Origin: an uncultured virus (IMG/VR IMGVR_UViG_2711768086_000002)
Taxonomy: Duplodnaviria; Heunggongvirae; Uroviricota; Caudoviricetes
Direction: 5' to 3' (one strand)
DNA: 64,000 nt
Virus record (IMG/VR): IMGVR_UViG_2711768086_000002
The translations under genes were made by a program, and so were the position numbers. Below, in pieces: positions 1 through 64,000 of this stretch (positions within the stretch are counted from its first letter, which is position 1; every line of letters begins with the position of its first letter). The notes below the pieces were generated by a model, which was not told the origin of the DNA, made no database searches, and saw nothing but the letters and a program-made list of their open reading frames with translations.

Positions 1-1050
1 CTATGCGGCGATCGGCTCCGGCCGCAGCAGCCCGCGAATCGCTGCGTGCATCTTCGCTATGCGGAGGTACTGGTCGCGGTGCTCGATCACCTCAGCGCGG
101 CGCTTGGCCGCCCGGCGGGGGCCGTCGCCCTCGGTCAAGGTGTTGCCGCACCAGACCAGGACGTTCGGCCCGAGGCCCCACACGATGGCGTTGACGGCGC
201 AGAGCGAGGCGGCGATCGGGTCGACGTCGGTCATGGACCAGAGGAAGTCGGCGGGGTCGCGGCCGGCGTCCCGGAGCGTCTGGGCGGCTGCTCGGTGTAG
301 ACCGCCGGAGCCTGCGGCCGGGTCGTCGAATGAGTGGCCGGGCTCAAAGCCGATTCCGTCGAGGAGCATGCGGGCCATGAGGTCGGCCATGTCCGGCGGC
401 GTGTGGATTTCGGCGAGGTCCTCACGCTGTGACGGAGAGCGGAAGGCGGTCAGCAGGAATCCGAGCACGTCGGTGCTGGAACGGAGGTACGGGTGGTCGT
501 CACCGAGCAGGTCGAGCAGTCCAGCATTGAGGGCCGCGTGGACGACCGCCCTGACCGGGGCGGCGAAGTCGGCGCGGGTGCTCTCGTCCGTCAGCCAGTC
601 GTGGATGGGGCGTGCGCATTCGATCAGGTCGGGCCGGACGACCCACCAACGGGCGAAGCACTCCTCGAGCGCCTTGAGAATGTCGGTTGCACTGAGAGTG
701 CGCCACCAATCGGCGACGTAGGGGGCAATGGTCCGCCCCTTCGCGGGCCACAGCGCAAGGCCGGCGACGGCTCCGATGGCGATCTCGAACCGGTTGGTGC
801 CGCCGTTCCTCCACCAGGCGGAGGTGACGGCTTCGGCCAGGTGCAAGGCTGCGGTGTGCGGGTCGGCCGGGCGCCGGATGTAGCGGCGCCGCGCCGGGGT
901 GGTGACGGCTGCGACCGCTCGGTTGGCGTGCGCCAGGTCGGCGGCGGCCGCCATCGCGGCTTCACGTGTGACCCTCGGCGGTGTCGCGCGCTTGCGGATG
1001 TTCAGTGATGGCCGGTTCTCCGGCGGCTGGTTGAAAAGGTCGAACTGCAT
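1..1050 (-). CDS. N6-DNA methylase-like (HsdM-type) protein, ends before an NPPF/Y motif
   Basis: EIHTPPDMADLMARML and FDDPAAGSGGL motifs; start MQFDLF at 1050 overlaps the upstream stop. Confidence 0.7.
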   Translation of the reverse strand: MQFDLFNQPPENRPSLNIRKRATPPRVTREAAMAAAADLAHANRAVAAVTTPARRRYIRRPADPHTAALHLAEAVTSAWWRNGGTNRFEIAIGAVAGLALWPAKGRTIAPYVADWWRTLSATDILKALEECFARWWVVRPDLIECARPIHDWLTDESTRADFAAPVRAVVHAALNAGLLDLLGDDHPYLRSSTDVLGFLLTAFRSPSQREDLAEIHTPPDMADLMARMLLDGIGFEPGHSFDDPAAGSGGLHRAAAQTLRDAGRDPADFLWSMTDVDPIAASLCAVNAIVWGLGPNVLVWCGNTLTEGDGPRRAAKRRAEVIEHRDQYLRIAKMHAAIRGLLRPEPIAA

Positions 1051-1673
1051 CAGTTCTCTCCCCCCTGGTCTCCGGCCCCGAGGATTGTGCGGGCGGCGAG
1101 GAGCGCGCTTGTCAGGGTCGGAGACTCGACGGTCACGTCGAAGAGGTTGTGGGCCCACATGTCCGCTTCGAGGTCGGGCGGCTCCTCGTCGGTCGGTAGG
1201 ACTGCGAGCAGGAGCAGCGGGGTGGCGGTGCGGTCGCGGTAGACGACGCGCCAGGTGCGGAGAGGGCCCGCGCTGGCGTCGGCCGGCTCCGGGGTCCAGG
1301 CGTAGTCCGCGTGGTGGACGTAGCGATTGCGGTCCGAGCGGAGGACGGCGAGGTGGGTGTGGTTGATGATGTAGATCCACGGGTGCAGTGCAGGGGTGGC
1401 GCTCTGGTGGGTGATCGTCTCGGCGGGCATTCCGATCGCGTGGCACAGGCACTCGCCCTGATCTCCGTTGGCGGAGGGAATGGTGAGCCAGCCGCCGGGG
1501 TGGTCGTCGATCAGGCTGTCGGCGACTGCGCGTGCGTCGCCCTGGTGGACGGTACGGACGAGGTGCATGAGGTCGGGGATCCGCAGGACGGGAAGCCCGT
1601 CGTAGTGGACATGGCGGCCGGTGAAGCCGTCCGGTGTTGATCGGGCGATGACCGACCGAATGGGGAGGTCCAT
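1050..1673 (-). CDS. Hypothetical phage protein
   Basis: ATG at 1673 with GGAG RBS (MDLPIRSVIARS...HYDGLP); coupled to the downstream gene. Confidence 0.65.
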   Translation of the reverse strand: MDLPIRSVIARSTPDGFTGRHVHYDGLPVLRIPDLMHLVRTVHQGDARAVADSLIDDHPGGWLTIPSANGDQGECLCHAIGMPAETITHQSATPALHPWIYIINHTHLAVLRSDRNRYVHHADYAWTPEPADASAGPLRTWRVVYRDRTATPLLLLAVLPTDEEPPDLEADMWAHNLFDVTVESPTLTSALLAARTILGAGDQGGEN

Positions 1674-1728
1674 TGGTGCTCCTGTGGGATGGCGGGCCTG
1701 GTCGCCGGGTGACGACCGGGCGGGATGG

Positions 1729-2043
1729 TCAGGAGTAGTGGCGGTTGATGTGGCGGGTGATCTCGTCGGCGACGGTGCGCAGGTGGCGGCGTTCGCCGCG
1801 GTGGAGGAGCGCGTGCTTGAGGGCGAGGGGATAGCAGGCGTGCATGACGAGGTCGGTGTACTGGGTGAGGGTGAGGGTGTTGAGTTCGGCGGGGCGCAGG
1901 GCCCAGGCCGTGATGGTGGCGCTGTTGACGAGGCGTTCGGCGCGGTCTCGGGGGGTGGTGCTGTAGGGGTGGCTGATGAGGAGGTCCGCGAGGGCTCGGT
2001 GGTGGTGGCCCGGGATGGGGCGGTTGAGCGTTGCCTGCTGCAC
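1729..2043 (-). CDS. Hypothetical phage protein
   Basis: GTG start after AAAGGA RBS, downstream of a conserved promoter motif. Confidence 0.6.
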   Translation of the reverse strand: MQQATLNRPIPGHHHRALADLLISHPYSTTPRDRAERLVNSATITAWALRPAELNTLTLTQYTDLVMHACYPLALKHALLHRGERRHLRTVADEITRHINRHYS

Positions 2044-2072
2044 GGTCTGTCCTTTCGGTGAACCCTCATCCT

Positions 2073-2094
2073 TATGCCTTAATTCTATATGCAT
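2073..2094 (-). promoter_or_regulatory. Conserved phage promoter/operator motif, copy 1
   Basis: ATGCATATAGAATTAAGGCATA on minus; TGGACC-17nt-TAGAAT. Confidence 0.75.
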
Positions 2095-2159
2095 TCAGGG
2101 GGTGGGTCCACCTTCTTTTTTGGTGTTTCCGCAGGTCAGGAGACCTGGGGCCTGATGGT

Positions 2160-2288
2160 TCAGAGTCCGCTGGTTGAGTACTGGTGGTTGATGACGCAGT
2201 CCTCGCAGCAGAGGTCGTCGCCGATGTAGTCGGCGCCTTCTCCGGGTTCGATGGGCATTGAGCACCGCGAGCAGGTGAGCGTCGTCAT
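2160..2288 (-). CDS. Small Cys-rich (zinc-finger-like) protein
   Basis: CSRC...CEDC; ATGA overlap with the upstream gene. Confidence 0.5.
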   Translation of the reverse strand: MTTLTCSRCSMPIEPGEGADYIGDDLCCEDCVINHQYSTSGL

Positions 2289-2779
2289 GGCGGTGAGCAT
2301 CTGGACCAATCGGGGCCGGGGCGGCGGGCGCTGGCCAGGCGCCACTGGTGTTCGTAGTGCTGCTGGTAGGGGTGCAGAACGGTCATGGTTGCCCGGGTTT
2401 CGCTGAGCAGGCCCATGGTGAACAGTTCCTCGGCGATGACCCGGGCCATGTCTTCGCGCGCCCTGCCGTCCGGGACATGGACGGCGGTTCCGTATCGGGG
2501 ATCGGCTCGCCAGGTGGTCCAGTCCTCGGCCGGGCAGTCGGCTGCCCAGGTGCAGCGGATCCGCACGGTGTCCTCGAAGAGGTCGGCCGTGCGCTCGACC
2601 CTCCAGTCCCTGGGGCTGACGTTTGCGGGGCCGCCCTCCTCCCCTGTCGAGGGGAGGCAGGAGTTGGCGTCGGAGAGGTAGTAGGACAGGTCTCGCGCCG
2701 CGGTCGCCTCGTCACCGCCGTAGGCGTCGGTCCAGCGGGCCGTGTCGACTGCGAAGCGCGTCCGGATCAGGACGATCAC
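2285..2779 (-). CDS. Hypothetical phage protein
   Basis: GTGA overlap with the upstream stop; protein-like composition. Confidence 0.55.
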   Translation of the reverse strand: MIVLIRTRFAVDTARWTDAYGGDEATAARDLSYYLSDANSCLPSTGEEGGPANVSPRDWRVERTADLFEDTVRIRCTWAADCPAEDWTTWRADPRYGTAVHVPDGRAREDMARVIAEELFTMGLLSETRATMTVLHPYQQHYEHQWRLASARRPGPDWSRCSPP

Positions 2780-3177
2780 GTCGAACGGTCCGCCGGGTTC
2801 AGGCCGAGGCTGGCGCACAGGCCCGGCGCTGCGGTGTACATCGCCGCCGCCAGATCCTCGGGCAGGCCGGTCGGCAACCCGTCCAGGTCTGACGGACCGA
2901 GGAAGGCCACCGGTCCGTGCAGGTCGTACGGGATGGCCTCGTGGAGCATGACCAGCAGGAGCAGGGCTGCCACGTCGTTGATCTCCAGGCCGTCGGAGCC
3001 GTCGGAGCGCATGGCGAGGCTCAGGGTCCGGCGGCCGCACAGCCGGTGGTTGACGTACTCGACGGATCCTCCGACCTCGCTCTCCAGATAGGCGGTCCAC
3101 CGGGTGCGGCTGGCGGGGAGGTTGAGGATGGTGGTGGTGCCGTCGGGGTTGACTCGTAGGCCGAGCTTGCGGGTCAT
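2776..3177 (-). CDS. Hypothetical phage protein (possibly DUF3846-like)
   Basis: VGGSVEYV...LHGPVAFLG pattern. Confidence 0.55.
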   Translation of the reverse strand: MTRKLGLRVNPDGTTTILNLPASRTRWTAYLESEVGGSVEYVNHRLCGRRTLSLAMRSDGSDGLEINDVAALLLLVMLHEAIPYDLHGPVAFLGPSDLDGLPTGLPEDLAAAMYTAAPGLCASLGLNPADRST

Positions 3178-3396
3178 GTCGGTTCCGTTCTGGATGGGTC
3201 GGTCGGGTTGGAGGTCCGGCGGCCAGCCAGCTTTCGGCCGACCGCCGGGGGTTGGGTTCAGCTCACCTCGGCGTAGTGCTTGGTCCGAACCCCGAGGAAG
3301 TCGCCGAACTGAGCCCGGCGTCGGGCCGAAGCCCGGCGTCGCCGAAGGCGGCCCGCGCGGTGTTTTGTGGCAGTCCTCCGGCAGAGTTTTGGCAGG

Positions 3397-4005
3397 TCAG
3401 GCTGCCTGCGTTGGCCCCGGGGCGATGGCGGGCCACGCCACCCCGTCCAAGGCCCGCCGGTGCATGGGCGGCACCTCCACCACCGGGCAGCCGAGCCAGT
3501 CCCGGCCCATGTGGGCCATCACCCCGGCATCGGCCATGTCGTACCGGCCGGCGCCCTCGCACTCAAGGCCGAAGCGGGTGGCCAGCGCGTCGCGCACCAT
3601 GCCCTTGGCGACCCTGGAACGCTGCTTGGCCGGGTAGTCCTTCGCCGGATTCGCCCGCCCGCAGGCGTAGATGATCCGGTTCACCGGTGGCACGACCGCG
3701 TACGGAATGCCCCGGCGCCACAGCGACTGCGTGACGTGCCACCACAGGCCGGCCAGCTCGTGGTGCCCGGCCTGGCCACCGTGCCGGTGCGCAGGTCCTT
3801 CGACCATGACCAGGTCGGCGGCACGTGTCCTTTCGGTGATCTCCCGCAGGTGCCAGTCGATGCGCTGGTGGCCGCGCAGGCCGGTCTTCGGCCGGAGGGC
3901 ACTGGCCCAGTCGACGCCGGCTATGCCGGTGGAGGTGAGGGATAGGTCGAGGCCGATGACCAGGGGGATGGGGCCCCGGAGTGCGGCTGTCGTACTGGTG
4001 TCCAC
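3397..4005 (-). CDS. RuvC-like Holliday junction resolvase
   Basis: VIGLDLSLTSTGIA, VMVEG and DMADA acidic motifs. Confidence 0.8.
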   Translation of the reverse strand: MDTSTTAALRGPIPLVIGLDLSLTSTGIAGVDWASALRPKTGLRGHQRIDWHLREITERTRAADLVMVEGPAHRHGGQAGHHELAGLWWHVTQSLWRRGIPYAVVPPVNRIIYACGRANPAKDYPAKQRSRVAKGMVRDALATRFGLECEGAGRYDMADAGVMAHMGRDWLGCPVVEVPPMHRRALDGVAWPAIAPGPTQAA

Positions 4006-4093
4006 GAGTGTTCCTTCTGTGTGTGCTGGCCCGTGCCGTTGGTCCGGCGCGGGTGCAGCGGTCGGCCCCATCCCGACCGCTGCGCGGGTGTCT

Positions 4094-4633
4094 TCAGGCG
4101 CTGGGTGCTGCGGCCGGGCATCGGTCGCAGGCGACGACGAGCGTGCGCAGCGCCACCGGCCGGTGGTCGATCGTGACGGCGGTGTCGTTCACGACCAGGC
4201 GGGCGGCGACGTGGTCAGTGCCGAGATGCGGGCACTGTTCGGCCACGGCGGAGATGGCCATCACGAGCGTGCGGAACAGCCACCAGCTGGCGTGCACTTG
4301 CTCGCGGCTGGTGCGCGCCTCGCGGTCGGCCTTCGGGCACACCCACTGGACGCTGTGCGTGACGACGCCGGGACGGTCCCCTTGGCGGGCCGCTCTGCGG
4401 GAGAGCATCCGGCGCAGCCGCTGCGCGTCCGTCGGGCTGGTCCAGGCGTGCGATCCGGCGGCCTCGGTCCACTGGCGTGCATGCCCGCGTTCCGGAAGGT
4501 GGCAGTGTGCACAGGAGTTGGGCTCCGCGAGCAGCGGCCCGCGGCTCTGAACGGGCATTCGCTGGCCGGGGTCGGGCTTCGGCCATGGGTAGTGCATGGG
4601 CTCTGGTCTCCTTGGTGGCGTCGTGCTGGTCAT
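4094..4633 (-). CDS. Hypothetical Cys-rich phage protein
   Basis: CAHC and CDRC motifs; ATGA overlap. Confidence 0.5.
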   Translation of the reverse strand: MTSTTPPRRPEPMHYPWPKPDPGQRMPVQSRGPLLAEPNSCAHCHLPERGHARQWTEAAGSHAWTSPTDAQRLRRMLSRRAARQGDRPGVVTHSVQWVCPKADREARTSREQVHASWWLFRTLVMAISAVAEQCPHLGTDHVAARLVVNDTAVTIDHRPVALRTLVVACDRCPAAAPSA

Positions 4634-5052
4634 GCGTCGGCCAGCTCCAGCTGGACGGGTTCGGTGTTCGCCTCGATGAGTGCGCGGCAGTCGTCGCAGT
4701 ACCGCTCACCGCGGGTGTAGTGCTCGTCAATGCCGCGCGAAGTGCCGCAGATGTCACGGGGTTTCAGCGGCGGCGGCAGCTCGCGGTCGTCGGCTCCATC
4801 GACGGTGGCGATGACGTCCCCGGCGAACCAGATCCGGCCGCCGGCTACGCCGTCGAACTTCGAGGGCCTGGGGCGCACCTGGTAGATGCAGCGGGCACGG
4901 ACCGGGCAGGGCCCGCAGGTGGGCAGCAGGTCCAGGCACAGCTTCAGGAGGCTGGTGCGGTCCGAGTACCGGCGTTCGCTCGGCGCGAAGGCGAGGTTCC
5001 GGTAGCAGGCGGGCATGAAGACTTCGGTGACGGGCAGCGCGGAGTAGGCCAT
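4630..5052 (-). CDS. WhiB-like transcription factor
   Basis: C...CGPCPVRARC and GVAGG motifs. Confidence 0.7.
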   Translation of the reverse strand: MAYSALPVTEVFMPACYRNLAFAPSERRYSDRTSLLKLCLDLLPTCGPCPVRARCIYQVRPRPSKFDGVAGGRIWFAGDVIATVDGADDRELPPPLKPRDICGTSRGIDEHYTRGERYCDDCRALIEANTEPVQLELADA

Positions 5053-5070
5053 GGATCGGGTCCTTTCGGG

Positions 5071-5099
5071 GCCCGCCCCGCCAGTGCGGCGGGGCGGGC
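5071..5099. terminator. GC-rich intergenic hairpin
   Basis: Perfect 12-bp stem GCCCGCCCCGCC/GGCGGGGCGGGC. Confidence 0.5.
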
Positions 5100-5106
5100 G
5101 GGGATG

Positions 5107-5379
5107 TCAGCGGCGCGAGCGGCGGTCGAGCGGGTGGCGGCGCTCGGCCAGTCGGCGGGGTAGCGGCATCAGCCGGATCTGCCACTCCGGGTTCCAGCAG
5201 CCGCACGGTGTCCAGGCGTCCCAGTGGTAGCCGCCGAGCCATCCGCCGTCGCCATGGCACTGCGGGCAGTACTGGTCCGGGCTGTCGGTGACGATGAACA
5301 CGGGCTTCGGCTCGTCCAGGACGATGATGCGCAGCCGCCGAATGAGCGGAGTCCGGCGGGGAATTCGGGGAAAGGTCAT
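5107..5379 (-). CDS. Hypothetical protein with CxxC motif
   Basis: CPQCHGDGG...PCGC; ATGA overlap. Confidence 0.55.
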   Translation of the reverse strand: MTFPRIPRRTPLIRRLRIIVLDEPKPVFIVTDSPDQYCPQCHGDGGWLGGYHWDAWTPCGCWNPEWQIRLMPLPRRLAERRHPLDRRSRR

Positions 5380-6884
5380 CCCAGTGCCGCCTGGATCTGT
5401 CGGCCGATCCAGTGGGCGGCGTTGACGGAGACCGCATTGCCGCCCAGCATCGTCTGCTCGGCCTCCGTGCCGTAGCGGATGTAGCTGGCGGGGAACCTCT
5501 GGGCCGCGAATTGCTCGCCAGGGGACAGCATCCTGAACCGGCAGTCCTCAATCCTGGGTGCCGACTGGACGAGCGCGGCGGATGCCTTGGTGCTGAGCGT
5601 GTGGAAGGGGTGTCCAGCGGTCTTTGCTGCTGCCTTGCGGTAGGGGATGACAAGGGTGTTGCTGTGCGGCTCGTCGGTTCGCCCGCCTGGGACGACGAGG
5701 GCATGGTGCCTGCCCTGGGCGGTCACGGCGGAGAGCGGGTTGCTGACGGGGCTGGCCGTCGCGTGGTTGCGGTACTCCACGATGTAGGGCTCCGGCAGGG
5801 CGACCAGGGCCTCGCTCTCGCGAGTGGTCCGTGCTCGGAACGGGGCATCGCTGCGGGCGCTGGTGTTGTTCCAGCTGCCGCCGGCAGGGACGAGGAGCCC
5901 CTCACCCTGCTTGGTGCTTCGAGCGGGCAGAGGGCGGGCTGCGGGGTCGAAGGCGCGGGCGGTTCCGTCCTTGCCATGGGTGAGGGTGAGGCCGCTCGGC
6001 TGGTGGGGGTACAGCTCCAGACCGGCCTGGATGCGCGCCATCGTGGTCGCGGCCAACGGCTTCTTCCGGTCGCCGATCCGCGTGCCAAGGTTCGTCCAGT
6101 CGATCGCGGTGGCGGCCGGGCGGACGTACGGCTCCACTATGGCGTGGCGGCACCGCGAGTTGGGGCAGCGGTAGTCGTACTGGACGCCGTACTTGCCGAT
6201 GGTGGCCTTCGGGTTGCGCCAGCTCTGGAACGCGTGAACGTCCTCACCGCAGTCGAAGCACCACGCCTTCGGACGTGGTGTCAGATCGACACGGCGGGCA
6301 CCCTTTGGCGTAAATACGATGTACAGCCGATCTCGCCATTGTGGGGCGGGTTCGTTGCGCTCGTCACCGATGTGCGCCGAGCTCACCGAGGTGATCTGGT
6401 GCTGGTAGCCCAGCTCCTCCATCGCTGCGAGCCATGCCCGGAACAGCTGCCAGTCCGTGGCGAACTCGATGACGTTCTCGATCGCGATGGCCTTGAACCG
6501 GCGGGCTTCTGCAGCCCTGACGACGCACCACGCGGTGGCGCGGGTGCGCTCGAATGCTTCCTTGGGCAAGGTCTTGAACCCGTCCTCGTTCTCGTCGAAC
6601 AGGGACATCTGGTCATCGGGCTCGCTCTGGCGGCGACGGCCGCCAGCGGGGCTGATCTCCGTGCAGATGATCGATGCCCAGAGGAGGTCGGCCTTCGGCA
6701 GGTAGCGCATCCGCATGTCGGATACGTCGGTGAGCAGGTGGTCGGCCTTCGGGTGGTTCGCCGCGTGGGTGGCGAGGGCGACGCTCCAGTGGTTCACGCC
6801 GAGCAACAACTCGATGCCGGACTCAACGAGGCCGGTGGAGCTTCCTCCTCCACCGCAGAGGAAGTCGATGGCGGTCAGGGACAT
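5376..6884 (-). CDS. C5-cytosine DNA methyltransferase
   Basis: Motif I FLCGGGG, motif IV variant SIIC, ENV, QWRDRLY, C-terminal GNAVS. Confidence 0.9.
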   Translation of the reverse strand: MSLTAIDFLCGGGGSSTGLVESGIELLLGVNHWSVALATHAANHPKADHLLTDVSDMRMRYLPKADLLWASIICTEISPAGGRRRQSEPDDQMSLFDENEDGFKTLPKEAFERTRATAWCVVRAAEARRFKAIAIENVIEFATDWQLFRAWLAAMEELGYQHQITSVSSAHIGDERNEPAPQWRDRLYIVFTPKGARRVDLTPRPKAWCFDCGEDVHAFQSWRNPKATIGKYGVQYDYRCPNSRCRHAIVEPYVRPAATAIDWTNLGTRIGDRKKPLAATTMARIQAGLELYPHQPSGLTLTHGKDGTARAFDPAARPLPARSTKQGEGLLVPAGGSWNNTSARSDAPFRARTTRESEALVALPEPYIVEYRNHATASPVSNPLSAVTAQGRHHALVVPGGRTDEPHSNTLVIPYRKAAAKTAGHPFHTLSTKASAALVQSAPRIEDCRFRMLSPGEQFAAQRFPASYIRYGTEAEQTMLGGNAVSVNAAHWIGRQIQAALG

Positions 6885-6944
6885 GGTGATCTCTCTCCAA
6901 GAGGTCGGGGGTGCCCGGCCCGCGTGGCGGGCCGGGCGGGTGTT

Positions 6945-7064
6945 TCAGCGGTGGCGGCCGCGTCGGCGGCTTCGGCGCTCGGTGCGGAAGTCCTCGACGG
7001 CCGCGGCCGTCCAAGCGAGTGCGCCAAGCACGGCCAGGCCGAGTAAGGCGAGGTCGACGGTCAC
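6945..7064 (-). CDS. Small membrane protein
   Basis: VTVDLALLGLAVLGALAWTAAAVEDFR, hydrophobic segment with basic tail; GTGA overlap; too short for the ORF track. Confidence 0.45.
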   Translation of the reverse strand: MTVDLALLGLAVLGALAWTAAAVEDFRTERRSRRRGRHR

Positions 7065-7252
7065 GGCCGCCCCGCGTTCGCCGGGCAGGTCCCGGCGCCG
7101 GTGAGGCGGGCCAGGTTGATCAGCAGGCCGCCTGAGTCGTTGATGCGGCGTGCCTCGGTGATGGCGTTCACGATCTCCGCGCGCTCGGCGTCGGTGGTCG
7201 GGTGGGCGACCAGACAGTGGCAGCGGCGGGCCTGGGTCTCGGGTTCAGCCAC
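7061..7252 (-). CDS. Small hypothetical protein
   Basis: Coupled overlaps on both sides. Confidence 0.5.
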   Translation of the reverse strand: MAEPETQARRCHCLVAHPTTDAERAEIVNAITEARRINDSGGLLINLARLTGAGTCPANAGRP

Positions 7253-7907
7253 GGTCGATGTCCGTGCTGGTTGCGAACTCGGTGGCCGTAACCCCGAGGT
7301 GCAGCATTGCGTCGCCGCGCATCCACAGGCTCCTGGGCCAGTCGCGGCTGGGGTGGGCGTAGATCCGGTGCCAGCCGTCCTCGTACAGGCCCTGGTGGTC
7401 CACCTCGTAGGACCCCGCGGCGTACTGGCGCTCGACGTAGGGGCGCAGCACCGGCGTCCGGGGTGTTCCGTCGGCGGTGAGGTGCTGGGTCTTTAGCGCG
7501 ACCGGCTGGAAGGTGGCGCGCCAGGGTTCCGTCAGGCCGCGGCGGAGCAGATAGGCGTCGATCGCGGCGAAGAGCGGGGAGCGGAGCTGGCGGTTGAGGA
7601 GGTCGGAGCCGGCCATCGTGGAGTCGTAGATGAGGTCGGAGATGGTCGGGTTGTCGTCGTGGTGGCGGCAGACGTGCCAGCCCTTCACGTCGTGGGGGTT
7701 GCTGGGCAGTCCCTCGTCGCTGGCGATGGCCAGGTGGCTGCCGTCGGGCAGGTCGGCGTGGATGTAGTACGCGCCGCCGCCGAGCTCGAAGTCGGTGACG
7801 AAGCCGCGTTCGCGCAGGGGCCGGATGATGTGGCCGTAGTTCTCGAACAGGCGGGTCCAGTCCGGGTCGGTGACGCGGCGGTGGTCGGGCAGGGGTGCGA
7901 GGCGCAC
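7245..7907 (-). CDS. Hypothetical phage protein
   Basis: GTG at 7907 just after the ACCTCTTGGAG RBS motif. Confidence 0.6.
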   Translation of the reverse strand: MRLAPLPDHRRVTDPDWTRLFENYGHIIRPLRERGFVTDFELGGGAYYIHADLPDGSHLAIASDEGLPSNPHDVKGWHVCRHHDDNPTISDLIYDSTMAGSDLLNRQLRSPLFAAIDAYLLRRGLTEPWRATFQPVALKTQHLTADGTPRTPVLRPYVERQYAAGSYEVDHQGLYEDGWHRIYAHPSRDWPRSLWMRGDAMLHLGVTATEFATSTDIDRG

Positions 7908-7999
7908 GGTGGTCTCCAAGAGGTTGATTCTCTGCAACTTGCGTTAGGTTGTCGCCTACTTTTGGGCCGGGCGGATCGGCTCCGCCCGGCCCGGCGGGG

Positions 8000-8389
8000 C
8001 TATGCGGCCTGGCGGATGCTGGCGGCGAGTCGGTCGGCGTAGGCGGTGGCGGTCTCGGCGATCCGGCGGGCTTCGATGGCGATCTGCCGGGCCTGCTGGA
8101 TGGCGTAGACGCCATTGCGGCTGTCGAGCGGCCCGGCGCCGTGGCCGAGCGATTCGATGAGGCGGGTGGCCTTGTCGTCGAGGGCGTGTTCGGCGTGTCC
8201 GAGGCCGTCGAGCTCGCGCTCAGCTCGGGCCCGGTCGCGCAGGTCGGCGATCTCGCCGAGGGCCTCACCTACGGCCTCGTCCTCGTTGAGCTGCTCGGCG
8301 AGGTCGAGGAGCAGGGGCGCGAGCTGGCCGGTGTGGTCGAGCGTCAGGGCTCCGTCCGAGTTGATTCCGAGCGTTGGCAGGTAGGTCAT
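8000..8389 (-). CDS. Hypothetical helical protein
   Basis: GGAGG RBS; downstream of a conserved promoter motif. Confidence 0.65.
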   Translation of the reverse strand: MTYLPTLGINSDGALTLDHTGQLAPLLLDLAEQLNEDEAVGEALGEIADLRDRARAERELDGLGHAEHALDDKATRLIESLGHGAGPLDSRNGVYAIQQARQIAIEARRIAETATAYADRLAASIRQAA

Positions 8390-8426
8390 GCGCTTCCTCC
8401 GATCCTCCGAGCGAGACCCTCTCGCT

Positions 8427-8448
8427 TATGTCTTAATTCTATACGCTC
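8427..8448 (-). promoter_or_regulatory. Conserved phage promoter/operator motif, copy 2
   Basis: GAGCGTATAGAATTAAGACATA; TGGATC-17nt-TAGAAT. Confidence 0.7.
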
Positions 8449-8494
8449 ATGATCATCCGATCCACCTCTCCGTGGAACGTCATAAAGTTGTTAC

Positions 8495-9418
8495 CTACTT
8501 TCGCAGCCTGCTTCGGGCCTCTGCGATCACCGCACGCGCCTCCTGCTGAGCCGCCTGGAGTGTCTGAGCGCCCTTCTGCGCCTGGTTGCGCCGTGCCTCC
8601 GCCTCCGTGTGCCAGTCCTCCCAGAACTGCCCCTCCTGCGCCCGTACAGCCTCCTTCCGCGCGGCGTCCTGCTTCGCGCGCTGAGCCCTCGGGCTGGTGC
8701 CGCACGCCCGGCAGTTCCTCGCAGGCTTCCGGTGCGCCGGGCATCCCTCCGGCTGCACGCCGGGCGACGGATCGTCCTCTCCAGCTGCGGGAGCGGGCTC
8801 CCCTGTGGCGCCAGCCACGGGGGTAGGGGGGAAAGGAAAGGAGGAGGTAGGAGAAGGAAAGGAAGGGGTTCCCCCGGGGGAACCTGCTGGGTTCCCCGGC
8901 GGGAACCTGTTGGGTTCCCCTGCGGGAACCTGTTCTTCGCCTGGCACTGGGTTCCCCTGGGGGAACCCATCTGACGCAGGGGCTGCCTCGGTCGGCGTGT
9001 CCTTCTCCATCAGATCCAGGTAGGTGCGCGCGGCCTTCGACGGTGCGGCCCGTTTCACTCCCTTGCGTGCGAGGTTCGGGTTCTTCGGCGCCTTGTTCGC
9101 CTCCAGCCGCTGCGCCCTCAGATCGTTGGCCTTCGGCATCTCCGGCACCGCCAGGGGGAAGACCCGGTACACCGCAGCCCTGCCCGGACGCCCGACCTCG
9201 ACCCGCTCCACCAGACCCTTGGCAACCAGCTCGGTGATGATCGTCGTGCACCGCTTCTCGCCGACGCCCACCCACGCGACCATCCGGTTCATGCCAGGTC
9301 GCGACAGGCGGGTCTCGTCGTCGGCGGAGTCAGCGAGCTTCTGCATCATGAGCTTCTGCGTTGGGTTGACCATGTCCTTCGGCAGGTAACTGGCCAGGAT
9401 CATCAGGTGGATGGACAC
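8495..9418 (-). CDS. Phage replication initiator-like protein (N-terminal winged HTH)
   Basis: KLMMQKLADSADD...SRPG...ITELVAKGLV HTH-like N-terminus; internal iteron repeats; C-terminal CRAC. Confidence 0.7.
   Translation of the reverse strand: MSIHLMILASYLPKDMVNPTQKLMMQKLADSADDETRLSRPGMNRMVAWVGVGEKRCTTIITELVAKGLVERVEVGRPGRAAVYRVFPLAVPEMPKANDLRAQRLEANKAPKNPNLARKGVKRAAPSKAARTYLDLMEKDTPTEAAPASDGFPQGNPVPGEEQVPAGEPNRFPPGNPAGSPGGTPSFPSPTSSFPFPPTPVAGATGEPAPAAGEDDPSPGVQPEGCPAHRKPARNCRACGTSPRAQRAKQDAARKEAVRAQEGQFWEDWHTEAEARRNQAQKGAQTLQAAQQEARAVIAEARSRLRK
8867..8967. repeat. Four 18-bp palindromic iteron-like repeats (candidate phage ori)
   Basis: GGTTCCCCnGnGGGAACC at 8867, 8890, 8913 and 8950. Confidence 0.75.
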
Positions 9419-9470
9419 TGCGGATTCCCCTCGGTGGTGCTCGGACGTGCGCTACGGACCGGGTAGGGGC

Positions 9471-10601
9471 TCACTCGCGGTACGGCACGACGCGGATGGT
9501 CCTCGCAGATGACCTGCCGGTGTCGCGCATCGGCACGGGCAGGCCGGCGGCCTTGAGGATCTTCACCATCTTGGCCAGGTCCTCGGTCTGCGGGACCTTT
9601 AGACCGGCGTCGTCGAAGAGCTCGATCATCTTCGTCACGTCGGGTTCCTCTACGGGGTTCTCCCCGCCCCACTTCAGGATGTTCGGCCCGTACTGGCCAG
9701 CCTTGGAAGCGTCGAGCTTCTTGCGCGCGAAGTCCTTGATCCGCTTGGCCTCGGCGAAGGGCTTGTGGGCTTCGACGTAGTCGATCAGCGCCTGTTCCAC
9801 GTCCTTGTCGTCATGGATCAGGGTTGTCTGTGCGGGGCGGCCCGGCGCCGGTATGCCCCAGCAGGCCGTGGCGAAGGGGCAGAAGTCGCAGGCGGCGTCC
9901 AGGCCGGGCCCCAGGAAGTCGCGGCGGCCTTCCTCCGGCCTCTTGGTCTCAGCAACGCGGGTGAGCCACCAGCGGGCTTCCTCGGCGCGCTGCGGGTCGA
10001 ACGGGATCTCGTGGACGTACTCGTCGCCGTTGTCCCTGCACACGTAGCGAAGCCTGATCTGCTCAACGGCGACCGGTCCGAGGCGGGCCAGAACGCGCTG
10101 CCCTGTGCGGTCTTCGAAGCCATCCGTGCGCAGCAGATCGGCGTACAGGTGGACTTGCCGCAACTCGGCTTCCGTCGGGCCGTAGCGCAGAACGTCGTCC
10201 CACTTCCAGACGGTCTTGGTCTTGATGTCCTCGACGGTGACGACGTCGGCGGCCACCTTGGGGCGTAGCCGGGCGGGCAGGCGCTTGGCGGTGGCAGCGT
10301 CGAGTTGGACGATGTCGATGCTTCCCCGGATGGCGGGGTCGGCGACCTTGCGCTCGATGAGCCAGCCGAACTCGTCCTTCGCGGCCCTGGTCAGACCCTC
10401 GTGGGCCATAGTGCCGAGCGCGGCGGCGCGGCTGAACACGTGGTCGGTCTTGGGATGCCCGTGGAGGATGTAGGCGGCGCGGCGCTCGCACACGGTGTCG
10501 CTCGCACCGAGCTGGACTTGCAGGGAGCGGGGCCGGCGGCCGTTCGCTGCTTCGACGGCCGCCCAGATGGACGGCGAGCTGGGCATGGCTGAGATGGACA
10601 T
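9471..10601 (-). CDS. PD-(D/E)XK / Cas4-RecB-like exonuclease
   Basis: ASDTVCERR, GSID, EDIKT, QVHLY, CDFCPFATAC. Confidence 0.8.
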   Translation of the reverse strand: MSISAMPSSPSIWAAVEAANGRRPRSLQVQLGASDTVCERRAAYILHGHPKTDHVFSRAAALGTMAHEGLTRAAKDEFGWLIERKVADPAIRGSIDIVQLDAATAKRLPARLRPKVAADVVTVEDIKTKTVWKWDDVLRYGPTEAELRQVHLYADLLRTDGFEDRTGQRVLARLGPVAVEQIRLRYVCRDNGDEYVHEIPFDPQRAEEARWWLTRVAETKRPEEGRRDFLGPGLDAACDFCPFATACWGIPAPGRPAQTTLIHDDKDVEQALIDYVEAHKPFAEAKRIKDFARKKLDASKAGQYGPNILKWGGENPVEEPDVTKMIELFDDAGLKVPQTEDLAKMVKILKAAGLPVPMRDTGRSSARTIRVVPYRE

Positions 10602-10663
10602 GGGTCTCTTCTCCAAGAGGTCATGAGGGCCGGGCCGCCCGAGAGGGACGGCCCGGCGGGGCG

Positions 10664-11785
10664 TCAGCTGTCGGCGGGAGGTTCGTCACCCGCGAACTCG
10701 GCGTCGGCATCCTGTTTGGCCGCTACAGCAGCTCGTAGCTTCTTCGCGTCGTCTTCCAGCTTCTCGGCGGCCTCGCGCAGCTTGTCGGCGTCGCTCTGCG
10801 GCTCGTCCTCCATGCCGCGCTTCGGCTCGGCGAGCTTCGCAACGCGTCGCCTGATCGCCATCGCGACGATGTCGCCTTCCTGTTCGCTGAGCCCGGACTG
10901 CTGGGGGTGGGCAGAGTCCCAGAGCTGCTTGAGGGTGGCCTTGTCGGTTGCTGCTTCGATGCGGGCCAGCCACGGCTTGGTCCGGTCGGCGGCCAGCTCA
11001 GGCATGACGCGCGGCTGGGAGTCGACCGAGCAGCCCATCCGGTTGAAGACCAGGTCTTCGATGGTGAAGTCCGGGATCTGGAGCGGCCTTCGGTCGGGAA
11101 CCGCCATCCGCAGCGAGCGGACCTTGACGACTTCCGGCTCCTGGCCACGGCGCATCCGGACCCACACTGAGCAGTCGAAGCCGAGGTCCTTGTGCCCTAC
11201 GACCTTCCACTCCCGCCGGCCGGTGATCGGGTTGCCGTTCTCGTCGACGCTGCTGACCTCCTTGCCACGGGCGAGGACGAGGACGATTCCGGGGAAGGTC
11301 CGCAGGTAGTGCATGACGTCCGACCACCGGTCCACGGCGTCGTTCCAGAGGTTCATGGCGATGTCGACGGCGGCGTCCGGGTCCTGGGCAAGGACCTTGG
11401 AGTTCTTCTTGGTCCGTCGGGCGCGCTCCTGAGTCCAGGTGGTCAGCATCCGCCACAGGGCGCTGACTGAGTCGATGGTCAGTACCACCGGTGGCTTCCC
11501 CGCGCGTGCCGCCTCGCGGGCCTCGAAGTAGACGGCTTCGACCTGCTCGCGGATGTCCCGGTAGGTGCCGTCATGCTCGATGATCAGGTAACGGGCGCCT
11601 GGGATGGCGGCATACTCGTCGGCCGACCCCTCGGCAAGGTCGATCCAGTACATCTGCCCGATCTGCTCTGATGCACTGAACTGCGCCGCGGCGTAGGTCT
11701 TTCCGGCGCCTTCCTCGCCTTCGATGAGGACGAGGGGGAAGGGCACGACGCCGGTGGGCTTCCGGCTTTTGATCTTGGGTGGCAC
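10664..11785 (-). CDS. AAA ATPase, Sak4-like phage recombinase
   Basis: Walker A GEEGAGKT, Walker B LTIDS; adjacent to the exonuclease. Confidence 0.75.
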   Translation of the reverse strand: MPPKIKSRKPTGVVPFPLVLIEGEEGAGKTYAAAQFSASEQIGQMYWIDLAEGSADEYAAIPGARYLIIEHDGTYRDIREQVEAVYFEAREAARAGKPPVVLTIDSVSALWRMLTTWTQERARRTKKNSKVLAQDPDAAVDIAMNLWNDAVDRWSDVMHYLRTFPGIVLVLARGKEVSSVDENGNPITGRREWKVVGHKDLGFDCSVWVRMRRGQEPEVVKVRSLRMAVPDRRPLQIPDFTIEDLVFNRMGCSVDSQPRVMPELAADRTKPWLARIEAATDKATLKQLWDSAHPQQSGLSEQEGDIVAMAIRRRVAKLAEPKRGMEDEPQSDADKLREAAEKLEDDAKKLRAAVAAKQDADAEFAGDEPPADS

Positions 11786-11816
11786 GGTTCTCTCTCCAAG
11801 AGGTCGTGTCGGTGGG

Positions 11817-12167
11817 TCAGGCCGCGCGCAGGGCGCGAACCTCGAACAGCGGTTCCCACTCCGGATGGCGCTCAAGGAGCAGCCGAACGTAGCGGGAGCG
11901 CCAGTTGTTGTTGAGGCGGAACTCGTCGCCCCTGGTGGCCTGGCCGTAGCGGAAGCGCAGGAGCTCGAAGAGCATTCCGATGCCGATGCGCTTCCAGCCG
12001 CTGCTGACGCACTCGGCGGTGCGACGCTCCAACTCGCGCAGAACCCAGGGGTTCAGCTCGTGGAATGCCTCGAAGCGGGCCTGGATGGACGTGTTCGGCT
12101 CGTGGTCGGGGAAGACCAGTTGCTCGATGTCTTCCAGGCCGGGAAGGCGCGGCTGGGCGCTGGGCAT
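11817..12167 (-). CDS. Conserved hypothetical phage protein
   Basis: FEAFHELNP...LFELLRF...LNNNWRSRYVR pattern. Confidence 0.65.
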   Translation of the reverse strand: MPSAQPRLPGLEDIEQLVFPDHEPNTSIQARFEAFHELNPWVLRELERRTAECVSSGWKRIGIGMLFELLRFRYGQATRGDEFRLNNNWRSRYVRLLLERHPEWEPLFEVRALRAA

Positions 12168-12242
12168 GACGAATCCCCCCTCAGAAGGTATGCAACCTTA
12201 CGTTAAGTTGCCACCTATCTTTGACTCAAAGGGTGGGATTGA

Positions 12243-12500
12243 TCAAGGCGCTTCGGCTCCAGCGCCACGGCGGCGGGCCGCGTCGGGGCAGTCTGCGGGG
12301 TGATGGTCGGCACCGCAGCCGCACGGCTGGACGGGGATGCGGTGTTCCACCCCGCGCAGTTCACCAAGGAGGGCGGAGGCGCGACGGCGCAGCCCCTCGC
12401 CCTCCCGGACGTGAGTGTCGAGCGCGTCGATGACGACGCGCAGGTCCCTTCCCCTGATGGTCGCGACCGGCCCCATGGCCGGCCTGACATTGATGCGCAT
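12243..12500 (-). CDS. Small hypothetical protein
   Basis: GGAGG RBS before MRINVRP; promoter motif upstream. Confidence 0.6.
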   Translation of the reverse strand: MRINVRPAMGPVATIRGRDLRVVIDALDTHVREGEGLRRRASALLGELRGVEHRIPVQPCGCGADHHPADCPDAARRRGAGAEAP

Positions 12501-12531
12501 GACTGCCTCCTCCGGCGGGACCTTCCCGCCG

Positions 12532-12553
12532 TATGGCTTAATTCTATACGCAT
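12532..12553 (-). promoter_or_regulatory. Conserved phage promoter/operator motif, copy 3
   Basis: ATGCGTATAGAATTAAGCCATA; TGGACA-17nt-TAGAAT. Confidence 0.75.
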
Positions 12554-12573
12554 TTAGTGGTGGTGTCCAACGC

Positions 12574-13200
12574 CTAGTCGGTCGGAGCAGCCTTCTTCGC
12601 GGCCCGGCCGCGCGGCAGGATCTTCGATCCAGGGCCGTCGTACGAACCCACGCGCAAGGCATCCACAACCGCGTCGTCGGGCGTCCAGATCCGGGCCACG
12701 GCCCGGTGCCGCACCCGCTCGGCTTCGGCCGGAGCCCACGGCCGGGCGGTCGGGTCCTTCGCGACGAGGGCGGCCGCTTCCAGGACGGTGTCGAGCAGCC
12801 ACAGGTGGGAGCCGGACAGGCTCCAGTCACCTGCGGGCCACGCGCCGCGCTTCTGCGCCTGCTCGACCAGCGTTCCGTGTTCCAGGCCGAAGATCTGCAT
12901 GACCTCCTGCTGGCCGACGATCACCGGAAGCTCGGCTACGTCGGTGACCCAGGCCGCCGGCTGCTGCGCTTCCACGATCGCCTGGAGAGCGGACGCGTCG
13001 ACAGCCTTCGATCGGGTCGTCATTTCGCCGAACCTGCGCACGAAGTCGAGCAGCCAGTACGGCGAGCCCGAGATCACGCGGGCGTGGGAGTAGTCCAGGT
13101 TCCCGCGGGTCACCCACTCCGAGACCCGGGCCGCCGTCACACCGTAGACAGCTCCGAACTCGCTCTTCCCTGCCAGCAGAGGCTTCTTCACGCCGCACAC
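12574..13200 (-). CDS. Putative DNA-binding regulator with two tandem HTH-like repeats
   Basis: LAGKSEFGAVYGV...SGSPYWLLD repeated as IVGQQEVMQIFGL...SGSHLWLLD. Confidence 0.6.
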   Translation of the reverse strand: MCGVKKPLLAGKSEFGAVYGVTAARVSEWVTRGNLDYSHARVISGSPYWLLDFVRRFGEMTTRSKAVDASALQAIVEAQQPAAWVTDVAELPVIVGQQEVMQIFGLEHGTLVEQAQKRGAWPAGDWSLSGSHLWLLDTVLEAAALVAKDPTARPWAPAEAERVRHRAVARIWTPDDAVVDALRVGSYDGPGSKILPRGRAAKKAAPTD

Positions 13201-13225
13201 CGTCCCATCGTCATCACAACAAGGC

Positions 13226-13247
13226 TATGACTTGATTCTATGCGCAT
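13226..13247 (-). promoter_or_regulatory. Conserved phage promoter/operator motif, copy 4
   Basis: ATGCGCATAGAATCAAGTCATA. Confidence 0.65.
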
Positions 13248-13303
13248 AGGATGCTAACGCGGGTGGGCACGCGGGCTGATAGCCTGAAGTCCTCCAAGAG
13301 GTC

Positions 13304-13330
13304 AGGCCCCCACTCCATGAGTGGGGGCCT
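13304..13330 (-). terminator. Terminator-like hairpin at the end of the late/lysis operon
   Basis: Perfect 12-bp stem AGGCCCCCACTC-CAT-GAGTGGGGGCCT. Confidence 0.6.
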
Positions 13331-13480
13331 CACCCTTTCCCAGCGGCAGCTACATGCTTACGACCCCTTTCGGCGCGCCCTCACGAACGAGGGCCGGTTA
13401 CTCGTGGGCGATGCAGCTGCCTTCTGCCTGATCCGGTCCGGGCTCGCGCCTACCAGCGCGCACGGACGGAGGGCAGGGGT

Positions 13481-13732
13481 TCAGAGGGGCAACGGTGCCT
13501 TCGCTGCCGGGTAGTGCGGAGGGCGGGCGTAGCCGAGCAGCCAGCCGAACTTGGGGCTCAGGTGCTCCTCGGCGAGGCGGAACAGCGCGTAGTAGACGAA
13601 GCCGACCGCCGGGATCAGGACGCCGGACAGCGCGGAGGGGTCCAGGTCGAGACCGTGGCCGGCCGCCAGGGTGACCAGCCATCCCACCAGCGCGGGGACT
13701 CCGGTCCTCAGTAGGGATACGTACACGTTCAT
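13481..13732 (-). CDS. Holin
   Basis: 83 aa, hydrophobic helices, SLLRT.VP...YYALFR...GWLLG; next to the endolysin. Confidence 0.75.
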   Translation of the reverse strand: MNVYVSLLRTGVPALVGWLVTLAAGHGLDLDPSALSGVLIPAVGFVYYALFRLAEEHLSPKFGWLLGYARPPHYPAAKAPLPL

Positions 13733-13784
13733 GCGGGGGATCTCCTTCTTGATGGTTACGGTCAAGGTCGATCGCGTCGGCCGC

Positions 13785-14558
13785 TCAGGTGACGGGCGCG
13801 CTCCAGGTCGCCCGCCAGGTGAGGGGCCCGACCACGCCGTCCCCCTCCAAGCCCTTCTCACGCTGGAACTGGGCGCACACGGAAGCCGACTTGGGGCCGT
13901 ACCCGCCATCGACCGCGATGCTCCAGCCGCGGTCGGCCATCTTCTGCTGCCACGTGCGGGCGTTGCCGCTTGCAGTGAAGTTCCGCAGGTACTCCCCCGG
14001 CCACGGCGGACCATCGGTCGCCGGCGGCTGGGCCGGGGCGGTGCCTCCGCCGCCGCCGGGGCGGGGCGCACCCTGCCGGACCCAGGCGAGAAGCGGGCCA
14101 CCAGGGCACTCGGTGGCGTAGCCGTCGCAGTGGCCCAGGATCTCGGGCCCGGCGCCGTTGCGCTGGAGCAGGTCGATGCCGTCCCGGATCGCGCCGAGCA
14201 GCGCGTCGGTCGGATCGGTCAGCCCCTCGGAACCGACCAGGCCGCAGATCGCGTAGTGCCCCCGGTTCAGCGGCTGGTTGCCGTTGGCCGCCGTCCGCTT
14301 GCCGATGCCTCGGCCCTCGAACAGGTAGCCGTGTACGCACGCCAGGTACGAGTACGCGATGTCGGTGTAGCCCTCCTGCTTGTTGGCCAGGTGGCTCGCC
14401 CGGATGGCCTTGACCTCCTGCACACACAGGGCGTGGTCACCGGCCAGCGAGGGGCTGACGAACGTCCCCTCGTAGTGCACCTTGACGCCCTTGGTCGTGG
14501 GCTGGTCCGGTGCGGCAGACTCCGGCCAGCCAAGCTGGGCCCGGGTCACGAGCTGCAT
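13785..14558 (-). CDS. Endolysin (N-acetylmuramoyl-L-alanine amidase plus peptidoglycan-binding domain)
   Basis: VHY...YTDIAY...EGRG...GH.D..ATECPG; C-terminal DG.YGPK...FQREKGL..DGVVGPLTW. Confidence 0.9.
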   Translation of the reverse strand: MQLVTRAQLGWPESAAPDQPTTKGVKVHYEGTFVSPSLAGDHALCVQEVKAIRASHLANKQEGYTDIAYSYLACVHGYLFEGRGIGKRTAANGNQPLNRGHYAICGLVGSEGLTDPTDALLGAIRDGIDLLQRNGAGPEILGHCDGYATECPGGPLLAWVRQGAPRPGGGGGTAPAQPPATDGPPWPGEYLRNFTASGNARTWQQKMADRGWSIAVDGGYGPKSASVCAQFQREKGLEGDGVVGPLTWRATWSAPVT

Positions 14559-14620
14559 AGCGCGTCCTACATCTCCCCCGCGCCTATGCCTGTTTACAAC
14601 TGCACTACGTGTCGGGCCGT

Positions 14621-14980
14621 TTAGGGCCCTGCGCCTCTCGCCAGCAGCCACAGCTGGAGGGCTGCGACCACCAGGGGCGCGATGAAGGCGCCGATCAGCC
14701 ACCTCCGGCCGGCAATCGCCTTCGTCTCGGCGTCTTCGCGGGCCCGCCGTTCGGCGGCGAGGTCGCGTTCGACAACGTCTACTCGCTGCGCCATGAGGCG
14801 CTGATCGGAGGTGTAGACGTCCTTGGTGACGACCTGCTCGAACCGGGCTGCTAGCGACTGGAGATCGCTGCGCAGATCATCGCGGAGCCCGGCGATGCCA
14901 TCTCTCTGATCCTCGCGGAGCTGGGACAGAGCGCGCTGGAGCTCCCACAGTGTGGGCTCGGCGGTCGGCGGGACGCTCAA
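14621..14980 (-). CDS. Membrane-anchored coiled-coil lysis-cassette protein
   Basis: Coiled coil with C-terminal transmembrane segment; upstream of the endolysin. Confidence 0.6.
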   Translation of the reverse strand: MSVPPTAEPTLWELQRALSQLREDQRDGIAGLRDDLRSDLQSLAARFEQVVTKDVYTSDQRLMAQRVDVVERDLAAERRAREDAETKAIAGRRWLIGAFIAPLVVAALQLWLLARGAGP

Positions 14981-15043
14981 GGCATGCTCCTGGTAGGCGT
15001 CCCCGCGCCACTGATCATCCTACGGCCCCCGCGCCGTAGGTCA

Positions 15044-17563
15044 TCAGTCGGTGAACCACCGGATGCTGCCGAACGACAGCCAGCCGCCGATCGGCCCGGT
15101 GGCGTTGGTCAGCACTACCTCACCGGACGGGTAGACGAAGACGTTGGCGTTGACGTTGTTGTTGGTTGCGCCCGGGAACACCTCGCCGGTCTTGGGCCGG
15201 TAGGCGGCCTCGCCGATGGTGCACACAGTGCCGGAGGTCATGCCAGCGGGCACCGCGACGATGCCCCGAAGCACGACCGACCCGTCGACGAGCCGCCGGT
15301 ACTGGACGAACTGCCAGCCCGACAGCTGCGAGCAGCCGTTCGTGAATGTGACGCTGCGCCAGCGTGGATTGTCGCTGGTGACGATCGGGATGTCGGTGAC
15401 GATCTGGCTCTGCGAGATCGTCAGCTTCTTGTTGAGGACGAGGTCGGCCCACTGGTCCTTGTTGCAGGCGATGATCTCGTTGTTGCCGATCCGGATGTGG
15501 TCGTAGTCCCCGTTGCCCGCGTACACGTTGGCATTGGGGAGGTCTGGCCGCATCGGGCCGCTTGTTCCCGTGGCGTACACGGAGTTGGTGCTGACCGAGT
15601 AGCGGACGTCCAGCTGCCCGTTGACGCTGGTGCTGCCGGCGTCGATGTCCACGCGGGCCTGGCCGGGTGTTGACCACAGCGTGATGCCGGCCTGGGGCCA
15701 CCAGACCACCGACCGCGGGGCCATCACTCCGGTCTTGGGAGGGTCGGTGAGCTTCGCGGACTGCAGGGTCAGGACGCTGGTGTTCTGGCTCGGATCGTAG
15801 ACGCTGGAGATCGTCGCCGGGCTCGTCTCCTGTGTGGAGCCGGAGTAGAGCCTCACCATGCCGGTGGGCGAGCCGTTCTGGACTACTGATGTGGCCTCGA
15901 CCCGGTTGCCGGTGGCTGCTGTTCGCAGAGTCGCACCGTCGATCTGGACACCGGTGATGAGCGTGCCGGTGATGGTGCCGCCGGTGATGGTCTTCCCGGT
16001 GATTGCGTCTGCGGACAGCTTCGACGCGGTGACCGTGCCGTCGGCGATCTGGACCTGGGAGAGCACCGGTCGGGCCTCGCAGTTGTCGAACAGGATGGTG
16101 CCTGCCGTGGCCTGGAAGGACTCGATGGTCAGGCGTGCCGTGGTGGTGTTCGGCGGGGCGGTCACCGTGGCCGATGCGGTCTGCCAGGTCGCTGCGGGCT
16201 GGGGGGAGGTTGCCAGGGCTGTTCCGTAGCCGAGCACTGCTCCGGTGGCGTCCACCCACCGCGCGTAGAGCTTGACGGACTGGCCCTTCCAGTCCGCTGA
16301 CACCTGGTAGTCGAAGCGGAGGAAGATCTGATCGCCGGCACGCGCAGGAACGGTCGCGAGGACCGCGCTCTTGGTCGATGCCGTTGCAGCGGTTGCGTCG
16401 ACCTTGGCGCTCTTGGCCGAGCCGTTGCCGGTGGAGGCGATGGACCAGGGTGCCCCGGCGGCTGCGAGCAGGGCAGCACCGACGGGTCCTTCGAACGAGC
16501 CGTCCGGGATGAAGTTGTTCACCAGGCCGACGGACAGGGCGTCGGTGTTGATCGCTCCTGCCGCGATCTGTGTCGCCGTGATGGTGTTCGCGGCGATCTT
16601 GTCGCCGGTGATCGACAGCGCCTTGATCTCGCGGCCGGTAACCGCGTCGGCGGCGATCTTCCCGGCGACCACAGCGTTAGCCGCGATCTTGGAGCTGGTG
16701 ATGGAGCTCGCGGCGAGCTGCGTGGCGGTGATCGTGCTGGCGGCGATCTGCCCGGCCGTCACGGCCCCTGCGGCAAGGTTGGCGGTCGTGACTGCTCCGG
16801 CGGCCAGCTCGGCAGTGGTGACCGAGCCGGCGGCGATCTCCCTGGCGGTCACCGCGTCGGCGGCGATCGTGCCCGTGGTCACGGCGTCGCTGGCGATCTT
16901 CCCGGCCACGATGGCGGCCTGGCCGACCTTCGTTGCGGTCACGGCCGCGTCGGCGATGGCGGGGCCGTCGATGGCGCCGGTTGCGACCTTGGCGGCCGTC
17001 ACGGCGTCGTCAGCCAGCTGGAGTTCTCCGACGATGCCGGCCAGGACTTCGTCCGCGACGACCTTGGCCGGGACTGCGGTGGCCTCGGGAGAGGGTGCGG
17101 ACGCTTTGCCGGACGTGGAGCGGGCCACGAGTACGACCCAGACGGGTATCGCGGTCGGGACCAGGACCCGGCCGCCGCGGGGTGACTCGATGGTCGCAAC
17201 CAGGGTTCCGGGCCCGGGGGTGAAGCCGCTCGCCCGCCCGGTGTGGATCTCTACCCGGGCGAAGTCGAGTGGGCACACCGCGCCGCCAGCGAAGCCACCG
17301 TCCCACACGACGGCGACGCCGCCGAGGGTCGGCGTGGCGGCGGGCACGGCTGGCACTGGGGGCGGCGGGCCGTTGACGACGTTGATGGCGGTGGTGCCGT
17401 CTGGCTGCTGGCCGATGATCGCGCGCACCGTGCCGTCGGCGGTGACGGTCAGCGCGCCGTCGTCGATGCTCGAGTACGCGAGGCGCGAGGATCGGGATGT
17501 CTCCTGGGTGGTGCGCTCCAGATCAGCGATGCGCTGGGCGAGCTGGTCGATCGGGTCAGGCAC
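15044..17563 (-). CDS. Tail fibre / receptor-binding minor tail protein
   Basis: 10-aa AVTxxKIAAx repeats, carbohydrate-binding-like domain ([10 protein letters not shown]); last tail gene. Confidence 0.75.
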
Positions 17564-17578
17564 AGGGGGTCCTTTCGT

Positions 17579-18649
17579 TCAGGCGCTGTACGGGCGGGCA
17601 AGGCGCAGGGTGGCGGTCTCCTGTCCGCCGTCGGCGGCGGGGTGCAGCGTCCAGGCGGTGATCCGGCACCAGCCGTCCCAGTCGCCCCACTGGTCGTGCA
17701 CGGTGACCCTCACGTCGTCGCCGATCGACCAGCTGCCGACCGGCGCGGCCGGGTGGTCGACGACCGTGATCGCGGTGAGCTCCCCGAGCCGCTGGCGGCG
17801 GGCCCGTTCGGCGCGGACCCGGGCGGCGAGTCGGTCACTGCTCTTCTCGCCGGGAGCGTCCAACACGCTCTCCAGCCGCAGCCGGTTGTTGCGTGCTGCG
17901 TCGGTGGTGCGGACCTTGGCGCTGCCCTCCCCGGCGCCGAGGCCGACGACGACCTGGGCGTACTGGTCGGCGTCGAACAGGACCGGCACGGAGCCGGTGA
18001 CGTTGATGCCGGTGGCGAAGGAGATGTCGCTGCGGCGGGTGCCGAGCCTTGGCCAGCCGACGATGACGCGCCTCTGTGGAGCGCCGTCCACCCAGTCCAC
18101 CGTTTCGGTGAACTCCGGGCCCTGGTCCAGGGCCGTCATGTCCCGCACCACGGCGGCCAGCGCGGGCGCCTCCCACGCCTTGGTGCTGTAGGGCTGCTCC
18201 TTGGTACCGACCGTGAGGCTGCTCGGTCTGCTGTCGACCTGCACTCCGAGGTCGCCGTCCGGCTGCTCCTGGCAGTACGCCCACACGTCCTGGATCACCT
18301 TGGAGGGGTCCGCGCCGATGTATGGGCCGCGCCCCGCGAGATCGCCGTGCAGGTCGCGGCGACGTGCCAGGTAGGAGCTGAACCCGCTGGCCTCGATCGG
18401 GTACTTCCCCTCGACAGGTTCGGCCCGCCACACGAGGCCGCCCCACAGCAGCCGCTGGTCGCGCTCGGCGTACAGCAAGGCGTTGCCGGCGTCTGGAGGC
18501 ACCAGCTGCGCGAGGTGGGGCTCCAGCACGGCGCGCAGGCTTCCGGGGCCGTTGAGTTCCGGGCCGAACTCCACGTCTGACAGCGGCAGGTCCCACGAGA
18601 GGATCTCGCCGGTCAGGGCGTGCTGGGAGATGTAGCGGTAGGCGGGCAT
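17579..18649 (-). CDS. Minor tail protein
   Basis: Position after Dit; WDLPL...LNGPG...WGGLVW pattern. Confidence 0.75.
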   Translation of the reverse strand: MPAYRYISQHALTGEILSWDLPLSDVEFGPELNGPGSLRAVLEPHLAQLVPPDAGNALLYAERDQRLLWGGLVWRAEPVEGKYPIEASGFSSYLARRRDLHGDLAGRGPYIGADPSKVIQDVWAYCQEQPDGDLGVQVDSRPSSLTVGTKEQPYSTKAWEAPALAAVVRDMTALDQGPEFTETVDWVDGAPQRRVIVGWPRLGTRRSDISFATGINVTGSVPVLFDADQYAQVVVGLGAGEGSAKVRTTDAARNNRLRLESVLDAPGEKSSDRLAARVRAERARRQRLGELTAITVVDHPAAPVGSWSIGDDVRVTVHDQWGDWDGWCRITAWTLHPAADGGQETATLRLARPYSA

Positions 18650-19578
18650 CAGATCACGCCTTCGATGAACTCGACATCGAAGATCAGGGCCGTGCTTCCG
18701 CTGACGTCACCGCCGCCGTTCGCGTTGTTGTACCGGCCGGCCTGGAGGCGCAGTTCCTGGGTTCGGCCTCGGAAGTACGGCGCGAGGGCCGGGGAGTCGC
18801 TGGCCATGACGGAGTTCCGCGACACGTAGGTGATCGTGTCGGTGTCGACCTGGTACTCGGTGCCGATCCAGTCTCCCCACTTCATCCGGACGCCGAAGTA
18901 GGTCTCGCCCCAGACGCGGATGCCGGTGAGCGTGGCGGTCACGTTCGAGGCTGTGGCCCATGCCGGTACGTCGGTGAAGACTCGGCCGTTGGGCGGCCAG
19001 TCGTCCTGCCATACTCCGGACTGGCTGGGCAGCTGGGAGTACGGGAACCCGTTGATGGTCTGGAGCTGCCTCTGGCGCCGGGGGTTGGCGATACTCCGCA
19101 GGTCGGTGATCAGTGCGTCCGTGACCGTGGCGCAGTTCGGGGGAAGGTCGATCCGGGCGAGCGGGATCCCGGTCATCCCGGGCGGCGGAGCGGTGGTGTT
19201 CGCGGGCACGTTCGGGATGACGTGGAAGTAGCCGATGTCCTGGGTTGCGGGGTTGCGGGTGCCCTCGTACTCCGGGTCTTCGACTCGCAGCAGGACAAGG
19301 TCGCTACGGCGGGTGCCGCCGGTGGGAGCGATCGGCACGAGGGCGTCGCCCACGTTGTACTGGGTGTAGGAGCCCTGCCCCCAGGTCGCGCCGCGTACGA
19401 TCGCCGAGCCGTCGCCGACCCGGACCGCGGCGCCCGGGGTGGCGGTCGAGCGGACCTTGAGGTCTTCCCCTTCGGTCACGCCCTGACTGCCGCGTGCGAG
19501 GTCGCGCACCATCATGCGGAAGGCTCGGGCGGGGTGGGTGCCGCCGTTGACCATCATGGGCGGCTGAATGAGCGTCAT
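18649..19578 (-). CDS. Minor tail protein
   Basis: Position; RSDLVLLRV.DPEY pattern. Confidence 0.7.
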   Translation of the reverse strand: MTLIQPPMMVNGGTHPARAFRMMVRDLARGSQGVTEGEDLKVRSTATPGAAVRVGDGSAIVRGATWGQGSYTQYNVGDALVPIAPTGGTRRSDLVLLRVEDPEYEGTRNPATQDIGYFHVIPNVPANTTAPPPGMTGIPLARIDLPPNCATVTDALITDLRSIANPRRQRQLQTINGFPYSQLPSQSGVWQDDWPPNGRVFTDVPAWATASNVTATLTGIRVWGETYFGVRMKWGDWIGTEYQVDTDTITYVSRNSVMASDSPALAPYFRGRTQELRLQAGRYNNANGGGDVSGSTALIFDVEFIEGVI

Positions 19579-19588
19579 GCTGAAGTCC

Positions 19589-20491
19589 TCACAGGGCGGT
19601 ATATGCGTCTCGCCACGTCACGGCGAGCCGAGCGGTGTTGGTGAAGTCAGTGGCGATCCAGCGCAGTTCGGATCGCCCTGCCGGGATGCGGAACAGGTCC
19701 AGGCGGGAGGATGCGGTGAGCGAGCCAGCCGCGTTGCCGCTGCCGTTGCGCAGGACGGTGCGTGTGCCGGGGCGGGTCTCGATCTGGACGTATTCGCCGT
19801 CGCCGAGGGTGAACGGGGCCATCTCCAGGGCTCGGCTGGTCTCCACGATCCACAGGCGCGGATTGACGATCGGGCCGGTGATGCGGATGCTCGGCCATGC
19901 CGGTCGGTCGCCTACGTTGAGCATCCAGCCGGGCCGGGCCGTGGGGTTGGCGACGCCGGTGGTGATCGGAGCGACCAGCGGCGCGGCGAAGCCCGACTTC
20001 GCGCTTGATATGTCCAGTGGAAGCGTGACACCGGAGGTGCTGTCGGCTTGCCACAGCGGATCGGTCGCGGTGAACTCGATCTCGATTGGTAGCCAGCCAT
20101 GAACCGCGCGGGCGATGGACACGGCCTCTACCCTCCGCACTCGGCCGACCAAGCAGCGCGTCGCCTGGCCTGGGCGCTTGGCGCGCAGCATGACGAGCCG
20201 CCCGGCCTGAAGGCGGGTCTTCTCATCGGTCCCGGCCCGCACCAGGGCCCCGAGCCGGTCGAGGACAGCGGTCGGGTTTCCCGCCGACCGTATGCCTGCG
20301 GTGATCCGCACGGTGCGGGCCTGCTGGAGGTCGACTCCGGCGAAGGACCCGTCCTCCCCGGGAATGTCCACGTCGGCGGTGCGCAGCGGAGCGGTACCGA
20401 GGCCCTGAACGTCCTCGATGAGGACATCAGTGCCGTGGCCGATGACGACGCCGGCCACGTCGAGTTGCCAGTCGGCCAGTTCAGCGGCCAT
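19589..20491 (-). CDS. Distal tail (Dit-like) protein
   Basis: Directly after the tape measure gene; FTATDP.W and N.GD.PAWP.I.I.GP..NP. Confidence 0.8.
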   Translation of the reverse strand: MAAELADWQLDVAGVVIGHGTDVLIEDVQGLGTAPLRTADVDIPGEDGSFAGVDLQQARTVRITAGIRSAGNPTAVLDRLGALVRAGTDEKTRLQAGRLVMLRAKRPGQATRCLVGRVRRVEAVSIARAVHGWLPIEIEFTATDPLWQADSTSGVTLPLDISSAKSGFAAPLVAPITTGVANPTARPGWMLNVGDRPAWPSIRITGPIVNPRLWIVETSRALEMAPFTLGDGEYVQIETRPGTRTVLRNGSGNAAGSLTASSRLDLFRIPAGRSELRWIATDFTNTARLAVTWRDAYTAL

Positions 20492-23400
20492 CAGAGCTGT
20501 CCTCCTCGCTGGACGGCGCGGAGCCGTCGCATCACGGCGTCCGCGAACGCCTCGGGGCGGGCGTCGGCCCCGGTCACGGTTACTGGCATGGATCCGACCA
20601 GCGGGGAGCGGCCGGTGTCCCTGACGACTACGACAGCCGGGCCAGCCGGGTGGGCGGCCACGAGCTTGACCATTCCGGCAGCCGGAACACCGCGTCGTGC
20701 CGTGCGCAGGTCAGCAACCGGCCGGGTTACACCGCCGTCGGCGAAGGAGCGCGCGGCGAGGCGGCCCTTGTCAGGTCCGTAGATGACTTGGCCTCCGAAC
20801 CGGTGCGCGACTTCGTCGAGGATGGCCTTCGAACGGGTCCGCTTCGAGGCGGCGAGCGGCACGTACGCCTCGCCGCCGGTTTCCGGCTCGGCCCAGACCC
20901 GCCATGAGCCGGCGGGGGCGATCTGCGCGATGTGCTGCTCGTCTCGCGGCGGGCGCAGTGCGCCGTTGGCGTAGAAGGACACGAGGCCGCCGTCGGCCCA
21001 GTGGCCCATGCCCGCGATGTGGGGGGATCCGTCGGAGTTGTAGCCGTCGTAGCTGAAGTGGACGGGGATGTTGATGTCGTCGGGCTTGTTGACGTTGACG
21101 TTGATCGTCTTTGAGCCTGGGATGGCCCGCACGGACGCGCCGATGCTGTCCAGGGCGGCCTGGACCTTGCCCATGTCGCCGGACAGCAGTGCCTCGGTGA
21201 GCGCCTGTGCAGCGGCGGCGCCCTTCTCCTTGCTGACCTGGGCGATCAGGTTGAGCATCGCCGACCACTGGTCGTTGGCGCTCGTACCGGCGACCTTGAA
21301 CGCTCCGACGACTGCACTGAGGTCGGGCGCGCTGATCGGCTGCTTGCTGCCCCAGATCGTCTGCAGGGTCGTCATCGCGCCCTCGATGTCGCCTGCCAGC
21401 AGGGAATGGGCGAAGCCCTGCGCTGCGTCGACGCCCTTGGCCTGTGCCACCTGCGTGACAAGGTCGAGTCCTGTGGCCATCTGCGAGCGGGACGCGTCCG
21501 TTCCTGCCTGGACTGCCTTCGTCATGTCGGTGACGGCCATCTGCTGGAGGATCTTCCCGAAGGCGGCCACGTCGTTGGTCTGAGCAGCGGTAGCCCAGGC
21601 GCGGGCGGTGGCTTCGCCGTACTTCGCGGCGATGCCTGGCAGTTGCTCCAGACCGGCCTGGAAGGTGTTCTGGCTGCGGGCAGCGTCCTCCGCGACGATC
21701 GACTGAAGCTCGTCGGCGACCTTCGTCTTGCCGTCCTTGAGCTGGCGTACCAGCTCGTCGAGCATCGGGGCGGCCGAGACGCCGAGTTCAGCGAAGTGGT
21801 TGGTCAGGTCGCCGTATCCGGCGATCGCGAGTTCGGACAGGTTGTTCTGGAAGTCCCGCTGTGCCTGGAGCTGGCGGCGCAGTTCGGCGAGGTAGTCGTC
21901 CAGACCGGCCCGGGTGGCGTCGACCAGCCCGGAGAGCTGCTCGGCTGCGCCCTTCTTCCCGGCCTTGAGGTTGGCCACGAGGTCGTGGGCCATGCCGGCC
22001 GAGGCGTCGCCGAGTGAGCGGAAGTGCTCGGCAAGCGGTCCGTAGCCGCGGGTGGTGAGCTCGTCCAGGTCCTGCTGGAAGGACCTGCTGGCCTTGGACT
22101 GCTCGGAGAGTTTGTCGATGTACCCCGAGATGCTGGTCTTCGTCAGGTCGATCTGAAGGCCCGCAGTGCGGCTGCTGGAGGCTGCCCGGTCCTGCGCCGC
22201 CTTCCATGCTTCGGTCGGCTGGACGATGTCGCCGATGGCCTTCCCCAGAGCCTTCATGCTCTCGGAGTACTTCGGGGCGCCGTCCTTGTCGGTCGGTAGG
22301 AGCTTCTCCAGCGACCACGGGCCTCCTGCGCCCTGCACGGCACTGTCAACCTTCGCCTTGACGATGTTCATGGCGTCGGCGTACTCGGCTGCGGCCTTCA
22401 CCGCGTCGGACCAGGACTTCGAGCGGTCCTGGAGGATCTTCTTGGCCTGGTCGAAGTTGGTGTCGTACGCCCCCAGGTTCGGATCCCACGACTTGGCCTT
22501 GCCGATGTCGAGCTTTTCGTTGAGCGCAGCCAGCTTGTCGCCGCCGCTCACCAGTCCGTCGATGACCTCGTTGAGCTCCAGGCCAACGGACTTCAGCTTC
22601 TTCATGTCGTCCGAGTTGGCCAGGCTCTCCGTAAGGGCCCGCAGTCCGGCGCCCGCGTCGTGCTCCTCCTTCTCGCGGCGAAGGGCGGCCACGAGGTCGT
22701 CCGTGGCGGCCTTGGCCTGCTGCTTGCTGGCGGAGTAGGCGGCGTAGCCGAGGACGCCGATCGCCAGCAGACCAGTCAGGCCCGACACCGCCAGGCTCGT
22801 GCCCCGCAGCACAGCGGGCAGCACAGACCCGCCGGCGGCAGCCTCGGCGGCGGCGGCTCGGAACGCGGCTAGCTGTGAGGTGATCTGGGCGAGGCCCGCC
22901 CGCCCGATCATGGCGGCAGCGGACAGGGCGATGAGGATTCCGGCGGCCTCCTTCACCGGGCCTGGCAGGTCACCGATCGCCCCGGCGACGATCCCGGCGT
23001 ACTGGGCCAGCTCCTGGAGGACGGGCAGCAGGACGCCCGCAAGGTTCATGCCGAGTGCCGAAGCCTTGTTCTTGAACAGGTCCCACTGGCCGCTGGTGGT
23101 GTCCATCTGGATCGCGTAGGCGCGCTGGGTGGCCCCGGCTCGCTCGATCTGGAAGTTGATGGCCTGGTAGGTGTCGGCGTAGTTCTTGCCGTCGGCGGCG
23201 GCGAGCGCGAGCGCGGCCCTCGTCGCCCTGATGTCCTTGAAGAGGTTGGCTGTGGCCTCGGCCTGGCCGTGGGTCACCGCGTTGATCTTGCCCATGACGA
23301 CGTACAGGCCGTCTTGCTGGACCGCGCTGGCCGCCGACTCGTAGCCCAGCGACTTCATCAGGTCGCCGAGGTCCTTCGTCGGCTTCATCATGCGCGTCAT

Positions 23401-24684
23401 CAGCATGTTCAGCGCGGTTGCGGACTCAGCCGCGGGGATCCCAGCGAGGGTGATCGCGGCCAGCGCCGACGACAGGTCGGCGAAGCTCACTCCGGCGGCG
23501 GCGGCCATCGGCACCACGTCGCCGAGCTGCTGCGCGAGCTCCGAGAACGAGACCACACCTTTGTTGACCGTCTGGAACATGATGTCCATGACGTCCGCCG
23601 CCGCCGATGCCGGCAGGCCGTACGCCTTCAGGACGCCGAGCAGCGCCCGAGCGGACACCTCGGTCGTCGTGAGGCCGGCCGAAGCGCCCTGGGCGGCCAC
23701 CCTCAGGATGGTCATCGCCTCGGCGCCGTCGAAGCCCGTGCTGACGATCTGGTACAGGCCCTCCGCCAACTGCTTAGAGCTCTGGGGTAGTTCGGTAGAC
23801 AGGCGGATTATCTGGTCGGTGAACGCGCCAACGTTCCGGCCGTCGATCTGCCGCGAGATCGTCAGCACGTTGGCCATCTCCTTCTCCAGGGAGATGGACC
23901 CCGCGACGCCGGCGGCCAGGATCGCCGCGAGGACCAGGCCGCCCTTCACGAACCCGGAGATCCGTGCGGCCGTGGCGGCCTGCGCGGCTGCGGCCGCCTC
24001 GTTCTGCGCGCGGGTGACGGCTGCGGTAGCGGCGACCGTTCGCTGTGCCGCCTGCTCCTCTGCGGCGACCTGGCCGGCTCGGGCCTGGCTCGCAGCGACG
24101 GCGGCCGCGGCCGCGCTTGCGCTGGTTCGCTCGGCGAGCAGGGCGGCACGCGCGGCGGTTTCCTGCGCGGCGGCGGCCCTCGTCGCCTGGGCGGTCTGGG
24201 CCTCCGCCGCGCGGGTGGCGGACGCGGCAGCCGCTTCGGCTGTCCGCTGGGCGGCTGCCGCTCCTGCTCCGGCCGTGGCCTGCGCGCGAGCAGCCATGGT
24301 TTGGGCGATCTCCTGCGCGCGGGTAGCGCGCGTGGTGGCCTCTACGGCAGCGGTCTGCTCAGTCTGTGCGCGGGCGGCAGCCGATGCAGCGACGGCCTGC
24401 GCACGACCGGCGCGCTCAGCCGCCGCTGTGGCGGTGGTCTGGGCTGCTGCCGACCGTTCGACAGCCGCCTGCACCTCTGCCTGGGATCGCACGACCGCGG
24501 CCGCAGCCGCGACCTGGGCCTGCCCGAGTCGCTCGGCTGCCGCCTCGACGCGCTGCAACTCGGCACGGGTGTTGGACAGTTGTCCGTCGAAGGCGCGAAG
24601 CTGCTGGGCTCCGCCGCGCAGGCCGGTGGTCAGGCCCGACAATCCGGCCTGGAGCTGGACGTACAGGGTGTAGGCGCTGGCCAC
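20491..24684 (-). CDS. Tape measure protein
   Basis: 1397 aa Ala-rich helical protein, TP901-like core, C-terminal WAEPETGGEAYVPL. Confidence 0.92.
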   Translation of the reverse strand: MASAYTLYVQLQAGLSGLTTGLRGGAQQLRAFDGQLSNTRAELQRVEAAAERLGQAQVAAAAAVVRSQAEVQAAVERSAAAQTTATAAAERAGRAQAVAASAAARAQTEQTAAVEATTRATRAQEIAQTMAARAQATAGAGAAAAQRTAEAAAASATRAAEAQTAQATRAAAAQETAARAALLAERTSASAAAAAVAASQARAGQVAAEEQAAQRTVAATAAVTRAQNEAAAAAQAATAARISGFVKGGLVLAAILAAGVAGSISLEKEMANVLTISRQIDGRNVGAFTDQIIRLSTELPQSSKQLAEGLYQIVSTGFDGAEAMTILRVAAQGASAGLTTTEVSARALLGVLKAYGLPASAAADVMDIMFQTVNKGVVSFSELAQQLGDVVPMAAAAGVSFADLSSALAAITLAGIPAAESATALNMLMTRMMKPTKDLGDLMKSLGYESAASAVQQDGLYVVMGKINAVTHGQAEATANLFKDIRATRAALALAAADGKNYADTYQAINFQIERAGATQRAYAIQMDTTSGQWDLFKNKASALGMNLAGVLLPVLQELAQYAGIVAGAIGDLPGPVKEAAGILIALSAAAMIGRAGLAQITSQLAAFRAAAAEAAAGGSVLPAVLRGTSLAVSGLTGLLAIGVLGYAAYSASKQQAKAATDDLVAALRREKEEHDAGAGLRALTESLANSDDMKKLKSVGLELNEVIDGLVSGGDKLAALNEKLDIGKAKSWDPNLGAYDTNFDQAKKILQDRSKSWSDAVKAAAEYADAMNIVKAKVDSAVQGAGGPWSLEKLLPTDKDGAPKYSESMKALGKAIGDIVQPTEAWKAAQDRAASSSRTAGLQIDLTKTSISGYIDKLSEQSKASRSFQQDLDELTTRGYGPLAEHFRSLGDASAGMAHDLVANLKAGKKGAAEQLSGLVDATRAGLDDYLAELRRQLQAQRDFQNNLSELAIAGYGDLTNHFAELGVSAAPMLDELVRQLKDGKTKVADELQSIVAEDAARSQNTFQAGLEQLPGIAAKYGEATARAWATAAQTNDVAAFGKILQQMAVTDMTKAVQAGTDASRSQMATGLDLVTQVAQAKGVDAAQGFAHSLLAGDIEGAMTTLQTIWGSKQPISAPDLSAVVGAFKVAGTSANDQWSAMLNLIAQVSKEKGAAAAQALTEALLSGDMGKVQAALDSIGASVRAIPGSKTINVNVNKPDDINIPVHFSYDGYNSDGSPHIAGMGHWADGGLVSFYANGALRPPRDEQHIAQIAPAGSWRVWAEPETGGEAYVPLAASKRTRSKAILDEVAHRFGGQVIYGPDKGRLAARSFADGGVTRPVADLRTARRGVPAAGMVKLVAAHPAGPAVVVVRDTGRSPLVGSMPVTVTGADARPEAFADAVMRRLRAVQRGGQL

Positions 24685-24690
24685 GCCTGA

Positions 24691-25032
24691 TCACTCCGTT
24701 CTGGGCCGTAGCCCGATCTTCACCCCGCGCGACTCAGACCCCTGGGGGACCTGCTCCTGCTCCATCTCGATCAGCTCGCAGCCGGAGCAGCGATGCGACT
24801 CCGCCACGTACGCGAACCGGTCACCGCCCGCGGCCTCGTCCCACTCCGACGGCCGGGTGCCGCAGCCCTCGCATACCGCCCGTGTGAAGTGGAGGTACGC
24901 GAGGGCTTTCGCCCGGTCGAGTGCCGTCCAGCGGCCGGTTCCGGCACCCATTAGCTGGGAGTGCGGGATGCCGTAGGCCGCGCACAGTTCCATCTCCGAC
25001 CTGAACTGCGGGTCGGCTACGAGCCTTTTCCC
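24691..25032 (-). CDS. Tail assembly chaperone, -1 frameshift extension (gpGT-like)
   Basis: Open -1 frame after slippery GGGAAAA; ends just before the tape measure gene. Confidence 0.75.
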   Translation of the reverse strand, partial: GKRLVADPQFRSEMELCAAYGIPHSQLMGAGTGRWTALDRAKALAYLHFTRAVCEGCGTRPSEWDEAAGGDRFAYVAESHRCSGCELIEMEQEQVPQGSESRGVKIGLRPRTE

Positions 25033-25625
25033 AGGTCGGCCCGAATCGTCTGGTTGGGCAGAAGCGCGGCCGTGAACAGGACCTTGGCGTCCGTGTCCGA
25101 CCACTCGTCGAGCAGTTCCTGGGCGTCCTGCACGCTCATCCCGTCGACCTCGGCGCCGGTCTCGTCCCGCTCCACGTGGCACGCGGCGATCAGTGCGGCC
25201 GGGAAGGTGTTGACGTCGTACTCCATGCCCTTGTCGGCCTGGTCCTCGCTGGGCGCGTGCTCGCGCAGCAGCTGCTCCCAGGCCGGCCTGGGAAGGGCTC
25301 GGAACGTCAGGGTGAACGTGGCCTCGGCGAGAGCGTGTTCGGCCGTCGCCAGGAGGGACTGAGCGATGACGACCTGCGGCTGCGACTCCAGCCAGGCGTC
25401 CTGCTCCGTCTCCGGAATCCCGGCGACGGTCGCGGCAGCGCGGGCGTCGGAGCGAGCCTTCACCAGGCTGAGCGTCGCTTCCGACACGGCCCGCTTCGCG
25501 TCGTCGTTGTCGCAGAGGCTGACGGCGCGCTCCGGCAGGCGACGGGCCCGCAACCGGTCCATCTTGGTCCGCCAGTGCGCGTCCCGCGCCACTGCGGCGG
25601 CCGGGGGTTCGTGCGTGGTCGTCAT
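25017..25625 (-). CDS. Tail assembly chaperone (gpG-like)
   Basis: Between the major tail and tape measure genes; ends ...DLGKGS over GGGAAAA. Confidence 0.8.
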   Translation of the reverse strand: MTTTHEPPAAAVARDAHWRTKMDRLRARRLPERAVSLCDNDDAKRAVSEATLSLVKARSDARAAATVAGIPETEQDAWLESQPQVVIAQSLLATAEHALAEATFTLTFRALPRPAWEQLLREHAPSEDQADKGMEYDVNTFPAALIAACHVERDETGAEVDGMSVQDAQELLDEWSDTDAKVLFTAALLPNQTIRADLGKGS

Positions 25626-25636
25626 CGCTTCGCCCC

Positions 25637-26131
25637 TCAGCTCGCGGCCGGAACGGCAGCGTCGAGCGTCGGAACGTCCGTGATCGCGAAAGAGACCTTG
25701 AACTTGGCGGGCTCGGTGCCGGTGCTGTAGCTCGGGGCTCGGGAGCCGACGCGCACGGGGAAGATGTCCATGCTCTTGCTGGCCGGGACGTCGCCCTTGC
25801 GCAGGATGACGACGTAGCCGGTGACGTCCTTGGACAGCAGGGTCTCGACGGTCTCGCTGACCAGGTCCTCGTAGAAGGTGAGGCTGGAGCTCGCGGCCTT
25901 GTCCTCGCCAGGGATGCTGGTGCTGAACTTCGAGCCGAGGTCAGGGGTTTCGATCGGGCTGTTCTCCAGGCTCCAGCCTTCGACATCCGAGACCTGCTTG
26001 GACAGGTCCGTGGAGCCCGGTCCGGTGGTGAGCTCGGCTCGGGTCGGGACGTTGGTGGGCGCCGCGATGGTCTTGAGGAAGAAGATCCGGGTGATGCCCC
26101 GGCGCATGAACCGCTGCTGCGTGGATGCCAC
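25637..26131 (-). CDS. Major tail (tube) protein
   Basis: PTRAEL...DLS...GW...TPDLGS.F...IPG pattern; position. Confidence 0.85.
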   Translation of the reverse strand: MASTQQRFMRRGITRIFFLKTIAAPTNVPTRAELTTGPGSTDLSKQVSDVEGWSLENSPIETPDLGSKFSTSIPGEDKAASSSLTFYEDLVSETVETLLSKDVTGYVVILRKGDVPASKSMDIFPVRVGSRAPSYSTGTEPAKFKVSFAITDVPTLDAAVPAAS

Positions 26132-26279
26132 GCTCGACTCTCAATCCGGGGACACAGACCACCGGAATCACCGGAGACCCGTCCCCTGAGAAACCGCCCG
26201 TCGGGACGGTCAGGAGTCAGCCCGTGCCGGCGGCCGGGCGTCCGTGCTTGGGTCTCCACGGTGAGATGGTGCGAGCGGG

Positions 26280-26717
26280 TCAGCTGTCTGGAGTGGTCAC
26301 GTGCAGGATGATCCGCTGCACGTAACTGTATACGCCGCTGACGACTGTCACTCCGTCTTCCTTGTCGATCTCCCGGCCGATGACGGTGTGTCCGGAGATC
26401 GGGATCGCGGTCACGTACCCCCCGGTCTTGGTCCGGGCGAGCAGCGCGACGCGGACCTTGTCACTCATCCACTCGGCTTGCTCAGCGGTCGTGCCAATGC
26501 TGGTCACCTGGTAGAGCATCCGCCCGTCGCCGTCGCCATCGCCGAAGGGCGGCCCCGAGCTGGTGCCGCCCAGGGGGTAGAGCACGCAGTACGGGATGGT
26601 CACGCCGGTGGGCTTGTCGCTGGCCGTCGGCGCGGTTCCGTACCCGCAGCTGCGGCCGGTCGCGGTAGAGAGCGCGGTCTGCACGGCCAGGGAGACAACT
26701 CGACCCTGCACAGGCAT
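26280..26717 (-). CDS. Tail terminator protein
   Basis: PYCVLYP...YQVTSIG...QAEW..DKVR; position. Confidence 0.7.
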   Translation of the reverse strand: MPVQGRVVSLAVQTALSTATGRSCGYGTAPTASDKPTGVTIPYCVLYPLGGTSSGPPFGDGDGDGRMLYQVTSIGTTAEQAEWMSDKVRVALLARTKTGGYVTAIPISGHTVIGREIDKEDGVTVVSGVYSYVQRIILHVTTPDS

Positions 26718-26719
26718 GG

Positions 26720-26983
26720 TTACTCGTCCTCCTCTTCTTCGTCGTCGATTGCCATCCGGTCGGCGGTGATCCGGCCCGCCAGGTCCATGTCGGCGTAGCG
26801 GATCATCCCGGCCCGGTCCCAGGCAGGCATGTCGGCCGGTGAGGCTTCCACGTAGAGGCCCAGCTGTCCGTCCTGCTCATCGAGGACCTCGATCACGAGC
26901 ACAGCGCGGGAAAGCAGACCAGCGCCGTGCGCTTGCAGGACTCGGGCGACGGCCTCGTGGATGTCGTCCGTGAGCTGACTCAT
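26720..26983 (-). CDS. Hypothetical acidic protein
   Basis: Coupled within the neck gene cluster. Confidence 0.6.
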   Translation of the reverse strand: MSQLTDDIHEAVARVLQAHGAGLLSRAVLVIEVLDEQDGQLGLYVEASPADMPAWDRAGMIRYADMDLAGRITADRMAIDDEEEEDE

Positions 26984-27411
26984 CGGTCGCCCTCCGCGAT
27001 CCGGCCCATGGCGTCGACAAACAGCGGAGTGACTCGCTCAACTGCCGGGCCAACGTGCGGGTAGGGCGGCTGGTGGTAGATGCGACCGAGGATGTCGGGT
27101 CCTACAAAGCCGTACTCGAGGCGGCGCGCCTGCGGCTTGTTCGTGCCGACGACCGCCTCGACGCCAGCGGCGGTGACACGAACGTCGTTGGTCCAGCTGC
27201 GCCGGTAGTCGCCCGTCGGCGCGTTCGGGCCCGGCCGACCGGAGGCATTCGCCTTGATGGCTGTCTCCAGCAGCATGGCGTGGTGACGCACCACAGAGAC
27301 GGCTGCGGGCAGCAACGACGCTGCTCGCGCTTCGAGCTGGGCAGCGATCTGTGCACCGTTGCTGTACGCCCCGGCGGCAGGGTGCGCGTTGGGGTGCGGG
27401 GTGGACGCCAT
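26980..27411 (-). CDS. HK97 gp10-like neck protein
   Basis: TGDYRRSW...VGTN..QARRLEYG...PYPH..PA. Confidence 0.8.
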   Translation of the reverse strand: MASTPHPNAHPAAGAYSNGAQIAAQLEARAASLLPAAVSVVRHHAMLLETAIKANASGRPGPNAPTGDYRRSWTNDVRVTAAGVEAVVGTNKPQARRLEYGFVGPDILGRIYHQPPYPHVGPAVERVTPLFVDAMGRIAEGDR

Positions 27412-27809
27412 CAGCCCACCTCGTCCAGGGCAGCCCACTTGCCGACTGCCCACTCCTGGAGCTGCATCAGGAGCGCACGGGTGTACTCGCCTGGCCCGCC
27501 GTCCATCAGGTCGTGCCGGTTGAGAACCGTCCGCTCCAGCTCCCCCGCGTCCATGGCGCCCAGGAATGCGGCGGCGGCCGGGCCCGGGTCTGGCGGCTCT
27601 CCGATGCTCACGCGCGCCAAGCCCTCCCACCCGTCCGACGCGGTCGGCCTGAGCAGGAGGGCCAGTTCCGGAAGCTCTCCGGCGCGGTGGCTCAGCGTGT
27701 AGGCCCGGACCTGCGAGGCGACATCGCGGCCGTCGATCTCCAGGCGGGCGTGCGGTCCGTCGGCCACGATCCGGACATGGCTCGGCTCATCGGGAAGGGT
27801 GGGGGTCAT
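27411..27809 (-). CDS. Hypothetical protein
   Basis: Coupled ORF in the neck region. Confidence 0.55.
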   Translation of the reverse strand: MTPTLPDEPSHVRIVADGPHARLEIDGRDVASQVRAYTLSHRAGELPELALLLRPTASDGWEGLARVSIGEPPDPGPAAAAFLGAMDAGELERTVLNRHDLMDGGPGEYTRALLMQLQEWAVGKWAALDEVG

Positions 27810-27853
27810 GATCCGACCCTAGGAGCCGCGACGGACAGTACTGGTGGCGCAGG

Positions 27854-28276
27854 TCAGGGCGGGGTGATCTCGTCGAGCCGGGTGATCCTGGCGACCTCTA
27901 CCGTGCTGGCCTCGGCTGGGTCGAGGACCTGCCAGACCCTGCCGACGGTGCCAGTCGTCGGTGACGCGGCGACAACTACTTCCAGCCGGTCGCCGCGCTG
28001 GGGCAAGGGAGCGGACAGGGGCGTGACGAGCCCATACCAACTCGCTGCATCGTCAACCCACTTCGCGCCAACCAAGTGCTCGACGGTGGACAGGCCGTGC
28101 GAGGAGAGGACTGCGCCAGGTCCTTCCCAGACGGTGGATGCGGGCACGGGGCCGACCAGACCCGTGTCGACGTCCAACGCCGCTGTCCCGGTCGGCCGGG
28201 AGATCCGCACGCGGTCCACCATGACGGTGTTCTCCAGGCTCTGGCGGACCGCGTCGAGGTCCGGTGGCGTGCTCAC
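27854..28276 (-). CDS. Head-closure / DUF6093-like protein, paralog 2
   Basis: DRVRISRP...D..TG...VWEGPG...TPLSAP. Confidence 0.65.
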   Translation of the reverse strand: MSTPPDLDAVRQSLENTVMVDRVRISRPTGTAALDVDTGLVGPVPASTVWEGPGAVLSSHGLSTVEHLVGAKWVDDAASWYGLVTPLSAPLPQRGDRLEVVVAASPTTGTVGRVWQVLDPAEASTVEVARITRLDEITPP

Positions 28277-28719
28277 GCGGTGCCTCCCGTTTTCTGGATA
28301 CGCATCCAGGTGGCTCGAAGCACCTCAACGGTGCCGGTCTCGCCAGGGTCGAGGACCGTCCAGACCCTCCCGATCGCGGCGCTGTCCTCGCTGTGCACAA
28401 CGGTCACCAGGTCACCGGTTGAGGCCACGGGCGCGGACAACGGTGTGAACAGGGTGTAGCGGGCGTCGCCGTCGTCGCGGTACGGCTGGCCTTCAAGCCG
28501 CAGCACGATGCCCGGGCCTCCTGCGGGACGGTGCGCGCCTGGGCCCTCGTACACAGTGACGTCGGGCCCAGGCACGTACTGTCCGGTGGCGGGGTCGAGG
28601 ACCATCGGCCCGGGTCGGTAGATCCGAACGGTCTCGATCAGGAGCTTGCGCTCCACCACGGCGGCCACCGAGGCCGGGAGGATGCTGCTCGTAGCAGTTG
28701 GGGGTGTGGGGCTGCTCAT
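28273..28719 (-). CDS. Head-closure / DUF6093-like protein, paralog 1
   Basis: ETVRIYRP...DPATG...VYEGPG...TPLSAP. Confidence 0.65.
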   Translation of the reverse strand: MSSPTPPTATSSILPASVAAVVERKLLIETVRIYRPGPMVLDPATGQYVPGPDVTVYEGPGAHRPAGGPGIVLRLEGQPYRDDGDARYTLFTPLSAPVASTGDLVTVVHSEDSAAIGRVWTVLDPGETGTVEVLRATWMRIQKTGGTA

Positions 28720-28770
28720 GATTCGAGCGTAGGTAGCGTGTCGGACACCCCCAGGCGAGGCGCTCGTCAG

Positions 28771-29364
28771 TCAGTGACTTGGCGCCAACGCAAGGCGCTC
28801 GATGCGAGCCGCGAGTTCCGGGTCGTCAGCGGTCCTTCCCAGGCGACATGAAGTGAGAGTTCGTACTGAGTTCGCCTCGACACCGCGCATGCTCATGCAG
28901 AGGTGCTCGCCTTCGGCGTAGACCGCGACGTCATCGGTGCCGGCCTGCTTGGCGATGTCCTCCGCAACGGCCTGCGTGATCCGTTCCTGGAGCTGTAGAC
29001 CGTGAGTGTGGACGCGCAGCTGGCGCACCAGCTTGGACAAGCCGAGGACTTGGGCTTGGGGAACATAGGCAATCGAGACGGTGAGGTGGAACGGCAGCAA
29101 GTGGTGCTCGCACAAGCTCCAGGCGCGGATGCCGCGCAGCATGACGAAGTCGCCGTGATTGCTGGTGTGGTTGAAGGCTGTGCCGAGGGTGCCGGGGTCA
29201 CGGTTGAGGAACTCGGTCCACCACGCGGCGACCCGGCGCGGTGTGTCGACGAGTCCTTCGCGCTCTGGGTCCTCGCCGAGGGCGAGCAGCAGCTCGCGGG
29301 TGAGGCTCTCCACGCGTCGGGTGTCGACGGGTCGTCGAGCGGGCGAAGGTATGGAGGTGGCCAT
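28771..29364 (-). CDS. folE: GTP cyclohydrolase I
   Basis: GL.DTP.RVA, SLCEHHLLPF, GLSKL.R, LQERIT, HLCMSMRG. Confidence 0.95.
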   Translation of the reverse strand: MATSIPSPARRPVDTRRVESLTRELLLALGEDPEREGLVDTPRRVAAWWTEFLNRDPGTLGTAFNHTSNHGDFVMLRGIRAWSLCEHHLLPFHLTVSIAYVPQAQVLGLSKLVRQLRVHTHGLQLQERITQAVAEDIAKQAGTDDVAVYAEGEHLCMSMRGVEANSVRTLTSCRLGRTADDPELAARIERLALAPSH

Positions 29365-29436
29365 TGAGGCTCCTTCGAGAAAAGTTCGACTGACAGCCGT
29401 GCCTGACAGGCCGGCGTGTGTCCGCGACGCTCGTCG

Positions 29437-30054
29437 TTAGAGCTGAGTCGCGGCGGGGAGTCGGCCAAGAATTGGCAGGGCTGTGAATGCCTCGGCGTAG
29501 GTCGTGCCGATCCGAGCACCCCAGAGCCGGCCGAGATGTTCGGCCATGGGGCCGAAGTGGGTTTCAATGGGCTGTGAGGCGTGCTGCCGCAGTGCCTGCA
29601 TCTTGGTGCTGAACGTGGCCGTGGTGTCCACGATCGTGTCCGCCCGTACCGGGCCGTCGAGCGTGAGTGAGTTGTAGGTGTCGCAGGTGTACAGCCGCTG
29701 AGGGTGTCCGGTGCTGATTACGGCGTCGGGCAGTGCGGCAAGTACGGCCTCGCTGATCCGCCGGTGGTCCGGATGGACGTCGCTGATGGGGTGAGTGACC
29801 ACGACGTTGGGGCAGAGGTCGATGAGGAGCCGGTGAATCTCTGCGGGATCGAGCAGCTGGGCCTGGTGGAGGAGCGCGCCGAGCGCCTTCGTGCCGGCCG
29901 CAGCCTCGGAGTCCCGCTCGGCACTGTGGGACGGTACGGCGACGGTCACCGGTGCGTGGGCTGCGTGATGGGCGAGTGTGCCGCCCGCCCACAGTTCGGC
30001 GTCGTCGGGATGCGCGAAGATGGCCAGGACGGAGCCTGGGAAGGTGGCAGTCAC
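29437..30054 (-). CDS. PIG-L/LmbE family N-deacetylase
   Basis: AHPDD, HPDH, HASQ and AEAF motifs; GTGA overlap. Confidence 0.9.
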   Translation of the reverse strand: MTATFPGSVLAIFAHPDDAELWAGGTLAHHAAHAPVTVAVPSHSAERDSEAAAGTKALGALLHQAQLLDPAEIHRLLIDLCPNVVVTHPISDVHPDHRRISEAVLAALPDAVISTGHPQRLYTCDTYNSLTLDGPVRADTIVDTTATFSTKMQALRQHASQPIETHFGPMAEHLGRLWGARIGTTYAEAFTALPILGRLPAATQL

Positions 30055-30923
30055 CACAGCCCCAGCTTCTCGACGACTTCGGCGGCCTTGGGCAGCTTCG
30101 GCGTGGGGTGGCCGGTCGGGGTGAGTGGCACGTCGAGGTCGCGGTTCATCCGGATCATGGACTGCCAGCGCAGGACGTTGGGCCAGGCTGCCTCCACGGC
30201 CTTGCCCTTGGCTCCGGTGAGTCGGCCGGAGGCGAGCAGACCGTCGAGCTGGAGGCCGTCGGCGAGGAGCGTGGCGGCGGCCTTGGGGCCGATGCCCTTG
30301 ACGCCGGGGATGTTGTCGGCGGGGTCGCCGGTCAGGGCCCGGTAGTCCGGCCACTGCTGGGGCGTGACGTGGTACCGCTCCTGGACTTCCTGCGGGGTGA
30401 TCAGGCGGCGGGTGGCCTTCCGAGACCGGTTGATGATCTGGATTTGATCGGAGAGCAGCTGGTAGTAGTCGGCGTCGCGGGACATGATCCGTACCGGCCG
30501 GGTGGCAGCTGCCCGGGTGGCGAGGGTTCCGATCACGTCGTCAGCCTCGGCGTCGTCGATCTCGACCCATCGGATGCCGATCAGGTCGAGTCCGTCCTTG
30601 ACCGGCTGGAGGAACTGCAGGGGCTTGAGAGCTTCGGGGGTGCTCTCCCGGTTGGCCTTGTAGGCGGCGTCCTCGGTGCTGCGCTCGGCGCTGCCCTGCT
30701 GGCCGTCGAAGACAGCGATGACCTCGGGTGCGGCCACGTCAACGTCATCGCGCAGGGTCGCACCGAGCAGCGCGAAGAAGGCAAAGAGGCCGGTCAGCTC
30801 GCGGGTCTTGTCGCGGGAGAAGATGGCAGCGGGAAAGCCAAAGGTGCCCGCCCACAGCACATTGAAGGCGTCAACGAGAAGCAGTGGAGCGGGGGTTGCA
30901 GGCTGGGTGCGTTCGGGCATCAC
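30051..30923 (-). CDS. 5'-3' exonuclease (Pol I N-terminal / FEN-like)
   Basis: LLVD, FDG, YKANR, EADDVI, SRDAD, LTGDPADNIPGVKGIGPK. Confidence 0.92.
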   Translation of the reverse strand: MMPERTQPATPAPLLLVDAFNVLWAGTFGFPAAIFSRDKTRELTGLFAFFALLGATLRDDVDVAAPEVIAVFDGQQGSAERSTEDAAYKANRESTPEALKPLQFLQPVKDGLDLIGIRWVEIDDAEADDVIGTLATRAAATRPVRIMSRDADYYQLLSDQIQIINRSRKATRRLITPQEVQERYHVTPQQWPDYRALTGDPADNIPGVKGIGPKAAATLLADGLQLDGLLASGRLTGAKGKAVEAAWPNVLRWQSMIRMNRDLDVPLTPTGHPTPKLPKAAEVVEKLGLW

Positions 30924-32059
30924 GAGACCGCCTCTAGGAAGAGTTCAGCGATCCGGTGGGGGGCGAAGTCGCCTGCGCGCCGGTACACGGCCTGTGTAGT
31001 CGCGCCGTACAGTATGGCATCGTCCAGCAGCGCGGTTGCGGTCTTCAGGAGGCCCTGGGGCCCGGTGTCGTGGTCGGTGAGCAGGTGTTCGCCGTGGCCG
31101 GTGGGCTCGATGAGGTCGGGCAGGTTGCCGACGCGGTAGGCGATGACAGGTGTGCCGACGCTCATGGCTTCCAGCGCGACGAGGCCGAAGGTCTCCTTGT
31201 GGCTGGGCACGATGACCGCGGCGGCGCCGGCGAGCCAGTCGGGCACGTCGGACCAGGGCAGTGCACCGCGGAGGCTGACGTTGGGGCACTGGTCGGCGAG
31301 GTGTCGGCAGCGATCCAGCAGGTGGCCCTGAGAGCCGTCCTGGTCCTCGAACCCGGCGGAGGCGAGGGCGATCTCCACGGTGCGGTCGAAGGTGGGGAGG
31401 GCTTCGAGGAGATCGGCAACGCCCTTCTCGGGGCCGAGGCGGGCCAGCACGCGGATAGGGGCGTTTCGTCGCAGTGCCTCGCGACGGGCTGCATGTGGTG
31501 CGGGACGGGCGGTCGGGTCGCTCATCAGGGCGTTGGGGACAACCTGGCCGAGCACAACCCAGTCGAATGCCTGCTGCTGAACGCTGCGGGAGGGGAAGAG
31601 GATGCGCGTCGCGCGGGCGACGGCGGGCCCGGCGTCGACGATGTGTGGGGGGACGTGGACGGCGAGGGCTCGGCGGACGTGGGCGGGGAACTCACCGCGC
31701 AGGCGGCCGAGGCCCCACAGGGCGTCGGTGAACAGGACGGTGTCGATGCGGTGGCGCAGGGCCATGGCGTTGATCTGTGCCGCGAGTGATCCGTCCTGAC
31801 GGGTGACAGCCTTGCGCAGGGCCTGGTCGTCGCACGGGAAGGTGATGCCCGAGATGGTCAGGTGGTCGACGGTGACCCCGGGCAGGAGTTGAGAGTCGGA
31901 GTCGGGTTGGGGGGCGGCAGTGGCGATGACGGGGCGGTGGCCGGCCTGGGCGAGGCCCAGGGCGAGCGCGGCAGTGGCTCGTTCGATGCCGGCGGGGGCG
32001 TCAGGTGTCCAGGAGGCCAGGACGAGCAGCACTCCCCGGGATGTGGCGGTCGTGGTCAC
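30920..32059 (-). CDS. Glycosyltransferase family 4 (GT-B)
   Basis: RLGPEKG and PSHKETFGLVALEAMSVGTPVI. Confidence 0.9.
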   Translation of the reverse strand: MTTTATSRGVLLVLASWTPDAPAGIERATAALALGLAQAGHRPVIATAAPQPDSDSQLLPGVTVDHLTISGITFPCDDQALRKAVTRQDGSLAAQINAMALRHRIDTVLFTDALWGLGRLRGEFPAHVRRALAVHVPPHIVDAGPAVARATRILFPSRSVQQQAFDWVVLGQVVPNALMSDPTARPAPHAARREALRRNAPIRVLARLGPEKGVADLLEALPTFDRTVEIALASAGFEDQDGSQGHLLDRCRHLADQCPNVSLRGALPWSDVPDWLAGAAAVIVPSHKETFGLVALEAMSVGTPVIAYRVGNLPDLIEPTGHGEHLLTDHDTGPQGLLKTATALLDDAILYGATTQAVYRRAGDFAPHRIAELFLEAVS

Positions 32060-32622
32060 GGGGTCGCCACCTTCTTCGGCACTGGCAGCTGCCGGGTGTC
32101 GCCGGCGTGGGTGGTCTCCCAGGGGAAGACGACCCAGTTGTCCACGTCCCAGATCCATCCGTCGGGGCCCTCGGTGCAGCCCGCGTTGCGGCACAGGGCC
32201 AGCGTCTTCGGGACGGCCGAGCTGCCGAACCTTTGGCTCAGAGCATGGGCGACGGCGGTGAAGGTGGCACCGGAACCGGCGATGTCGTCGACCAGGAGCA
32301 CGGTTCCGTCGAACCGGTCCGGCAAGGTGTCGGGCAGGATCACGCTGACGTTGCCGGTGGCCTGCTGCCAGAGGGCGTCTGTTCGGTTGTGCCGGGCGGA
32401 GACGTTGTACAGCGGGACGTTCAGGCAGTCGGCGATGACGGTGGCCGGCCTGGTGCCGCCGTTGGCGATGCCGACGACGGCGGTCACCGGCGGATCGAAG
32501 CCAGCAGCGGACTCGGCGAGGAGGCGGGCGGCGTCGTGGCACTGGTAGTGGGTGGGGGCGTAGGGCTCGCTTCGGGTGAAGAGCCGCCGCCCGCCAGTGG
32601 GCTGCCGGGTGGTGTCGGTCAC
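32056..32622 (-). CDS. Type I phosphoribosyltransferase
   Basis: VVGIANGG, VLLVDDIAGSGATF, WVVFPWE. Confidence 0.9.
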   Translation of the reverse strand: MTDTTRQPTGGRRLFTRSEPYAPTHYQCHDAARLLAESAAGFDPPVTAVVGIANGGTRPATVIADCLNVPLYNVSARHNRTDALWQQATGNVSVILPDTLPDRFDGTVLLVDDIAGSGATFTAVAHALSQRFGSSAVPKTLALCRNAGCTEGPDGWIWDVDNWVVFPWETTHAGDTRQLPVPKKVATP

Positions 32623-33566
32623 GCTGCACTCCCGGCGGTGGGCAGCTGCAGGTCCTCGGGGCCAGTGACGGGCAGGAAGGCGCTGATGCTGGTCGCACCG
32701 CCCGTGTTGCGCCAGGCGTAGCCGTCCGCACGCAGGACCGTGAAGCCGTCGGCGCTGCCGCGGGTACGCAACCGCACCCGCACTCCGTCGGGGACAGTGA
32801 GGGCATCGAAGGTGGCACGGGCCTCGTCGTCGGTGAGCATCTGCTGTTCGGCGATGGCCTTGCCTTCGCCGATGGGCAGCATCTGCAGGAAGGTGACGCC
32901 GCCGACGCCGAGCTTTGCGGCCTGCTCCAGCAGTTCCTGGGATTCGTGGTGGGTGGAGCGCATCAGCACCATCTGGAACTGGACTCGGATGCCTTCGTCA
33001 ACGGCAGCCCGGGTACCGGAGATCGCGCGGCGATAGCTGCCTTCTCCGCGCCAGGCGTCGTGGGTGGCCTCGGTGGCGCCGTCCAGGGAGACACGGATGG
33101 CGTCGAGCGCACCGGCCAGCTCGGAGGCACGACGGGCGAGGTGCCAGCCGTTGGTCGTGCAGCTGACCACCGCACGCCCACCGGTGCGGATCGCGCGGGC
33201 AAAGTCGGGCAGGTCGCGCAGCAGCAGCGGCTCGCCGCCAGAGATATCCACGCCCAGGACACCGGAGGCAGCGATGTGCCCCGCCAACGTGCGGCGCTCC
33301 TCCGCGGTGGACTCGCGCACACCCTTGTCGTCCAGGCAGTGCGGGCAGGCGAGGTTGCAGCGCACGATCGGCGAGAAGCACATGCTCAGCGGCGCTTTCG
33401 GGTTGAGCTGGCCGGGCTGGGCCTCCGGCCAGGCGGCGACCTCCTGCTCGTCGAGGCCGACGCAGCCAAGCGGTACGGGCCGCAAGGGCAGGTGGTTGGA
33501 GCCGACTGCCGGGTCGTGGACGACAGTCGTGCCGTCGATCTCGGCGGCGGCGAAGGTGCGGATCAT
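32619..33566 (-). CDS. Radical SAM enzyme
   Basis: CNLACPHC, SGGEPLL, TTNG, VSLDG. Confidence 0.9.
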   Translation of the reverse strand: MIRTFAAAEIDGTTVVHDPAVGSNHLPLRPVPLGCVGLDEQEVAAWPEAQPGQLNPKAPLSMCFSPIVRCNLACPHCLDDKGVRESTAEERRTLAGHIAASGVLGVDISGGEPLLLRDLPDFARAIRTGGRAVVSCTTNGWHLARRASELAGALDAIRVSLDGATEATHDAWRGEGSYRRAISGTRAAVDEGIRVQFQMVLMRSTHHESQELLEQAAKLGVGGVTFLQMLPIGEGKAIAEQQMLTDDEARATFDALTVPDGVRVRLRTRGSADGFTVLRADGYAWRNTGGATSISAFLPVTGPEDLQLPTAGSAA

Positions 33567-34597
33567 GCGGTGATCACCTCGGCGTCGGTCAGGAGCTTGT
33601 CGGTGGCAGTGGCAAAGTCGTGGCCGCGCCCGGTGGGGGCGGGCCGGGCGAGCAGGGCCCGGTAGTGGGCGAGCGTGGCGGGCCAGGCGGTGAGCTTGCT
33701 ATGCCACTGGGCGGCGGCATCCGGCGGGTCGAGGTGGTAGCCGACGGCCTGGCGCAGCGGGATGACCAGGCAGCCGGCGGCGATCAGCGCGGCGCCGAGG
33801 TGGGTGTCCTCCATGCCCCAGCCGATCCGGCCGAACTCCTCGGCGAAGCCGCCGATGTCCACCAGCCGCTCGCGGGGTACGCCGAGCAGCGCCGTGACGG
33901 CCATCCGGGGTAGGTCCCAGTCGTAGTAGAACCGCCCGTATCCGAGGTTCTGGAAGTCGTCGGTGGCGTCCAGGGGACGGCCGTCCAGTGGGTCGGTGAG
34001 CGTGATGCCGGAGTACGGCAGCGTGGTGTTGGTCGGTGGCGTCCAGGTGACGCGGTGGTCGGCGGCCAGTTGCGGCGCTCCTTCGGGCATCACTGGACTG
34101 CCAGATCCGCCCGGGTGGGGAAGGTTGTGTCGGAAGCCGGTCAGGACGGTCTCCGGCTGGGCGCGGGTAGCGAAGTCCGCGAGCACGTGCTTGGGCAGCA
34201 CCATGTCCGCGTCCATGAACAGCAGGTTCTCGCTCTGTGCGAGACGGGCGCCGACGTTGCGGGCCGCGCCGGAGCCGGAGCGGGACACCAGCCGAACGGC
34301 AGTGGTGACTGCGGGGTGCCGGCGGGCGATCTCGAAGGTGGTGTCGGTCGAGGCGTCGTCCACGACGATCACCTCCACCGGCCCGGCCGTGTGCTGCGCC
34401 GCAAGCGCGTCCAGCACCGTCGGTAGGGCGTAGGCGACGTTGCGGGCCGGAAGCACAACTGCCAGCGGGCGACCGACGGCGGCGTGCGCCGGGGTGGGCT
34501 GGTGCCAGCCGAGGCCGGTCCGGCCGTAGAACGCGCCGGTTAGGTGGCTGTGGTCGTTGGGGCGGGCTTTGAGCGTGTCGGCGAGCGTGCCGGTCAC
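33563..34597 (-). CDS. Glycosyltransferase family 2 (GT-A)
   Basis: VVDDASTD, ARNVG, FMDAD, GGF.E.F..WG.ED. Confidence 0.9.
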   Translation of the reverse strand: MTGTLADTLKARPNDHSHLTGAFYGRTGLGWHQPTPAHAAVGRPLAVVLPARNVAYALPTVLDALAAQHTAGPVEVIVVDDASTDTTFEIARRHPAVTTAVRLVSRSGSGAARNVGARLAQSENLLFMDADMVLPKHVLADFATRAQPETVLTGFRHNLPHPGGSGSPVMPEGAPQLAADHRVTWTPPTNTTLPYSGITLTDPLDGRPLDATDDFQNLGYGRFYYDWDLPRMAVTALLGVPRERLVDIGGFAEEFGRIGWGMEDTHLGAALIAAGCLVIPLRQAVGYHLDPPDAAAQWHSKLTAWPATLAHYRALLARPAPTGRGHDFATATDKLLTDAEVITA

Positions 34598-35037
34598 GGC
34601 CACCTCCATTCGTCAAGGACGGCTGTGGCCTCGGCCCAGCCGTGGGGGTCGTGGACCCAGTGCAGGGCGGGCCTGGCCGGGTGGGCGAGCAGGTCGGTGA
34701 GGAGGACGAGGTAGGTGGGTTCCAGGACGAGTAGGACCCGGTTCGGGGCGCCTGTGGTCTGGAACTCCCGCTCCAGCTGCTCGGTGACGCGCGGTCGTAG
34801 CTGTTCTGCGCGGGGGATCGTGAGCTGGCGGTCGTAGGGCGGGATCGGGGTGTCGGCGTGCACGAGGCCGTGTTCGGCCGACAGGAAGCGGATGCGGTCC
34901 CGTGCGTGCCGGTGGCCAGCGAACCGTGCATGGAGGTGCGGGGCGATGCCGCCGGTGTACCGCTCCAGGGCGGGCAGCGGCCTGGACTCAGGGGCCTTGC
35001 GCCGGGAGCAGCCCGCTATCAGCAGGTCGGTGATCAT
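34594..35037 (-). CDS. DUF6884/YaaA-like protein
   Basis: GCSRRK...PALERYTG...FLSAEHGL......PYD pattern, recognised from memory. Confidence 0.65.
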   Translation of the reverse strand: MITDLLIAGCSRRKAPESRPLPALERYTGGIAPHLHARFAGHRHARDRIRFLSAEHGLVHADTPIPPYDRQLTIPRAEQLRPRVTEQLEREFQTTGAPNRVLLVLEPTYLVLLTDLLAHPARPALHWVHDPHGWAEATAVLDEWRWP

Positions 35038-35594
35038 GCCGTCCTCACCACCCGCATGCCGATGCCGGGCGATCCCAGCTCGGCTGGAGCCGCGTTGAGG
35101 AACGTGCACCGCGCGTACAGCGGCAGGGAGTTGTAGGAGCCGCCACGGATGACGAAGCCGCCGCCGATGGTCGGGCTGGAGGTCCACTCCCAGCACGTGC
35201 CGCCCATGTCGAACAGCCCAGTCGGTGTCGCCCCATCCGGGTAGGTGCCCACCGCGGTGAGGCCACCGGGGCCGCCTCGTAGGTTGGCCCGGCCGGCGCC
35301 CGGTTCCTCATCCCCCCACGGGTAGAGCCTGCGCTCGGGCCCGGAGGCCGCCCACTCCCACTCCACTGAGCGGGGCAGGCGCCCGCCGAGGTCGGCGGCC
35401 AAGCGCGCCGCCTGAGCGTGAACGAGCCCGGTCTGCGGGAGCGGGGCGTCGCCGTGGCCGACCTGGGCCAGGGTGATCAGCGTCGCCGTCCATACGAGGT
35501 CGGGCACCTTCACCGGGCGCTGCCGGTCACCGAACAGGCACGTTCCGCCCGGCACGGGTACCCACACCACGGGCTGCGTCGTGCTGCTTTCCAT
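35034..35594 (-). CDS. FGE-sulfatase (SUMF1 / C-type lectin fold) domain protein
   Basis: RLP...EWE.AA.G...R.YPWG, GL.DM.G..WEW, RGGS, G.R. Confidence 0.9.
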   Translation of the reverse strand: MESSTTQPVVWVPVPGGTCLFGDRQRPVKVPDLVWTATLITLAQVGHGDAPLPQTGLVHAQAARLAADLGGRLPRSVEWEWAASGPERRLYPWGDEEPGAGRANLRGGPGGLTAVGTYPDGATPTGLFDMGGTCWEWTSSPTIGGGFVIRGGSYNSLPLYARCTFLNAAPAELGSPGIGMRVVRTA

Positions 35595-35608
35595 GATGCG
35601 TCCTCCCA

Positions 35609-36391
35609 TCATCCGGCGATCAGGAACAGGTCTTCGGCGTTGACGCCGGAACGGACCTGGCTCTTGCCCGGGTGGGGTTCGAGGCCGCACCGGGACAAGG
35701 ACCGCGTGACCGCGTCCATGGCCTCGCGGGCCTGCTCCGCGTCCTGGCAGAACAAGCAGTAGTTGTCGGCGAACCGAGCGACCCGTCGCCCGGCCAGGGC
35801 CGCGTCCACGCGGGAGAGCCGGAGATTGATCAGTAGCGGTGCCAGCGCGGTGCCCGGCACGATCGGGTACGGCAGCGGTTCCAGGACCCGCCGGAAGTGG
35901 CCAAGGAAGGTGCCGTCGGCGACGTGCTCGGCCAGCCAGTCGGTGACCTCGGCCGCGCTGGACCCGGCTGAGGTCTGGCGCACGTCCACGTCCGCCACCC
36001 ACCGGTAGCCGGCTTGCAGGTGCCGGTCGGCGTCCCGCAGGGCCGTGATCCGGTTGCGGCCGGCCCGGTAGCCGGACACCCAGTCCGCGAATGCCCTCTG
36101 CTCCAAGATCGGTTCGATGGCGTTGCGCATCGCCCGCTGCACCACCCGGTCGGCGACGGTGGGGATCACCGCCGTGAACTCCTTGCCGGTGTAGGCAGTG
36201 ATCGACACCTCCCGCACTGGGCTGGGTTGCCAGGTGCCGGCGCGCAGCTGCTCAGCCAGTTCGGCGAGGCGGCCGGGCATGTCGGTGCGGAACCGTGCCC
36301 AGCTCATCCCGTCCGCTCCTGGTGCCCCGCCCCGGCGCATGCACGCGTGAGCCGCCCGCTTGAGGTGCTTGGGCTCGACGAGGAACGACAT
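35609..36391 (-). CDS. Group II intron-like reverse transcriptase, degenerate and lacking thumb/X domain
   Basis: APGADG (RT0), IPTVADRVVQRA (RT2), SGYRAGR (2a), WVADVD (3), VPGTALAPLL.N (4), RFADN (5), GL..HPGKS (6); the frame is also open from GTG 36559. Confidence 0.85.
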   Translation of the reverse strand: MSFLVEPKHLKRAAHACMRRGGAPGADGMSWARFRTDMPGRLAELAEQLRAGTWQPSPVREVSITAYTGKEFTAVIPTVADRVVQRAMRNAIEPILEQRAFADWVSGYRAGRNRITALRDADRHLQAGYRWVADVDVRQTSAGSSAAEVTDWLAEHVADGTFLGHFRRVLEPLPYPIVPGTALAPLLINLRLSRVDAALAGRRVARFADNYCLFCQDAEQAREAMDAVTRSLSRCGLEPHPGKSQVRSGVNAEDLFLIAG

Positions 36392-36432
36392 CAGCGAATT
36401 TGCCCGCAGCGAGGCGGAGTTGGATAAGCTGG

Positions 36433-36543
36433 GCACAGCCCGAGTGGCAGGCAGGTTCCTGCTCCCCCCTCTACACGCTTGGCCGCTAACCCACACGCGC
36501 GGCCTCGGGGAGCCGGAAGGACCACCCCACTCGGGCGTTGTGC
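36433..36543 (-). ncRNA. Candidate structured RNA upstream of the RT
   Basis: Nested inverted repeats: GCCCGAGTGG/CCACTCGGGC plus GCACA/TGTGC, TTCC-GCTCCCC/GGGGAGC-GGAA, GGCCGC/GCGGCC. Confidence 0.55.
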
Positions 36544-36548
36544 TGTCC

Positions 36549-37268
36549 TCACCGGCCACGTTCGTCCTCCCAGAGCAGCACGTGCAGGCGGGTGCTGAGA
36601 TTCCAGCCGCGCTCCAGTACCGCGTCGGCGAGCTTCCGCATTCCGCCGATCACCGCGTCGCTGTTCGTCCCCTCCGGCATCACCCATGTGTCGGTGAGGG
36701 CGAACTCGGCTACCAGCCGTCCGACTTCGTCCAACTCGGCGACGTCGCTCACGACGAACTTGAAGCGGGCCTTTCCACAACCGGCCAAAGCCCGGAGAGC
36801 CTTCGGGCTGGTCCTGCGGTCGCTCGGCGCAGCGAAGCTGGCGAGTTTAGGCGAGACGTTGAACGCCTCCACCAGCTCGACCACCTCGGGCAGCGGCGCG
36901 ATCGTGCCGTTGGTCTCGATCTCGATCCCGTATCCGGGCAGCAGACGCAGCAGCGGCAGCAGGGCACGCTGTTGCATCAGCGGCTCGCCGCCGGTGACGA
37001 CCAGGTGCTTCCCCGGCTGGCTCGTCAGCCAGTCGGCGAGCTGCTCGGCGGTGTAGTGCTGAGCAACGTTCGCGGGGTCGAATCGGGCGCGGTCCCAGGT
37101 GTCAGGGGTGTCGCACCGCGGGCAGTGCAGGTTGCATCCCCACAGGCGCAGGAAGTACGTGAGCTGGCCGGTGCTGGCGCCTTCGCCCTGAAAGGTGGGG
37201 CCGAATCGCTCCCTCACGAGTAGCGGCCGCTCCACAGCCGGCGGAAGCAGCACGGTGGGGGCGGTCAC
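36549..37268 (-). CDS. queE: 7-carboxy-7-deazaguanine synthase
   Basis: TFQGEG...G...FLRL.GCNLHCPRCDT, TGGEP, ETNGT, VSPK, RLH. Confidence 0.95.
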   Translation of the reverse strand: MTAPTVLLPPAVERPLLVRERFGPTFQGEGASTGQLTYFLRLWGCNLHCPRCDTPDTWDRARFDPANVAQHYTAEQLADWLTSQPGKHLVVTGGEPLMQQRALLPLLRLLPGYGIEIETNGTIAPLPEVVELVEAFNVSPKLASFAAPSDRRTSPKALRALAGCGKARFKFVVSDVAELDEVGRLVAEFALTDTWVMPEGTNSDAVIGGMRKLADAVLERGWNLSTRLHVLLWEDERGR

Positions 37269-37657
37269 CGTGCCACCTCGAACTCGGCCATGGACGTCGG
37301 CGTCTCCGAGACACGGACCGCGGACAGCTGGCCGGGGATGGCCGACTCGACGTTGTCGATGAACCAGCCGGCCAGGTACTCAGCCAGGTTCTCCGACGTC
37401 GGCACGATCGGCAGGACCTCGTTGAGCACGCGGTGGTCGAGCGTTGTGTCGATGTACGCCTTCACCGGGCCGAGGTCTCCGAAGTCCGTAACGAACCCGG
37501 GCCCATCCAGCTCCTGCGCGGTGAGAATGAACTCGACCTCGTAGGAGTGACCGTGCATGCGCGCGCACTGGTGACCGGGGGCCAGGCCGGTGAGGAAGTG
37601 GGATGCCTCGAACCGGAATCGCTTTCCGATCCGGTGACGGCCGCGCACCGTGGTCAT
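37265..37657 (-). CDS. queD: 6-carboxytetrahydropterin synthase
   Basis: FEASH...C.RMHGHSY...DFG...LDHR.LN...PTSENLA...VSET. Confidence 0.95.
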   Translation of the reverse strand: MTTVRGRHRIGKRFRFEASHFLTGLAPGHQCARMHGHSYEVEFILTAQELDGPGFVTDFGDLGPVKAYIDTTLDHRVLNEVLPIVPTSENLAEYLAGWFIDNVESAIPGQLSAVRVSETPTSMAEFEVAR

Positions 37658-38358
37658 CGGCCCGCTCCCGTCGCGTACTCGGTCGGGTCTTCGACGCCCG
37701 CGACCTCGAACGCTTCGCGACGCTCGATGCACGTCCCGCACGTGCCACAGTGCACCCGGCCGCCCTTGTAGCAGGACCAGGTCCGCTCGAACGGCACGCC
37801 GACCTGGCCCCCGACGGTCACGATGTCCGCCTTGGTCAGGGCCAGGAACGGCGCGATGAGGTCGAAGCCCTCCACGTGGAACCCGTCGGTGGCCGCGCGA
37901 GCTGTCTCGGCGAACTGGTCGAAGAACTCGCCGCGGCAGTCCGGGTAGATCGGGTGGTCACCAGCATGTGCACCGAACGCCACCGCGTCGGCCCCAGCGG
38001 CCACGGCTACACCGACCGCCACCGAAAGCATGATCATGTTCCGGTTCGGCACCACCGTGGCACGCATGCTCTGGTCGCTGTAGTGCCCGTCGGGCACCTG
38101 CACTGCCGTGTCGGTCAGCGCGGACCCGCCGAGGAGCCGGCCGACGCTGGTCAGATCGACCACCTCGTGGCTGGCATCCAGAAGCTCACCGACGGCTCGG
38201 GCGTAGTCCAACTCCTTGCGGTGACGCTGCCCGTAGTCGAAGGACAGCAGCGTCACGCGGCTTCCCAGGCTGGCGAGCCAGTACGCCACGGTGGTGCTGT
38301 CGAGTCCACCGGATGCGATCACCACAGCGTGACCCGGCGGCTTTGAAAGCTTGATCAT
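37654..38358 (-). CDS. queC: 7-cyano-7-deazaguanine synthase
   Basis: SGGLDS, FDYGQRH..E, VPNRN, YPDCR, TWSCY...HCGTCGTC..R. Confidence 0.97.
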   Translation of the reverse strand: MIKLSKPPGHAVVIASGGLDSTTVAYWLASLGSRVTLLSFDYGQRHRKELDYARAVGELLDASHEVVDLTSVGRLLGGSALTDTAVQVPDGHYSDQSMRATVVPNRNMIMLSVAVGVAVAAGADAVAFGAHAGDHPIYPDCRGEFFDQFAETARAATDGFHVEGFDLIAPFLALTKADIVTVGGQVGVPFERTWSCYKGGRVHCGTCGTCIERREAFEVAGVEDPTEYATGAGR

Positions 38359-38381
38359 CTCCTACGTTCCCTTGCTGTAGT

Positions 38382-38444
38382 CCTCCGTCACCGGAGGGCG
38401 GAGTGAGTCCGTTGCTCAGGGGCAACGGCGTGCGCGGAAGCGCA
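38382..38444 (-). promoter_or_regulatory. Three tandem hairpins in the queC leader
   Basis: Perfect stems of 5, 7 and 6 bp (38431-44, 38409-28, 38382-97). Confidence 0.45.
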
Positions 38445-38490
38445 TGTTCAATCGACGCGAGAGGTATCGGCCCCGTAGCTGCGGCTCGCC

Positions 38491-39018
38491 CTACCGCGCG
38501 ACTTGGGAACCGTGATCGCGGGAGGCCACTGCGAAGTGAGCCTCCTGACCTTCGGCTTCCCGGTCATTCGTCCGGATCGTGACCAGCTGCGCGAGAGCTC
38601 CCGGGTTCGGCACCATCAGCAGCATCCTGGCGACGGCCAACCCCGCACACACCGTTCGCAGATGGTGAAGCGCGACAGCCGGAAGTGCTCCACGCAGCCG
38701 ATCTACCGAGTCCAGGAAGGAAGCGCAGATCGCCAGCACCTGACTTGCACCCACCACTTCGTCGCGATGGCCATGACGATCGATCACTCGCTGGGCAGCA
38801 GCGCCGCACTCCCGAGCCAGCTCACCAACTCCCGGGTCCTCCTCGACGAGCGCGCCCCACCATTCCAGCTCGGCCGCCACGTACATCAAGGCCCGTTCTC
38901 GCGAGAAGCGCGGAAGTCCATTCGTGGTCGTGGGAACGGGCCAGTCGAACGCTGCCGACATCGAACTGGCGTCTCCGCCAAGCGCGGGCCAGGCCCGACG
39001 CAAAGTCAGATCGGCCAT
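38491..39018 (-). CDS. Hypothetical protein
   Basis: RBS before MADLTL; overlaps the upstream gene. Confidence 0.5.
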   Translation of the reverse strand: MADLTLRRAWPALGGDASSMSAAFDWPVPTTTNGLPRFSRERALMYVAAELEWWGALVEEDPGVGELARECGAAAQRVIDRHGHRDEVVGASQVLAICASFLDSVDRLRGALPAVALHHLRTVCAGLAVARMLLMVPNPGALAQLVTIRTNDREAEGQEAHFAVASRDHGSQVAR

Positions 39019-39512
39019 GCCGACTCCCTCCCTGGGAGTACGGGCTCTGCGCCCGTGCCGACCTGCGCAGTGAACACATACACCGCTTGGTCGTCGCGCA
39101 CCGACACCGCGTAGCTCTCGCCTGCGGCGAGAGCCGCCATGGCGCTTGCCTGCGCCTCCTCGTCGTCCAGCCAGGCCCGCGCCGGCTGGCACTCTGCGGG
39201 GTCCAGCTGGTCTGCCAGCTGCGACATGCGTAGCCGCACCCACCGGACCGCCAGCCGAGCGTCGGCCGTCGGATGAGAGCCGAACAGGATTGGCCGTCCA
39301 GCGCCGTGTGCGTAGGCAACCGCGTAGCACCAGTAGCCAAGTCGCCTGCGCTCTGGTCCCGCAAGGCATCCCAGAGCAGATCCAGTTCGCGGCCCGCCGA
39401 GCTGCGGCCCGGCTGGCGGCCGACTCGCCGGACGCGTCGGCGGACGCGTCCTCGGCGAGGCCCTGCGGCGACCACTGCCGAGGCCCAGCGCGCGCTTCAC
39501 TAAGCCCCTCAT
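39006..39512 (-). CDS. Conserved streptomycete-type hypothetical protein
   Basis: YWC...LAVRWVR....LADQLDP...WL.D pattern; ATGA overlap with the HATPase gene. Confidence 0.6.
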   Translation of the reverse strand: MRGLVKRALGLGSGRRRASPRTRPPTRPASRPPAGPQLGGPRTGSALGCLAGPERRRLGYWCYAVAYAHGAGRPILFGSHPTADARLAVRWVRLRMSQLADQLDPAECQPARAWLDDEEAQASAMAALAAGESYAVSVRDDQAVYVFTAQVGTGAEPVLPGRESAWPI

Positions 39513-39958
39513 GCCGCCTCCTCCGGACACTTGCCGCTGTCCCGCAGCAGCACCCTCGCCCACACCGTCTTGCTCCTTTTCGTCGTCACGATGTCCATGT
39601 CGAGCGCCAGCCTTTTGACCAGCGGCAGACCTCGTCCGCTCTCGCCTCGGACGACCAGCTGCTTGGGTGGAAGCAAGTCCGGCCGAAAGTCGTCCACTTC
39701 GACCCGGCAGTCGCCGTCGATCTCCTGCAACCGCAGGCGTACGTCGTCACCCGGGCTGCTGGCGTGCCTGATCGCGTTCGTCAGCAGCTCTGAAACGATG
39801 ATCAACAGGTCATCCACGTGGCTCCCGGTCCAGCCCCAGCGAGCTACCTGGGACCTCACTTGGCGGCGAGCCAGTCCGACCGATGCCGGCCACGCGGTGA
39901 ACGTCATCTCCCACTTGCGAAGGCCCTGTCGGGGCTGGCTGACGGTCGCCACGTGCAT
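39509..39958 (-). CDS. RsbW-like HATPase (ATP-binding regulatory protein)
   Basis: ARRQV, VSELLTNAIRH, EVDD, ESGRGL.LV, KTVWA. Confidence 0.9.
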   Translation of the reverse strand: MHVATVSQPRQGLRKWEMTFTAWPASVGLARRQVRSQVARWGWTGSHVDDLLIIVSELLTNAIRHASSPGDDVRLRLQEIDGDCRVEVDDFRPDLLPPKQLVVRGESGRGLPLVKRLALDMDIVTTKRSKTVWARVLLRDSGKCPEEAA

Positions 39959-40052
39959 CGCTCCCATGGTCAGGAGCGACTGCGCGCTCCGGTACTGGTT
40001 CGCTTGCGGACACCCAGGGTTCCGCTCCCGCCGCAGACCAGCCAGGACGCCG

Positions 40053-40074
40053 AGCGGCCATTCAGCGGCCATTC
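40053..40074. repeat. Tandem 11-bp direct repeat in a divergent promoter region
   Basis: AGCGGCCATTC x2. Confidence 0.55.
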
Positions 40075-40178
40075 GATGGCCAGCTGGCATCCGCGGTGGT
40101 GGAGTTTTCGTCCGATCCGGTCACTCTGGGCCGTAGCACCTCTACCGTGAGCAAGGTCAAGAACCTCAGGGGGTCACG

Positions 40179-41489
40179 ATGAGAGCGCCCGGTAACGAGC
40201 ACCTTTATGCGGCAAGGGTGTCCCGGGGATGGTTTTCCCAAGAGAAGGCCGCAGAGGGCATCAGTCTGGCGGGTCAGGATGAGCTCAAGGACGACAGCTT
40301 CAACGTGAGTGTCCGGACTTACCGGCGGTGGGAGAGCCCCACACCCCCGTGGCCTCGCCCCGACTACGCCACGGCGTTACGCGCCGCGTTCGACCGCGGT
40401 CCGGAGCACCTAGGCTTCGTGCCTCCAGGAGGCGTCGGCGTCGAGCCGAGTGGACCAACACTCGACTCAGAAGTCATGATCCCGCGTGTGAACCGTCGCG
40501 AAGCACTCGCCGCCGGCGCCGCCGCTCTCGGCCTGCCCTGGCTGTCCTCCACCAACTCCGCTCCGACCGGCCGTCACGAGTTACGGATCGGCGACGAGGA
40601 AATCAACGACCTCCGCGCCACAGCACTCGACCTCGACGCCATCGACCAGCGGTTCGGCGGCGATCGGCTGTGGCGGTCTGCCCGCAAGCACCTGTTGTGG
40701 GTCCACCACCTGATAGACCAAGGCTCGTACACCGATGCGGTCGGACAGGAGCTCCAAGGCCTCGCTGGCGAACTGACAACGTCTCTCGGGTGGTTCTGCT
40801 ACGACGCGGACCAGCAGGCCGAGGCACGGGTCTACTTCTCCGAAGCCCTCAACACCGCGATGCTCGCAGGCAACGCGATTCTCGCCACTCGGACACTCTC
40901 GAACATGGCCAGACAGAGCGTCGACCTGGGGAAGCCACGCGAAGCCGTGCGGTTCGCTCAGATCGCGCAGGGTCACGCGGCCAAATGGCAGGCCCCAGCC
41001 CGGGTGTCAGCACTGCTGGCCATCCGCGAGGCCCAGGGCTACGCGCACATGGGCAACGAAGTGGCCTGCTCAACGGCCATCAAGCGTGCCTGGCAGCAAT
41101 TCGGCCGAGGCATCAGTGATCGCGACCCGGACTGGGTGGGTTTCCTCAACGAAGCCGAACTGACGTGCCTTGAGGGAATGTGCCGCCTGGATCTTGGGCA
41201 GCACAAGCGATCAGTACGCCTGCTCGAACGATCTGCTGCACTCCAGGACATCGAGCACTCTCGGAACCGGGGTATGTGCTTGGCACGGCTGTCCTACGCG
41301 GCCGTCCAGGACCGCGATCTCGATCGGACAGTGGCAGCTGCTCAGGAGTCCCTGCGCCTCATCCAGGGCGGCATGACGTCCACAAGGAACAAGCAGCAAC
41401 TCGTGCTCGTCAGGGACAGCCTCGCCCCGTTCCACAAGAGCCCCGAAGTACGACACACCGCAGAGCTCCTCACTGCGAACATCGCGTGA
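40179..41489 (+). CDS. XRE-HTH plus TPR-like transcriptional regulator
   Basis: SQEKAAE...VSVRTYRRWES...PWP HTH; RR..L linker; helical C-terminal domain; two TTA codons. Confidence 0.85.
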   Translation: MRAPGNEHLYAARVSRGWFSQEKAAEGISLAGQDELKDDSFNVSVRTYRRWESPTPPWPRPDYATALRAAFDRGPEHLGFVPPGGVGVEPSGPTLDSEVMIPRVNRREALAAGAAALGLPWLSSTNSAPTGRHELRIGDEEINDLRATALDLDAIDQRFGGDRLWRSARKHLLWVHHLIDQGSYTDAVGQELQGLAGELTTSLGWFCYDADQQAEARVYFSEALNTAMLAGNAILATRTLSNMARQSVDLGKPREAVRFAQIAQGHAAKWQAPARVSALLAIREAQGYAHMGNEVACSTAIKRAWQQFGRGISDRDPDWVGFLNEAELTCLEGMCRLDLGQHKRSVRLLERSAALQDIEHSRNRGMCLARLSYAAVQDRDLDRTVAAAQESLRLIQGGMTSTRNKQQLVLVRDSLAPFHKSPEVRHTAELLTANIA

Positions 41490-41510
41490 CCATGCGAAGG
41501 AGAGTTACCC

Positions 41511-42071
41511 GTGAACGACCTTGAACTGCGCCACTACCGGGGCACCGCGGCGAAGGAGGTACTCGATGAGCTCGTGGCGGTCTACACCGTGGTCTACGAC
41601 GTTCCCCCGTACATCGGCGACCCGTTTTTCTCCGTCGAGTCGTTCGCCGAGCGCCTCCAGGGCGCGCTGGAGATGAACGGCTTCGAGACCGTCACCGCCC
41701 GGCTGGCCGGTGAGATGGTGGGCCTCGTGCACGGCGTCACCCTTCCCGCCGACCGGGCGTGGTGGACCAGCCTCGGCGAGGCCCGGCCGGCGGAGGCCCT
41801 CGCAGCTGCCGAGGCTGGTCAGGTCTTCTGGCTCCGGGAGCTCATGGTCCTCCCCAAGTACACCGGCCAGGGGATCGGCCGACGGCTGCATGACGAAGTG
41901 GTCGCCGGCCGTGAAGAGCCGTGGACTGCGCTGACGTGCATCTTCGACAACGAGCCTGCCCGCAGTGCCTACCCCAGGTGGGGTTACGAGGTGATCGGCG
42001 GGCGCATCAAGCACGCTCCTGAATCCCCGGAGTACGACGCCATGATCCTGCGACCTGCTCAGGGTCGATAG
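41511..42071 (+). CDS. GNAT acetyltransferase
   Basis: ELMV.P...GQGIG..L, N.PA...Y..WGY. Confidence 0.88.
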   Translation: MNDLELRHYRGTAAKEVLDELVAVYTVVYDVPPYIGDPFFSVESFAERLQGALEMNGFETVTARLAGEMVGLVHGVTLPADRAWWTSLGEARPAEALAAAEAGQVFWLRELMVLPKYTGQGIGRRLHDEVVAGREEPWTALTCIFDNEPARSAYPRWGYEVIGGRIKHAPESPEYDAMILRPAQGR

Positions 42072-42870
42072 CGGGCCTCGGCCCGAAGGCCCGGCGGCAC
42101 CGGGGGTGAGAGATCGGCCAGTCGGCCGCCTCGTCCAAGGTGCGCAGCGTCCGGGTCGCCTTGTCCGGGTCGGTGTGGGAAGTCCAGCCGCAATCGGGCC
42201 CGTCGAAGACCTCGACGTACGTGACGCCGTTCTCACGCGCCTGGTTGAGGGTTCCTGCGTTGTAGGCCACCGCGCTCTTCGCGAGCGTGGCGGCCTCGGC
42301 CCAAGCCCTGATCGGCACCCTGGCACCGTTGCGGTAGATGACGTACTCGAGGTGGCTGCTGGCGGCCAGCCGGTCGGCGAGCGCGCGGGCGGCCTGCCTC
42401 GCGGTCACGTTCCCGGTCGTGAGAAGGGGGACCTCGCGTCGCGCTGCCGCGCGGGCGGCGCGGTAGAAGGCATCGGCCATCCGGCCGGTCTCCTGGCTTC
42501 GTCGCAGGAAGTCGCCGTAGGAGTCGGCGGCCAGTGCTCGAAGGGCTTCACGGTGGATCAGTGTCCAGGTGAAGCGGGCACCGGAGGCAGAGGCAGCCGC
42601 CGTCGCCCCCTGCTCGTACAAGTGCGGCAGCTGGCGGCCGACGAACTGTGCAGCTTCGTCGTCCACAGCCCTGTGGAAATCCTCAATGGCCCGTTTGAAC
42701 TCCTCCAGCGTGGCGAGGACGTGGGGCGCACGCCAGTTGTCTGCGAACGCGGCGATCACGGCGGCCTGGCGGGCGTGGAGCCGCTGCCAGGCGTCCTCCA
42801 GGACCGCTGCCACCCGACGGGCGACCTCGTCAGCGTCGCCGGGTACCAGCGGCGGCCAGTCGTACGACAT
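42007..42870 (-). CDS. Minor capsid / head morphogenesis (MuF-like) protein
   Basis: C-terminal V.DG.DC...HPRCRR; position after the capsid genes. Confidence 0.75.
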   Translation of the reverse strand: MSYDWPPLVPGDADEVARRVAAVLEDAWQRLHARQAAVIAAFADNWRAPHVLATLEEFKRAIEDFHRAVDDEAAQFVGRQLPHLYEQGATAAASASGARFTWTLIHREALRALAADSYGDFLRRSQETGRMADAFYRAARAAARREVPLLTTGNVTARQAARALADRLAASSHLEYVIYRNGARVPIRAWAEAATLAKSAVAYNAGTLNQARENGVTYVEVFDGPDCGWTSHTDPDKATRTLRTLDEAADWPISHPRCRRAFGPRPAIDPEQVAGSWRRTPGIQERA

Positions 42871-42876
42871 GGCCGG

Positions 42877-43200
42877 CTACCGGGCGCGCCGGGCCGGGAC
42901 GAGCGCGGTGACGTCCAGGTGCGGTACTGCGTCGTCACCGGCCGCGTCGTCCGGGCCCGGGTTGGCCTGGATCGCCGCGAGCTGCCTCTCAAGGCCGGTG
43001 AGGTTGGCGGTCTGGTCCATGGTGACCACGCCGTCAACAACGAGCCGTAGCGGCTCGGCGAGCAGCTTGGCGCGGCGCTCCGACAGCACTTCCAGCGCGA
43101 CGGCGCGGGCACTGTGCAGGCGCTCGTACCGGCCAGTGAGTTCTGCCAGGTCCATGGGGCCGAGCTGAGCGAGCAGCCAGGCCCGAACGGTGTCGTCCAA
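42877..43200 (-). CDS. Head-tail connector-like protein
   Basis: TTG start after GGAG; position. Confidence 0.6.
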   Translation of the reverse strand: MDDTVRAWLLAQLGPMDLAELTGRYERLHSARAVALEVLSERRAKLLAEPLRLVVDGVVTMDQTANLTGLERQLAAIQANPGPDDAAGDDAVPHLDVTALVPARRAR

Positions 43201-43224
43201 GGGAATCTCCTCGGGGGTGTGAGT

Positions 43225-43255
43225 GAGGCCCGGCACCGTGCCGGTGCCGGGCCTC
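43225..43255 (-). terminator. Hairpin after the capsid genes
   Basis: 13-bp perfect stem GAGGCCCGGCACC/GGTGCCGGGCCTC. Confidence 0.55.
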
Positions 43256-43267
43256 GTCTGGGTGGCG

Positions 43268-43480
43268 CTACTCGGGGTCGATCCAGCGGATGGTCGTTGC
43301 TCCGCCGTGGCCGTGGATGGACTCGGCCATCTCCAGGGACGGCCACACGACTGTGGACGGCCGGTCGCCGAGCCACTGCACAACGGCGATGCCGGCGCTG
43401 AACAGCACGCCCTCGGCAACCAGTCCGGTGCCGGAGACGCCCGACACGTCGACCGCTCGGTCCAGTACGAACCTACGCAT
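43268..43480 (-). CDS. Conserved actinophage small protein
   Basis: F.L.R..DVSGVSGTG.VAEG..F...HGH.G.T pattern. Confidence 0.7.
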   Translation of the reverse strand: MRRFVLDRAVDVSGVSGTGLVAEGVLFSAGIAVVQWLGDRPSTVVWPSLEMAESIHGHGGATTIRWIDPE

Positions 43481-43652
43481 CGGTGACCGTTTCCTGCTCC
43501 TGGTCCCCCGGCTCGTCGTCGGGCTCCCAGGCATCAGGGTTGGTGATCAGAGCGGCCACCTCTGGTGCGGGCTCATCCCCTGGCTGGAGGACGAGCCGCT
43601 CGCGGGTGACCGGGTGGTCGAGGTGCACGGCGGCGGCCAGACGGGCGCCCAT
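43473..43652 (-). CDS. Small capsid-associated hypothetical protein
   Basis: L.PGDEP...A.LITNP.AW; coupled to the capsid gene. Confidence 0.6.
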   Translation of the reverse strand: MGARLAAAVHLDHPVTRERLVLQPGDEPAPEVAALITNPDAWEPDDEPGDQEQETVTDA

Positions 43653-44701
43653 CACAGGACCTTCGCGACGATGTGGGCGTCCGGGGTATGCAGGACGGGC
43701 ATGCCGACGGCTGCGCCCTTGGTCCAGATCTGGACCGGGTCGTCCTGCACGCCGCGGGTGATGATCACGCCCGGGGCGTCCTCCCGGTCGATCTCCGGGG
43801 TGGTGCCGCGCGACAGCACCAGGGCCTCGGCTGTGATGCCGAACTGAAGCTGCCCCCACTTCGTGCGGTCCGGCGGCAGCATGATCCAGCGGTCCTCCGG
43901 CAAGACCTTGGTCGGGGTTCCGTCCACACGGACCTGAGCCTTGTAGAACGTGATCGGAGGGAGGCCATAGTTTCCGCGCACCGTGTTGACCTGCTGGGGC
44001 GTCAGGGTCGCGGTGGGGGTGGTGGACGGGTTCACCGAGCCGTAGTAGGCGGCCCGGTACGCGTTGTTCTTCGCGAGGAAGCTGTACGCCTTGCGGGAGG
44101 TGAGCACCATCTCCGGCTCGGGTGCGCCGAGGTCGTCCAGGTACTGGATCCAGGCGAGCTCGTCGGCGATCGGATCGGAGGTGGGGTCGGACCACGGCTT
44201 CGCGGCAGTCGGCATGTTCCCGGCCGGGACGCCGAAGTCGACCTCCAGCGTCAGGCCGTTCTCTCCGGCAAGGGTGAACTTGCCGTCAAGGAGGACGTCG
44301 CCGGCTGCGAGTTCCAGGCGGGAGCGGATCGCCTCGACGTGTCGCTCCACGTCGTCGTAGAGCAGTTCGATCAGGCGGTCCTGGTCGGCGCCGTGGGACT
44401 GCTCCAGCAGGATCTGCTCCTGCTCGCCGACCACGAGCTTCTGCCCCAGGGGCGGCAGGAAGCCCTCGCGGGCGTTCTCCCACGCCTGCCGGTCGGCGAA
44501 CGGCACGGATGCGTCGTAGGCGCGGTACTTGGCGGTGCTGACGTAGCGGCCGTTGTTCTTGATCCTCCACTTGACCTCTCGCGAGACAAGGGTGGGGAAC
44601 ACAGCCTGGGTCAGAAGGAAATCTGCCGGGCTGGGGATGGCTCGGGCGAAGGCGGTCAGGTCGTGGGCCGACACGTCCTTGACGAGGTCCTGGATGGTCA
44701 T
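43652..44701 (-). CDS. Major capsid protein
   Basis: 349 aa; lambda gpE-like signatures; follows scaffold and decoration genes. Confidence 0.88.
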   Translation of the reverse strand: MTIQDLVKDVSAHDLTAFARAIPSPADFLLTQAVFPTLVSREVKWRIKNNGRYVSTAKYRAYDASVPFADRQAWENAREGFLPPLGQKLVVGEQEQILLEQSHGADQDRLIELLYDDVERHVEAIRSRLELAAGDVLLDGKFTLAGENGLTLEVDFGVPAGNMPTAAKPWSDPTSDPIADELAWIQYLDDLGAPEPEMVLTSRKAYSFLAKNNAYRAAYYGSVNPSTTPTATLTPQQVNTVRGNYGLPPITFYKAQVRVDGTPTKVLPEDRWIMLPPDRTKWGQLQFGITAEALVLSRGTTPEIDREDAPGVIITRGVQDDPVQIWTKGAAVGMPVLHTPDAHIVAKVL

Positions 44702-44714
44702 CGGTCAACTCCTG

Positions 44715-45134
44715 TTAGATGAAGCGGATCTGCGGGCCGGTCACTGAGGGCGTGACCTTGGTGGTGTCGATACCGCCGGGCACCTTGGCGGCCTTCACGA
44801 CGCCGTGCCACAGCAGCGCGGCGGGCACCTTCGGCTGCGTGGGGGCGAACAGCGTCTCGGCGAAGACGAAGCCGGCGAGGTTCTGGGTGCCGTCGGCAGC
44901 GGCCGGGTTGAACGGCCCGTAGAGGCCCGACGCTGTGATCCGTCCGACGGGCACACCGGACAGGACACGGCTGTAGGGCTGGGTGGTGTCGGTGGAGACC
45001 TGGTAGTGAGTGCCTGCGGTGAACTTCGCGATGTCGAGGGTGATCGTCTCGATGCTGTCGGTGCCGTGCAGGCTCGCGAGCCAGCTGCGGTCGGCCGTGT
45101 AGCTGGCCGAGCTGCTGATCGGCTGGATGGTCAA
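44715..45134 (-). CDS. Head decoration protein
   Basis: SG..VG.ITASGLYGP.....DG.....GF; TTG start after GGAG. Confidence 0.75.
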   Translation of the reverse strand: MTIQPISSSASYTADRSWLASLHGTDSIETITLDIAKFTAGTHYQVSTDTTQPYSRVLSGVPVGRITASGLYGPFNPAAADGTQNLAGFVFAETLFAPTQPKVPAALLWHGVVKAAKVPGGIDTTKVTPSVTGPQIRFI

Positions 45135-45247
45135 AGCCCCTCCTCGGGACGGAAGACGGATGTCACGTCTCGCACTCACCAGCGGTGGTGCCGTCCACGA
45201 AGGAGGGGCGTGGTCCCGATGGCCCGGATTTCTGCCGGGTCAGGAGG

Positions 45248-45874
45248 TCAGGAGGCGGCCTGGAGGTAGCCGCGCCGCTTGGCCATCTCCAGGCCAGCAG
45301 AGCCGGTAGCCGGGACCTGACCGCGCGGCGGCGGCCCGCCCGCGGGCGACCCACCGGGCGCCGGAGGAGCAGTTGCCGGTGAAGCCGGGCCGAACAGCTC
45401 CGGGCGGCGGACCTTCAGCGCGGCTGCTGCGTCCTTCACCGCCTGGTCGTCGGCATCGTCGGCCACGTCGAGGAGACGTTCGGCGTCGGTGAGGCCGTCA
45501 CCGGAAGCGCCGAGACGAGCCAGCGCGGCCTGGCGAACGGCCGCTCGAAGGCGGGCCTCGGCGGCCTGCTCCCGCTGCTGAGCGGCCTGCTCGCGCTGCT
45601 CGGCGGCCTGCTCGCGCCGCTGGACCTCGCTCAGCGCGGCCTGCTCCGCCGTTCGCTGCGCCTCGACCCAGGCACTCAGGGCGGCAGCATCGGCGAACCC
45701 GAGATCACCGACGAGCTTCTTCACGGCGGTGCGTTCACCCTGCGACTTCTCGCGGGCCAGCAGACGAGTAAGGGTGTCCTGGGTGATCAGGGCGCTGCCG
45801 GGATCGGAGGCCGGCGGCGCAGGCGGCAGCGAGGGATCGGCCGCAGGCAGGGGCGGCTGGGGAACTGCGGTCAT
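45248..45874 (-). CDS. Capsid scaffolding protein
   Basis: TQD...L.ARE, coiled coil, RPELF; position. Confidence 0.75.
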   Translation of the reverse strand: MTAVPQPPLPAADPSLPPAPPASDPGSALITQDTLTRLLAREKSQGERTAVKKLVGDLGFADAAALSAWVEAQRTAEQAALSEVQRREQAAEQREQAAQQREQAAEARLRAAVRQAALARLGASGDGLTDAERLLDVADDADDQAVKDAAAALKVRRPELFGPASPATAPPAPGGSPAGGPPPRGQVPATGSAGLEMAKRRGYLQAAS

Positions 45875-45989
45875 ACGGATTCCTCCGAAGCAGCGCCCCC
45901 GCGCCGATGATCAGTGTACCCAGCCGTCCGAGTGCCACCAGGATTTCGGGATGCGCCCACCGCCAGCGGCCTCACGCCGAGGTGGGCGC

Positions 45990-47855
45990 CTACCAGCTCG
46001 CCGGTGTGGGTACCGGCGGGTTGGCCGGTGAGGGCATCGGCGGCTTGGCAGGGGGCGTCGGCACCTTCGGAATCTCCGGGCTGGCGGGGGGAAGACCGAG
46101 GTACTCCCGGACCGCACCGTTGTCGGCGGTCGCGTCGGCGAGGGCAACGGCAGCGACGAAGGCACGGGCCTGGATGCGCTTGACCTCTTGAGTGGCGTCC
46201 TCGATCGGGTACCCGGCGTCGGCGAGCATCCGCACGGAGGTCTCAAGGCTGAGCACCCCGGCCTGGAAGCCCTTGGTGACCTCGTCCAGGACAGCAGCGC
46301 GATCGGTCGGCGTGTGCGGCCCCCACACCAGCTTCGCTGGCAGCGTCTCCCCTACGGGCCAGCCTTCGGCCTGTCCGGCCTGGTACAGGCGGCACACCAT
46401 CTTGAACAGCAAGGCGTACTTGTGGGCGCGGGCGAGGCGCATCGCCGAGACCAGGGCGTCCAACGGGCCCAGAGCGAGCTGGAGGGCGTAGCCGGACGGC
46501 ACGGCGGACGGGTCGAGTGTGCCGAGCCCGGACGAGGTCAGGCGGCTGTTGCCTGCCACCCGGTCAAGGAGATGGTCGACGCGTGCGCGCAGCTCGGCCA
46601 GCTGCGCCGACGTGTCGAGGGTGTCCATGGAACCGCCTTCGGACAGCGACCAGACGGTGCCGGCACGGACCTGGAGCGGCAGGACGGCCCCGGTCGTCCT
46701 GTCCTTGGGCAGCCGGACGCCGGACAGGCCGATGATCGGTGTGCCGGTGGTCGCCGACGCAGCGGCCGAGTCGGAATCGGTGGCGGCCAGCTCGTCGAGG
46801 ACCTGCATGACCTTGGCGATGGACGGCTGCCCCCAGTGTTCTCCCGCGTCGGGGATGGTGTTGGTGACGTGGACGACCGGAAGGAAGTCGATCATCAGGT
46901 CGAGTGCCTGGAGGACTTCCCCGTCCGAGCGCATCCGGTAGGTAGCCTTCTCCTGGGGCAGGTTGTAGACGTCCTCGCCCTTGAGGTCCTCCAGAAGCCA
47001 TTCCGCGTCGGTGAGGTAGCACGTGATCCCGGACGAGCGGCCCGCTGCCCACGGGTAGGTGCGCGTGATGTGGCCTGTGTCCGCATCGAGCTGGTCGCCG
47101 ACAATCAGCACCGCGTCCCCACCGTCGTTGTAGGCCCAATCCCGCAGGGGCTTGCCGTCCTTGGACCGGCCGGGCTTCGTCGCCGGGCCGATCGGCCCCA
47201 GCTCGTAGGTGATCCGGCGCAGCCGCGCCTTGAGGCCGCGCCGGTCATCGGCGGGGAGCTCCCACGCGAAGTGGACCCGAGCCGGATACTCGGCTGCGTC
47301 CACCTCGTCGTCCGTCCACTCCGGGAAGTAGAAGCCAGCGTCGATCGTCCTCAGCGCCGGGCGGCCCTTGGCTGGCTCCCACGCGAGGGTGTACACCGCG
47401 TCTCCGCACCGAACCGCCGCCCGCTCGCACTGCTGGATGCGCAGCGGCAGCAGCTCCTTCTCCCCCCACTCCCGCAGCCGCCCCTGAACCGCGAGTGCCT
47501 GAGCCGCAGCGGGCGGCTGGTCCTGGCTGCCCTGGTGCTCCGCACCCGGCACCACGATGGTCTGCTCGCTGCCGAGCATGTAGCCCAGTGCGGTGTCGAT
47601 CAGTTTCGACGCATCGCCGAGCTCCCGCCGCTCCAGCCCGGTGTCGTCCCCGGCAACCGCGGCGAGCTGCCCGGCCTGGTTGTTGTCGTAGGCGGCAAGG
47701 AGTTTGTACGCCTGGAGGCGGCGGAGGTCCTCTGGCGGCACCCATCCAGCAGCCAGTTCCCCGAACGGGCCGAAGCCGCGGCGGATCGGGCTGGCCATCA
47801 CCGGCTTGTAGTTCAGCCAGCTCCAGGCATCGATGACGAGATCGCGAAGGCCCAC
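45990..47855 (-). CDS. Portal protein
   Basis: 621 aa; LPVVH..N, SG.AL...PL; between terminase and scaffold. Confidence 0.8.
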   Translation of the reverse strand: MGLRDLVIDAWSWLNYKPVMASPIRRGFGPFGELAAGWVPPEDLRRLQAYKLLAAYDNNQAGQLAAVAGDDTGLERRELGDASKLIDTALGYMLGSEQTIVVPGAEHQGSQDQPPAAAQALAVQGRLREWGEKELLPLRIQQCERAAVRCGDAVYTLAWEPAKGRPALRTIDAGFYFPEWTDDEVDAAEYPARVHFAWELPADDRRGLKARLRRITYELGPIGPATKPGRSKDGKPLRDWAYNDGGDAVLIVGDQLDADTGHITRTYPWAAGRSSGITCYLTDAEWLLEDLKGEDVYNLPQEKATYRMRSDGEVLQALDLMIDFLPVVHVTNTIPDAGEHWGQPSIAKVMQVLDELAATDSDSAAASATTGTPIIGLSGVRLPKDRTTGAVLPLQVRAGTVWSLSEGGSMDTLDTSAQLAELRARVDHLLDRVAGNSRLTSSGLGTLDPSAVPSGYALQLALGPLDALVSAMRLARAHKYALLFKMVCRLYQAGQAEGWPVGETLPAKLVWGPHTPTDRAAVLDEVTKGFQAGVLSLETSVRMLADAGYPIEDATQEVKRIQARAFVAAVALADATADNGAVREYLGLPPASPEIPKVPTPPAKPPMPSPANPPVPTPASW

Positions 47856-47916
47856 AGTGCCCCTCCGAGCATCCAGGCCCCACGCCGATGATCAGCCTAC
47901 GCGTCCGTCATGGCGG

Positions 47917-48252
47917 TCATCCTGTGGTCGGCGCCTGAAACTCACAGCCAGCGCCGAAGGCGTTCTCGTCCAGGTCTGCTTGCCGCTGCGGACCGAGTTT
48001 GCCCCACTCGATCGCGCACAGCACCTGGGACCGCTCCTGCCCGCGCCCGGTGATCAGCGCCTGGGCGTACCGGCCTGCGGCGATCGACCGCTTCTGCTTC
48101 ACCTCGTACTGCTGGGTCCACTCAGGGCTGCCCACCTTCGGCTCGGCGGGCTTCGAAGACTCCCCCGAAGCCGCGACCGCAGCGATCCCCCCGGCGACAA
48201 CAGCCACGCACGCCAGCTCCACGGCAATCAGCCGCGCCCCCTTCAGCTTCAT
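47917..48252 (-). CDS. Exported or membrane-anchored hypothetical protein
   Basis: N-terminal signal/transmembrane segment; two C-terminal Cys. Confidence 0.55.
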   Translation of the reverse strand: MKLKGARLIAVELACVAVVAGGIAAVAASGESSKPAEPKVGSPEWTQQYEVKQKRSIAAGRYAQALITGRGQERSQVLCAIEWGKLGPQRQADLDENAFGAGCEFQAPTTG

Positions 48253-48295
48253 GATCGCGAACCTACCAGCGGCTTCGGGGGCCTACCAGCGGTTC

Positions 48296-48640
48296 CTACT
48301 GGTCCGCGACCTGTTCTGCTGGCGGGCCGTACTCGGCGTGGAGCGTCGCCGGATACAACGCGCACCCCAAGGCTGCCTCTAGCCGGACGATCGTGCCGAG
48401 GTCAGGGAGTACCTCGCCTCTGGCGATCCGGCCGACCGTCGAGTGCGACATCGCCACATGGCGGCTCAGTTCCCTGTCGCTCCAGCCACGGGCGGCCATG
48501 GCGCCGTGCAGGCTCTTCGCGAACTGCATGCCCGCCACGGCCGTGAGCGGCGCATCGGCTCGCAGCTTCACGTCCGGCCACTTGCCGCTGGCAACGAAGC
48601 TAGCCGGCGGCTGGTGATCGCGGCTGCGGGGCACGCCCAT
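48296..48640 (-). CDS. XRE-family HTH regulator
   Basis: WSDRELSRHVAMSHSTVGRIARGEVLPDL. Confidence 0.8.
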   Translation of the reverse strand: MGVPRSRDHQPPASFVASGKWPDVKLRADAPLTAVAGMQFAKSLHGAMAARGWSDRELSRHVAMSHSTVGRIARGEVLPDLGTIVRLEAALGCALYPATLHAEYGPPAEQVADQ

Positions 48641-48709
48641 CCCTTCATCGACGTCCACCTGTCCCGGCCAATCCTTCCCTGCGTCGGCGGCCCCGATGCG
48701 GCACCCCGC

Positions 48710-48733
48710 CAGTGGACCATGTATGGTCCACTG
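48710..48733. promoter_or_regulatory. Perfect palindrome between the XRE and IS110 genes
   Basis: CAGTGGACCAT-GT-ATGGTCCACTG. Confidence 0.6.
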
Positions 48734-48764
48734 CGAGTTAGTGTCAACGCGGGGAGGGCGTGGC

Positions 48765-50018
48765 ATGGGCGGGGGCATCAGCAGCTTCTGGGCTGGCATC
48801 GACTGGTCCGAACACCTCAACGATGTCGCGGTGGTCGACCGGACCGGCGCTGTCGTGGCCACAGCCCGAGTCGAAGAGAGCCCTGCCGGAGTTCGGCAGG
48901 TTCTCCAGCTGCTCTCAGGTTTGCGCGCGAGCCATCAACACAGCCGCAAGGCAGTGCCGATCGCCATCGAGACCCGGCACGGCCTGCTCGTCGCGGCGCT
49001 GCGCCAGGCCGGACAGCCGGTCGTGGTCATCAGTCCAACCACCGTTGCCAGGTACCGGGGTAGGGCAAACCCGGGCAACAGCAAGAAGTCCGATGCGCAG
49101 GACGCCGAGCTGCTGGCGAACATCCTGCGTACCGATGCCCATCTGCACCGACCGTTGCCTGCGAACAGCGGCCCCGCCGAGGCCCTCGCCGTGCTGACCC
49201 GCGCGCAGCTGCGTTCGGTGTACACCCGGCAGCACCACGTCTTCCAGCTGCGCTCCCAGCTCCGCAACGTTCATCCGGCGGCACTGACTGCCTGGGCGCA
49301 CCTTCCTGGCGGGATCCTGCGCGGCGAGGCCCGTGCTGTACTCGCACTCGCCCCAACGTCTGGTCATGCCGCTCGGCTGACGAAGAGGCAGATCTACAAC
49401 GCTCTCGCCACCGGCGGCCGCACACGGCTCCTCGACGACCATGCGACCAGGCTTCGCGACCTGTTCCGCGCGCCGACGCTCCGGCAGGCCGTCGACATCG
49501 AATCGGCACTCGGCCAGTACGTTCTGACTCTCCTCGGGCTCGTCAACGAGTCAGTACGCGCCGTGAACGAGCTGACAGAGCAAGCCATCGCGCTGTTCGA
49601 CCAGCATCCGCACGCGAGCGTCTACCGCTCGTTCCCCGGTGTGGGTGGGCTGACCGGAGCGCGGCTGCTGGGCGAGATCGGCGATGACCCGACCCGCTTC
49701 GCCTCAGCCAAGGGCCTTCGCGCCTACGCTGGCGCGAACCCGTTCACCTGGGCATCGGGCACCAGCCGCTCCGTACTGCACCGCAGGATCGCGGCCAACA
49801 AACGGCTCGCCGCGTTCGGGCACCACTGGGCGTTCTCGACGCTCACGCGGTCCCCCGGCTGCCGGGCCCATTACGACCGGCGGAGGCAGCAGGGCGAGCG
49901 ACACACCGCGGCCCTGCGCAACCTGTACGGCAGACTCCTCAGCTGCCTCTACCACTGCCTCCAGCATGGCGTGGACTACCAGGAGGAAGTCGCGTGGCCG
50001 ACGCCGAGCACCGAGTAG
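48765..50018 (+). CDS. IS110-family transposase/recombinase
   Basis: AGIDW, IET, KSDAQDA (DEDD); S.PGVG, F.S...L.AYAG..P....SG (Tnp domain Ser). Confidence 0.93.
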   Translation: MGGGISSFWAGIDWSEHLNDVAVVDRTGAVVATARVEESPAGVRQVLQLLSGLRASHQHSRKAVPIAIETRHGLLVAALRQAGQPVVVISPTTVARYRGRANPGNSKKSDAQDAELLANILRTDAHLHRPLPANSGPAEALAVLTRAQLRSVYTRQHHVFQLRSQLRNVHPAALTAWAHLPGGILRGEARAVLALAPTSGHAARLTKRQIYNALATGGRTRLLDDHATRLRDLFRAPTLRQAVDIESALGQYVLTLLGLVNESVRAVNELTEQAIALFDQHPHASVYRSFPGVGGLTGARLLGEIGDDPTRFASAKGLRAYAGANPFTWASGTSRSVLHRRIAANKRLAAFGHHWAFSTLTRSPGCRAHYDRRRQQGERHTAALRNLYGRLLSCLYHCLQHGVDYQEEVAWPTPSTE

Positions 50019-50134
50019 CGCGTGATCCGGCGGACGGGCGACCGGACCGGAAATGCCTGAAGATGCACCCCGGGCCGAAGAGCCCTTACGCGGGAATGGC
50101 ACCCGGCCCGGCCGCCTCTCCGCCGGATCACGCG
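50019..50134 (+). ncRNA. Candidate bridge/seek-like RNA hairpin downstream of IS110
   Basis: Perfect 16-bp terminal stem, further pairing, internal loop capped by GGGC-CGAAGA-GCCC. Confidence 0.5.
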
Positions 50135-50197
50135 ACATGTCCTTCGGTTACCGCTTCGGGCCTTGGTGGCGGTAAGCCTATTGTGGCCGTTCTGCGA

Positions 50198-51733
50198 TCA
50201 CCGGCGGCCGTCGAGGCGGCCGTCATCCATGCCCTTGGGCAGCAGGGCAAGTTGGTCCGGGTCAGCGAGTTCGGTGAGGCCGTGCACCGCGGCATCCATC
50301 CGGTCGGGGCTGTCCATTCCAGCCACCCATGTGACCATCTGCCCTTCCAGCTCCGGGTACTGGCCAACGTGGTGCACCCGTCCCTGTTCGTAGAGCTGGG
50401 CGATCGGCTCAGCTCGCAGGCGCTTGCCGACCTTCGCGGTCACTTCGAGGATCATCGGCATGAGGAGACCGCGGGTCTCGCCATCTCGCGCGAGTTGGTC
50501 CCAAGCCTGGGTAACAACTTGCCTCGCCATGTCGCCGCCGTAGTTGGACTCCACCACGATCGCGTCGGCCTGCAGTTCCATAGCGAGTCGGCAAGCGGTG
50601 ACGCCCCAGTCGTTGGCTCCCATGTTGGCGGAGCGGTCGTCCAGGACGTACAGGTGGTCGTCGAAGCCAGCCGCCATGCCGATGACACCAGTCTCATCAC
50701 CGACCAGGCTCTCGCCACCAGCGGGGTCGACGGCTACGACAACGCGGGCCATGTCGAGTCCGGCGAACGCGACCGGGGTGATGCGGTGCTGGTCGATCCA
50801 GGCGCGCTGCCAGACACCACCCTCCTGAGGGCGGGGCTTCTGCTGATACAACGACCACCAGACCCGTTCGCCGACGGCCCGGCGAATCTTCTCCAGCGCC
50901 TTCGCACCGTACCGGGCTGGCCACAGCGGCTCGCCGACTGCGCGGCCGAGCGCATCGTCGGGGCTGTCTGCAATCGCGGGTAGGTCGATGATGATCCAGT
51001 CCTCGGCTGTCTCGCTGGCGAGGATGCGCCCTGCAAGGTCGTCTTCGGACCATCGGGTCTGGATGACGATCACAGAGCCGCCGGGCTCGATGCGGGTGAG
51101 CAGCACGGACTGCCACCACTCCCAGAGGCGCCTGCGCATGGTGGGGGACTGGGCCTCTGCGTCGTCCTTGATCGGATCGTCGACGATCGCCAAATTGGCT
51201 CCCTTGCCGGTGAGTCCGCCGCCGACGCCGGCGCAGACGACTCCCCCTTCGTGGCCCGAGACGTCGAAGCGGTTCGCAGCCTTGGAGCCGGGGTGGAGGG
51301 TGATGCCGATCTGCTCGCCCCAGGTGGTGATGGCGTCCCGGATCCACCGCCCGTGGTCGTCCGCGAGTTCGGCGGAGTACGAGGCGATCATCACGCGGTG
51401 GTCTGGCTGCTGAAGCAGGTACCAGAGGGGCGCCCACCGGGCTGCGCGCCGACTCTTGCCGTGTCGCGGCGGCATGGTGAGGAGCAGGCGGATGGACTCG
51501 CCGGCTGCGATCCGCTGGAATGCGTGGTCGATGAGCGCCAGGTGCTCGGCCTGCATCTCGCGGCCGGCAGTCAGCACTGACGCGAGGGAGCCTGGGGAGC
51601 GGCGCATCGCCATGTCCCGTTCGACCTGGGCTAGCTCGGTGCGCAGCTTGGGCGAGGCTTTGGCGGCGATGGCGCGGCGCCGGTCAGCGGGAAGGGTCCG
51701 GTACTGGGCGAGGAGCTCGGCAGTGCCCGGCAT
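50198..51733 (-). CDS. Terminase large subunit
   Basis: MPPRHGKS, IVDDP, QTRW..DD, AVDPA, SPDRMDA. Confidence 0.95.
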   Translation of the reverse strand: MPGTAELLAQYRTLPADRRRAIAAKASPKLRTELAQVERDMAMRRSPGSLASVLTAGREMQAEHLALIDHAFQRIAAGESIRLLLTMPPRHGKSRRAARWAPLWYLLQQPDHRVMIASYSAELADDHGRWIRDAITTWGEQIGITLHPGSKAANRFDVSGHEGGVVCAGVGGGLTGKGANLAIVDDPIKDDAEAQSPTMRRRLWEWWQSVLLTRIEPGGSVIVIQTRWSEDDLAGRILASETAEDWIIIDLPAIADSPDDALGRAVGEPLWPARYGAKALEKIRRAVGERVWWSLYQQKPRPQEGGVWQRAWIDQHRITPVAFAGLDMARVVVAVDPAGGESLVGDETGVIGMAAGFDDHLYVLDDRSANMGANDWGVTACRLAMELQADAIVVESNYGGDMARQVVTQAWDQLARDGETRGLLMPMILEVTAKVGKRLRAEPIAQLYEQGRVHHVGQYPELEGQMVTWVAGMDSPDRMDAAVHGLTELADPDQLALLPKGMDDGRLDGRR

Positions 51734-52269
51734 CAGCGGTCCTCGCCTTCGGTTGCGGCGATGAGCTGCGCCAGCTCTGTCGAGGTGATGGCCTCCAGGG
51801 TGATCGGGCCTTCGTCTGGGCCGGACAACTCGGTTCGGCTTGGCTGGTCGATGCCGAGTAGCCGGGCGTCGCGCTCCAAGATCCGGACGGCACGGTCGAT
51901 GGCGGGCAGGTCGCCGTCTTTGACCGCGCGACGGAACGCCACGAAGAAGAGCCTCTCCAGCCGCATGTGGTGGACCAGACGCAGCTCGTCGACGGACACG
52001 CCGAGGTCGGTGTGCCGCTCCTGGAGGGCGAGTTGGACGTCTTTGCAGGCGTATCGGATCAGCGCCGGGTCGTCCGGTGGCTCCTTGCCCTTGGCGTACA
52101 GGTCGGCCCCGTAGCCCTGCGGGTAGGCGATCCGGTCGGAGTTGATCGTCGGGTCAGCGGCGAGCTTGCGACCAATGGTGAGCCAGTCGACGCCGGCCAG
52201 CTGGAGTTCGATGGCGTCGGCGCGGCGCTGCGAGATGGCAGCGCGCTGCGCCTTGGTGGGGCGGGCCAT
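51733..52269 (-). CDS. Terminase small subunit (putative)
   Basis: Coupled upstream of TerL; ELSGPDEGPI C-terminus. Confidence 0.7.
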   Translation of the reverse strand: MARPTKAQRAAISQRRADAIELQLAGVDWLTIGRKLAADPTINSDRIAYPQGYGADLYAKGKEPPDDPALIRYACKDVQLALQERHTDLGVSVDELRLVHHMRLERLFFVAFRRAVKDGDLPAIDRAVRILERDARLLGIDQPSRTELSGPDEGPITLEAITSTELAQLIAATEGEDR

Positions 52270-52394
52270 GGCGCGGATCCTCCGTCCGGTGCGCCCCCGC
52301 GCCACCGCCCATGATCCCTTACTCGAGGTGCTCGCCGCTCAGCGGTGGTCGCAGTGGCCGGGGGCCAGCACGTGTGGACGTGGTGGCCCCCGGC

Positions 52395-52496
52395 NNNNNN
52401 NNNNNNNNNNNNNNNNNNNNNNNNNNNNNNNNNNNNNNNNNNNNNNNNNNNNNNNNNNNNNNNNNNNNNNNNNNNNNNNNNNNNNNNNNNNNNNNN
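52395..52496. other. Assembly gap
   Basis: Run of N. Confidence 1.
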
Positions 52497-52924
52497 GGCT
52501 CGTAGGGCGGCGGAGTAGGTGGTGCATCGGGTGCCTGGCGGTGCTCGCGGAGCCACCATGCGAACTGCCAGTTGCGGCAGGTGCTGTAGCGACGGAGGGT
52601 TCGGCGGGGCTCGGCTGCGGGGATGTTGTGCGGTCCCCAGCCTGTGATGGGGCGGGCCCCTGTGAGTCGGACTTGGAGCCCGGGGACCAGGGCGGGGCCT
52701 TCCCAGTGGTAGCCGGGGGCGGGTTCGAAGGCGAGGTGGGCGTTGGCTGCCCAGTGCCACGGCGTCGGGAGCGCGCAGAGGTACCAGGCGAGTGGCGGGT
52801 TCGCGGTGGGCAGTTGGACGGTTTGGAGTTTGGTGTGGGGGTGCACGGTGGGGCGGTCGGGTCGGCCGAAGGACTTCAGGCAGTGCTGGTCGAGCGCGAC
52901 GTGGCGGATGCCGGCGAGCCACAT
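52497..52924 (-). CDS. Hypothetical protein; 3' end runs into the gap
   Basis: ATG after GAGGA RBS; MWLAGIRHV...C...WYLC. Confidence 0.5.
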
Positions 52925-52989
52925 GATGCCGTAGTCCTCACGTGCTCGTATTTCAACTTTGATTCGGTCTTCCACGACCGCCCCATTTC

Positions 52990-54432
52990 TTAATTCGCAG
53001 ATCCGAGAGAATTCCTCTCCATTACCAATTTTATCAAGAATTCCACCAATTCCGAATGCTTGCCGTGTCGGAAGTCGTTCGGGTATGGCATGTTGAATTC
53101 CTCTTCGAACGCCTTCCGGTAGTCGGTTTCCGGGAGGGGCCGGGGGCCCTTGCAGACGGCCTTGAGGTTGGAGTCGGCTACGTCGCTGATCTTCACGTCC
53201 TTGAAGTAAGGCCGCAGCAGGGCTTCCAGGGTCTGCGGTGTGTGAAAGCGAAGCTTCTGCCACTTGCCCTGGACGAAGTTCATCTCGACGTTGTTCTCGT
53301 CCAGAAAGCTCATGTTGACGGCTCCGCCGGTGGTGGCCCGGCCGGCCTGCTCCATGCGGGTTTCCTTGGCGAGGCTGCGGGTGCCGATGTACACGGCTCC
53401 GTCGGCCGAGCAGAGTGCATTCACTGTGGCGAGGACCCAGTGCTGGTAGTCCGTGGTGGTGGTGGCGTTGATGACGGAGTCGAGGACCACTGCGTCGAAC
53501 AGTCCGCCCGAGCGGAGCTCTCGGTGAAGGGCGCGGATCATGGCGACGACCTCGCGGATGTCGACCGCGTACTTGCCGGGCGCTGTCCGGTAGGGCTCGT
53601 AGTCGAGGACGGCGTAGCCCTTGCCGCGCAGCATCTTGGCGTAGTCGCCGTGGCCGGCGCCGAAGTCGATGACGCGCTGTTCGGGCTTGAGCCACGGGAG
53701 GACGAGCTTCTCCCAAGTCTCGGAGCCGTACGTGAGCCCGGTCTTGGCCTTGGAGCTTCGCTGGCGCAGCCGCTTGGGCTGCACGATGTGCTGGTTCCAC
53801 ACGGGGGCCTGGCCTTCGATGGCGGTCCAGTCGTAGACGCCGTACTCGCCCGTGAGGTCGGCGTGCAGCTGGGCTGCGTCGGGCGACGGGACGGTCCAGG
53901 CCAGCAGGTCGAACCGGTGCGCCGCCGCGACCACGGCGTATTCGGCGTTGAGGATGATGCGGCCCTGGTCGTCCATGACGATGGAGCCCCAGGGGCCGTG
54001 GCCGGCGCACATCTGGCCGATGGCGTTGACGAAGGCTGCGTTCTTCTGGTCGTCGACCTGGATGGACTGCCAGGGCACCCACGACCATCGGCCCATGTCG
54101 CCGGGCTCGGCGTGGACGATGCTGGCTTCGGTCTCGACCTTGTTGTGGAGGAGGTTGAATCGGATTTCGTCCTGGAGTCGGACGGTGGTGCCGAGCATGA
54201 CCGCGGGGGTGTGCGTGATGCCGAGCGCCGTCATCCCCTTGGTCCGCTGGTGGCCTGCGACCAACGTCCCGTTGGCGTTGAGGATGACCGGCTTCACGAT
54301 GCCGTGGCGGCGGATGCTGGCCTTGAGCCGTTCGAACGCCTCGGGGCTGAGGCGGCGCGGGTTGTAGTCGGCGGGACGCAGCTCGGCGAGTGGGTACGCC
54401 TCGTGGAAGGTGGTGGTAGGGATCGCGCTCAC
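52990..54432 (-). CDS. ParB-N domain plus SAM-dependent methyltransferase fusion
   Basis: PADYNPR...GIVKPVI...AGHQR; IDFGAG, YEPY, LDSVIN. Confidence 0.8.
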   Translation of the reverse strand: MSAIPTTTFHEAYPLAELRPADYNPRRLSPEAFERLKASIRRHGIVKPVILNANGTLVAGHQRTKGMTALGITHTPAVMLGTTVRLQDEIRFNLLHNKVETEASIVHAEPGDMGRWSWVPWQSIQVDDQKNAAFVNAIGQMCAGHGPWGSIVMDDQGRIILNAEYAVVAAAHRFDLLAWTVPSPDAAQLHADLTGEYGVYDWTAIEGQAPVWNQHIVQPKRLRQRSSKAKTGLTYGSETWEKLVLPWLKPEQRVIDFGAGHGDYAKMLRGKGYAVLDYEPYRTAPGKYAVDIREVVAMIRALHRELRSGGLFDAVVLDSVINATTTTDYQHWVLATVNALCSADGAVYIGTRSLAKETRMEQAGRATTGGAVNMSFLDENNVEMNFVQGKWQKLRFHTPQTLEALLRPYFKDVKISDVADSNLKAVCKGPRPLPETDYRKAFEEEFNMPYPNDFRHGKHSELVEFLIKLVMERNSLGSAN

Positions 54433-55085
54433 GCGGCGTCGACCTCCTTGTGGGCGTGCTGGAGGAGGTGCCAGCCGAAGCCGAGGTCGCCGTTGGTGTC
54501 CTCGATGAACTTGTCGTGCAGGGCGGAGAGGGCCTGGACTTCCTCGGCGGTGATCCGGACGCGGGTGGAGGACCACTGGAGGTAGCCCCACTGGAGGTAG
54601 TCGACGGTGGCCTTCTCGCCGGTTCCGGCGCCGTCGCTGGTGAGGTCGAGCAGGCCGGGCAGTTCGACGTCATCGAGGAGGGCGTCCAGGGCGTCCTGGT
54701 CGTAGCCGGTGCCGTCGAGGTCGGGCAGCTCGGCGAGGATGTCGGCGAGGAGTGCTGTGTCGTAGCCGGCGAGGTCGCTGGTTCGGTTGTCGACGATGAC
54801 GATGCGGGCGGCTGCATCGTCGTCCACGTCGATCCAGGTCACCGCGATTCCGTCCCAGTCAAGTTCCTGGGCGGCCTTGAAGGTGTGGTTGCCCGCGAGG
54901 ATCTCGTTCACCCGGCCGGTGAGGGTGCCGCGGTTGACGACGATCGCCCGGTACTGGCCGTTGACGGTCAGGGACTCGCGGATGGAGGCGAGGTCTCCGG
55001 TACGCGGGTTGCGGTGGTACGGGGTGAGGTCCGCGAGCGGGACCGCAAGGGGAAGGAGCTCGTCGGGGATGCGAGGAGGAGTCAT
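54429..55085 (-). CDS. ParB/Srx-like domain protein
   Basis: RNPR.G...SL...GQY..IVV...AGNH..KAA...DNRT. Confidence 0.85.
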   Translation of the reverse strand: MTPPRIPDELLPLAVPLADLTPYHRNPRTGDLASIRESLTVNGQYRAIVVNRGTLTGRVNEILAGNHTFKAAQELDWDGIAVTWIDVDDDAAARIVIVDNRTSDLAGYDTALLADILAELPDLDGTGYDQDALDALLDDVELPGLLDLTSDGAGTGEKATVDYLQWGYLQWSSTRVRITAEEVQALSALHDKFIEDTNGDLGFGWHLLQHAHKEVDAA

Positions 55086-55244
55086 TGGGCAGGTCCTCTG
55101 GTAGGCCGTTTCCCCGCGCCCTACTGGGGGTCAACCCTAGACGATGACCAGCCGGGTCCGTCGGCTGTCGGCGCTCTGGAGGGCGACCGGCAAGCGGCAG
55201 CGCCCCGCCGGTGTGGCGAGGCGCTGTGCGGCGGCCAGGGGCAC

Positions 55245-55652
55245 CTAGTCGCTGGCGTTCTCGGCGCGAGCCTGCTCGGGGGTGATCGCTCCGGTGCACA
55301 GGCGCCGGATGAGGTCGCAGCGTCCGGCGTGGGCGAGGTCGGCGGCGAGGTTGAGCCGTTCGTAGAGGTCGTCGAGCTGGATGTCCGTGATGTTGCTGGC
55401 GGTTGGACGTTGCCCGGGGGGCTCTTTCGCTGCTGACTGGACGAGACGGTAGCCGGTCCTGCGGGGCCGTCCGGCCTTGGAGAGAGCGGTGGCGTGGAGC
55501 TGGCCGAGGAGGATGGGGCGGCGTCGGGGCGGCCCCCCGATGGTCTCGACTTCAGCTCGGTTCGGTCCAACGCTTACGACGCGGACTCGGCGGCCTTCGT
55601 CCAGGGGGTGGCAGGACTCGTATATCTGACCTTCGGTCACCGGTTGTTGCAT
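55245..55652 (-). CDS. Hypothetical phage protein
   Basis: GQIY.SC.P...RRTGYRL pattern. Confidence 0.55.
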   Translation of the reverse strand: MQQPVTEGQIYESCHPLDEGRRVRVVSVGPNRAEVETIGGPPRRRPILLGQLHATALSKAGRPRRTGYRLVQSAAKEPPGQRPTASNITDIQLDDLYERLNLAADLAHAGRCDLIRRLCTGAITPEQARAENASD

Positions 55653-55756
55653 CGGCACACCCCGTTCGGGAGGCACCAGGAGTCGCACGACTTGCACCAG
55701 ATGGCGCCGGGGACCGGCGGGGTGCGTACGGGCTCGGTGTTGCTGGTGTCGGTCAT
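55637..55756 (-). CDS. Small Cys-rich protein
   Basis: WCKSCDSWC....CRC; ATGA overlap. Confidence 0.45.
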   Translation of the reverse strand: MTDTSNTEPVRTPPVPGAIWCKSCDSWCLPNGVCRCNNR

Positions 55757-55989
55757 GCTGCGGTCTCCGGATGTGCATGGGGATGGTCGTTGAGGGCTGC
55801 GAGGAGCTCGGCGCGGTGTTCGGCGGCTCGGGGGTCCGGCGTGGCCGGCGGTAGGCGCCAGGTGGCTCGCGGGGGTACCGGGCGGTTGCGCTCGGCGAGG
55901 ATCAGGCGCAGTGGGCCGTATCGCTCGGTCATGAGCTGGGTGTAGAAGTCGGGGTCGGCTGCGCTGTCGCTGTTGTAGGTGGGTGGCAC
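55753..55989 (-). CDS. Small hypothetical protein
   Basis: GTG after AAGGA RBS. Confidence 0.45.
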   Translation of the reverse strand: MPPTYNSDSAADPDFYTQLMTERYGPLRLILAERNRPVPPRATWRLPPATPDPRAAEHRAELLAALNDHPHAHPETAA

Positions 55990-56239
55990 GTGAGTCCTTC
56001 GGGTACGCGAGGACCCGCCCCAGGAGTGGTGTGGGGCGGGTCCGGTTCGTGGGTGGTGCGGCGCCCTGCGGTGGTCCCGTGGGGGACCGGTGCCTGGCGG
56101 GTGGGGCGCGGGGGGGGGTTGCCGCCCGCCAGGCACGGTTGGTGAGGGCGCCGCTTCCACGGCGCTGTTGATCAGGGGCTCCGGATGGGGCGGTGTCCCT
56201 GACCAACAAGATGACCGTATCACTTCGCTAAGTTGTCGC

Positions 56240-57190
56240 CTACTTTTTCTCCAGGCTCCGATGCAGTGGTGCGCCGAATCCGAACCCGTCGAGCGGCTCG
56301 GTGCCGAGCTCGTCGGCGTTGCTGTCGAGGATGAACAGGCTGTCCTGCGCGGGCTTCGCCGAGCGTCCGAAGTCGGCGCCCGTCATCTGCGACCAGAGCC
56401 GTCCCGCACTGGCGTGCGGGGGCGGGGCCGCCGGCTGTCCGATGACCGGGAGGACCACGACCACCGTGTGCCACTTGGCGCCGACCGCGCGGAAGGTGTC
56501 GGCGGGGAGGGGCTCGATCGAGCCGCCGGACTCGTCGACGTGCTCGCGGAACTGGACGGCCGCGCGGTCGCTCCAGAAGGTGATCCCCTCGGACATGATG
56601 GCGACCAGCTTGCCGCCGGGCCTGACGAAGCCCTCGGCGTGGAGCACGTGGCGCAGGTCCTGGCGCTTGGCGAAGGGCGGGTTCATGACCACCGCGTCGT
56701 AGGCGGGGCGGCGGGGCCGCTTCAGGAAGTCCCCGGTGATCACCTCCCGGGCGTACCCGGCCTTTCGGATGAAGTCGGCGCTGGCGGGGTGGAGTTCCAC
56801 GCAGTCCACGACGGCTCCTGCGGCTGCCATCTCGTAGGCGATGGCACCGTGGCCGGCGGACGGCTCAAGCGCCTGCTGACCATCACTCAGGCTGGCAAGC
56901 TCGACGAGCAGTTCAGCAATGTGCTGCGGGGTGGGGAAGAACTGGCGCTCGACCGTGACCTCGTGCGCGGTCTGCACTTGGTCGGCGGCCAGGAGGGCGG
57001 CGAGAGCTGGGGCGGCGCCGCCGGGGAGCACATGGGCCTGACGCCCTCGCTTCCACTGTCCGCCTACGGCGGCGAGCAGTGCATCGAGGCGCTTGTAGAG
57101 CCTGTGGTCGAGATCGGTCGGCAGACGCAGCTCCTCTCCGTGGGCGACCGCCTGCTCCAGGACGGTCCTGATCTCTTCGTCGATCTTCAC
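56240..57190 (-). CDS. N6-adenine DNA methyltransferase
   Basis: QFFPTP, LEPSAG.G, DFL, MNPPF. Confidence 0.9.
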   Translation of the reverse strand: MKIDEEIRTVLEQAVAHGEELRLPTDLDHRLYKRLDALLAAVGGQWKRGRQAHVLPGGAAPALAALLAADQVQTAHEVTVERQFFPTPQHIAELLVELASLSDGQQALEPSAGHGAIAYEMAAAGAVVDCVELHPASADFIRKAGYAREVITGDFLKRPRRPAYDAVVMNPPFAKRQDLRHVLHAEGFVRPGGKLVAIMSEGITFWSDRAAVQFREHVDESGGSIEPLPADTFRAVGAKWHTVVVVLPVIGQPAAPPPHASAGRLWSQMTGADFGRSAKPAQDSLFILDSNADELGTEPLDGFGFGAPLHRSLEKK

Positions 57191-57210
57191 TGCTTGCTCC
57201 TCCGGGGCGG

Positions 57211-57240
57211 GAAGGGGCGGCCCGGCCGGGCCGCCCCTTC
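57211..57240. terminator. Perfect 30-bp intergenic palindrome
   Basis: GAAGGGGCGGCCCGGCCGGGCCGCCCCTTC. Confidence 0.55.
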
Positions 57241-57252
57241 GGTGGGTGTGGG

Positions 57253-58515
57253 TCAGGCGGTCTGGCCGTCGGTGGTCGCGGCCACGGGGCCGGCCTCGTG
57301 GCCAGCGGGCTGGTCCTCGGCCGAGGTCGGGGCGGGTGCGTCCTCGGCCTGGCCGTTGCCGGGCCCGGCCGGGGCCTCCGACTCCTCGGCCACCGGGGCG
57401 TCGCCGCCGACGGTCTGGGCGTCGTCCTCGCCCTTCGGGGATCCGGTCAGGTTCGGCGCGACCGCGTCGGGGTTGACTGCGATGGTGTGGGCCTCGGCGG
57501 CGGCCTTGGCCTGCCGGAGCTGGAACATGGCCTTCGAGACGGACTTGGCGACGCGGTCCAGCTGCGCCATGCGCGAGCCGATCTCGCCCTCCAGCGCGAT
57601 GACGAGGTCAGGCAGCGACATGTTGCCGATCTCGTCCAGCTTCGTGATCATTCGCTCGATCTGGTCGAGCTGGGTCCGGGTTGCCTTCTTGTGGGCCGTG
57701 CGCTCGGCGCGCTGCTCCTCCGTCAGGTCCTCCAAGGCGAGGATGAAGGGCTGGTCCTGCTGCTGCTTCACCTGGAAGGTGAAGTGGACCAACTCGTTCT
57801 CGCTCGCGAACTCCCCGCGCGCCCACTTCGCCAGAACGGCCTGCTGGTTGGCCGGGGTGAGCTGGGAGATCTGCACTGCGGCCTGGGTGCCGATGGCGCC
57901 CTTGCTGACCTGCTCGGCGACCTGGGGAATCAGGTCCAGCAGCTTGAGCCGCAGGTTGACGAACTGGGTCGTCTTTCCGAAGTCGGCGGCCACGGTCTCC
58001 TTCGTCGCGCCCTCCTCCTCGTCCAGGATCTTCTGGAACGCGCGGGCCTCCTCCAGGGGCGTCATGTCCTCGCGGTTCAAGTTCTCGGCGACGGCGTCCT
58101 TGAAGCTGCGCAGGGTGTACGGGCCGTCGACGATCACCGCGTCGATGGTCTCCGCCTCGTTCATGTGGGCGGCTCGCCAGCGGCGCTCGCCCATGATGAT
58201 CTCGTAGCCGCCGAGGCTGTCGTCCTGGCGGACGATGATCGGCTGGAGCTGGCCGCGCTCGGCCATGGAGGCTGCCAGCTCCATCAGGGCTGCGGTGTCG
58301 AAGTACTCGCGGGGCTGGCCCTCGTTGCGGTGGACGTCGGCGAGCTTGAGTGCGACGACCGCCTTGCCTGCGGCGGCGGCCTCGACGGCGGTCGCCTCGA
58401 CCTCGACGGCCGCAGGGGCGGTCGGGACCGGCACTCGGGTCGCGACGGTGGGCTTGCGCGTCGCGGTGGTCTTGCGGGTGGTGCTGGTCTTGCGGGCCTC
58501 GGTCTTGACGGTCAT
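57253..58515 (-). CDS. ParB/Spo0J-family protein
   Basis: QPR..F...L.ELA.S....G.LQPI.V, GERRWRA, ENL.RED..P.EEA, HTH. Confidence 0.92.
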   Translation of the reverse strand: MTVKTEARKTSTTRKTTATRKPTVATRVPVPTAPAAVEVEATAVEAAAAGKAVVALKLADVHRNEGQPREYFDTAALMELAASMAERGQLQPIIVRQDDSLGGYEIIMGERRWRAAHMNEAETIDAVIVDGPYTLRSFKDAVAENLNREDMTPLEEARAFQKILDEEEGATKETVAADFGKTTQFVNLRLKLLDLIPQVAEQVSKGAIGTQAAVQISQLTPANQQAVLAKWARGEFASENELVHFTFQVKQQQDQPFILALEDLTEEQRAERTAHKKATRTQLDQIERMITKLDEIGNMSLPDLVIALEGEIGSRMAQLDRVAKSVSKAMFQLRQAKAAAEAHTIAVNPDAVAPNLTGSPKGEDDAQTVGGDAPVAEESEAPAGPGNGQAEDAPAPTSAEDQPAGHEAGPVAATTDGQTA

Positions 58516-58560
58516 TTCGGACTCCACTCCAAGAGGTTTCCGGGGACTTCCCCCCGTCCT

Positions 58561-58582
58561 TATGACTTAATTCTATACGCAT
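58561..58582 (-). promoter_or_regulatory. Conserved phage promoter/operator motif, copy 5
   Basis: ATGCGTATAGAATTAAGTCATA; TTGCCC-17nt-TAGAAT. Confidence 0.75.
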
Positions 58583-59063
58583 AAGGGCGGTGGGGCAAGC
58601 CGGAATTTTGGAGTTTTCGCAGGTCAGATGGCCAGCGGGGTGCCCTGACAGCCAGTCAGCAGGCCGCGGCAGGGGCGCTGGCCGGGGCGACTGCGACCTC
58701 GATGGCGTCCTGCGCGACGACGGCGATGTGGCACAGGGCGCGAGCTGCTTCGTCCGCAGCAATCGCCTGACGTCCAGCCCTTTCGGCTTCCTGAAGGCGT
58801 GCCAACACCCTGGCGCGGTCGATCATCAGGACTTCCCCCTCGCGGCCACCGAGGACCGCGGATCGCCTACAGAGGATGCGCGCGCGACACAACGGCCGAT
58901 CCACCAGCCTCGGCAAGGCACCCCCGAGCCGCCCATGATCGGCGACCTTCCGGTAGCTTGCATGGTGGTCTTGCAGGTTGTCAATGATCATTAACTTTCA
59001 AGGGATAGGGACGTCCGTGAAGCTCCAAGCCATGACAAGACGTTCGGGGCGCAGGTTCCGCTG

Positions 59064-59600
59064 ATGCCCGCGGAACAGGCCCAGCCGGCCACCCCGCGCA
59101 CCCTGGCGGCGAAGCTCGACCTCCTGCTTCGACGCCTCGCCATGCGGACCGGCCACACACCATCCGTGCGTGAGCTCGCAGCCCGGACGGCGCCCCCGGA
59201 CGGCGGCGGACCAGCAATCTCCCACCCGGTCATCAACGACCTACTCAACGGTACGAAAACGAATCCCCCCTGTACTACGATCCAAGCGGTCGCTCAGGCG
59301 TTCGAGGCGCCCTCTGCGTACCTGCTGCCCGGGTGGAACGACCTGACGTCTCTCACCGTCTACCAGCAGGAGCAGCGCGCTCGCGAGGCGCTGCGGCTGG
59401 TCGCGGATCTCGACTCGGAGGCGCTGGACGAGCTGCTGGCGTCGGCACGAGAGATCCGGGAACGGCGCATGCCGGGCTCCCCGATGGTGCCTGAAGTGCC
59501 AGACGTGCCACCGCTTCCGCCGGAGCCCGCCAGGCCCGGCCGGCGCAGAGGAGGTCGGCGCAGCGATGCCGACATGGCGGCTCGGGCCGCCGACAACTGA
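59064..59600 (+). CDS. XRE-like DNA-binding regulator
   Basis: LAAKLD.L...S.RELA...IS...I..L..G...NP....I.A.A..F. Confidence 0.75.
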   Translation: MPAEQAQPATPRTLAAKLDLLLRRLAMRTGHTPSVRELAARTAPPDGGGPAISHPVINDLLNGTKTNPPCTTIQAVAQAFEAPSAYLLPGWNDLTSLTVYQQEQRAREALRLVADLDSEALDELLASAREIRERRMPGSPMVPEVPDVPPLPPEPARPGRRRGGRRSDADMAARAADN

Positions 59601-59605
59601 GGAGG

Positions 59606-60409
59606 ATGGACAACAGCATGGTGGACGCCCTGATCTTCGGGCTCTGCACGCTTGTCGGAGTCGGGGGAACCGCAGCAAACGCGCGGATCGCCTGGCAGCG
59701 CCGACATGAGGAGGACTACGGCATCTCGCGGTGGGCACGGACCGCCGCGTTCGCTGTGGTTACCTTCGGCGTGGCACTGGCGATACCGGCCCTCGCACAC
59801 GCCGTAGAGACGCTGACCGGTGTCCACAACATTGCCAAGCTCGGTGCCCACCTCTGCGCCGTCGCCTGGTGTTGCAGCCTTCAGATCATGCTCGTCGACT
59901 GGGCGTACGAGCAGTGGGCGGTACCCACCCATGCCGGATACCGGGTGTTCCTCGGCTTCGGAGTCACCGCCGCGCTGATCCCTCTGTTCATCGCCGCCTC
60001 GGACGACGCGCCCACCATCCAGTACACGACCCGTTTCGCTGGCAATCACACGGTGCACGCCTACCTGCTCGTGTACCTGACGTACGTCGCCGTGACCTGT
60101 GCCGAACTGGTCTTCCTGTGCTTGAAGGCAGGCGCGATCAACCGGAAGGCGGGCCGCGGCCGGCAAGCCGTTGGCCTGAACGTCGCAGCGGTCGCGGCTC
60201 TCTTCGGCATGGCCTACGCGGCCAGCAAGGGCAGCTACCTGATCACGTACGCGATGGGCAGCCCCTGGCCGCTGGAGCTGGAGGAGAAGATCTCGCCCAC
60301 CCTTTCGGGGATATCGATCATCCTGCTGATCGTCGGCCTGTCGATCTCCGCTACCGCGTTGCGCCACCGCTCGCCGGACCGGCGCACGGCGTTCGATCCC
60401 TCGGCGTAG
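59606..60409 (+). CDS. Multi-pass membrane protein (MAB_1171c-like)
   Basis: About 7 hydrophobic segments, N.AKL..H and Y.LVYL.Y motifs; GGAGG RBS. Confidence 0.75.
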   Translation: MDNSMVDALIFGLCTLVGVGGTAANARIAWQRRHEEDYGISRWARTAAFAVVTFGVALAIPALAHAVETLTGVHNIAKLGAHLCAVAWCCSLQIMLVDWAYEQWAVPTHAGYRVFLGFGVTAALIPLFIAASDDAPTIQYTTRFAGNHTVHAYLLVYLTYVAVTCAELVFLCLKAGAINRKAGRGRQAVGLNVAAVAALFGMAYAASKGSYLITYAMGSPWPLELEEKISPTLSGISIILLIVGLSISATALRHRSPDRRTAFDPSA

Positions 60410-60423
60410 CTGCCCGGCGCCGT

Positions 60424-61161
60424 TCACACTCCGCGTGTTCGTGAACGGCGCTGGTAGCTGTGGAGCGCCGCTTGGAAGTCCAACCGGGTCAGGTCCGGCC
60501 ACAGGGCCGGGGAGAAGTACAGCTCACTCTGGAAGCCCTGCCAGGGGAGGAATCCGCTCAGGCGCTGCTCACCCGAAGTGCGAATCACCAGGTCCGGATC
60601 CGGCTGTCCGCTGGTGTACAGGTGTCTCGCTATATCCCTGTCGTCGAGCGCGTCAGCGATCTGGTCGCCGCTGTAGCCCCGCGCGGCCAGCTCTGCGACG
60701 GTGCGCCGGAATGCGCCGACCAGCTCCTCTCGGCCCCCGTACGCAACCGCCAAGTTCACCTGCATCGCCGTGGCGGAAGGCGCGTCGGTGGCAGCCACCC
60801 TTCTCATGACGCTGGCCGTCTGCTCGGGCAGCAGGTCGAAGTCCCCTATGGGGCGGACGTCCCAGCGGTTAGCTGCACGCAGGTCGGTCACGAGGTTCTC
60901 GATGATGCCGATGAGCGGCGCAAGTTCGGCGGCTGGTCGTTGAAGGTTCGCCACCGACAACAGCCAGAAGGTCACGACCTGAACGCCGCTGTCCTCACAC
61001 CACTCCAGTACCTCGGCGACCTTGGCGGCCCCTGCCTGGTGCCCTTCAACGGTCGAAAGCCCTCGGGCCTTGGCCCAGCGGCGACTTCCGTCGACGATCA
61101 CGCCGAGGTGTCTCAGCTGGGTTCTGGCGTCCGGCGCGGCGGCGCTCAGCAGGCCGTCGAT
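60424..61161 (-). CDS. cis-prenyltransferase (UppS / Z-isoprenyl diphosphate synthase family); start uncertain
   Basis: HLGVIVDGSRRWA, LS..NL.R, YGGREE, DPDLVIRTSGEQRLSGFL.WQ. Confidence 0.88.
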   Translation of the reverse strand: MDGLLSAAAPDARTQLRHLGVIVDGSRRWAKARGLSTVEGHQAGAAKVAEVLEWCEDSGVQVVTFWLLSVANLQRPAAELAPLIGIIENLVTDLRAANRWDVRPIGDFDLLPEQTASVMRRVAATDAPSATAMQVNLAVAYGGREELVGAFRRTVAELAARGYSGDQIADALDDRDIARHLYTSGQPDPDLVIRTSGEQRLSGFLPWQGFQSELYFSPALWPDLTRLDFQAALHSYQRRSRTRGV

Positions 61162-62087
61162 GACTGCTTCCCCTTGCTCCGCCAGTGGAGAACCACGCGG
61201 CCCGGCTCGACGGTCCGGATGCCCTTGGCGGACGCGGGGAAGACCTCGATCTTGGTCAGCAGCAGAGACGTGATGCCGCGCTTGGACTTGCCAGGGGCGT
61301 CCTCCCACCAGGAGATCGCCTTGTCCACGTCGTCGATCCTCGGCGCCGCGATGGCCTGTTCGAGGAATCGCACACGGGCTTGGAGCTTCTTCGTCTCGGC
61401 CTTGGTCTGCCGCTCGACCTCGTGGAGGGTCGCCCGGCTGACCTTTTTGTCAAGGTAGTCGCTCGCGAGTTGCCCGGCCGCCGCCTTCAGCTCCTTGATA
61501 CGGGCCTTGGCAGCGTCGGCTTCGACAGCCAGCTCCTGCCGGGCGGCCTCCAGAGCTGCCTGGGTACCAGGGAGCAGAAGTTCGGCGAGCACGTACTCAC
61601 CGACGTGGCTCTCCAGTAGCTCCGCATCGATCCGGACCTTGCCGCACGTGGAGCGGTACCCCGGGGCATCGGAGTTGGAGCGAGCCGCCGTCAGCGGGTC
61701 CTGGTCGAGGCCGCAAACGCCCAGGCCGCCAGTGAAGGCGTAGTCGTAGGCGTCCTGCTTGGGTGCCGACGCCTCCTTCTCATCGAGTGCCCTGAGCGCA
61801 AGGAACTCCTCGGGCGTGATGATCGCAGGCTTGCCGGTCTCCGTCAGCTCACCGTCGGGGCCCTCTTCCAGTCCCGCGATGGCAGGAGTGCGCAGGAGCC
61901 GGCCCACCGTCATGGACACCCACTCGGCGCCGCGCGTCCCTCGGTAGCCCTGGGCGTTCATCCACTTGGCGATGTCGGCCTTGTTCGTGCCAGCGATGCG
62001 GCGGGAGACGGCCTGGCGGACAGGCGGAATCTCGGACTCGCGCAGTCGCGTGCCGTCGTTGTCGTCGAAGCCGTACTGCCTCGGCAT
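61146..62087 (-). CDS. Large serine recombinase C-terminal DNA-binding part only (no catalytic domain)
   Basis: Starts at YGF; W...TV..LL..P..AG, PAII..EEF, degenerate Zn ribbon, coiled coil. Confidence 0.75.
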   Translation of the reverse strand: MPRQYGFDDNDGTRLRESEIPPVRQAVSRRIAGTNKADIAKWMNAQGYRGTRGAEWVSMTVGRLLRTPAIAGLEEGPDGELTETGKPAIITPEEFLALRALDEKEASAPKQDAYDYAFTGGLGVCGLDQDPLTAARSNSDAPGYRSTCGKVRIDAELLESHVGEYVLAELLLPGTQAALEAARQELAVEADAAKARIKELKAAAGQLASDYLDKKVSRATLHEVERQTKAETKKLQARVRFLEQAIAAPRIDDVDKAISWWEDAPGKSKRGITSLLLTKIEVFPASAKGIRTVEPGRVVLHWRSKGKQSSTAC

Positions 62088-62182
62088 GCCGCCCTACCTA
62101 CCTGTTGGATCTGTGCCCCGATCCCCCTGTGGCGACAACTTCGCGTTAAGTTGCCGCCACTTCAGGATCAGTCCGGTCTTGC

Positions 62183-62428
62183 CTACCGGAGCACCGTTGG
62201 CAGCCCCAGAGCTTCCCGGAGGGACGCGGTGGGGACCTTCACTGTCGCGCCCAGCCTCAGCGTCTTCGCCGGAAACTGGCCCGCGCGGATCAGATCCATC
62301 GCCTTGTTGCGACCGATGCCGAACGCCCGAGCAGCCGTCTCCACGTTGACGATGGCTGGCAGTTCAAGCAGCTCACGAAGAGTCATCGCCTTCGACTCGA
62401 CCGAGCTTGCCGGTGTTGCAGTTGTCAT
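62183..62428 (-). CDS. Excisionase-like HTH protein
   Basis: LP..V.V..AARAFGIGR...Y/M.L...G.FP; divergent from the integrase. Confidence 0.8.
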   Translation of the reverse strand: MTTATPASSVESKAMTLRELLELPAIVNVETAARAFGIGRNKAMDLIRAGQFPAKTLRLGATVKVPTASLREALGLPTVLR

Positions 62429-62596
62429 CAGCTGCCGCGTTTCTCCCCCGCGCACAACTGCTCCGCAGCATACGGCACCACCACCCAAGTAAGGCAAGAT
62501 AAGACGATCTAGAGCCAGCAAGTGCACATGATCCGTTCACAAATACTGACTCTCAGCAACCGAATGACGCCAGGGGGGCGCATGAGCGTTGAGCAG

Positions 62597-64000
62597 ATGT
62601 TCAAGGACATGACCTACAAGCGGTGCGCGTGCACCACGGCAGTCCTCGACGAGGAGGGGAACCCGGTAGTCGACGACGAGACCGGCGAGCCCAAGCTGCG
62701 CTACCTGGAGAAGACCTGCCCGCAGCTGACCCGCCCGAACCACGGGTCCTGGTACTACAGCTTCGAGGTCGAGCCCGGGGCGGACGGCAAACGCCGGCCG
62801 CGCGCCAAGAAGGGCCGATACCGCACCCAGGAGAAGGCCGCGACGGACGCCAAAGAGGCATGGAACCTCGCCCAACGTGGCGTGAACGTGGTCTCCACCG
62901 AGACGGTTGAGACGTTTCTTCGCCGCTGGATCAAGGCGAAGAAGCTGGAGCTGGCGAAGACCACCGCTCACGAGTACGAGCGAGACATCGACCTCTACCT
63001 CGCCCCTCACTTGGGGGCGGTGCGCCTGAACAAGCTCCGCACTGATCACGTCCAGGAGATGATCAACTGGTTCGAGGAGGAGAACGAGCGGCGCACAAAG
63101 CACCGCGAGAAGGTCGAGCGGCTGAAGAGCGCGTGTGCCACGGCGAACGGCGCCTGGCGGGCTGCGCCGAAGGCGGAGAAGGCCGAGAAGCGGGCGCTCT
63201 GGACGGCCGCCCGCGTCGAGTACGAGGCTGAGCGCAAGCAGGTCCGCCGCGTCACGGGCCCGAACACGCTGCAGAGCCTCAAGGCGACGCTGCGCTCAGC
63301 GTTGTCAGACGCGCTGAAGCAGGAGCTGGTGGCGAAGAACTACGCCGCGCTCGCGACGTGGCCCAAGCCCGTACCGGTCAAGCCGAAGCTTTGGACGCCG
63401 CAGAACGTCGCCCGGTGGCGGCGGACAGGCCAGAAGCCGTACCCGGTCATGGTCTGGACGGTGGATCAGACTGCCGAGTTCCTGGACTCGATTCGTGACG
63501 ACCGACTGTTCTCCCTCTGGCATCTCATCATCTTCCGGGGCCTTCGCCGCGGGGAGGCCACTGCGCTCACCTGGGACGACATCGACCTCAAGCGCGGCAT
63601 CGTCCACGTCAGTCACCAGTTGGTGTCGATCAACTACGAGGTGCACGAAGACACCCCAAAGGCCGACTCCGAGGGCGACGTCAGGCTCGACCAGGAGACG
63701 GTGCGCCTCCTCAAGCTGTGGCGCAAGACACAGCGAGCTGAGCGAAAGGAGTGGGAGCAGCAAGGTGCTTGGGTCGACGCTGGCGGCCGCATCTTTACGC
63801 AGGAGAACGGCGAGGGCTACCACCCGCAGCAGCTCTCCGACCGGTGGGAACGGCTGGTTGATCTGTCCGGGCTTCCTCCCGTAAGGCTGCACGACGGCCG
63901 GCATGCAGCCGCCTCGATCGCCTTCGCGTCCGGCCAGGACCCGAAGGTCGTGCAGGCCATGCTTCGCCACGCCTCGCGGCGAACCACCATGGACATCTAT
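62597..64000 (+). CDS. Tyrosine integrase, truncated by the window end
   Basis: Hand translation MFKDMTYKRC...GLRRGE..AL.W.DIDL...LHDGRH...LRH....TTMDIY; not in the ORF track because it has no stop. Confidence 0.93.
   Translation, partial: MFKDMTYKRCACTTAVLDEEGNPVVDDETGEPKLRYLEKTCPQLTRPNHGSWYYSFEVEPGADGKRRPRAKKGRYRTQEKAATDAKEAWNLAQRGVNVVSTETVETFLRRWIKAKKLELAKTTAHEYERDIDLYLAPHLGAVRLNKLRTDHVQEMINWFEEENERRTKHREKVERLKSACATANGAWRAAPKAEKAEKRALWTAARVEYEAERKQVRRVTGPNTLQSLKATLRSALSDALKQELVAKNYAALATWPKPVPVKPKLWTPQNVARWRRTGQKPYPVMVWTVDQTAEFLDSIRDDRLFSLWHLIIFRGLRRGEATALTWDDIDLKRGIVHVSHQLVSINYEVHEDTPKADSEGDVRLDQETVRLLKLWRKTQRAERKEWEQQGAWVDAGGRIFTQENGEGYHPQQLSDRWERLVDLSGLPPVRLHDGRHAAASIAFASGQDPKVVQAMLRHASRRTTMDIY

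Follow-up and report, generated by a model that had tools for sequence, protein, structure and literature searches.

A covarying hairpin element, likely transcribed as an antisense RNA, in a G2L cluster-4 reverse transcriptase cassette

Introduction

The multicomponent G2L cluster-4 (GII-LB) cassette was described in 2021, and a defence role was proposed for it (Gonzalez-Delgado et al. 2021, PMC8632793). G2L reverse transcriptases (RTs) are defined by the absence of an intron RNA structure, and the passages on the cluster-4 cassette in that article name no RNA for it (PMC8632793). An RNA dedicated to this cassette matters in that the RTs of the group are defined by lacking one, and in that no substrate has been proposed for the cassette since 2021.

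Retrons combine a short RNA with paired ends, an RT and accessory enzymes; the C-terminal thumb of the RT recognises the RNA, and the msDNA is primed from a 2'-OH. Class 2 defence RTs work with ncRNA templates, in DRT10-type systems by way of a template loop that has an A-B-A' repeat 3' of a boundary stem. The RTs of class 2 DRT systems belong to UG families (PMC12632851). The RNAs of UG27 are covered by a genome-language-model preprint whose main text does not mention queuosine, preQ or sulfatase and whose supplements could list the present locus (10.64898/2026.09.22.753630). RT-Cas1 has been described as thumbless, yet adding short tails to RNA 3' ends (10.1101/2023.09.01.555893).

Comparison of the locus with described systems

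The cassette analysed here lies in the window, meaning the whole 64,000-nt stretch of uncultured virus DNA, to which all coordinates and strands refer. Its gene set corresponds to that of G2L cluster 4 in comprising QueC/D/E, GTP cyclohydrolase, two glycosyltransferases, a 5'-3' nuclease, LmbE/PIG-L, a phosphoribosyltransferase (PRTase), a radical SAM enzyme, a YaaA-like protein, an FGE-sulfatase and the RT, whereas QueA, which PMC8632793 names for cluster 4, was not among the 18 window proteins scanned. The RT is akin to the RTs of group II introns and CRISPR systems and comes without an intron RNA, in keeping with the G2L definition; the cluster-4 assignment rests on the gene set and this kinship, as matched to the published description. 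The cassette itself is already published, and the covarying RNA is the addition made here. Relative to the published cluster 4, the present analysis adds a covarying RNA of approximately 99 nt with its own candidate promoter box, dual coding of that RNA with the RT leader, an RT whose pocket is remodelled, and variant loci that encode a carbamoyltransferase or amidotransferase and show no que genes on the fetched DNA.

Like DRT2, DRT9, DRT10 and UG27, the locus has an RT beside a structured ncRNA candidate with a conserved loop, in an accessory location. Unlike the class 2 DRT enzymes, the window RT is group-II/CRISPR-RT-like, thumbless and carries an FADN motif, its RNA is usually antisense to the RT, and a nucleotide-tailoring pathway is attached. 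The best PADLOC match of the RT was a generic RT model (E 9e-40), with UG17 matching over 100 aa (E 3e-10), which does not place it in a UG family, and a by-eye look at the loop list and column counts revealed no A-B-A' repeat kept in one register. DRT10 (PMC12632851) is an analogue of the window system and not a family match. As in retrons, the ends of the window RNA pair as an inverted repeat (P1, below) and an RT is accompanied by accessory enzymes; unlike in retrons, the RT is not retron-like, has no C-terminal thumb and finds its closest structures among group II RTs, and the element is a single hairpin without separate msr and msd parts. The thumbless fingers-and-palm architecture is shared with CRISPR-associated RTs and RT-Cas1, which are among the nearest outside protein relatives; these relatives, however, keep Y/FADD, PQG and an FF or YF steric gate that the window RT does not, and the present cassette has no Cas1 and does have a dedicated RNA.

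The locus also resembles a DGR in placing an RT next to a C-lectin-fold (FGE-sulfatase) gene and an RNA. A DGR was nevertheless rejected: the template and variable repeats, which differ at adenines in a DGR, were not found, the RNA being absent from the 20 largest repeat families (out of at least 60) and its longest exact match elsewhere in the window being 11 nt, and, although the fold family of hypervariable targets is present, the C-terminus of the FGE protein is highly conserved over 51 homologues. DGR targets are hypervariable in this same portion of the C-lectin fold, and the conservation of the C-terminus here (35034-35150) suggests a fixed ligand. A group II intron, with its six-domain ribozyme including domain V and its maturase domain, was rejected as well (no Rfam match at E up to 5, no GIIM domain in the RT by domain search), as was a preQ1 riboswitch or other Rfam cis element, given no Rfam match, a likely location on the opposite strand, and presence at loci whose fetched DNA shows no que gene. 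The Rfam search covered window positions 28000-40000 and five homologous loci and gave no relevant match at E up to 5; the RNA was also not found in the literature searched, mostly at abstract level.

Hairpin structure and its conservation across homologues

The initial annotation had drawn the interval from the queE stop to an ATG at 36391 as the largest gap of the operon, and drawn in this way it is (157 nt, the next being 72 nt), but it is not a true intergenic gap, as the RT frame continues through the 157-nt stretch. The stems named within it were all recovered from the window letters: the outer stem (36438-47/36527-36) is a perfect 10 bp, the middle stem (36456-67/36507-18) has one mismatch, and the inner hairpin (36481-86/36499-504) has a perfect stem with a 12-nt loop. 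The proposed extension of the outer stem by GCACA/TGTGC is present past a 2-nt bulge, but its conservation is confined to a few close copies.

Judged by the window sequence alone, the fold does not stand out clearly from chance. For the 157-nt gap as a whole, z was -1.6 when folded as - strand RNA, a value matched by 16 of 200 shuffles, and -1.5 when folded as + strand DNA; the hand-picked 111 nt gave z = -4.5 for a stretch chosen after the fact. Relatives of the RT were therefore gathered for comparison, giving 78 loci (19 genome, 58 metagenome and 1 viral; designated L with a number). Full-length copies of the RNA were found in 60 of these in addition to the window; L044 has a partial copy and the copy in L043 is cut by the contig end. 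No RNA match was obtained in 16 loci, eight of which are contigs that begin at or inside the RT and five of which are 30-35% RT relatives without any other cassette gene. The RNA was not found in L056, L061 and L062, which are RT-family contigs with 2.7-3.7 kb upstream of the RT. Omitting four identical copies (L030, L031, L047, L072) and the two partial ones left 57 distinct copies for alignment.

The conserved unit in the homologue comparison is 36438-36536 (+ strand), a 99-nt structured ncRNA candidate supported by covariation and folding into one long hairpin with the 5' to 3' layout P1, conserved junction, P2, variable bulge, P3 and 12-nt loop. The P1 arms (36438..36447 and 36527..36536) pair with each other and enclose a junction whose purine-rich 5' side (36448..36456) holds G36451, A36453 and G36455, invariant in 57/57 copies, and whose 3' side (36518..36526) holds the invariant A36518, A36521, C36522 and C36525. 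The 5' arm of P2 (36457..36467) pairs with 36507-36517, the letters varying while the pairing stays, and is followed by an unpaired, variable bulge (36468..36480) of 7-16 nt among homologues. P3 (36481..36504, arms 36481-86/36499-504) closes a C/A-rich loop (36487-36498) that is 12 nt long in all 57 copies; A36495 is invariant within a near-invariant CAC, and the first seven loop bases are variable, with 36 loop variants among the 57 distinct copies. In the + strand reading, the hairpin has four invariant unpaired bases, every one of them an A.

Covariation among homologous loci, which the initial annotation had named as the check on the structure, was observed: pairing in the 57 distinct copies is kept by two-sided changes. 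Over the 31-pair structure, 92.8% of cells pair, compared with 79.6% in shuffles and 37-51% in slid controls. Two-sided changes occur at 23 of the 31 pairs, and none of 500 shuffles reached the observed pairing, in a test that is inflated by the relatedness of the copies. Covariation is seen on every helix, and the six position pairs that rank highest by mutual information all belong to the proposed structure. Matches of an RNA model to its own training copies are expected by construction; the independent test is L125, a locus found via its RT and lying outside the training set, which scores 75 bits. The hairpin is conserved and under selection. In 5/5 genomes searched, the RNA is single-copy and inside the cassette, and a pattern scan of viral contigs for the RNA away from the RT gave 45 candidates, of which the model confirmed none (best E 0.16).

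Three further structural readings were tried and rejected. A loop pseudoknot with a downstream CCAAC, seen by eye on the - strand of Kitasatospora and Streptomyces copies, lacks its motif in distant copies; a kink-turn in the junction would require an A that is kept in just 45/57; and a resemblance of P3 to domain V of group II introns fails in that the position expected to hold the triad is variable and there is no Rfam match. In L044 (1667-1733), the partial RNA abuts RT residue 16, and the RNA 5' end, promoter and RT start appear to have been deleted together.

Strand and promoter of the candidate RNA

A TAnnnT hexamer (TAAGCT, 36425..36430, + strand) precedes the first base of P1 by 7 nt, and no -35 box was found. 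The TANNNT motif is the -10 element at 80% of S. coelicolor transcription start sites (PMC4895711). On the window + strand, such a hexamer ends exactly 7 nt before P1 in 55/57 copies, against a background of 0.0011 per position; in the two misses, L051 and L054, a hexamer lies a few bases off under a poorly fitting anchor, and L125 also has TAnnnT at the 7-nt spacing. Read on the other strand, TAnnnT occurs within 30 nt of the far side of the element in just 1/57. A sigma-70 promoter and terminator scan found neither; it requires a -35 box and left the -10 box uncalled, and no clear U-tract follows P1.

The element and the box also move together. Both are flipped onto the RT strand in L050, L051 and L054 (54-58% GC), and in L055 and L125 they have relocated together to a site 1.7 kb away from the RT, where they run antisense to the FGE gene at its 5' end. 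Additionally, G-U cells outnumber A-C cells by 97:31 when the + strand is read (31:3 in P1, 41:25 in P2 and 25:3 in P3). Folding energy is lower for the opposite (-) strand in 48/57 copies, while the z-scores of the two strands are equal (-3.2 and -3.1).

The functional strand is likely the + strand, antisense to the RT, an assignment based on three observations: the promoter box, the excess of G-U over A-C, and the copies that are flipped or relocated. The candidate partner ncRNA of the initial annotation thus holds up as a structured, covarying element that travels with the RT cassette and is most likely an ncRNA, but its placement 5' of the RT on the RT's own strand does not, and the same three observations count against its other suggestion, a cis-regulatory leader of the RT. 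The probability that 36438-36536 is a real, separate RNA gene of approximately 99 nt on the + strand is put at roughly 0.88, and the element is likely a real, conserved, transcribed antisense RNA of an uncharacterised RT system. Transcription would start at approximately 36437-36438. With a 99-nt RNA now delimited, and its start and strand predicted, the system is open to direct testing.

The RT leader encoded opposite the RNA

The RT frame is open from GTG 36559, as the initial annotation noted, with one TTA codon. This start overlaps the end of queE and is preceded by GGAGG at 36566-70, giving a putative N-terminal leader of 56 codons (36392..36559, - strand) opposite the RNA and its promoter. 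Because the frame is kept, the stretch is very likely also translated on the - strand: from the RNA 5' end to the equivalent of Met 36391 it is in frame in 53/53 distinct loci that carry the element antisense just before the RT (range 28-73 nt), 45/53 have an RNA whose length is divisible by 3, and a loose test found an upstream start codon with a purine-rich stretch in 43/53. Four loci without an adjacent queE (L011, L013, L014, L019) have ATG where the window has GTG 36559. The ATG at 36391, previously taken as the RT start, is preceded by an H-S/T-L motif that belongs to the conserved RT N-terminus; the motif is kept in 47/47 homologues whose annotation extends that far and is seen again at the N-terminal end of long group-II-like RTs, and Met 36391 is therefore likely an internal methionine of the RT.

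The argument that the rare TTA favours a non-coding role does not carry, as the letters of this codon (36425-27), read on the complementary strand, form the first half of the antisense -10 box, and the frame is kept. Among 54 copies the codon is GTA in 29, ATA in 18, CTA in 4 and TTA in 3, so that 51/54 have a codon other than TTA. Genes can be placed under bldA regulation via TTA codons, and the one at 36425-27, the sole TTA in the cassette, may make this RT bldA-dependent.

The leader amino acids appear to follow the RNA, and not the RNA the leader, because GC content by codon position (0.59/0.73/0.73) is unlike that of the RT (0.71/0.52/0.90), the frame is broken in 8/53 copies that keep the fold (six show GTG or ATG inside the hairpin and two an in-frame stop), and L055 and L125 have this leader fused to FGE. 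Compensatory changes in the hairpin also alter leader amino acids. Searches of intergenic regions would miss such an RNA because its gene and promoter overlap the RT coding leader on the other strand.

Conservation of the cassette core

The cassette genes, named from Pfam and NCBIfam domain searches, all lie on the - strand. The queC-queD-queE genes (36549..38358) would provide preQ0 synthesis jointly with FolE, GTP cyclohydrolase I (28771..29364). Between the RT and FolE lie the FGE-sulfatase (C-lectin fold) protein (35034..35594), with its conserved rather than hypervariable C-terminus, a DUF6884/YaaA-like protein (34594..35037), a GT2 glycosyltransferase (33563..34609), the radical SAM enzyme (32619..33566), the PRTase (32056..32622), a GT4 glycosyltransferase whose start codon is not fixed (30920..32062), a stand-alone 5'-3' exonuclease or flap nuclease (30051..30923) and an LmbE/PIG-L deacetylase (29437..30054).

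In the 26 loci of at least 12 kb, RT, FGE, DUF6884, radical SAM, PRTase, GT4, exonuclease and LmbE genes are present in 26/26, GT2 and queC in 24, and queD and queE in 23; in L125, no radical SAM or PRTase match was found within 12 kb. In L050 and L054, a carbamoyltransferase gene is accompanied by one for a deaminase or an asparagine-synthase-like amidotransferase. The fetched DNA of L050, L051 and L054 shows no que gene, yet all three carry the RNA. Accordingly, the RNA appears to be part of the cassette core and not of the queuosine module.

The RT protein

The RT core (35609..36391, - strand; 260 aa) comprises fingers and palm with an FADN motif and a remodelled nucleotide pocket. Its predicted structure (pLDDT 88) has a TM of 0.82 to the GsI-IIC group II intron RT over its fingers and palm, the best solved-structure matches being RTs from group II introns, and the protein ends approximately 50 residues after the catalytic motif, without a thumb. 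GsI-IIC residue numbers below were counted from the alignment of the two proteins. The metal-binding positions, namely the equivalent of GsI-IIC D138 and YADD's first Asp, are retained in 120/120 close homologues, in which D134, D136, D209 and K70 of the RT do not vary; the fingertip carries an invariant Lys. Other pocket positions have changed: among the 120 close homologues the K69 equivalent is mostly A/S/T/N, the R75 equivalent is F/I/M/L, and the second Asp of YADD is Asn in 119; in the family, the F143 equivalent is Ser, Thr, Ala or Cys, and the Q of PQG is lost. In GsI-IIC, K69 and R75 are termed essential and F143 is described as an rNTP-excluding gate, and the F143A variant retains primer extension with non-templated addition approximately 40-fold lower (10.1101/2021.05.13.443781).

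A search of 1.8 billion representatives returned a small RT family, followed by RT-Cas1 fusions and intron-type RTs. The family forms one clade (100/99) in a tree of 40 selected rows, in which its sister group is not fixed. The RT was not found in those searched of 400 other genomes from the phylum of genome G001, and plasmids gave two records; the system is rare. At the RT C-terminus (35609-35640) is a near-invariant E-D-L-F-L-x-x-G tail, whose acidic residues could replace the ligand lost from YADD or bind a partner. A 271-aa thumbless RT, P0143, keeps the FF steric gate, has lost YADD and branches at the family edge, and may be an intermediate.

Proposed role of the RNA and alternative readings

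The RT is probably the binding partner of the hairpin RNA. The anatomy of the element, with a drifting terminal stem, an invariant-purine junction, a variable arm and bulge and a fixed loop, suggests a protein-bound RNA, and the RT would grip the conserved junction and the 12-nt loop. The template or primer role suggested earlier is plausible for the RNA, with an RT active site that is atypical. That the RT adds nucleotides on or from the hairpin to give a short modified-nucleotide product is a more tentative proposal, to which we give somewhat less than an even chance. One or a few ribo- or sugar-modified nucleotides would be added, either by copying the C/A-rich loop into a G-rich product, which would fit 7-deazaguanine from FolE/QueCDE and the PRTase, or by appending nucleotides to the RNA 3' end. 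Templated copying would be favoured over tail addition because the F143A change in GsI-IIC cuts non-templated addition, whereas the variable loop sequence counts against a constant copied product. The glycosyltransferases, deacetylase and radical SAM enzyme might then decorate the product and the 5'-3' exonuclease might remove the RNA, for a purpose that would likely be anti-phage or antagonistic. In favour of such a mechanism we count the conserved metal-binding Asp residues, the replaced F143 equivalent and the thumbless RT-Cas1 relatives that tail RNA; against it we count the losses at K69, R75, the Q and the second Asp, the RNA adjoining FGE in L055 and L125, and the three family contigs without the RNA. 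If it holds, RT-ncRNA systems would extend to a group-II-derived enzyme with a rebuilt pocket, tied to base- and sugar-modifying enzymes.

The fuller scheme, in which a thumbless RT loads modified nucleotides onto or off the ~99-nt RNA, the enzymes decorate them and the exonuclease frees a small product, is doubtful. Its chemistry would be 7-deazaguanine-based here and different in the variant cassettes, and such a pathway would parallel, in nucleic acid, the peptides that are ribosomally made and post-translationally modified.

The RT may instead be catalytically inactive. The RNA would then still be a real, separate gene, and a maturase-like scaffold would form with it a ribonucleoprotein that organises or gates the modifying enzymes, or the RNA would itself be modified, with no polymerisation. 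The loss of five pocket residues and of the thumb fits such a scaffold, as do the invariant RNA bases clustered in a junction that resembles a protein-binding site and the decay of one or both catalytic Asp residues in four distant representatives (P0123, P0128, P0135, P0136), some of which may be broken genes. The four residues invariant in all 120 close homologues argue against it, as does the retention of D136 and D209 in 10/11 distant cassette-locus RTs (the other, in L052, is frameshifted), and we regard a dead scaffold as unlikely, if the most serious rival.

It is improbable that the partner of the RNA is another core protein (the FGE/C-lectin, the YaaA-like DUF6884 or the 5'-3' exonuclease), with the RT adjacent by accident. 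The RNA co-occurs equally with these three genes, all of them in 26/26 long loci, it adjoins FGE instead of the RT in L055 and L125, and the FGE C-terminus is highly conserved; the RNA is, however, next to the RT in 56/57 distinct copies and in either orientation. RTs bearing RT0 are established RNA binders, which also favours the RT as partner.

Still less probable is antisense control in cis, in which the RNA would repress translation of whichever leader it overlaps, RT or FGE, in the manner of type I toxin-antitoxin pairs. Full complementarity to the first RT codons in 53 distinct loci, and to those of FGE in two, speaks for such control, but the sense-strand copies in L050, L051 and L054 keep both motifs and promoter box, and the junction and loop bases are constant whatever gene is overlapped, which antisense pairing would not need.

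A cis element on the operon mRNA, either a preQ0/preQ1-sensing or an RT-autoregulatory leader, or a single-stranded DNA hairpin, with the + strand not transcribed, has a very low probability. The position directly after queE in most loci and the lower folding energy of the - strand are compatible with an mRNA element, and a DNA hairpin would likewise tolerate G-T better than A-C; these are outweighed by the empty Rfam search, the -10 box on the other strand in 55/57 copies, the G-U asymmetry, the flipped copies, and the RNA at three loci whose fetched DNA shows no que gene. A protein-coding leader whose fold is a GC-rich accident, as the preserved frame might suggest, is the least probable reading, being largely refuted by covariation with compensatory changes that alter amino acids, by a leader that has no RT codon pattern and is fused to FGE in two loci, and by the copies that break the frame and keep the fold.

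Genomic setting and variant loci

The cassette (28771-38358) sits between prophage tail and head-tail genes (25637-28719) and head genes (42007-47855) in the manner of moron-like cargo; by PHROGs, the flanking genes include major head, portal, scaffold and major tail. At 39509-42071 it is flanked by genes for a histidine-kinase-like ATPase, a divergent TPR regulator of the NsdA family (40179-41489) and a GNAT, and NsdA-like matches also occur near the cassette in L004, L014, L018, L057 and L125. Upstream of queC, at 38494-39563, are two ORF stretches with no Pfam, NCBIfam, PADLOC or PHROG match and with relatives in L002, L003 and L078.

Variant tailoring modules, comprising carbamoyltransferase, cytidine-type deaminase, asparagine-synthase-like amidotransferase and WbqC genes, are found at L050:2001-5859, L054:4129-5796 and 9841-11532, and L062:1799-2641. 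A 1183-aa ORF without a Pfam match lies upstream of the sense-orientation cassette in L051 (1279-4827). In L061 (20-3903), a McrBC-like pair directly precedes the family RT, which supports a defence-island setting.

Follow-up and report, generated by a model that had tools for sequence, protein, structure and literature searches.

The closest described systems are the bridge RNAs and seekRNAs of IS110-family elements, which were described in 2024 from few elements and whose natural diversity is largely unmapped. IS110-group elements encode a bridge RNA upstream of the recombinase gene, in the left end of the element (Durrant et al. 2024, PMC11208160; Hiraizumi et al. 2024). This RNA has two loops, one for the target and one for the donor, and in IS621 the 5′ side of a loop pairs with the left bottom strand and the 3′ side with the right top strand (PMC11208160). 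For seekRNAs, a short single stem-loop with both target matches is reported as the predominant transposase-bound form, and IS1111-family elements encode it downstream of the gene (Siddiquee et al. 2024, PMC11187229).

We analyzed a stretch of 64,000 nucleotides from an uncultured virus (IMG/VR IMGVR_UViG_2711768086_000002), hereafter the window, in which a long hairpin follows directly on an IS110-family recombinase gene inserted in an actinobacterial phage. The recombinase has the same Pfam architecture as that of the bridge RNA system, and the hairpin shares with bridge RNA a stem, internal-loop and stem-loop scaffold that covaries and is linked to the recombinase; this likeness is one of architecture. 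However, the window has one loop where bridge RNA has two, this loop lies 3′ of the gene instead of upstream in the left end, and it showed no complementarity to its own target or donor. The window recombinase is also longer than that of IS621 (417 aa versus 326–328 aa), and the element carries an extra HTH gene.

The single loop and its 3′ position recall the seekRNA of the IS1111 family, but seekRNAs match their targets while the window loop does not match its flanks. In addition, IS1111 members have transposases of about 330–350 aa and subterminal inverted repeats of 7–17 bp, whereas the window protein has 417 aa and no such repeat was present among the 25 longest inverted-repeat pairs. The subgroup containing IS110 has transposases of 395–455 aa, the size range of the window protein, and since a downstream non-coding region has already been noted for some IS110-type elements (PMC11187229), the 3′ position in itself is not new. 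A literature search for a single-loop, HTH-carrying, phage-borne IS110 clade returned only general reviews; the supplementary tables of PMC11208160 and PMC11187229, outside the scope of that search, may list IS110-group elements with a 3′ RNA.

An IS110-family cassette inserted between the terminase and portal genes

The entire 64-kb window reads as phage. The features in and around the insert are the following (coordinates of the window, strand in brackets).

45990–47855 (−): portal gene
47917–48252 (−): 111-aa gene
48295–50149 (+): insert of ~1855 bp relative to the sister phage L005, from a base-level comparison
48296–48640 (−): XRE-type HTH gene, within the insert and divergent from the recombinase gene (HTH_3, HTH_31; PHROG repressor families)
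48712–48731 (either strand): operator-like palindrome of 20 bp in the interval separating the HTH gene from the recombinase gene, with comparable palindromes in L030 and L036
48765–50018 (+): IS110-family DEDD recombinase, 417 aa (PF01548, 1.2e-28, 100.3 bits; PF02371, 1.1e-12, 48.6 bits)
50019–50134 (+): long hairpin (module D)
50148–50175 (either strand): 7-bp stem-loop (50148–50154 / 50169–50175), the phage's own hairpin 3′ of the terminase gene, outside the element on the evidence of L005
50198–51733 (−): terminase large subunit, convergent with the recombinase gene (Terminase_6N/6C)

The IMG/VR contig L005, whose terminase is 95% identical, aligns on both sides of the insert, lacks window positions ~48273–50158 and provides a clean empty site. 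A 5-bp direct repeat is present at both junctions (48290–48294 and 50145–50149), which leaves the ends ambiguous by 5 bp. From its coordinates, the insert contains the HTH gene, the recombinase gene and the hairpin, and 10–15 bp separate the hairpin from the right end. The left end begins like the conserved left end of relatives, and the right end contains their terminal pentamer. As in the IS110 family, the element is a discrete mobile unit, and no terminal inverted repeat or other pair joining the insert ends was found among the 25 longest inverted repeats. Separately, a 13-nt direct repeat occurs in the left subterminal region (48305–48317) and at the right end (50131–50143), with 11/13 identical positions; a third copy lies inside the recombinase gene (49455–49467), and the copies are 85–92% identical to the reference copy.

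The gene upstream of the hairpin had been taken for an IS110 recombinase in an earlier sequence-only reading of the window, and its product has both expected Pfam domains, the DEDD (RuvC-like) N-terminal domain (PF01548) and the IS116/IS110/IS902 C-terminal domain (PF02371). Residues D13, E69, D110, D113, P326, S331 and G332 are invariant in eight aligned sequences. Among solved structures, the sole relative is the IS621 transposase (E 7e-8), and the acidic and Ser-Gly residues align with it; these are the residues assigned as catalytic in PMC11187229. Judged by these residues, the recombinase looks like an intact member of the family. On the opposite strand, a conserved part of its coding sequence gives an antisense match to the actinobacterial sRNA family Ms_AS-4 (49631–49712 (−); 40.5 bits, below the gathering score of 50). 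Similar sub-threshold matches occur in L029, L030 and L036, and all of them may reflect mere coding conservation.

Homologues of the HTH gene adjoin the recombinase gene in L030, L032, L036 and L037, and in the latter two the gene falls within a common segment that is 92% identical. The palindrome at 48712–48731, a putative operator, ends only 33 nt before the recombinase start codon. The 5′ UTR (48660–48775) is predicted to form a long hairpin (−62.6 kcal/mol, z −2.8) that base pairs the ribosome-binding region and has the 20-bp palindrome as its tip. According to this folding model, repressor binding may be coupled to translation control.

Elsewhere in the window, one block (32619–37268 (−)) holds a reverse transcriptase (35609–36559), two radical-SAM proteins and a family-2 glycosyltransferase. 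Three proteins with a ParB-N domain, including one with a fused methyltransferase domain, are encoded at 52990–54591, 54429–55085 and 57253–58527 (−), and a C5 cytosine methylase at 5376–6884. A 313-aa ORF (61146–62087 (−)) carries a domain of the large serine recombinases ('Recombinase', PF07508, 1.9e-8), so the phage probably has an integrase candidate of its own besides the IS110 recombinase. A run of 102 N, masked or unknown bases, is present at 52395–52496, between a small-terminase-like ORF and the next gene.

A covarying hairpin follows the recombinase stop codon

The hairpin starts one base past the recombinase stop codon and is composed of outer and middle stems, an inner stem, an internal loop and an apical stem-loop, as supported by structure prediction, covariation and the covariance model CM R1. 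Its parts are as follows.

50019–50034 / 50119–50134: outer stem, a perfect 16-bp inverted repeat
50019–50050 / 50103–50134: imperfect continuation of the outer stem, arms of 32 nt, 88% complementary (repeat finder)
50054–50057 / 50098–50101: inner stem, 4 bp
50058–50071 (+): 5′ strand of the internal loop, 14 nt, by homology a left-half-site-like strand (L048/L111 register)
50072–50085 (+): apical 4-bp stem with a 6-nt loop, 2/4 pairs covarying
50086–50097 (+): 3′ strand of the internal loop, 12 nt, by homology complementary to the right half-site

Folding of 50010–50200 as RNA recovered this shape (−99.9 kcal/mol, z = −3.87), and only 1/200 dinucleotide shuffles equalled it. In an alignment of ten homologous sequences, compensatory changes were found in 10 of the 19 consensus pairs, including G-U intermediates; shuffled alignments gave 2.9 ± 1.3 pairs, with 0/500 as high, and slid partners gave 0–4. 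The first part of the 5′ loop strand is variable among homologues and its last six bases are conserved, while the 3′ strand is nearly invariant across the clade described below. CM R1 scored the window hairpin at 106 bits, as one of its training sequences, and the reverse strand at 23 bits. The hairpin at 50019–50134 is thus confirmed as a real structure, beyond chance.

These results bear out much of the sequence-only reading, which had described the 16-bp repeat, the continuation of the stem, the internal loop and the capped apical stem, all of which are present, and had named covariation among homologues as a check. It had also added a second 7-bp stem at 50148–50175 to the RNA. This stem does exist, but it does not belong to the element, as insert-free L005 carries its counterpart, a longer stem that covaries with it, in the corresponding place 3′ of its terminase gene.

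No Rfam family matched the hairpin with a meaningful score: a plant microRNA model on the reverse strand was spurious, and Ms_AS-4 remained below threshold. A terminator scan of 48200–50400 gave no terminator-like site, and no T-run follows the G+C-rich stem.

A phage-linked clade carries the hairpin 3′ of the gene

Relatives of the recombinase were collected by alignment-based scans, which gave 6 viral and 80 metagenome loci; a single-protein scan of the viral contigs gave no relative where the alignment-based scan did. In eight of these loci (L030, L031, L032, L033, L036, L037, L038 and L045), a module begins 0–20 nt past the recombinase stop codon. Their recombinases are 51–65% identical at the amino acid level, and their genomic contexts differ. 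The 3′-hairpin clade accounts for 4/6 viral-contig loci against 4/80 metagenome loci, which suggests a link with phages. Together with the window, the clade comprises only nine elements, three of which come from one phage lineage; five of the nine are in phage or viral contigs, and at least five carry their own HTH regulator. No HTH gene was present next to the recombinase gene in L031 and L033, nor was one found in L038; the upstream side of L045 is truncated.

Two loci, L036 and L037, share a 1.9-kb segment that is 92% identical, with unrelated sequence on both sides. This segment comprises the HTH gene, the recombinase gene and two modules, one located in the 5′ UTR and the other 3′ of the recombinase gene. 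In the window, L030 and L032, the cassette occupies the same terminase-to-portal gap of related phages, with 69–72% nucleotide identity between cassettes and 73–78% between the neighboring phage genes. A second 3′ copy of the module is present in L030. Both L030 and L032 have an extra conserved ORF of about 216–242 aa between the hairpin and the terminase gene (L030:3980–4630, L032:3848–4576), which has no Pfam or PHROG match and no counterpart in the window. In this clade, single or displaced loops are the rule, and the earlier suggestion of an atypical system was right in this sense.

Further sampling did not enlarge the clade. A degenerate pattern scan of viral contigs returned 12 loci, namely the L030 and L032 contigs and ten without an R1 match at E ≤ 0.01; among 401 sampled genomes of the class, no recombinase exceeded 49% identity; and one Streptomyces plasmid mined for a multi-copy element contained differing IS110 elements and no identical copies.

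Homologous modules are guide loops in distant relatives

A search of CM R1 over 93 sources gave 44 matches (E ≤ 1), of which nine are the training sequences, matching by construction, and 31 lie upstream of a recombinase ORF on the same strand. The other four are the second 3′ copy in L030, two reverse-strand mirrors of stems and one match without explanation (L099). Tandem pairs of modules precede the gene in L048, L111, L029 and L071.

The elements in L048 and L111 are 93% identical and have different flanks. The 5′ strand of their first module equals the left flank plus two bases at 9/10 positions in L111 (5/3000 shuffles as good) and 8/10 in L048 (217/3000). The right junction equals "TC" followed by the reverse complement of six bases of the 3′ strand at 7/8 positions in both (111/3000 shuffles for L111 and 94/3000 for L048). 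These flank and junction matches identify the module in L048 and L111 as a guide loop.

A second subfamily (L071, L073, L079, L086 and L098) shows three variants of the last bases of the left flank, and the flank copy in the first left-end module changes with the flank (11, 11, 9, 9 and 10 of 11 identical, respectively, by eye). In both subfamilies, the last module lies just before the gene, with a 5′ strand equal to the right end and a 3′ strand complementary to the left end, again by eye, and a 10-nt donor-loop signature was present in 54/80 metagenome loci (row count). The pairings in these relatives follow the IS621 rule.

The left-end RNA of the relatives (L048/L111 and the L071 group, among others) has the same scaffold as the window hairpin according to CM R1, and the element ends are similar. 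However, two to four modules precede the gene in the relatives, including a conserved donor loop with strands equal to the element ends, whereas the clade of the window lacks this donor loop and has its module or modules placed after the gene.

Two further observations concern these relatives. L071, L073, L079, L086, L098, L048 and L111 have one or two extra modules between the target and donor loops, whose strands match neither flanks nor ends. A match above threshold to the Rfam actinobacterial sRNA Ms_AS-8 (L071:3119–3188 (−), 62.8 bits, gathering score 48) lies just past the right end of the IS110 relative.

The loop of the window does not match its junctions

For the two strands of the window loop, taken in either sense, agreement with the left junction, the right junction, the reconstructed empty site or the reconstructed circle junction reached at best 6–8 of 12–14 positions, and shuffled strands equalled the window's scores in about half or more of the trials (lowest count 990/2000). 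In the L048/L111 register, the loop agreed at 5/10 and 6/8 positions, reached by 1674–2992 of 3000 shuffles; the control loci L048 and L111 pass this loop-versus-flank test. Both loops of L036 and L037 also failed the flank test; their best result, 7/8 (312/3000 shuffles), lay 12–20 nt outside the junction.

Composite sites predicted from the loop were absent from the 64-kb window. Across the loci, a predicted 11-mer gave one match (in L009), and a predicted 12-mer, searched with up to one mismatch, had 51 matches, which were scattered and in no case at an element junction. A search for a second loop in the window with filters off found none, the next best match (13.6 bits) being inside coding sequence, and the donor-loop signature of the relatives was present in 0/9 clade elements. 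Elements in differing contexts share much of the loop sequence, which is not expected of a freely programmable target guide.

The sequence-only reading had seen one clear loop, and the filters-off CM search, with its one match, agrees. Its idea that loops pair with target and donor found no counterpart in the window, where complementarity to the present flanks or ends does not go beyond shuffles, and the search that it proposed for phage sites matching the loop strands found none of the predicted sites in the 64-kb window and none at element junctions in the loci. Its broader suggestion of a guide RNA fared better in part: a conserved, covarying module is tied to the recombinase in nine elements and is homologous to the guide loops of relatives, but a target or donor match is missing.

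Three apparent resemblances of the loop strands were rejected. At L030:1463, 12 nt that copy the 3′ loop strand of the clade are the last codons of a neighboring lipoprotein gene, and the match was ascribed to chance. Same-sense echoes of 7–8 nt of both loop strands in the 5′ UTR of the window recombinase, one of which overlaps the ribosome-binding site, are of a length within chance. The 5′ loop strand also has a weak likeness by eye to subterminal sequence 15–35 nt past the hairpin in several members, which is not significant and lies off the junction. As a separate observation, an exact reverse-complement 12-mer is found inside ORF216 of L030.

Discussion

We propose, with a probability of roughly 0.62, that the hairpin is a recombinase-associated structured RNA of an IS110-family element and represents one copy of the bridge (seek) RNA module of its lineage. 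Comparative sequence evidence points to a recombinase RNA of the guide-loop type, in an IS110 clade that is atypical, single-loop, HTH-carrying and largely phage-borne. As the hairpin begins at the stop codon, transcription would place it at the 3′ end of the recombinase mRNA, from which a shorter RNA might be processed. The recombinase would hold this RNA by its scaffold (inner stem, apical stem-loop and the conserved ends of both loop strands), and the two loop strands would be presented for pairing with DNA. The atypical traits are the single 3′ loop, the element's own XRE/HTH regulator with a putative palindromic operator, the lack of the relatives' donor loop and a loop that does not specify the current site.

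The same traits could be explained by a loop that descends from a guide loop and no longer guides transposition, with the cassette immobilized, or put to another use by the phage in recombination or regulation, and spread among phages by ordinary recombination. The loop matches neither its own flanks nor its ends and has no donor loop beside it, and its sequence is kept across different contexts. The clade is concentrated in viral loci (4/6 against 4/80), and the cassettes of the window, L030 and L032 sit in the same gap with a divergence near that of their neighbors. However, the clean empty site in L005 with the 5-bp repeat at the window junctions, the 92%-identical copies in L036 and L037 with sharp ends in different surroundings, and the intact catalytic residues all fit an active mobile element, and we regard such a relic or re-purposed loop as a minor possibility, though one to be taken seriously.

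A hairpin serving only as a factor-independent terminator or 3′-end stabilizer between the convergent recombinase and terminase genes would agree with the position of a very stable stem (−99.9 kcal/mol) right after a stop codon. Many actinobacterial terminators lack a U-tract, and the stem would protect an RNA 3′ end in any case. But unlike an intrinsic terminator, the window stem has no T-run, the terminator scan was negative, and the phage has its own hairpin after the terminase gene, which is present in insert-free L005. Termination would also leave unexplained why the internal loop (14/12 nt) is conserved and why the inner and apical stems covary, and it does not account for the 31 matches in relatives in which this module precedes the gene and, in L048 and L111, reads like the flanks. 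A plain terminator is thus unlikely as the whole story, and we give it little weight. Still less probable, and by a wide measure improbable in itself, is that the inverted repeat acts as DNA, as a cruciform or a protein site marking the right end for the recombinase or the HTH protein. The repeat does lie 10–15 bp from the right end, and the 13-nt direct repeat (11/13) links 48305–48317 with 50131–50143; yet the G-U intermediates among the compensatory changes pair in RNA and not in DNA, the model scores the reverse strand at 23 bits against 106, and the module of the relatives is far from any ends that it could mark.

A more specific and rather doubtful scenario is that this largely phage-borne IS110 clade swapped the two-loop left-end bridge RNA for a minimal cassette, made of a 3′-UTR guide-type loop and an XRE repressor with its operator. 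The loop would then address a conserved site other than its own junction, and the donor ends would be recognized otherwise, by protein or through the direct subterminal repeats. If so, the cassette would be a regulated, single-loop, RNA-guided recombinase, possibly with a job for the phage other than self-transposition.

For the family, the guide-loop module recurs across an actinobacterial IS110 lineage, with one to four modules per element on either side of the gene. Nine of these elements form a distinct clade with a 3′ module and no recognizable donor loop, in which much of the loop sequence is conserved and yet finds no match at the insertion junctions. As a relic, the loop would be a record of the decay or taming of such elements inside phage genomes. 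If the single loop is functional, it would point to RNA-guided recombination of a simpler kind or to another use for the module, and it would offer a compact, repressor-controlled system.
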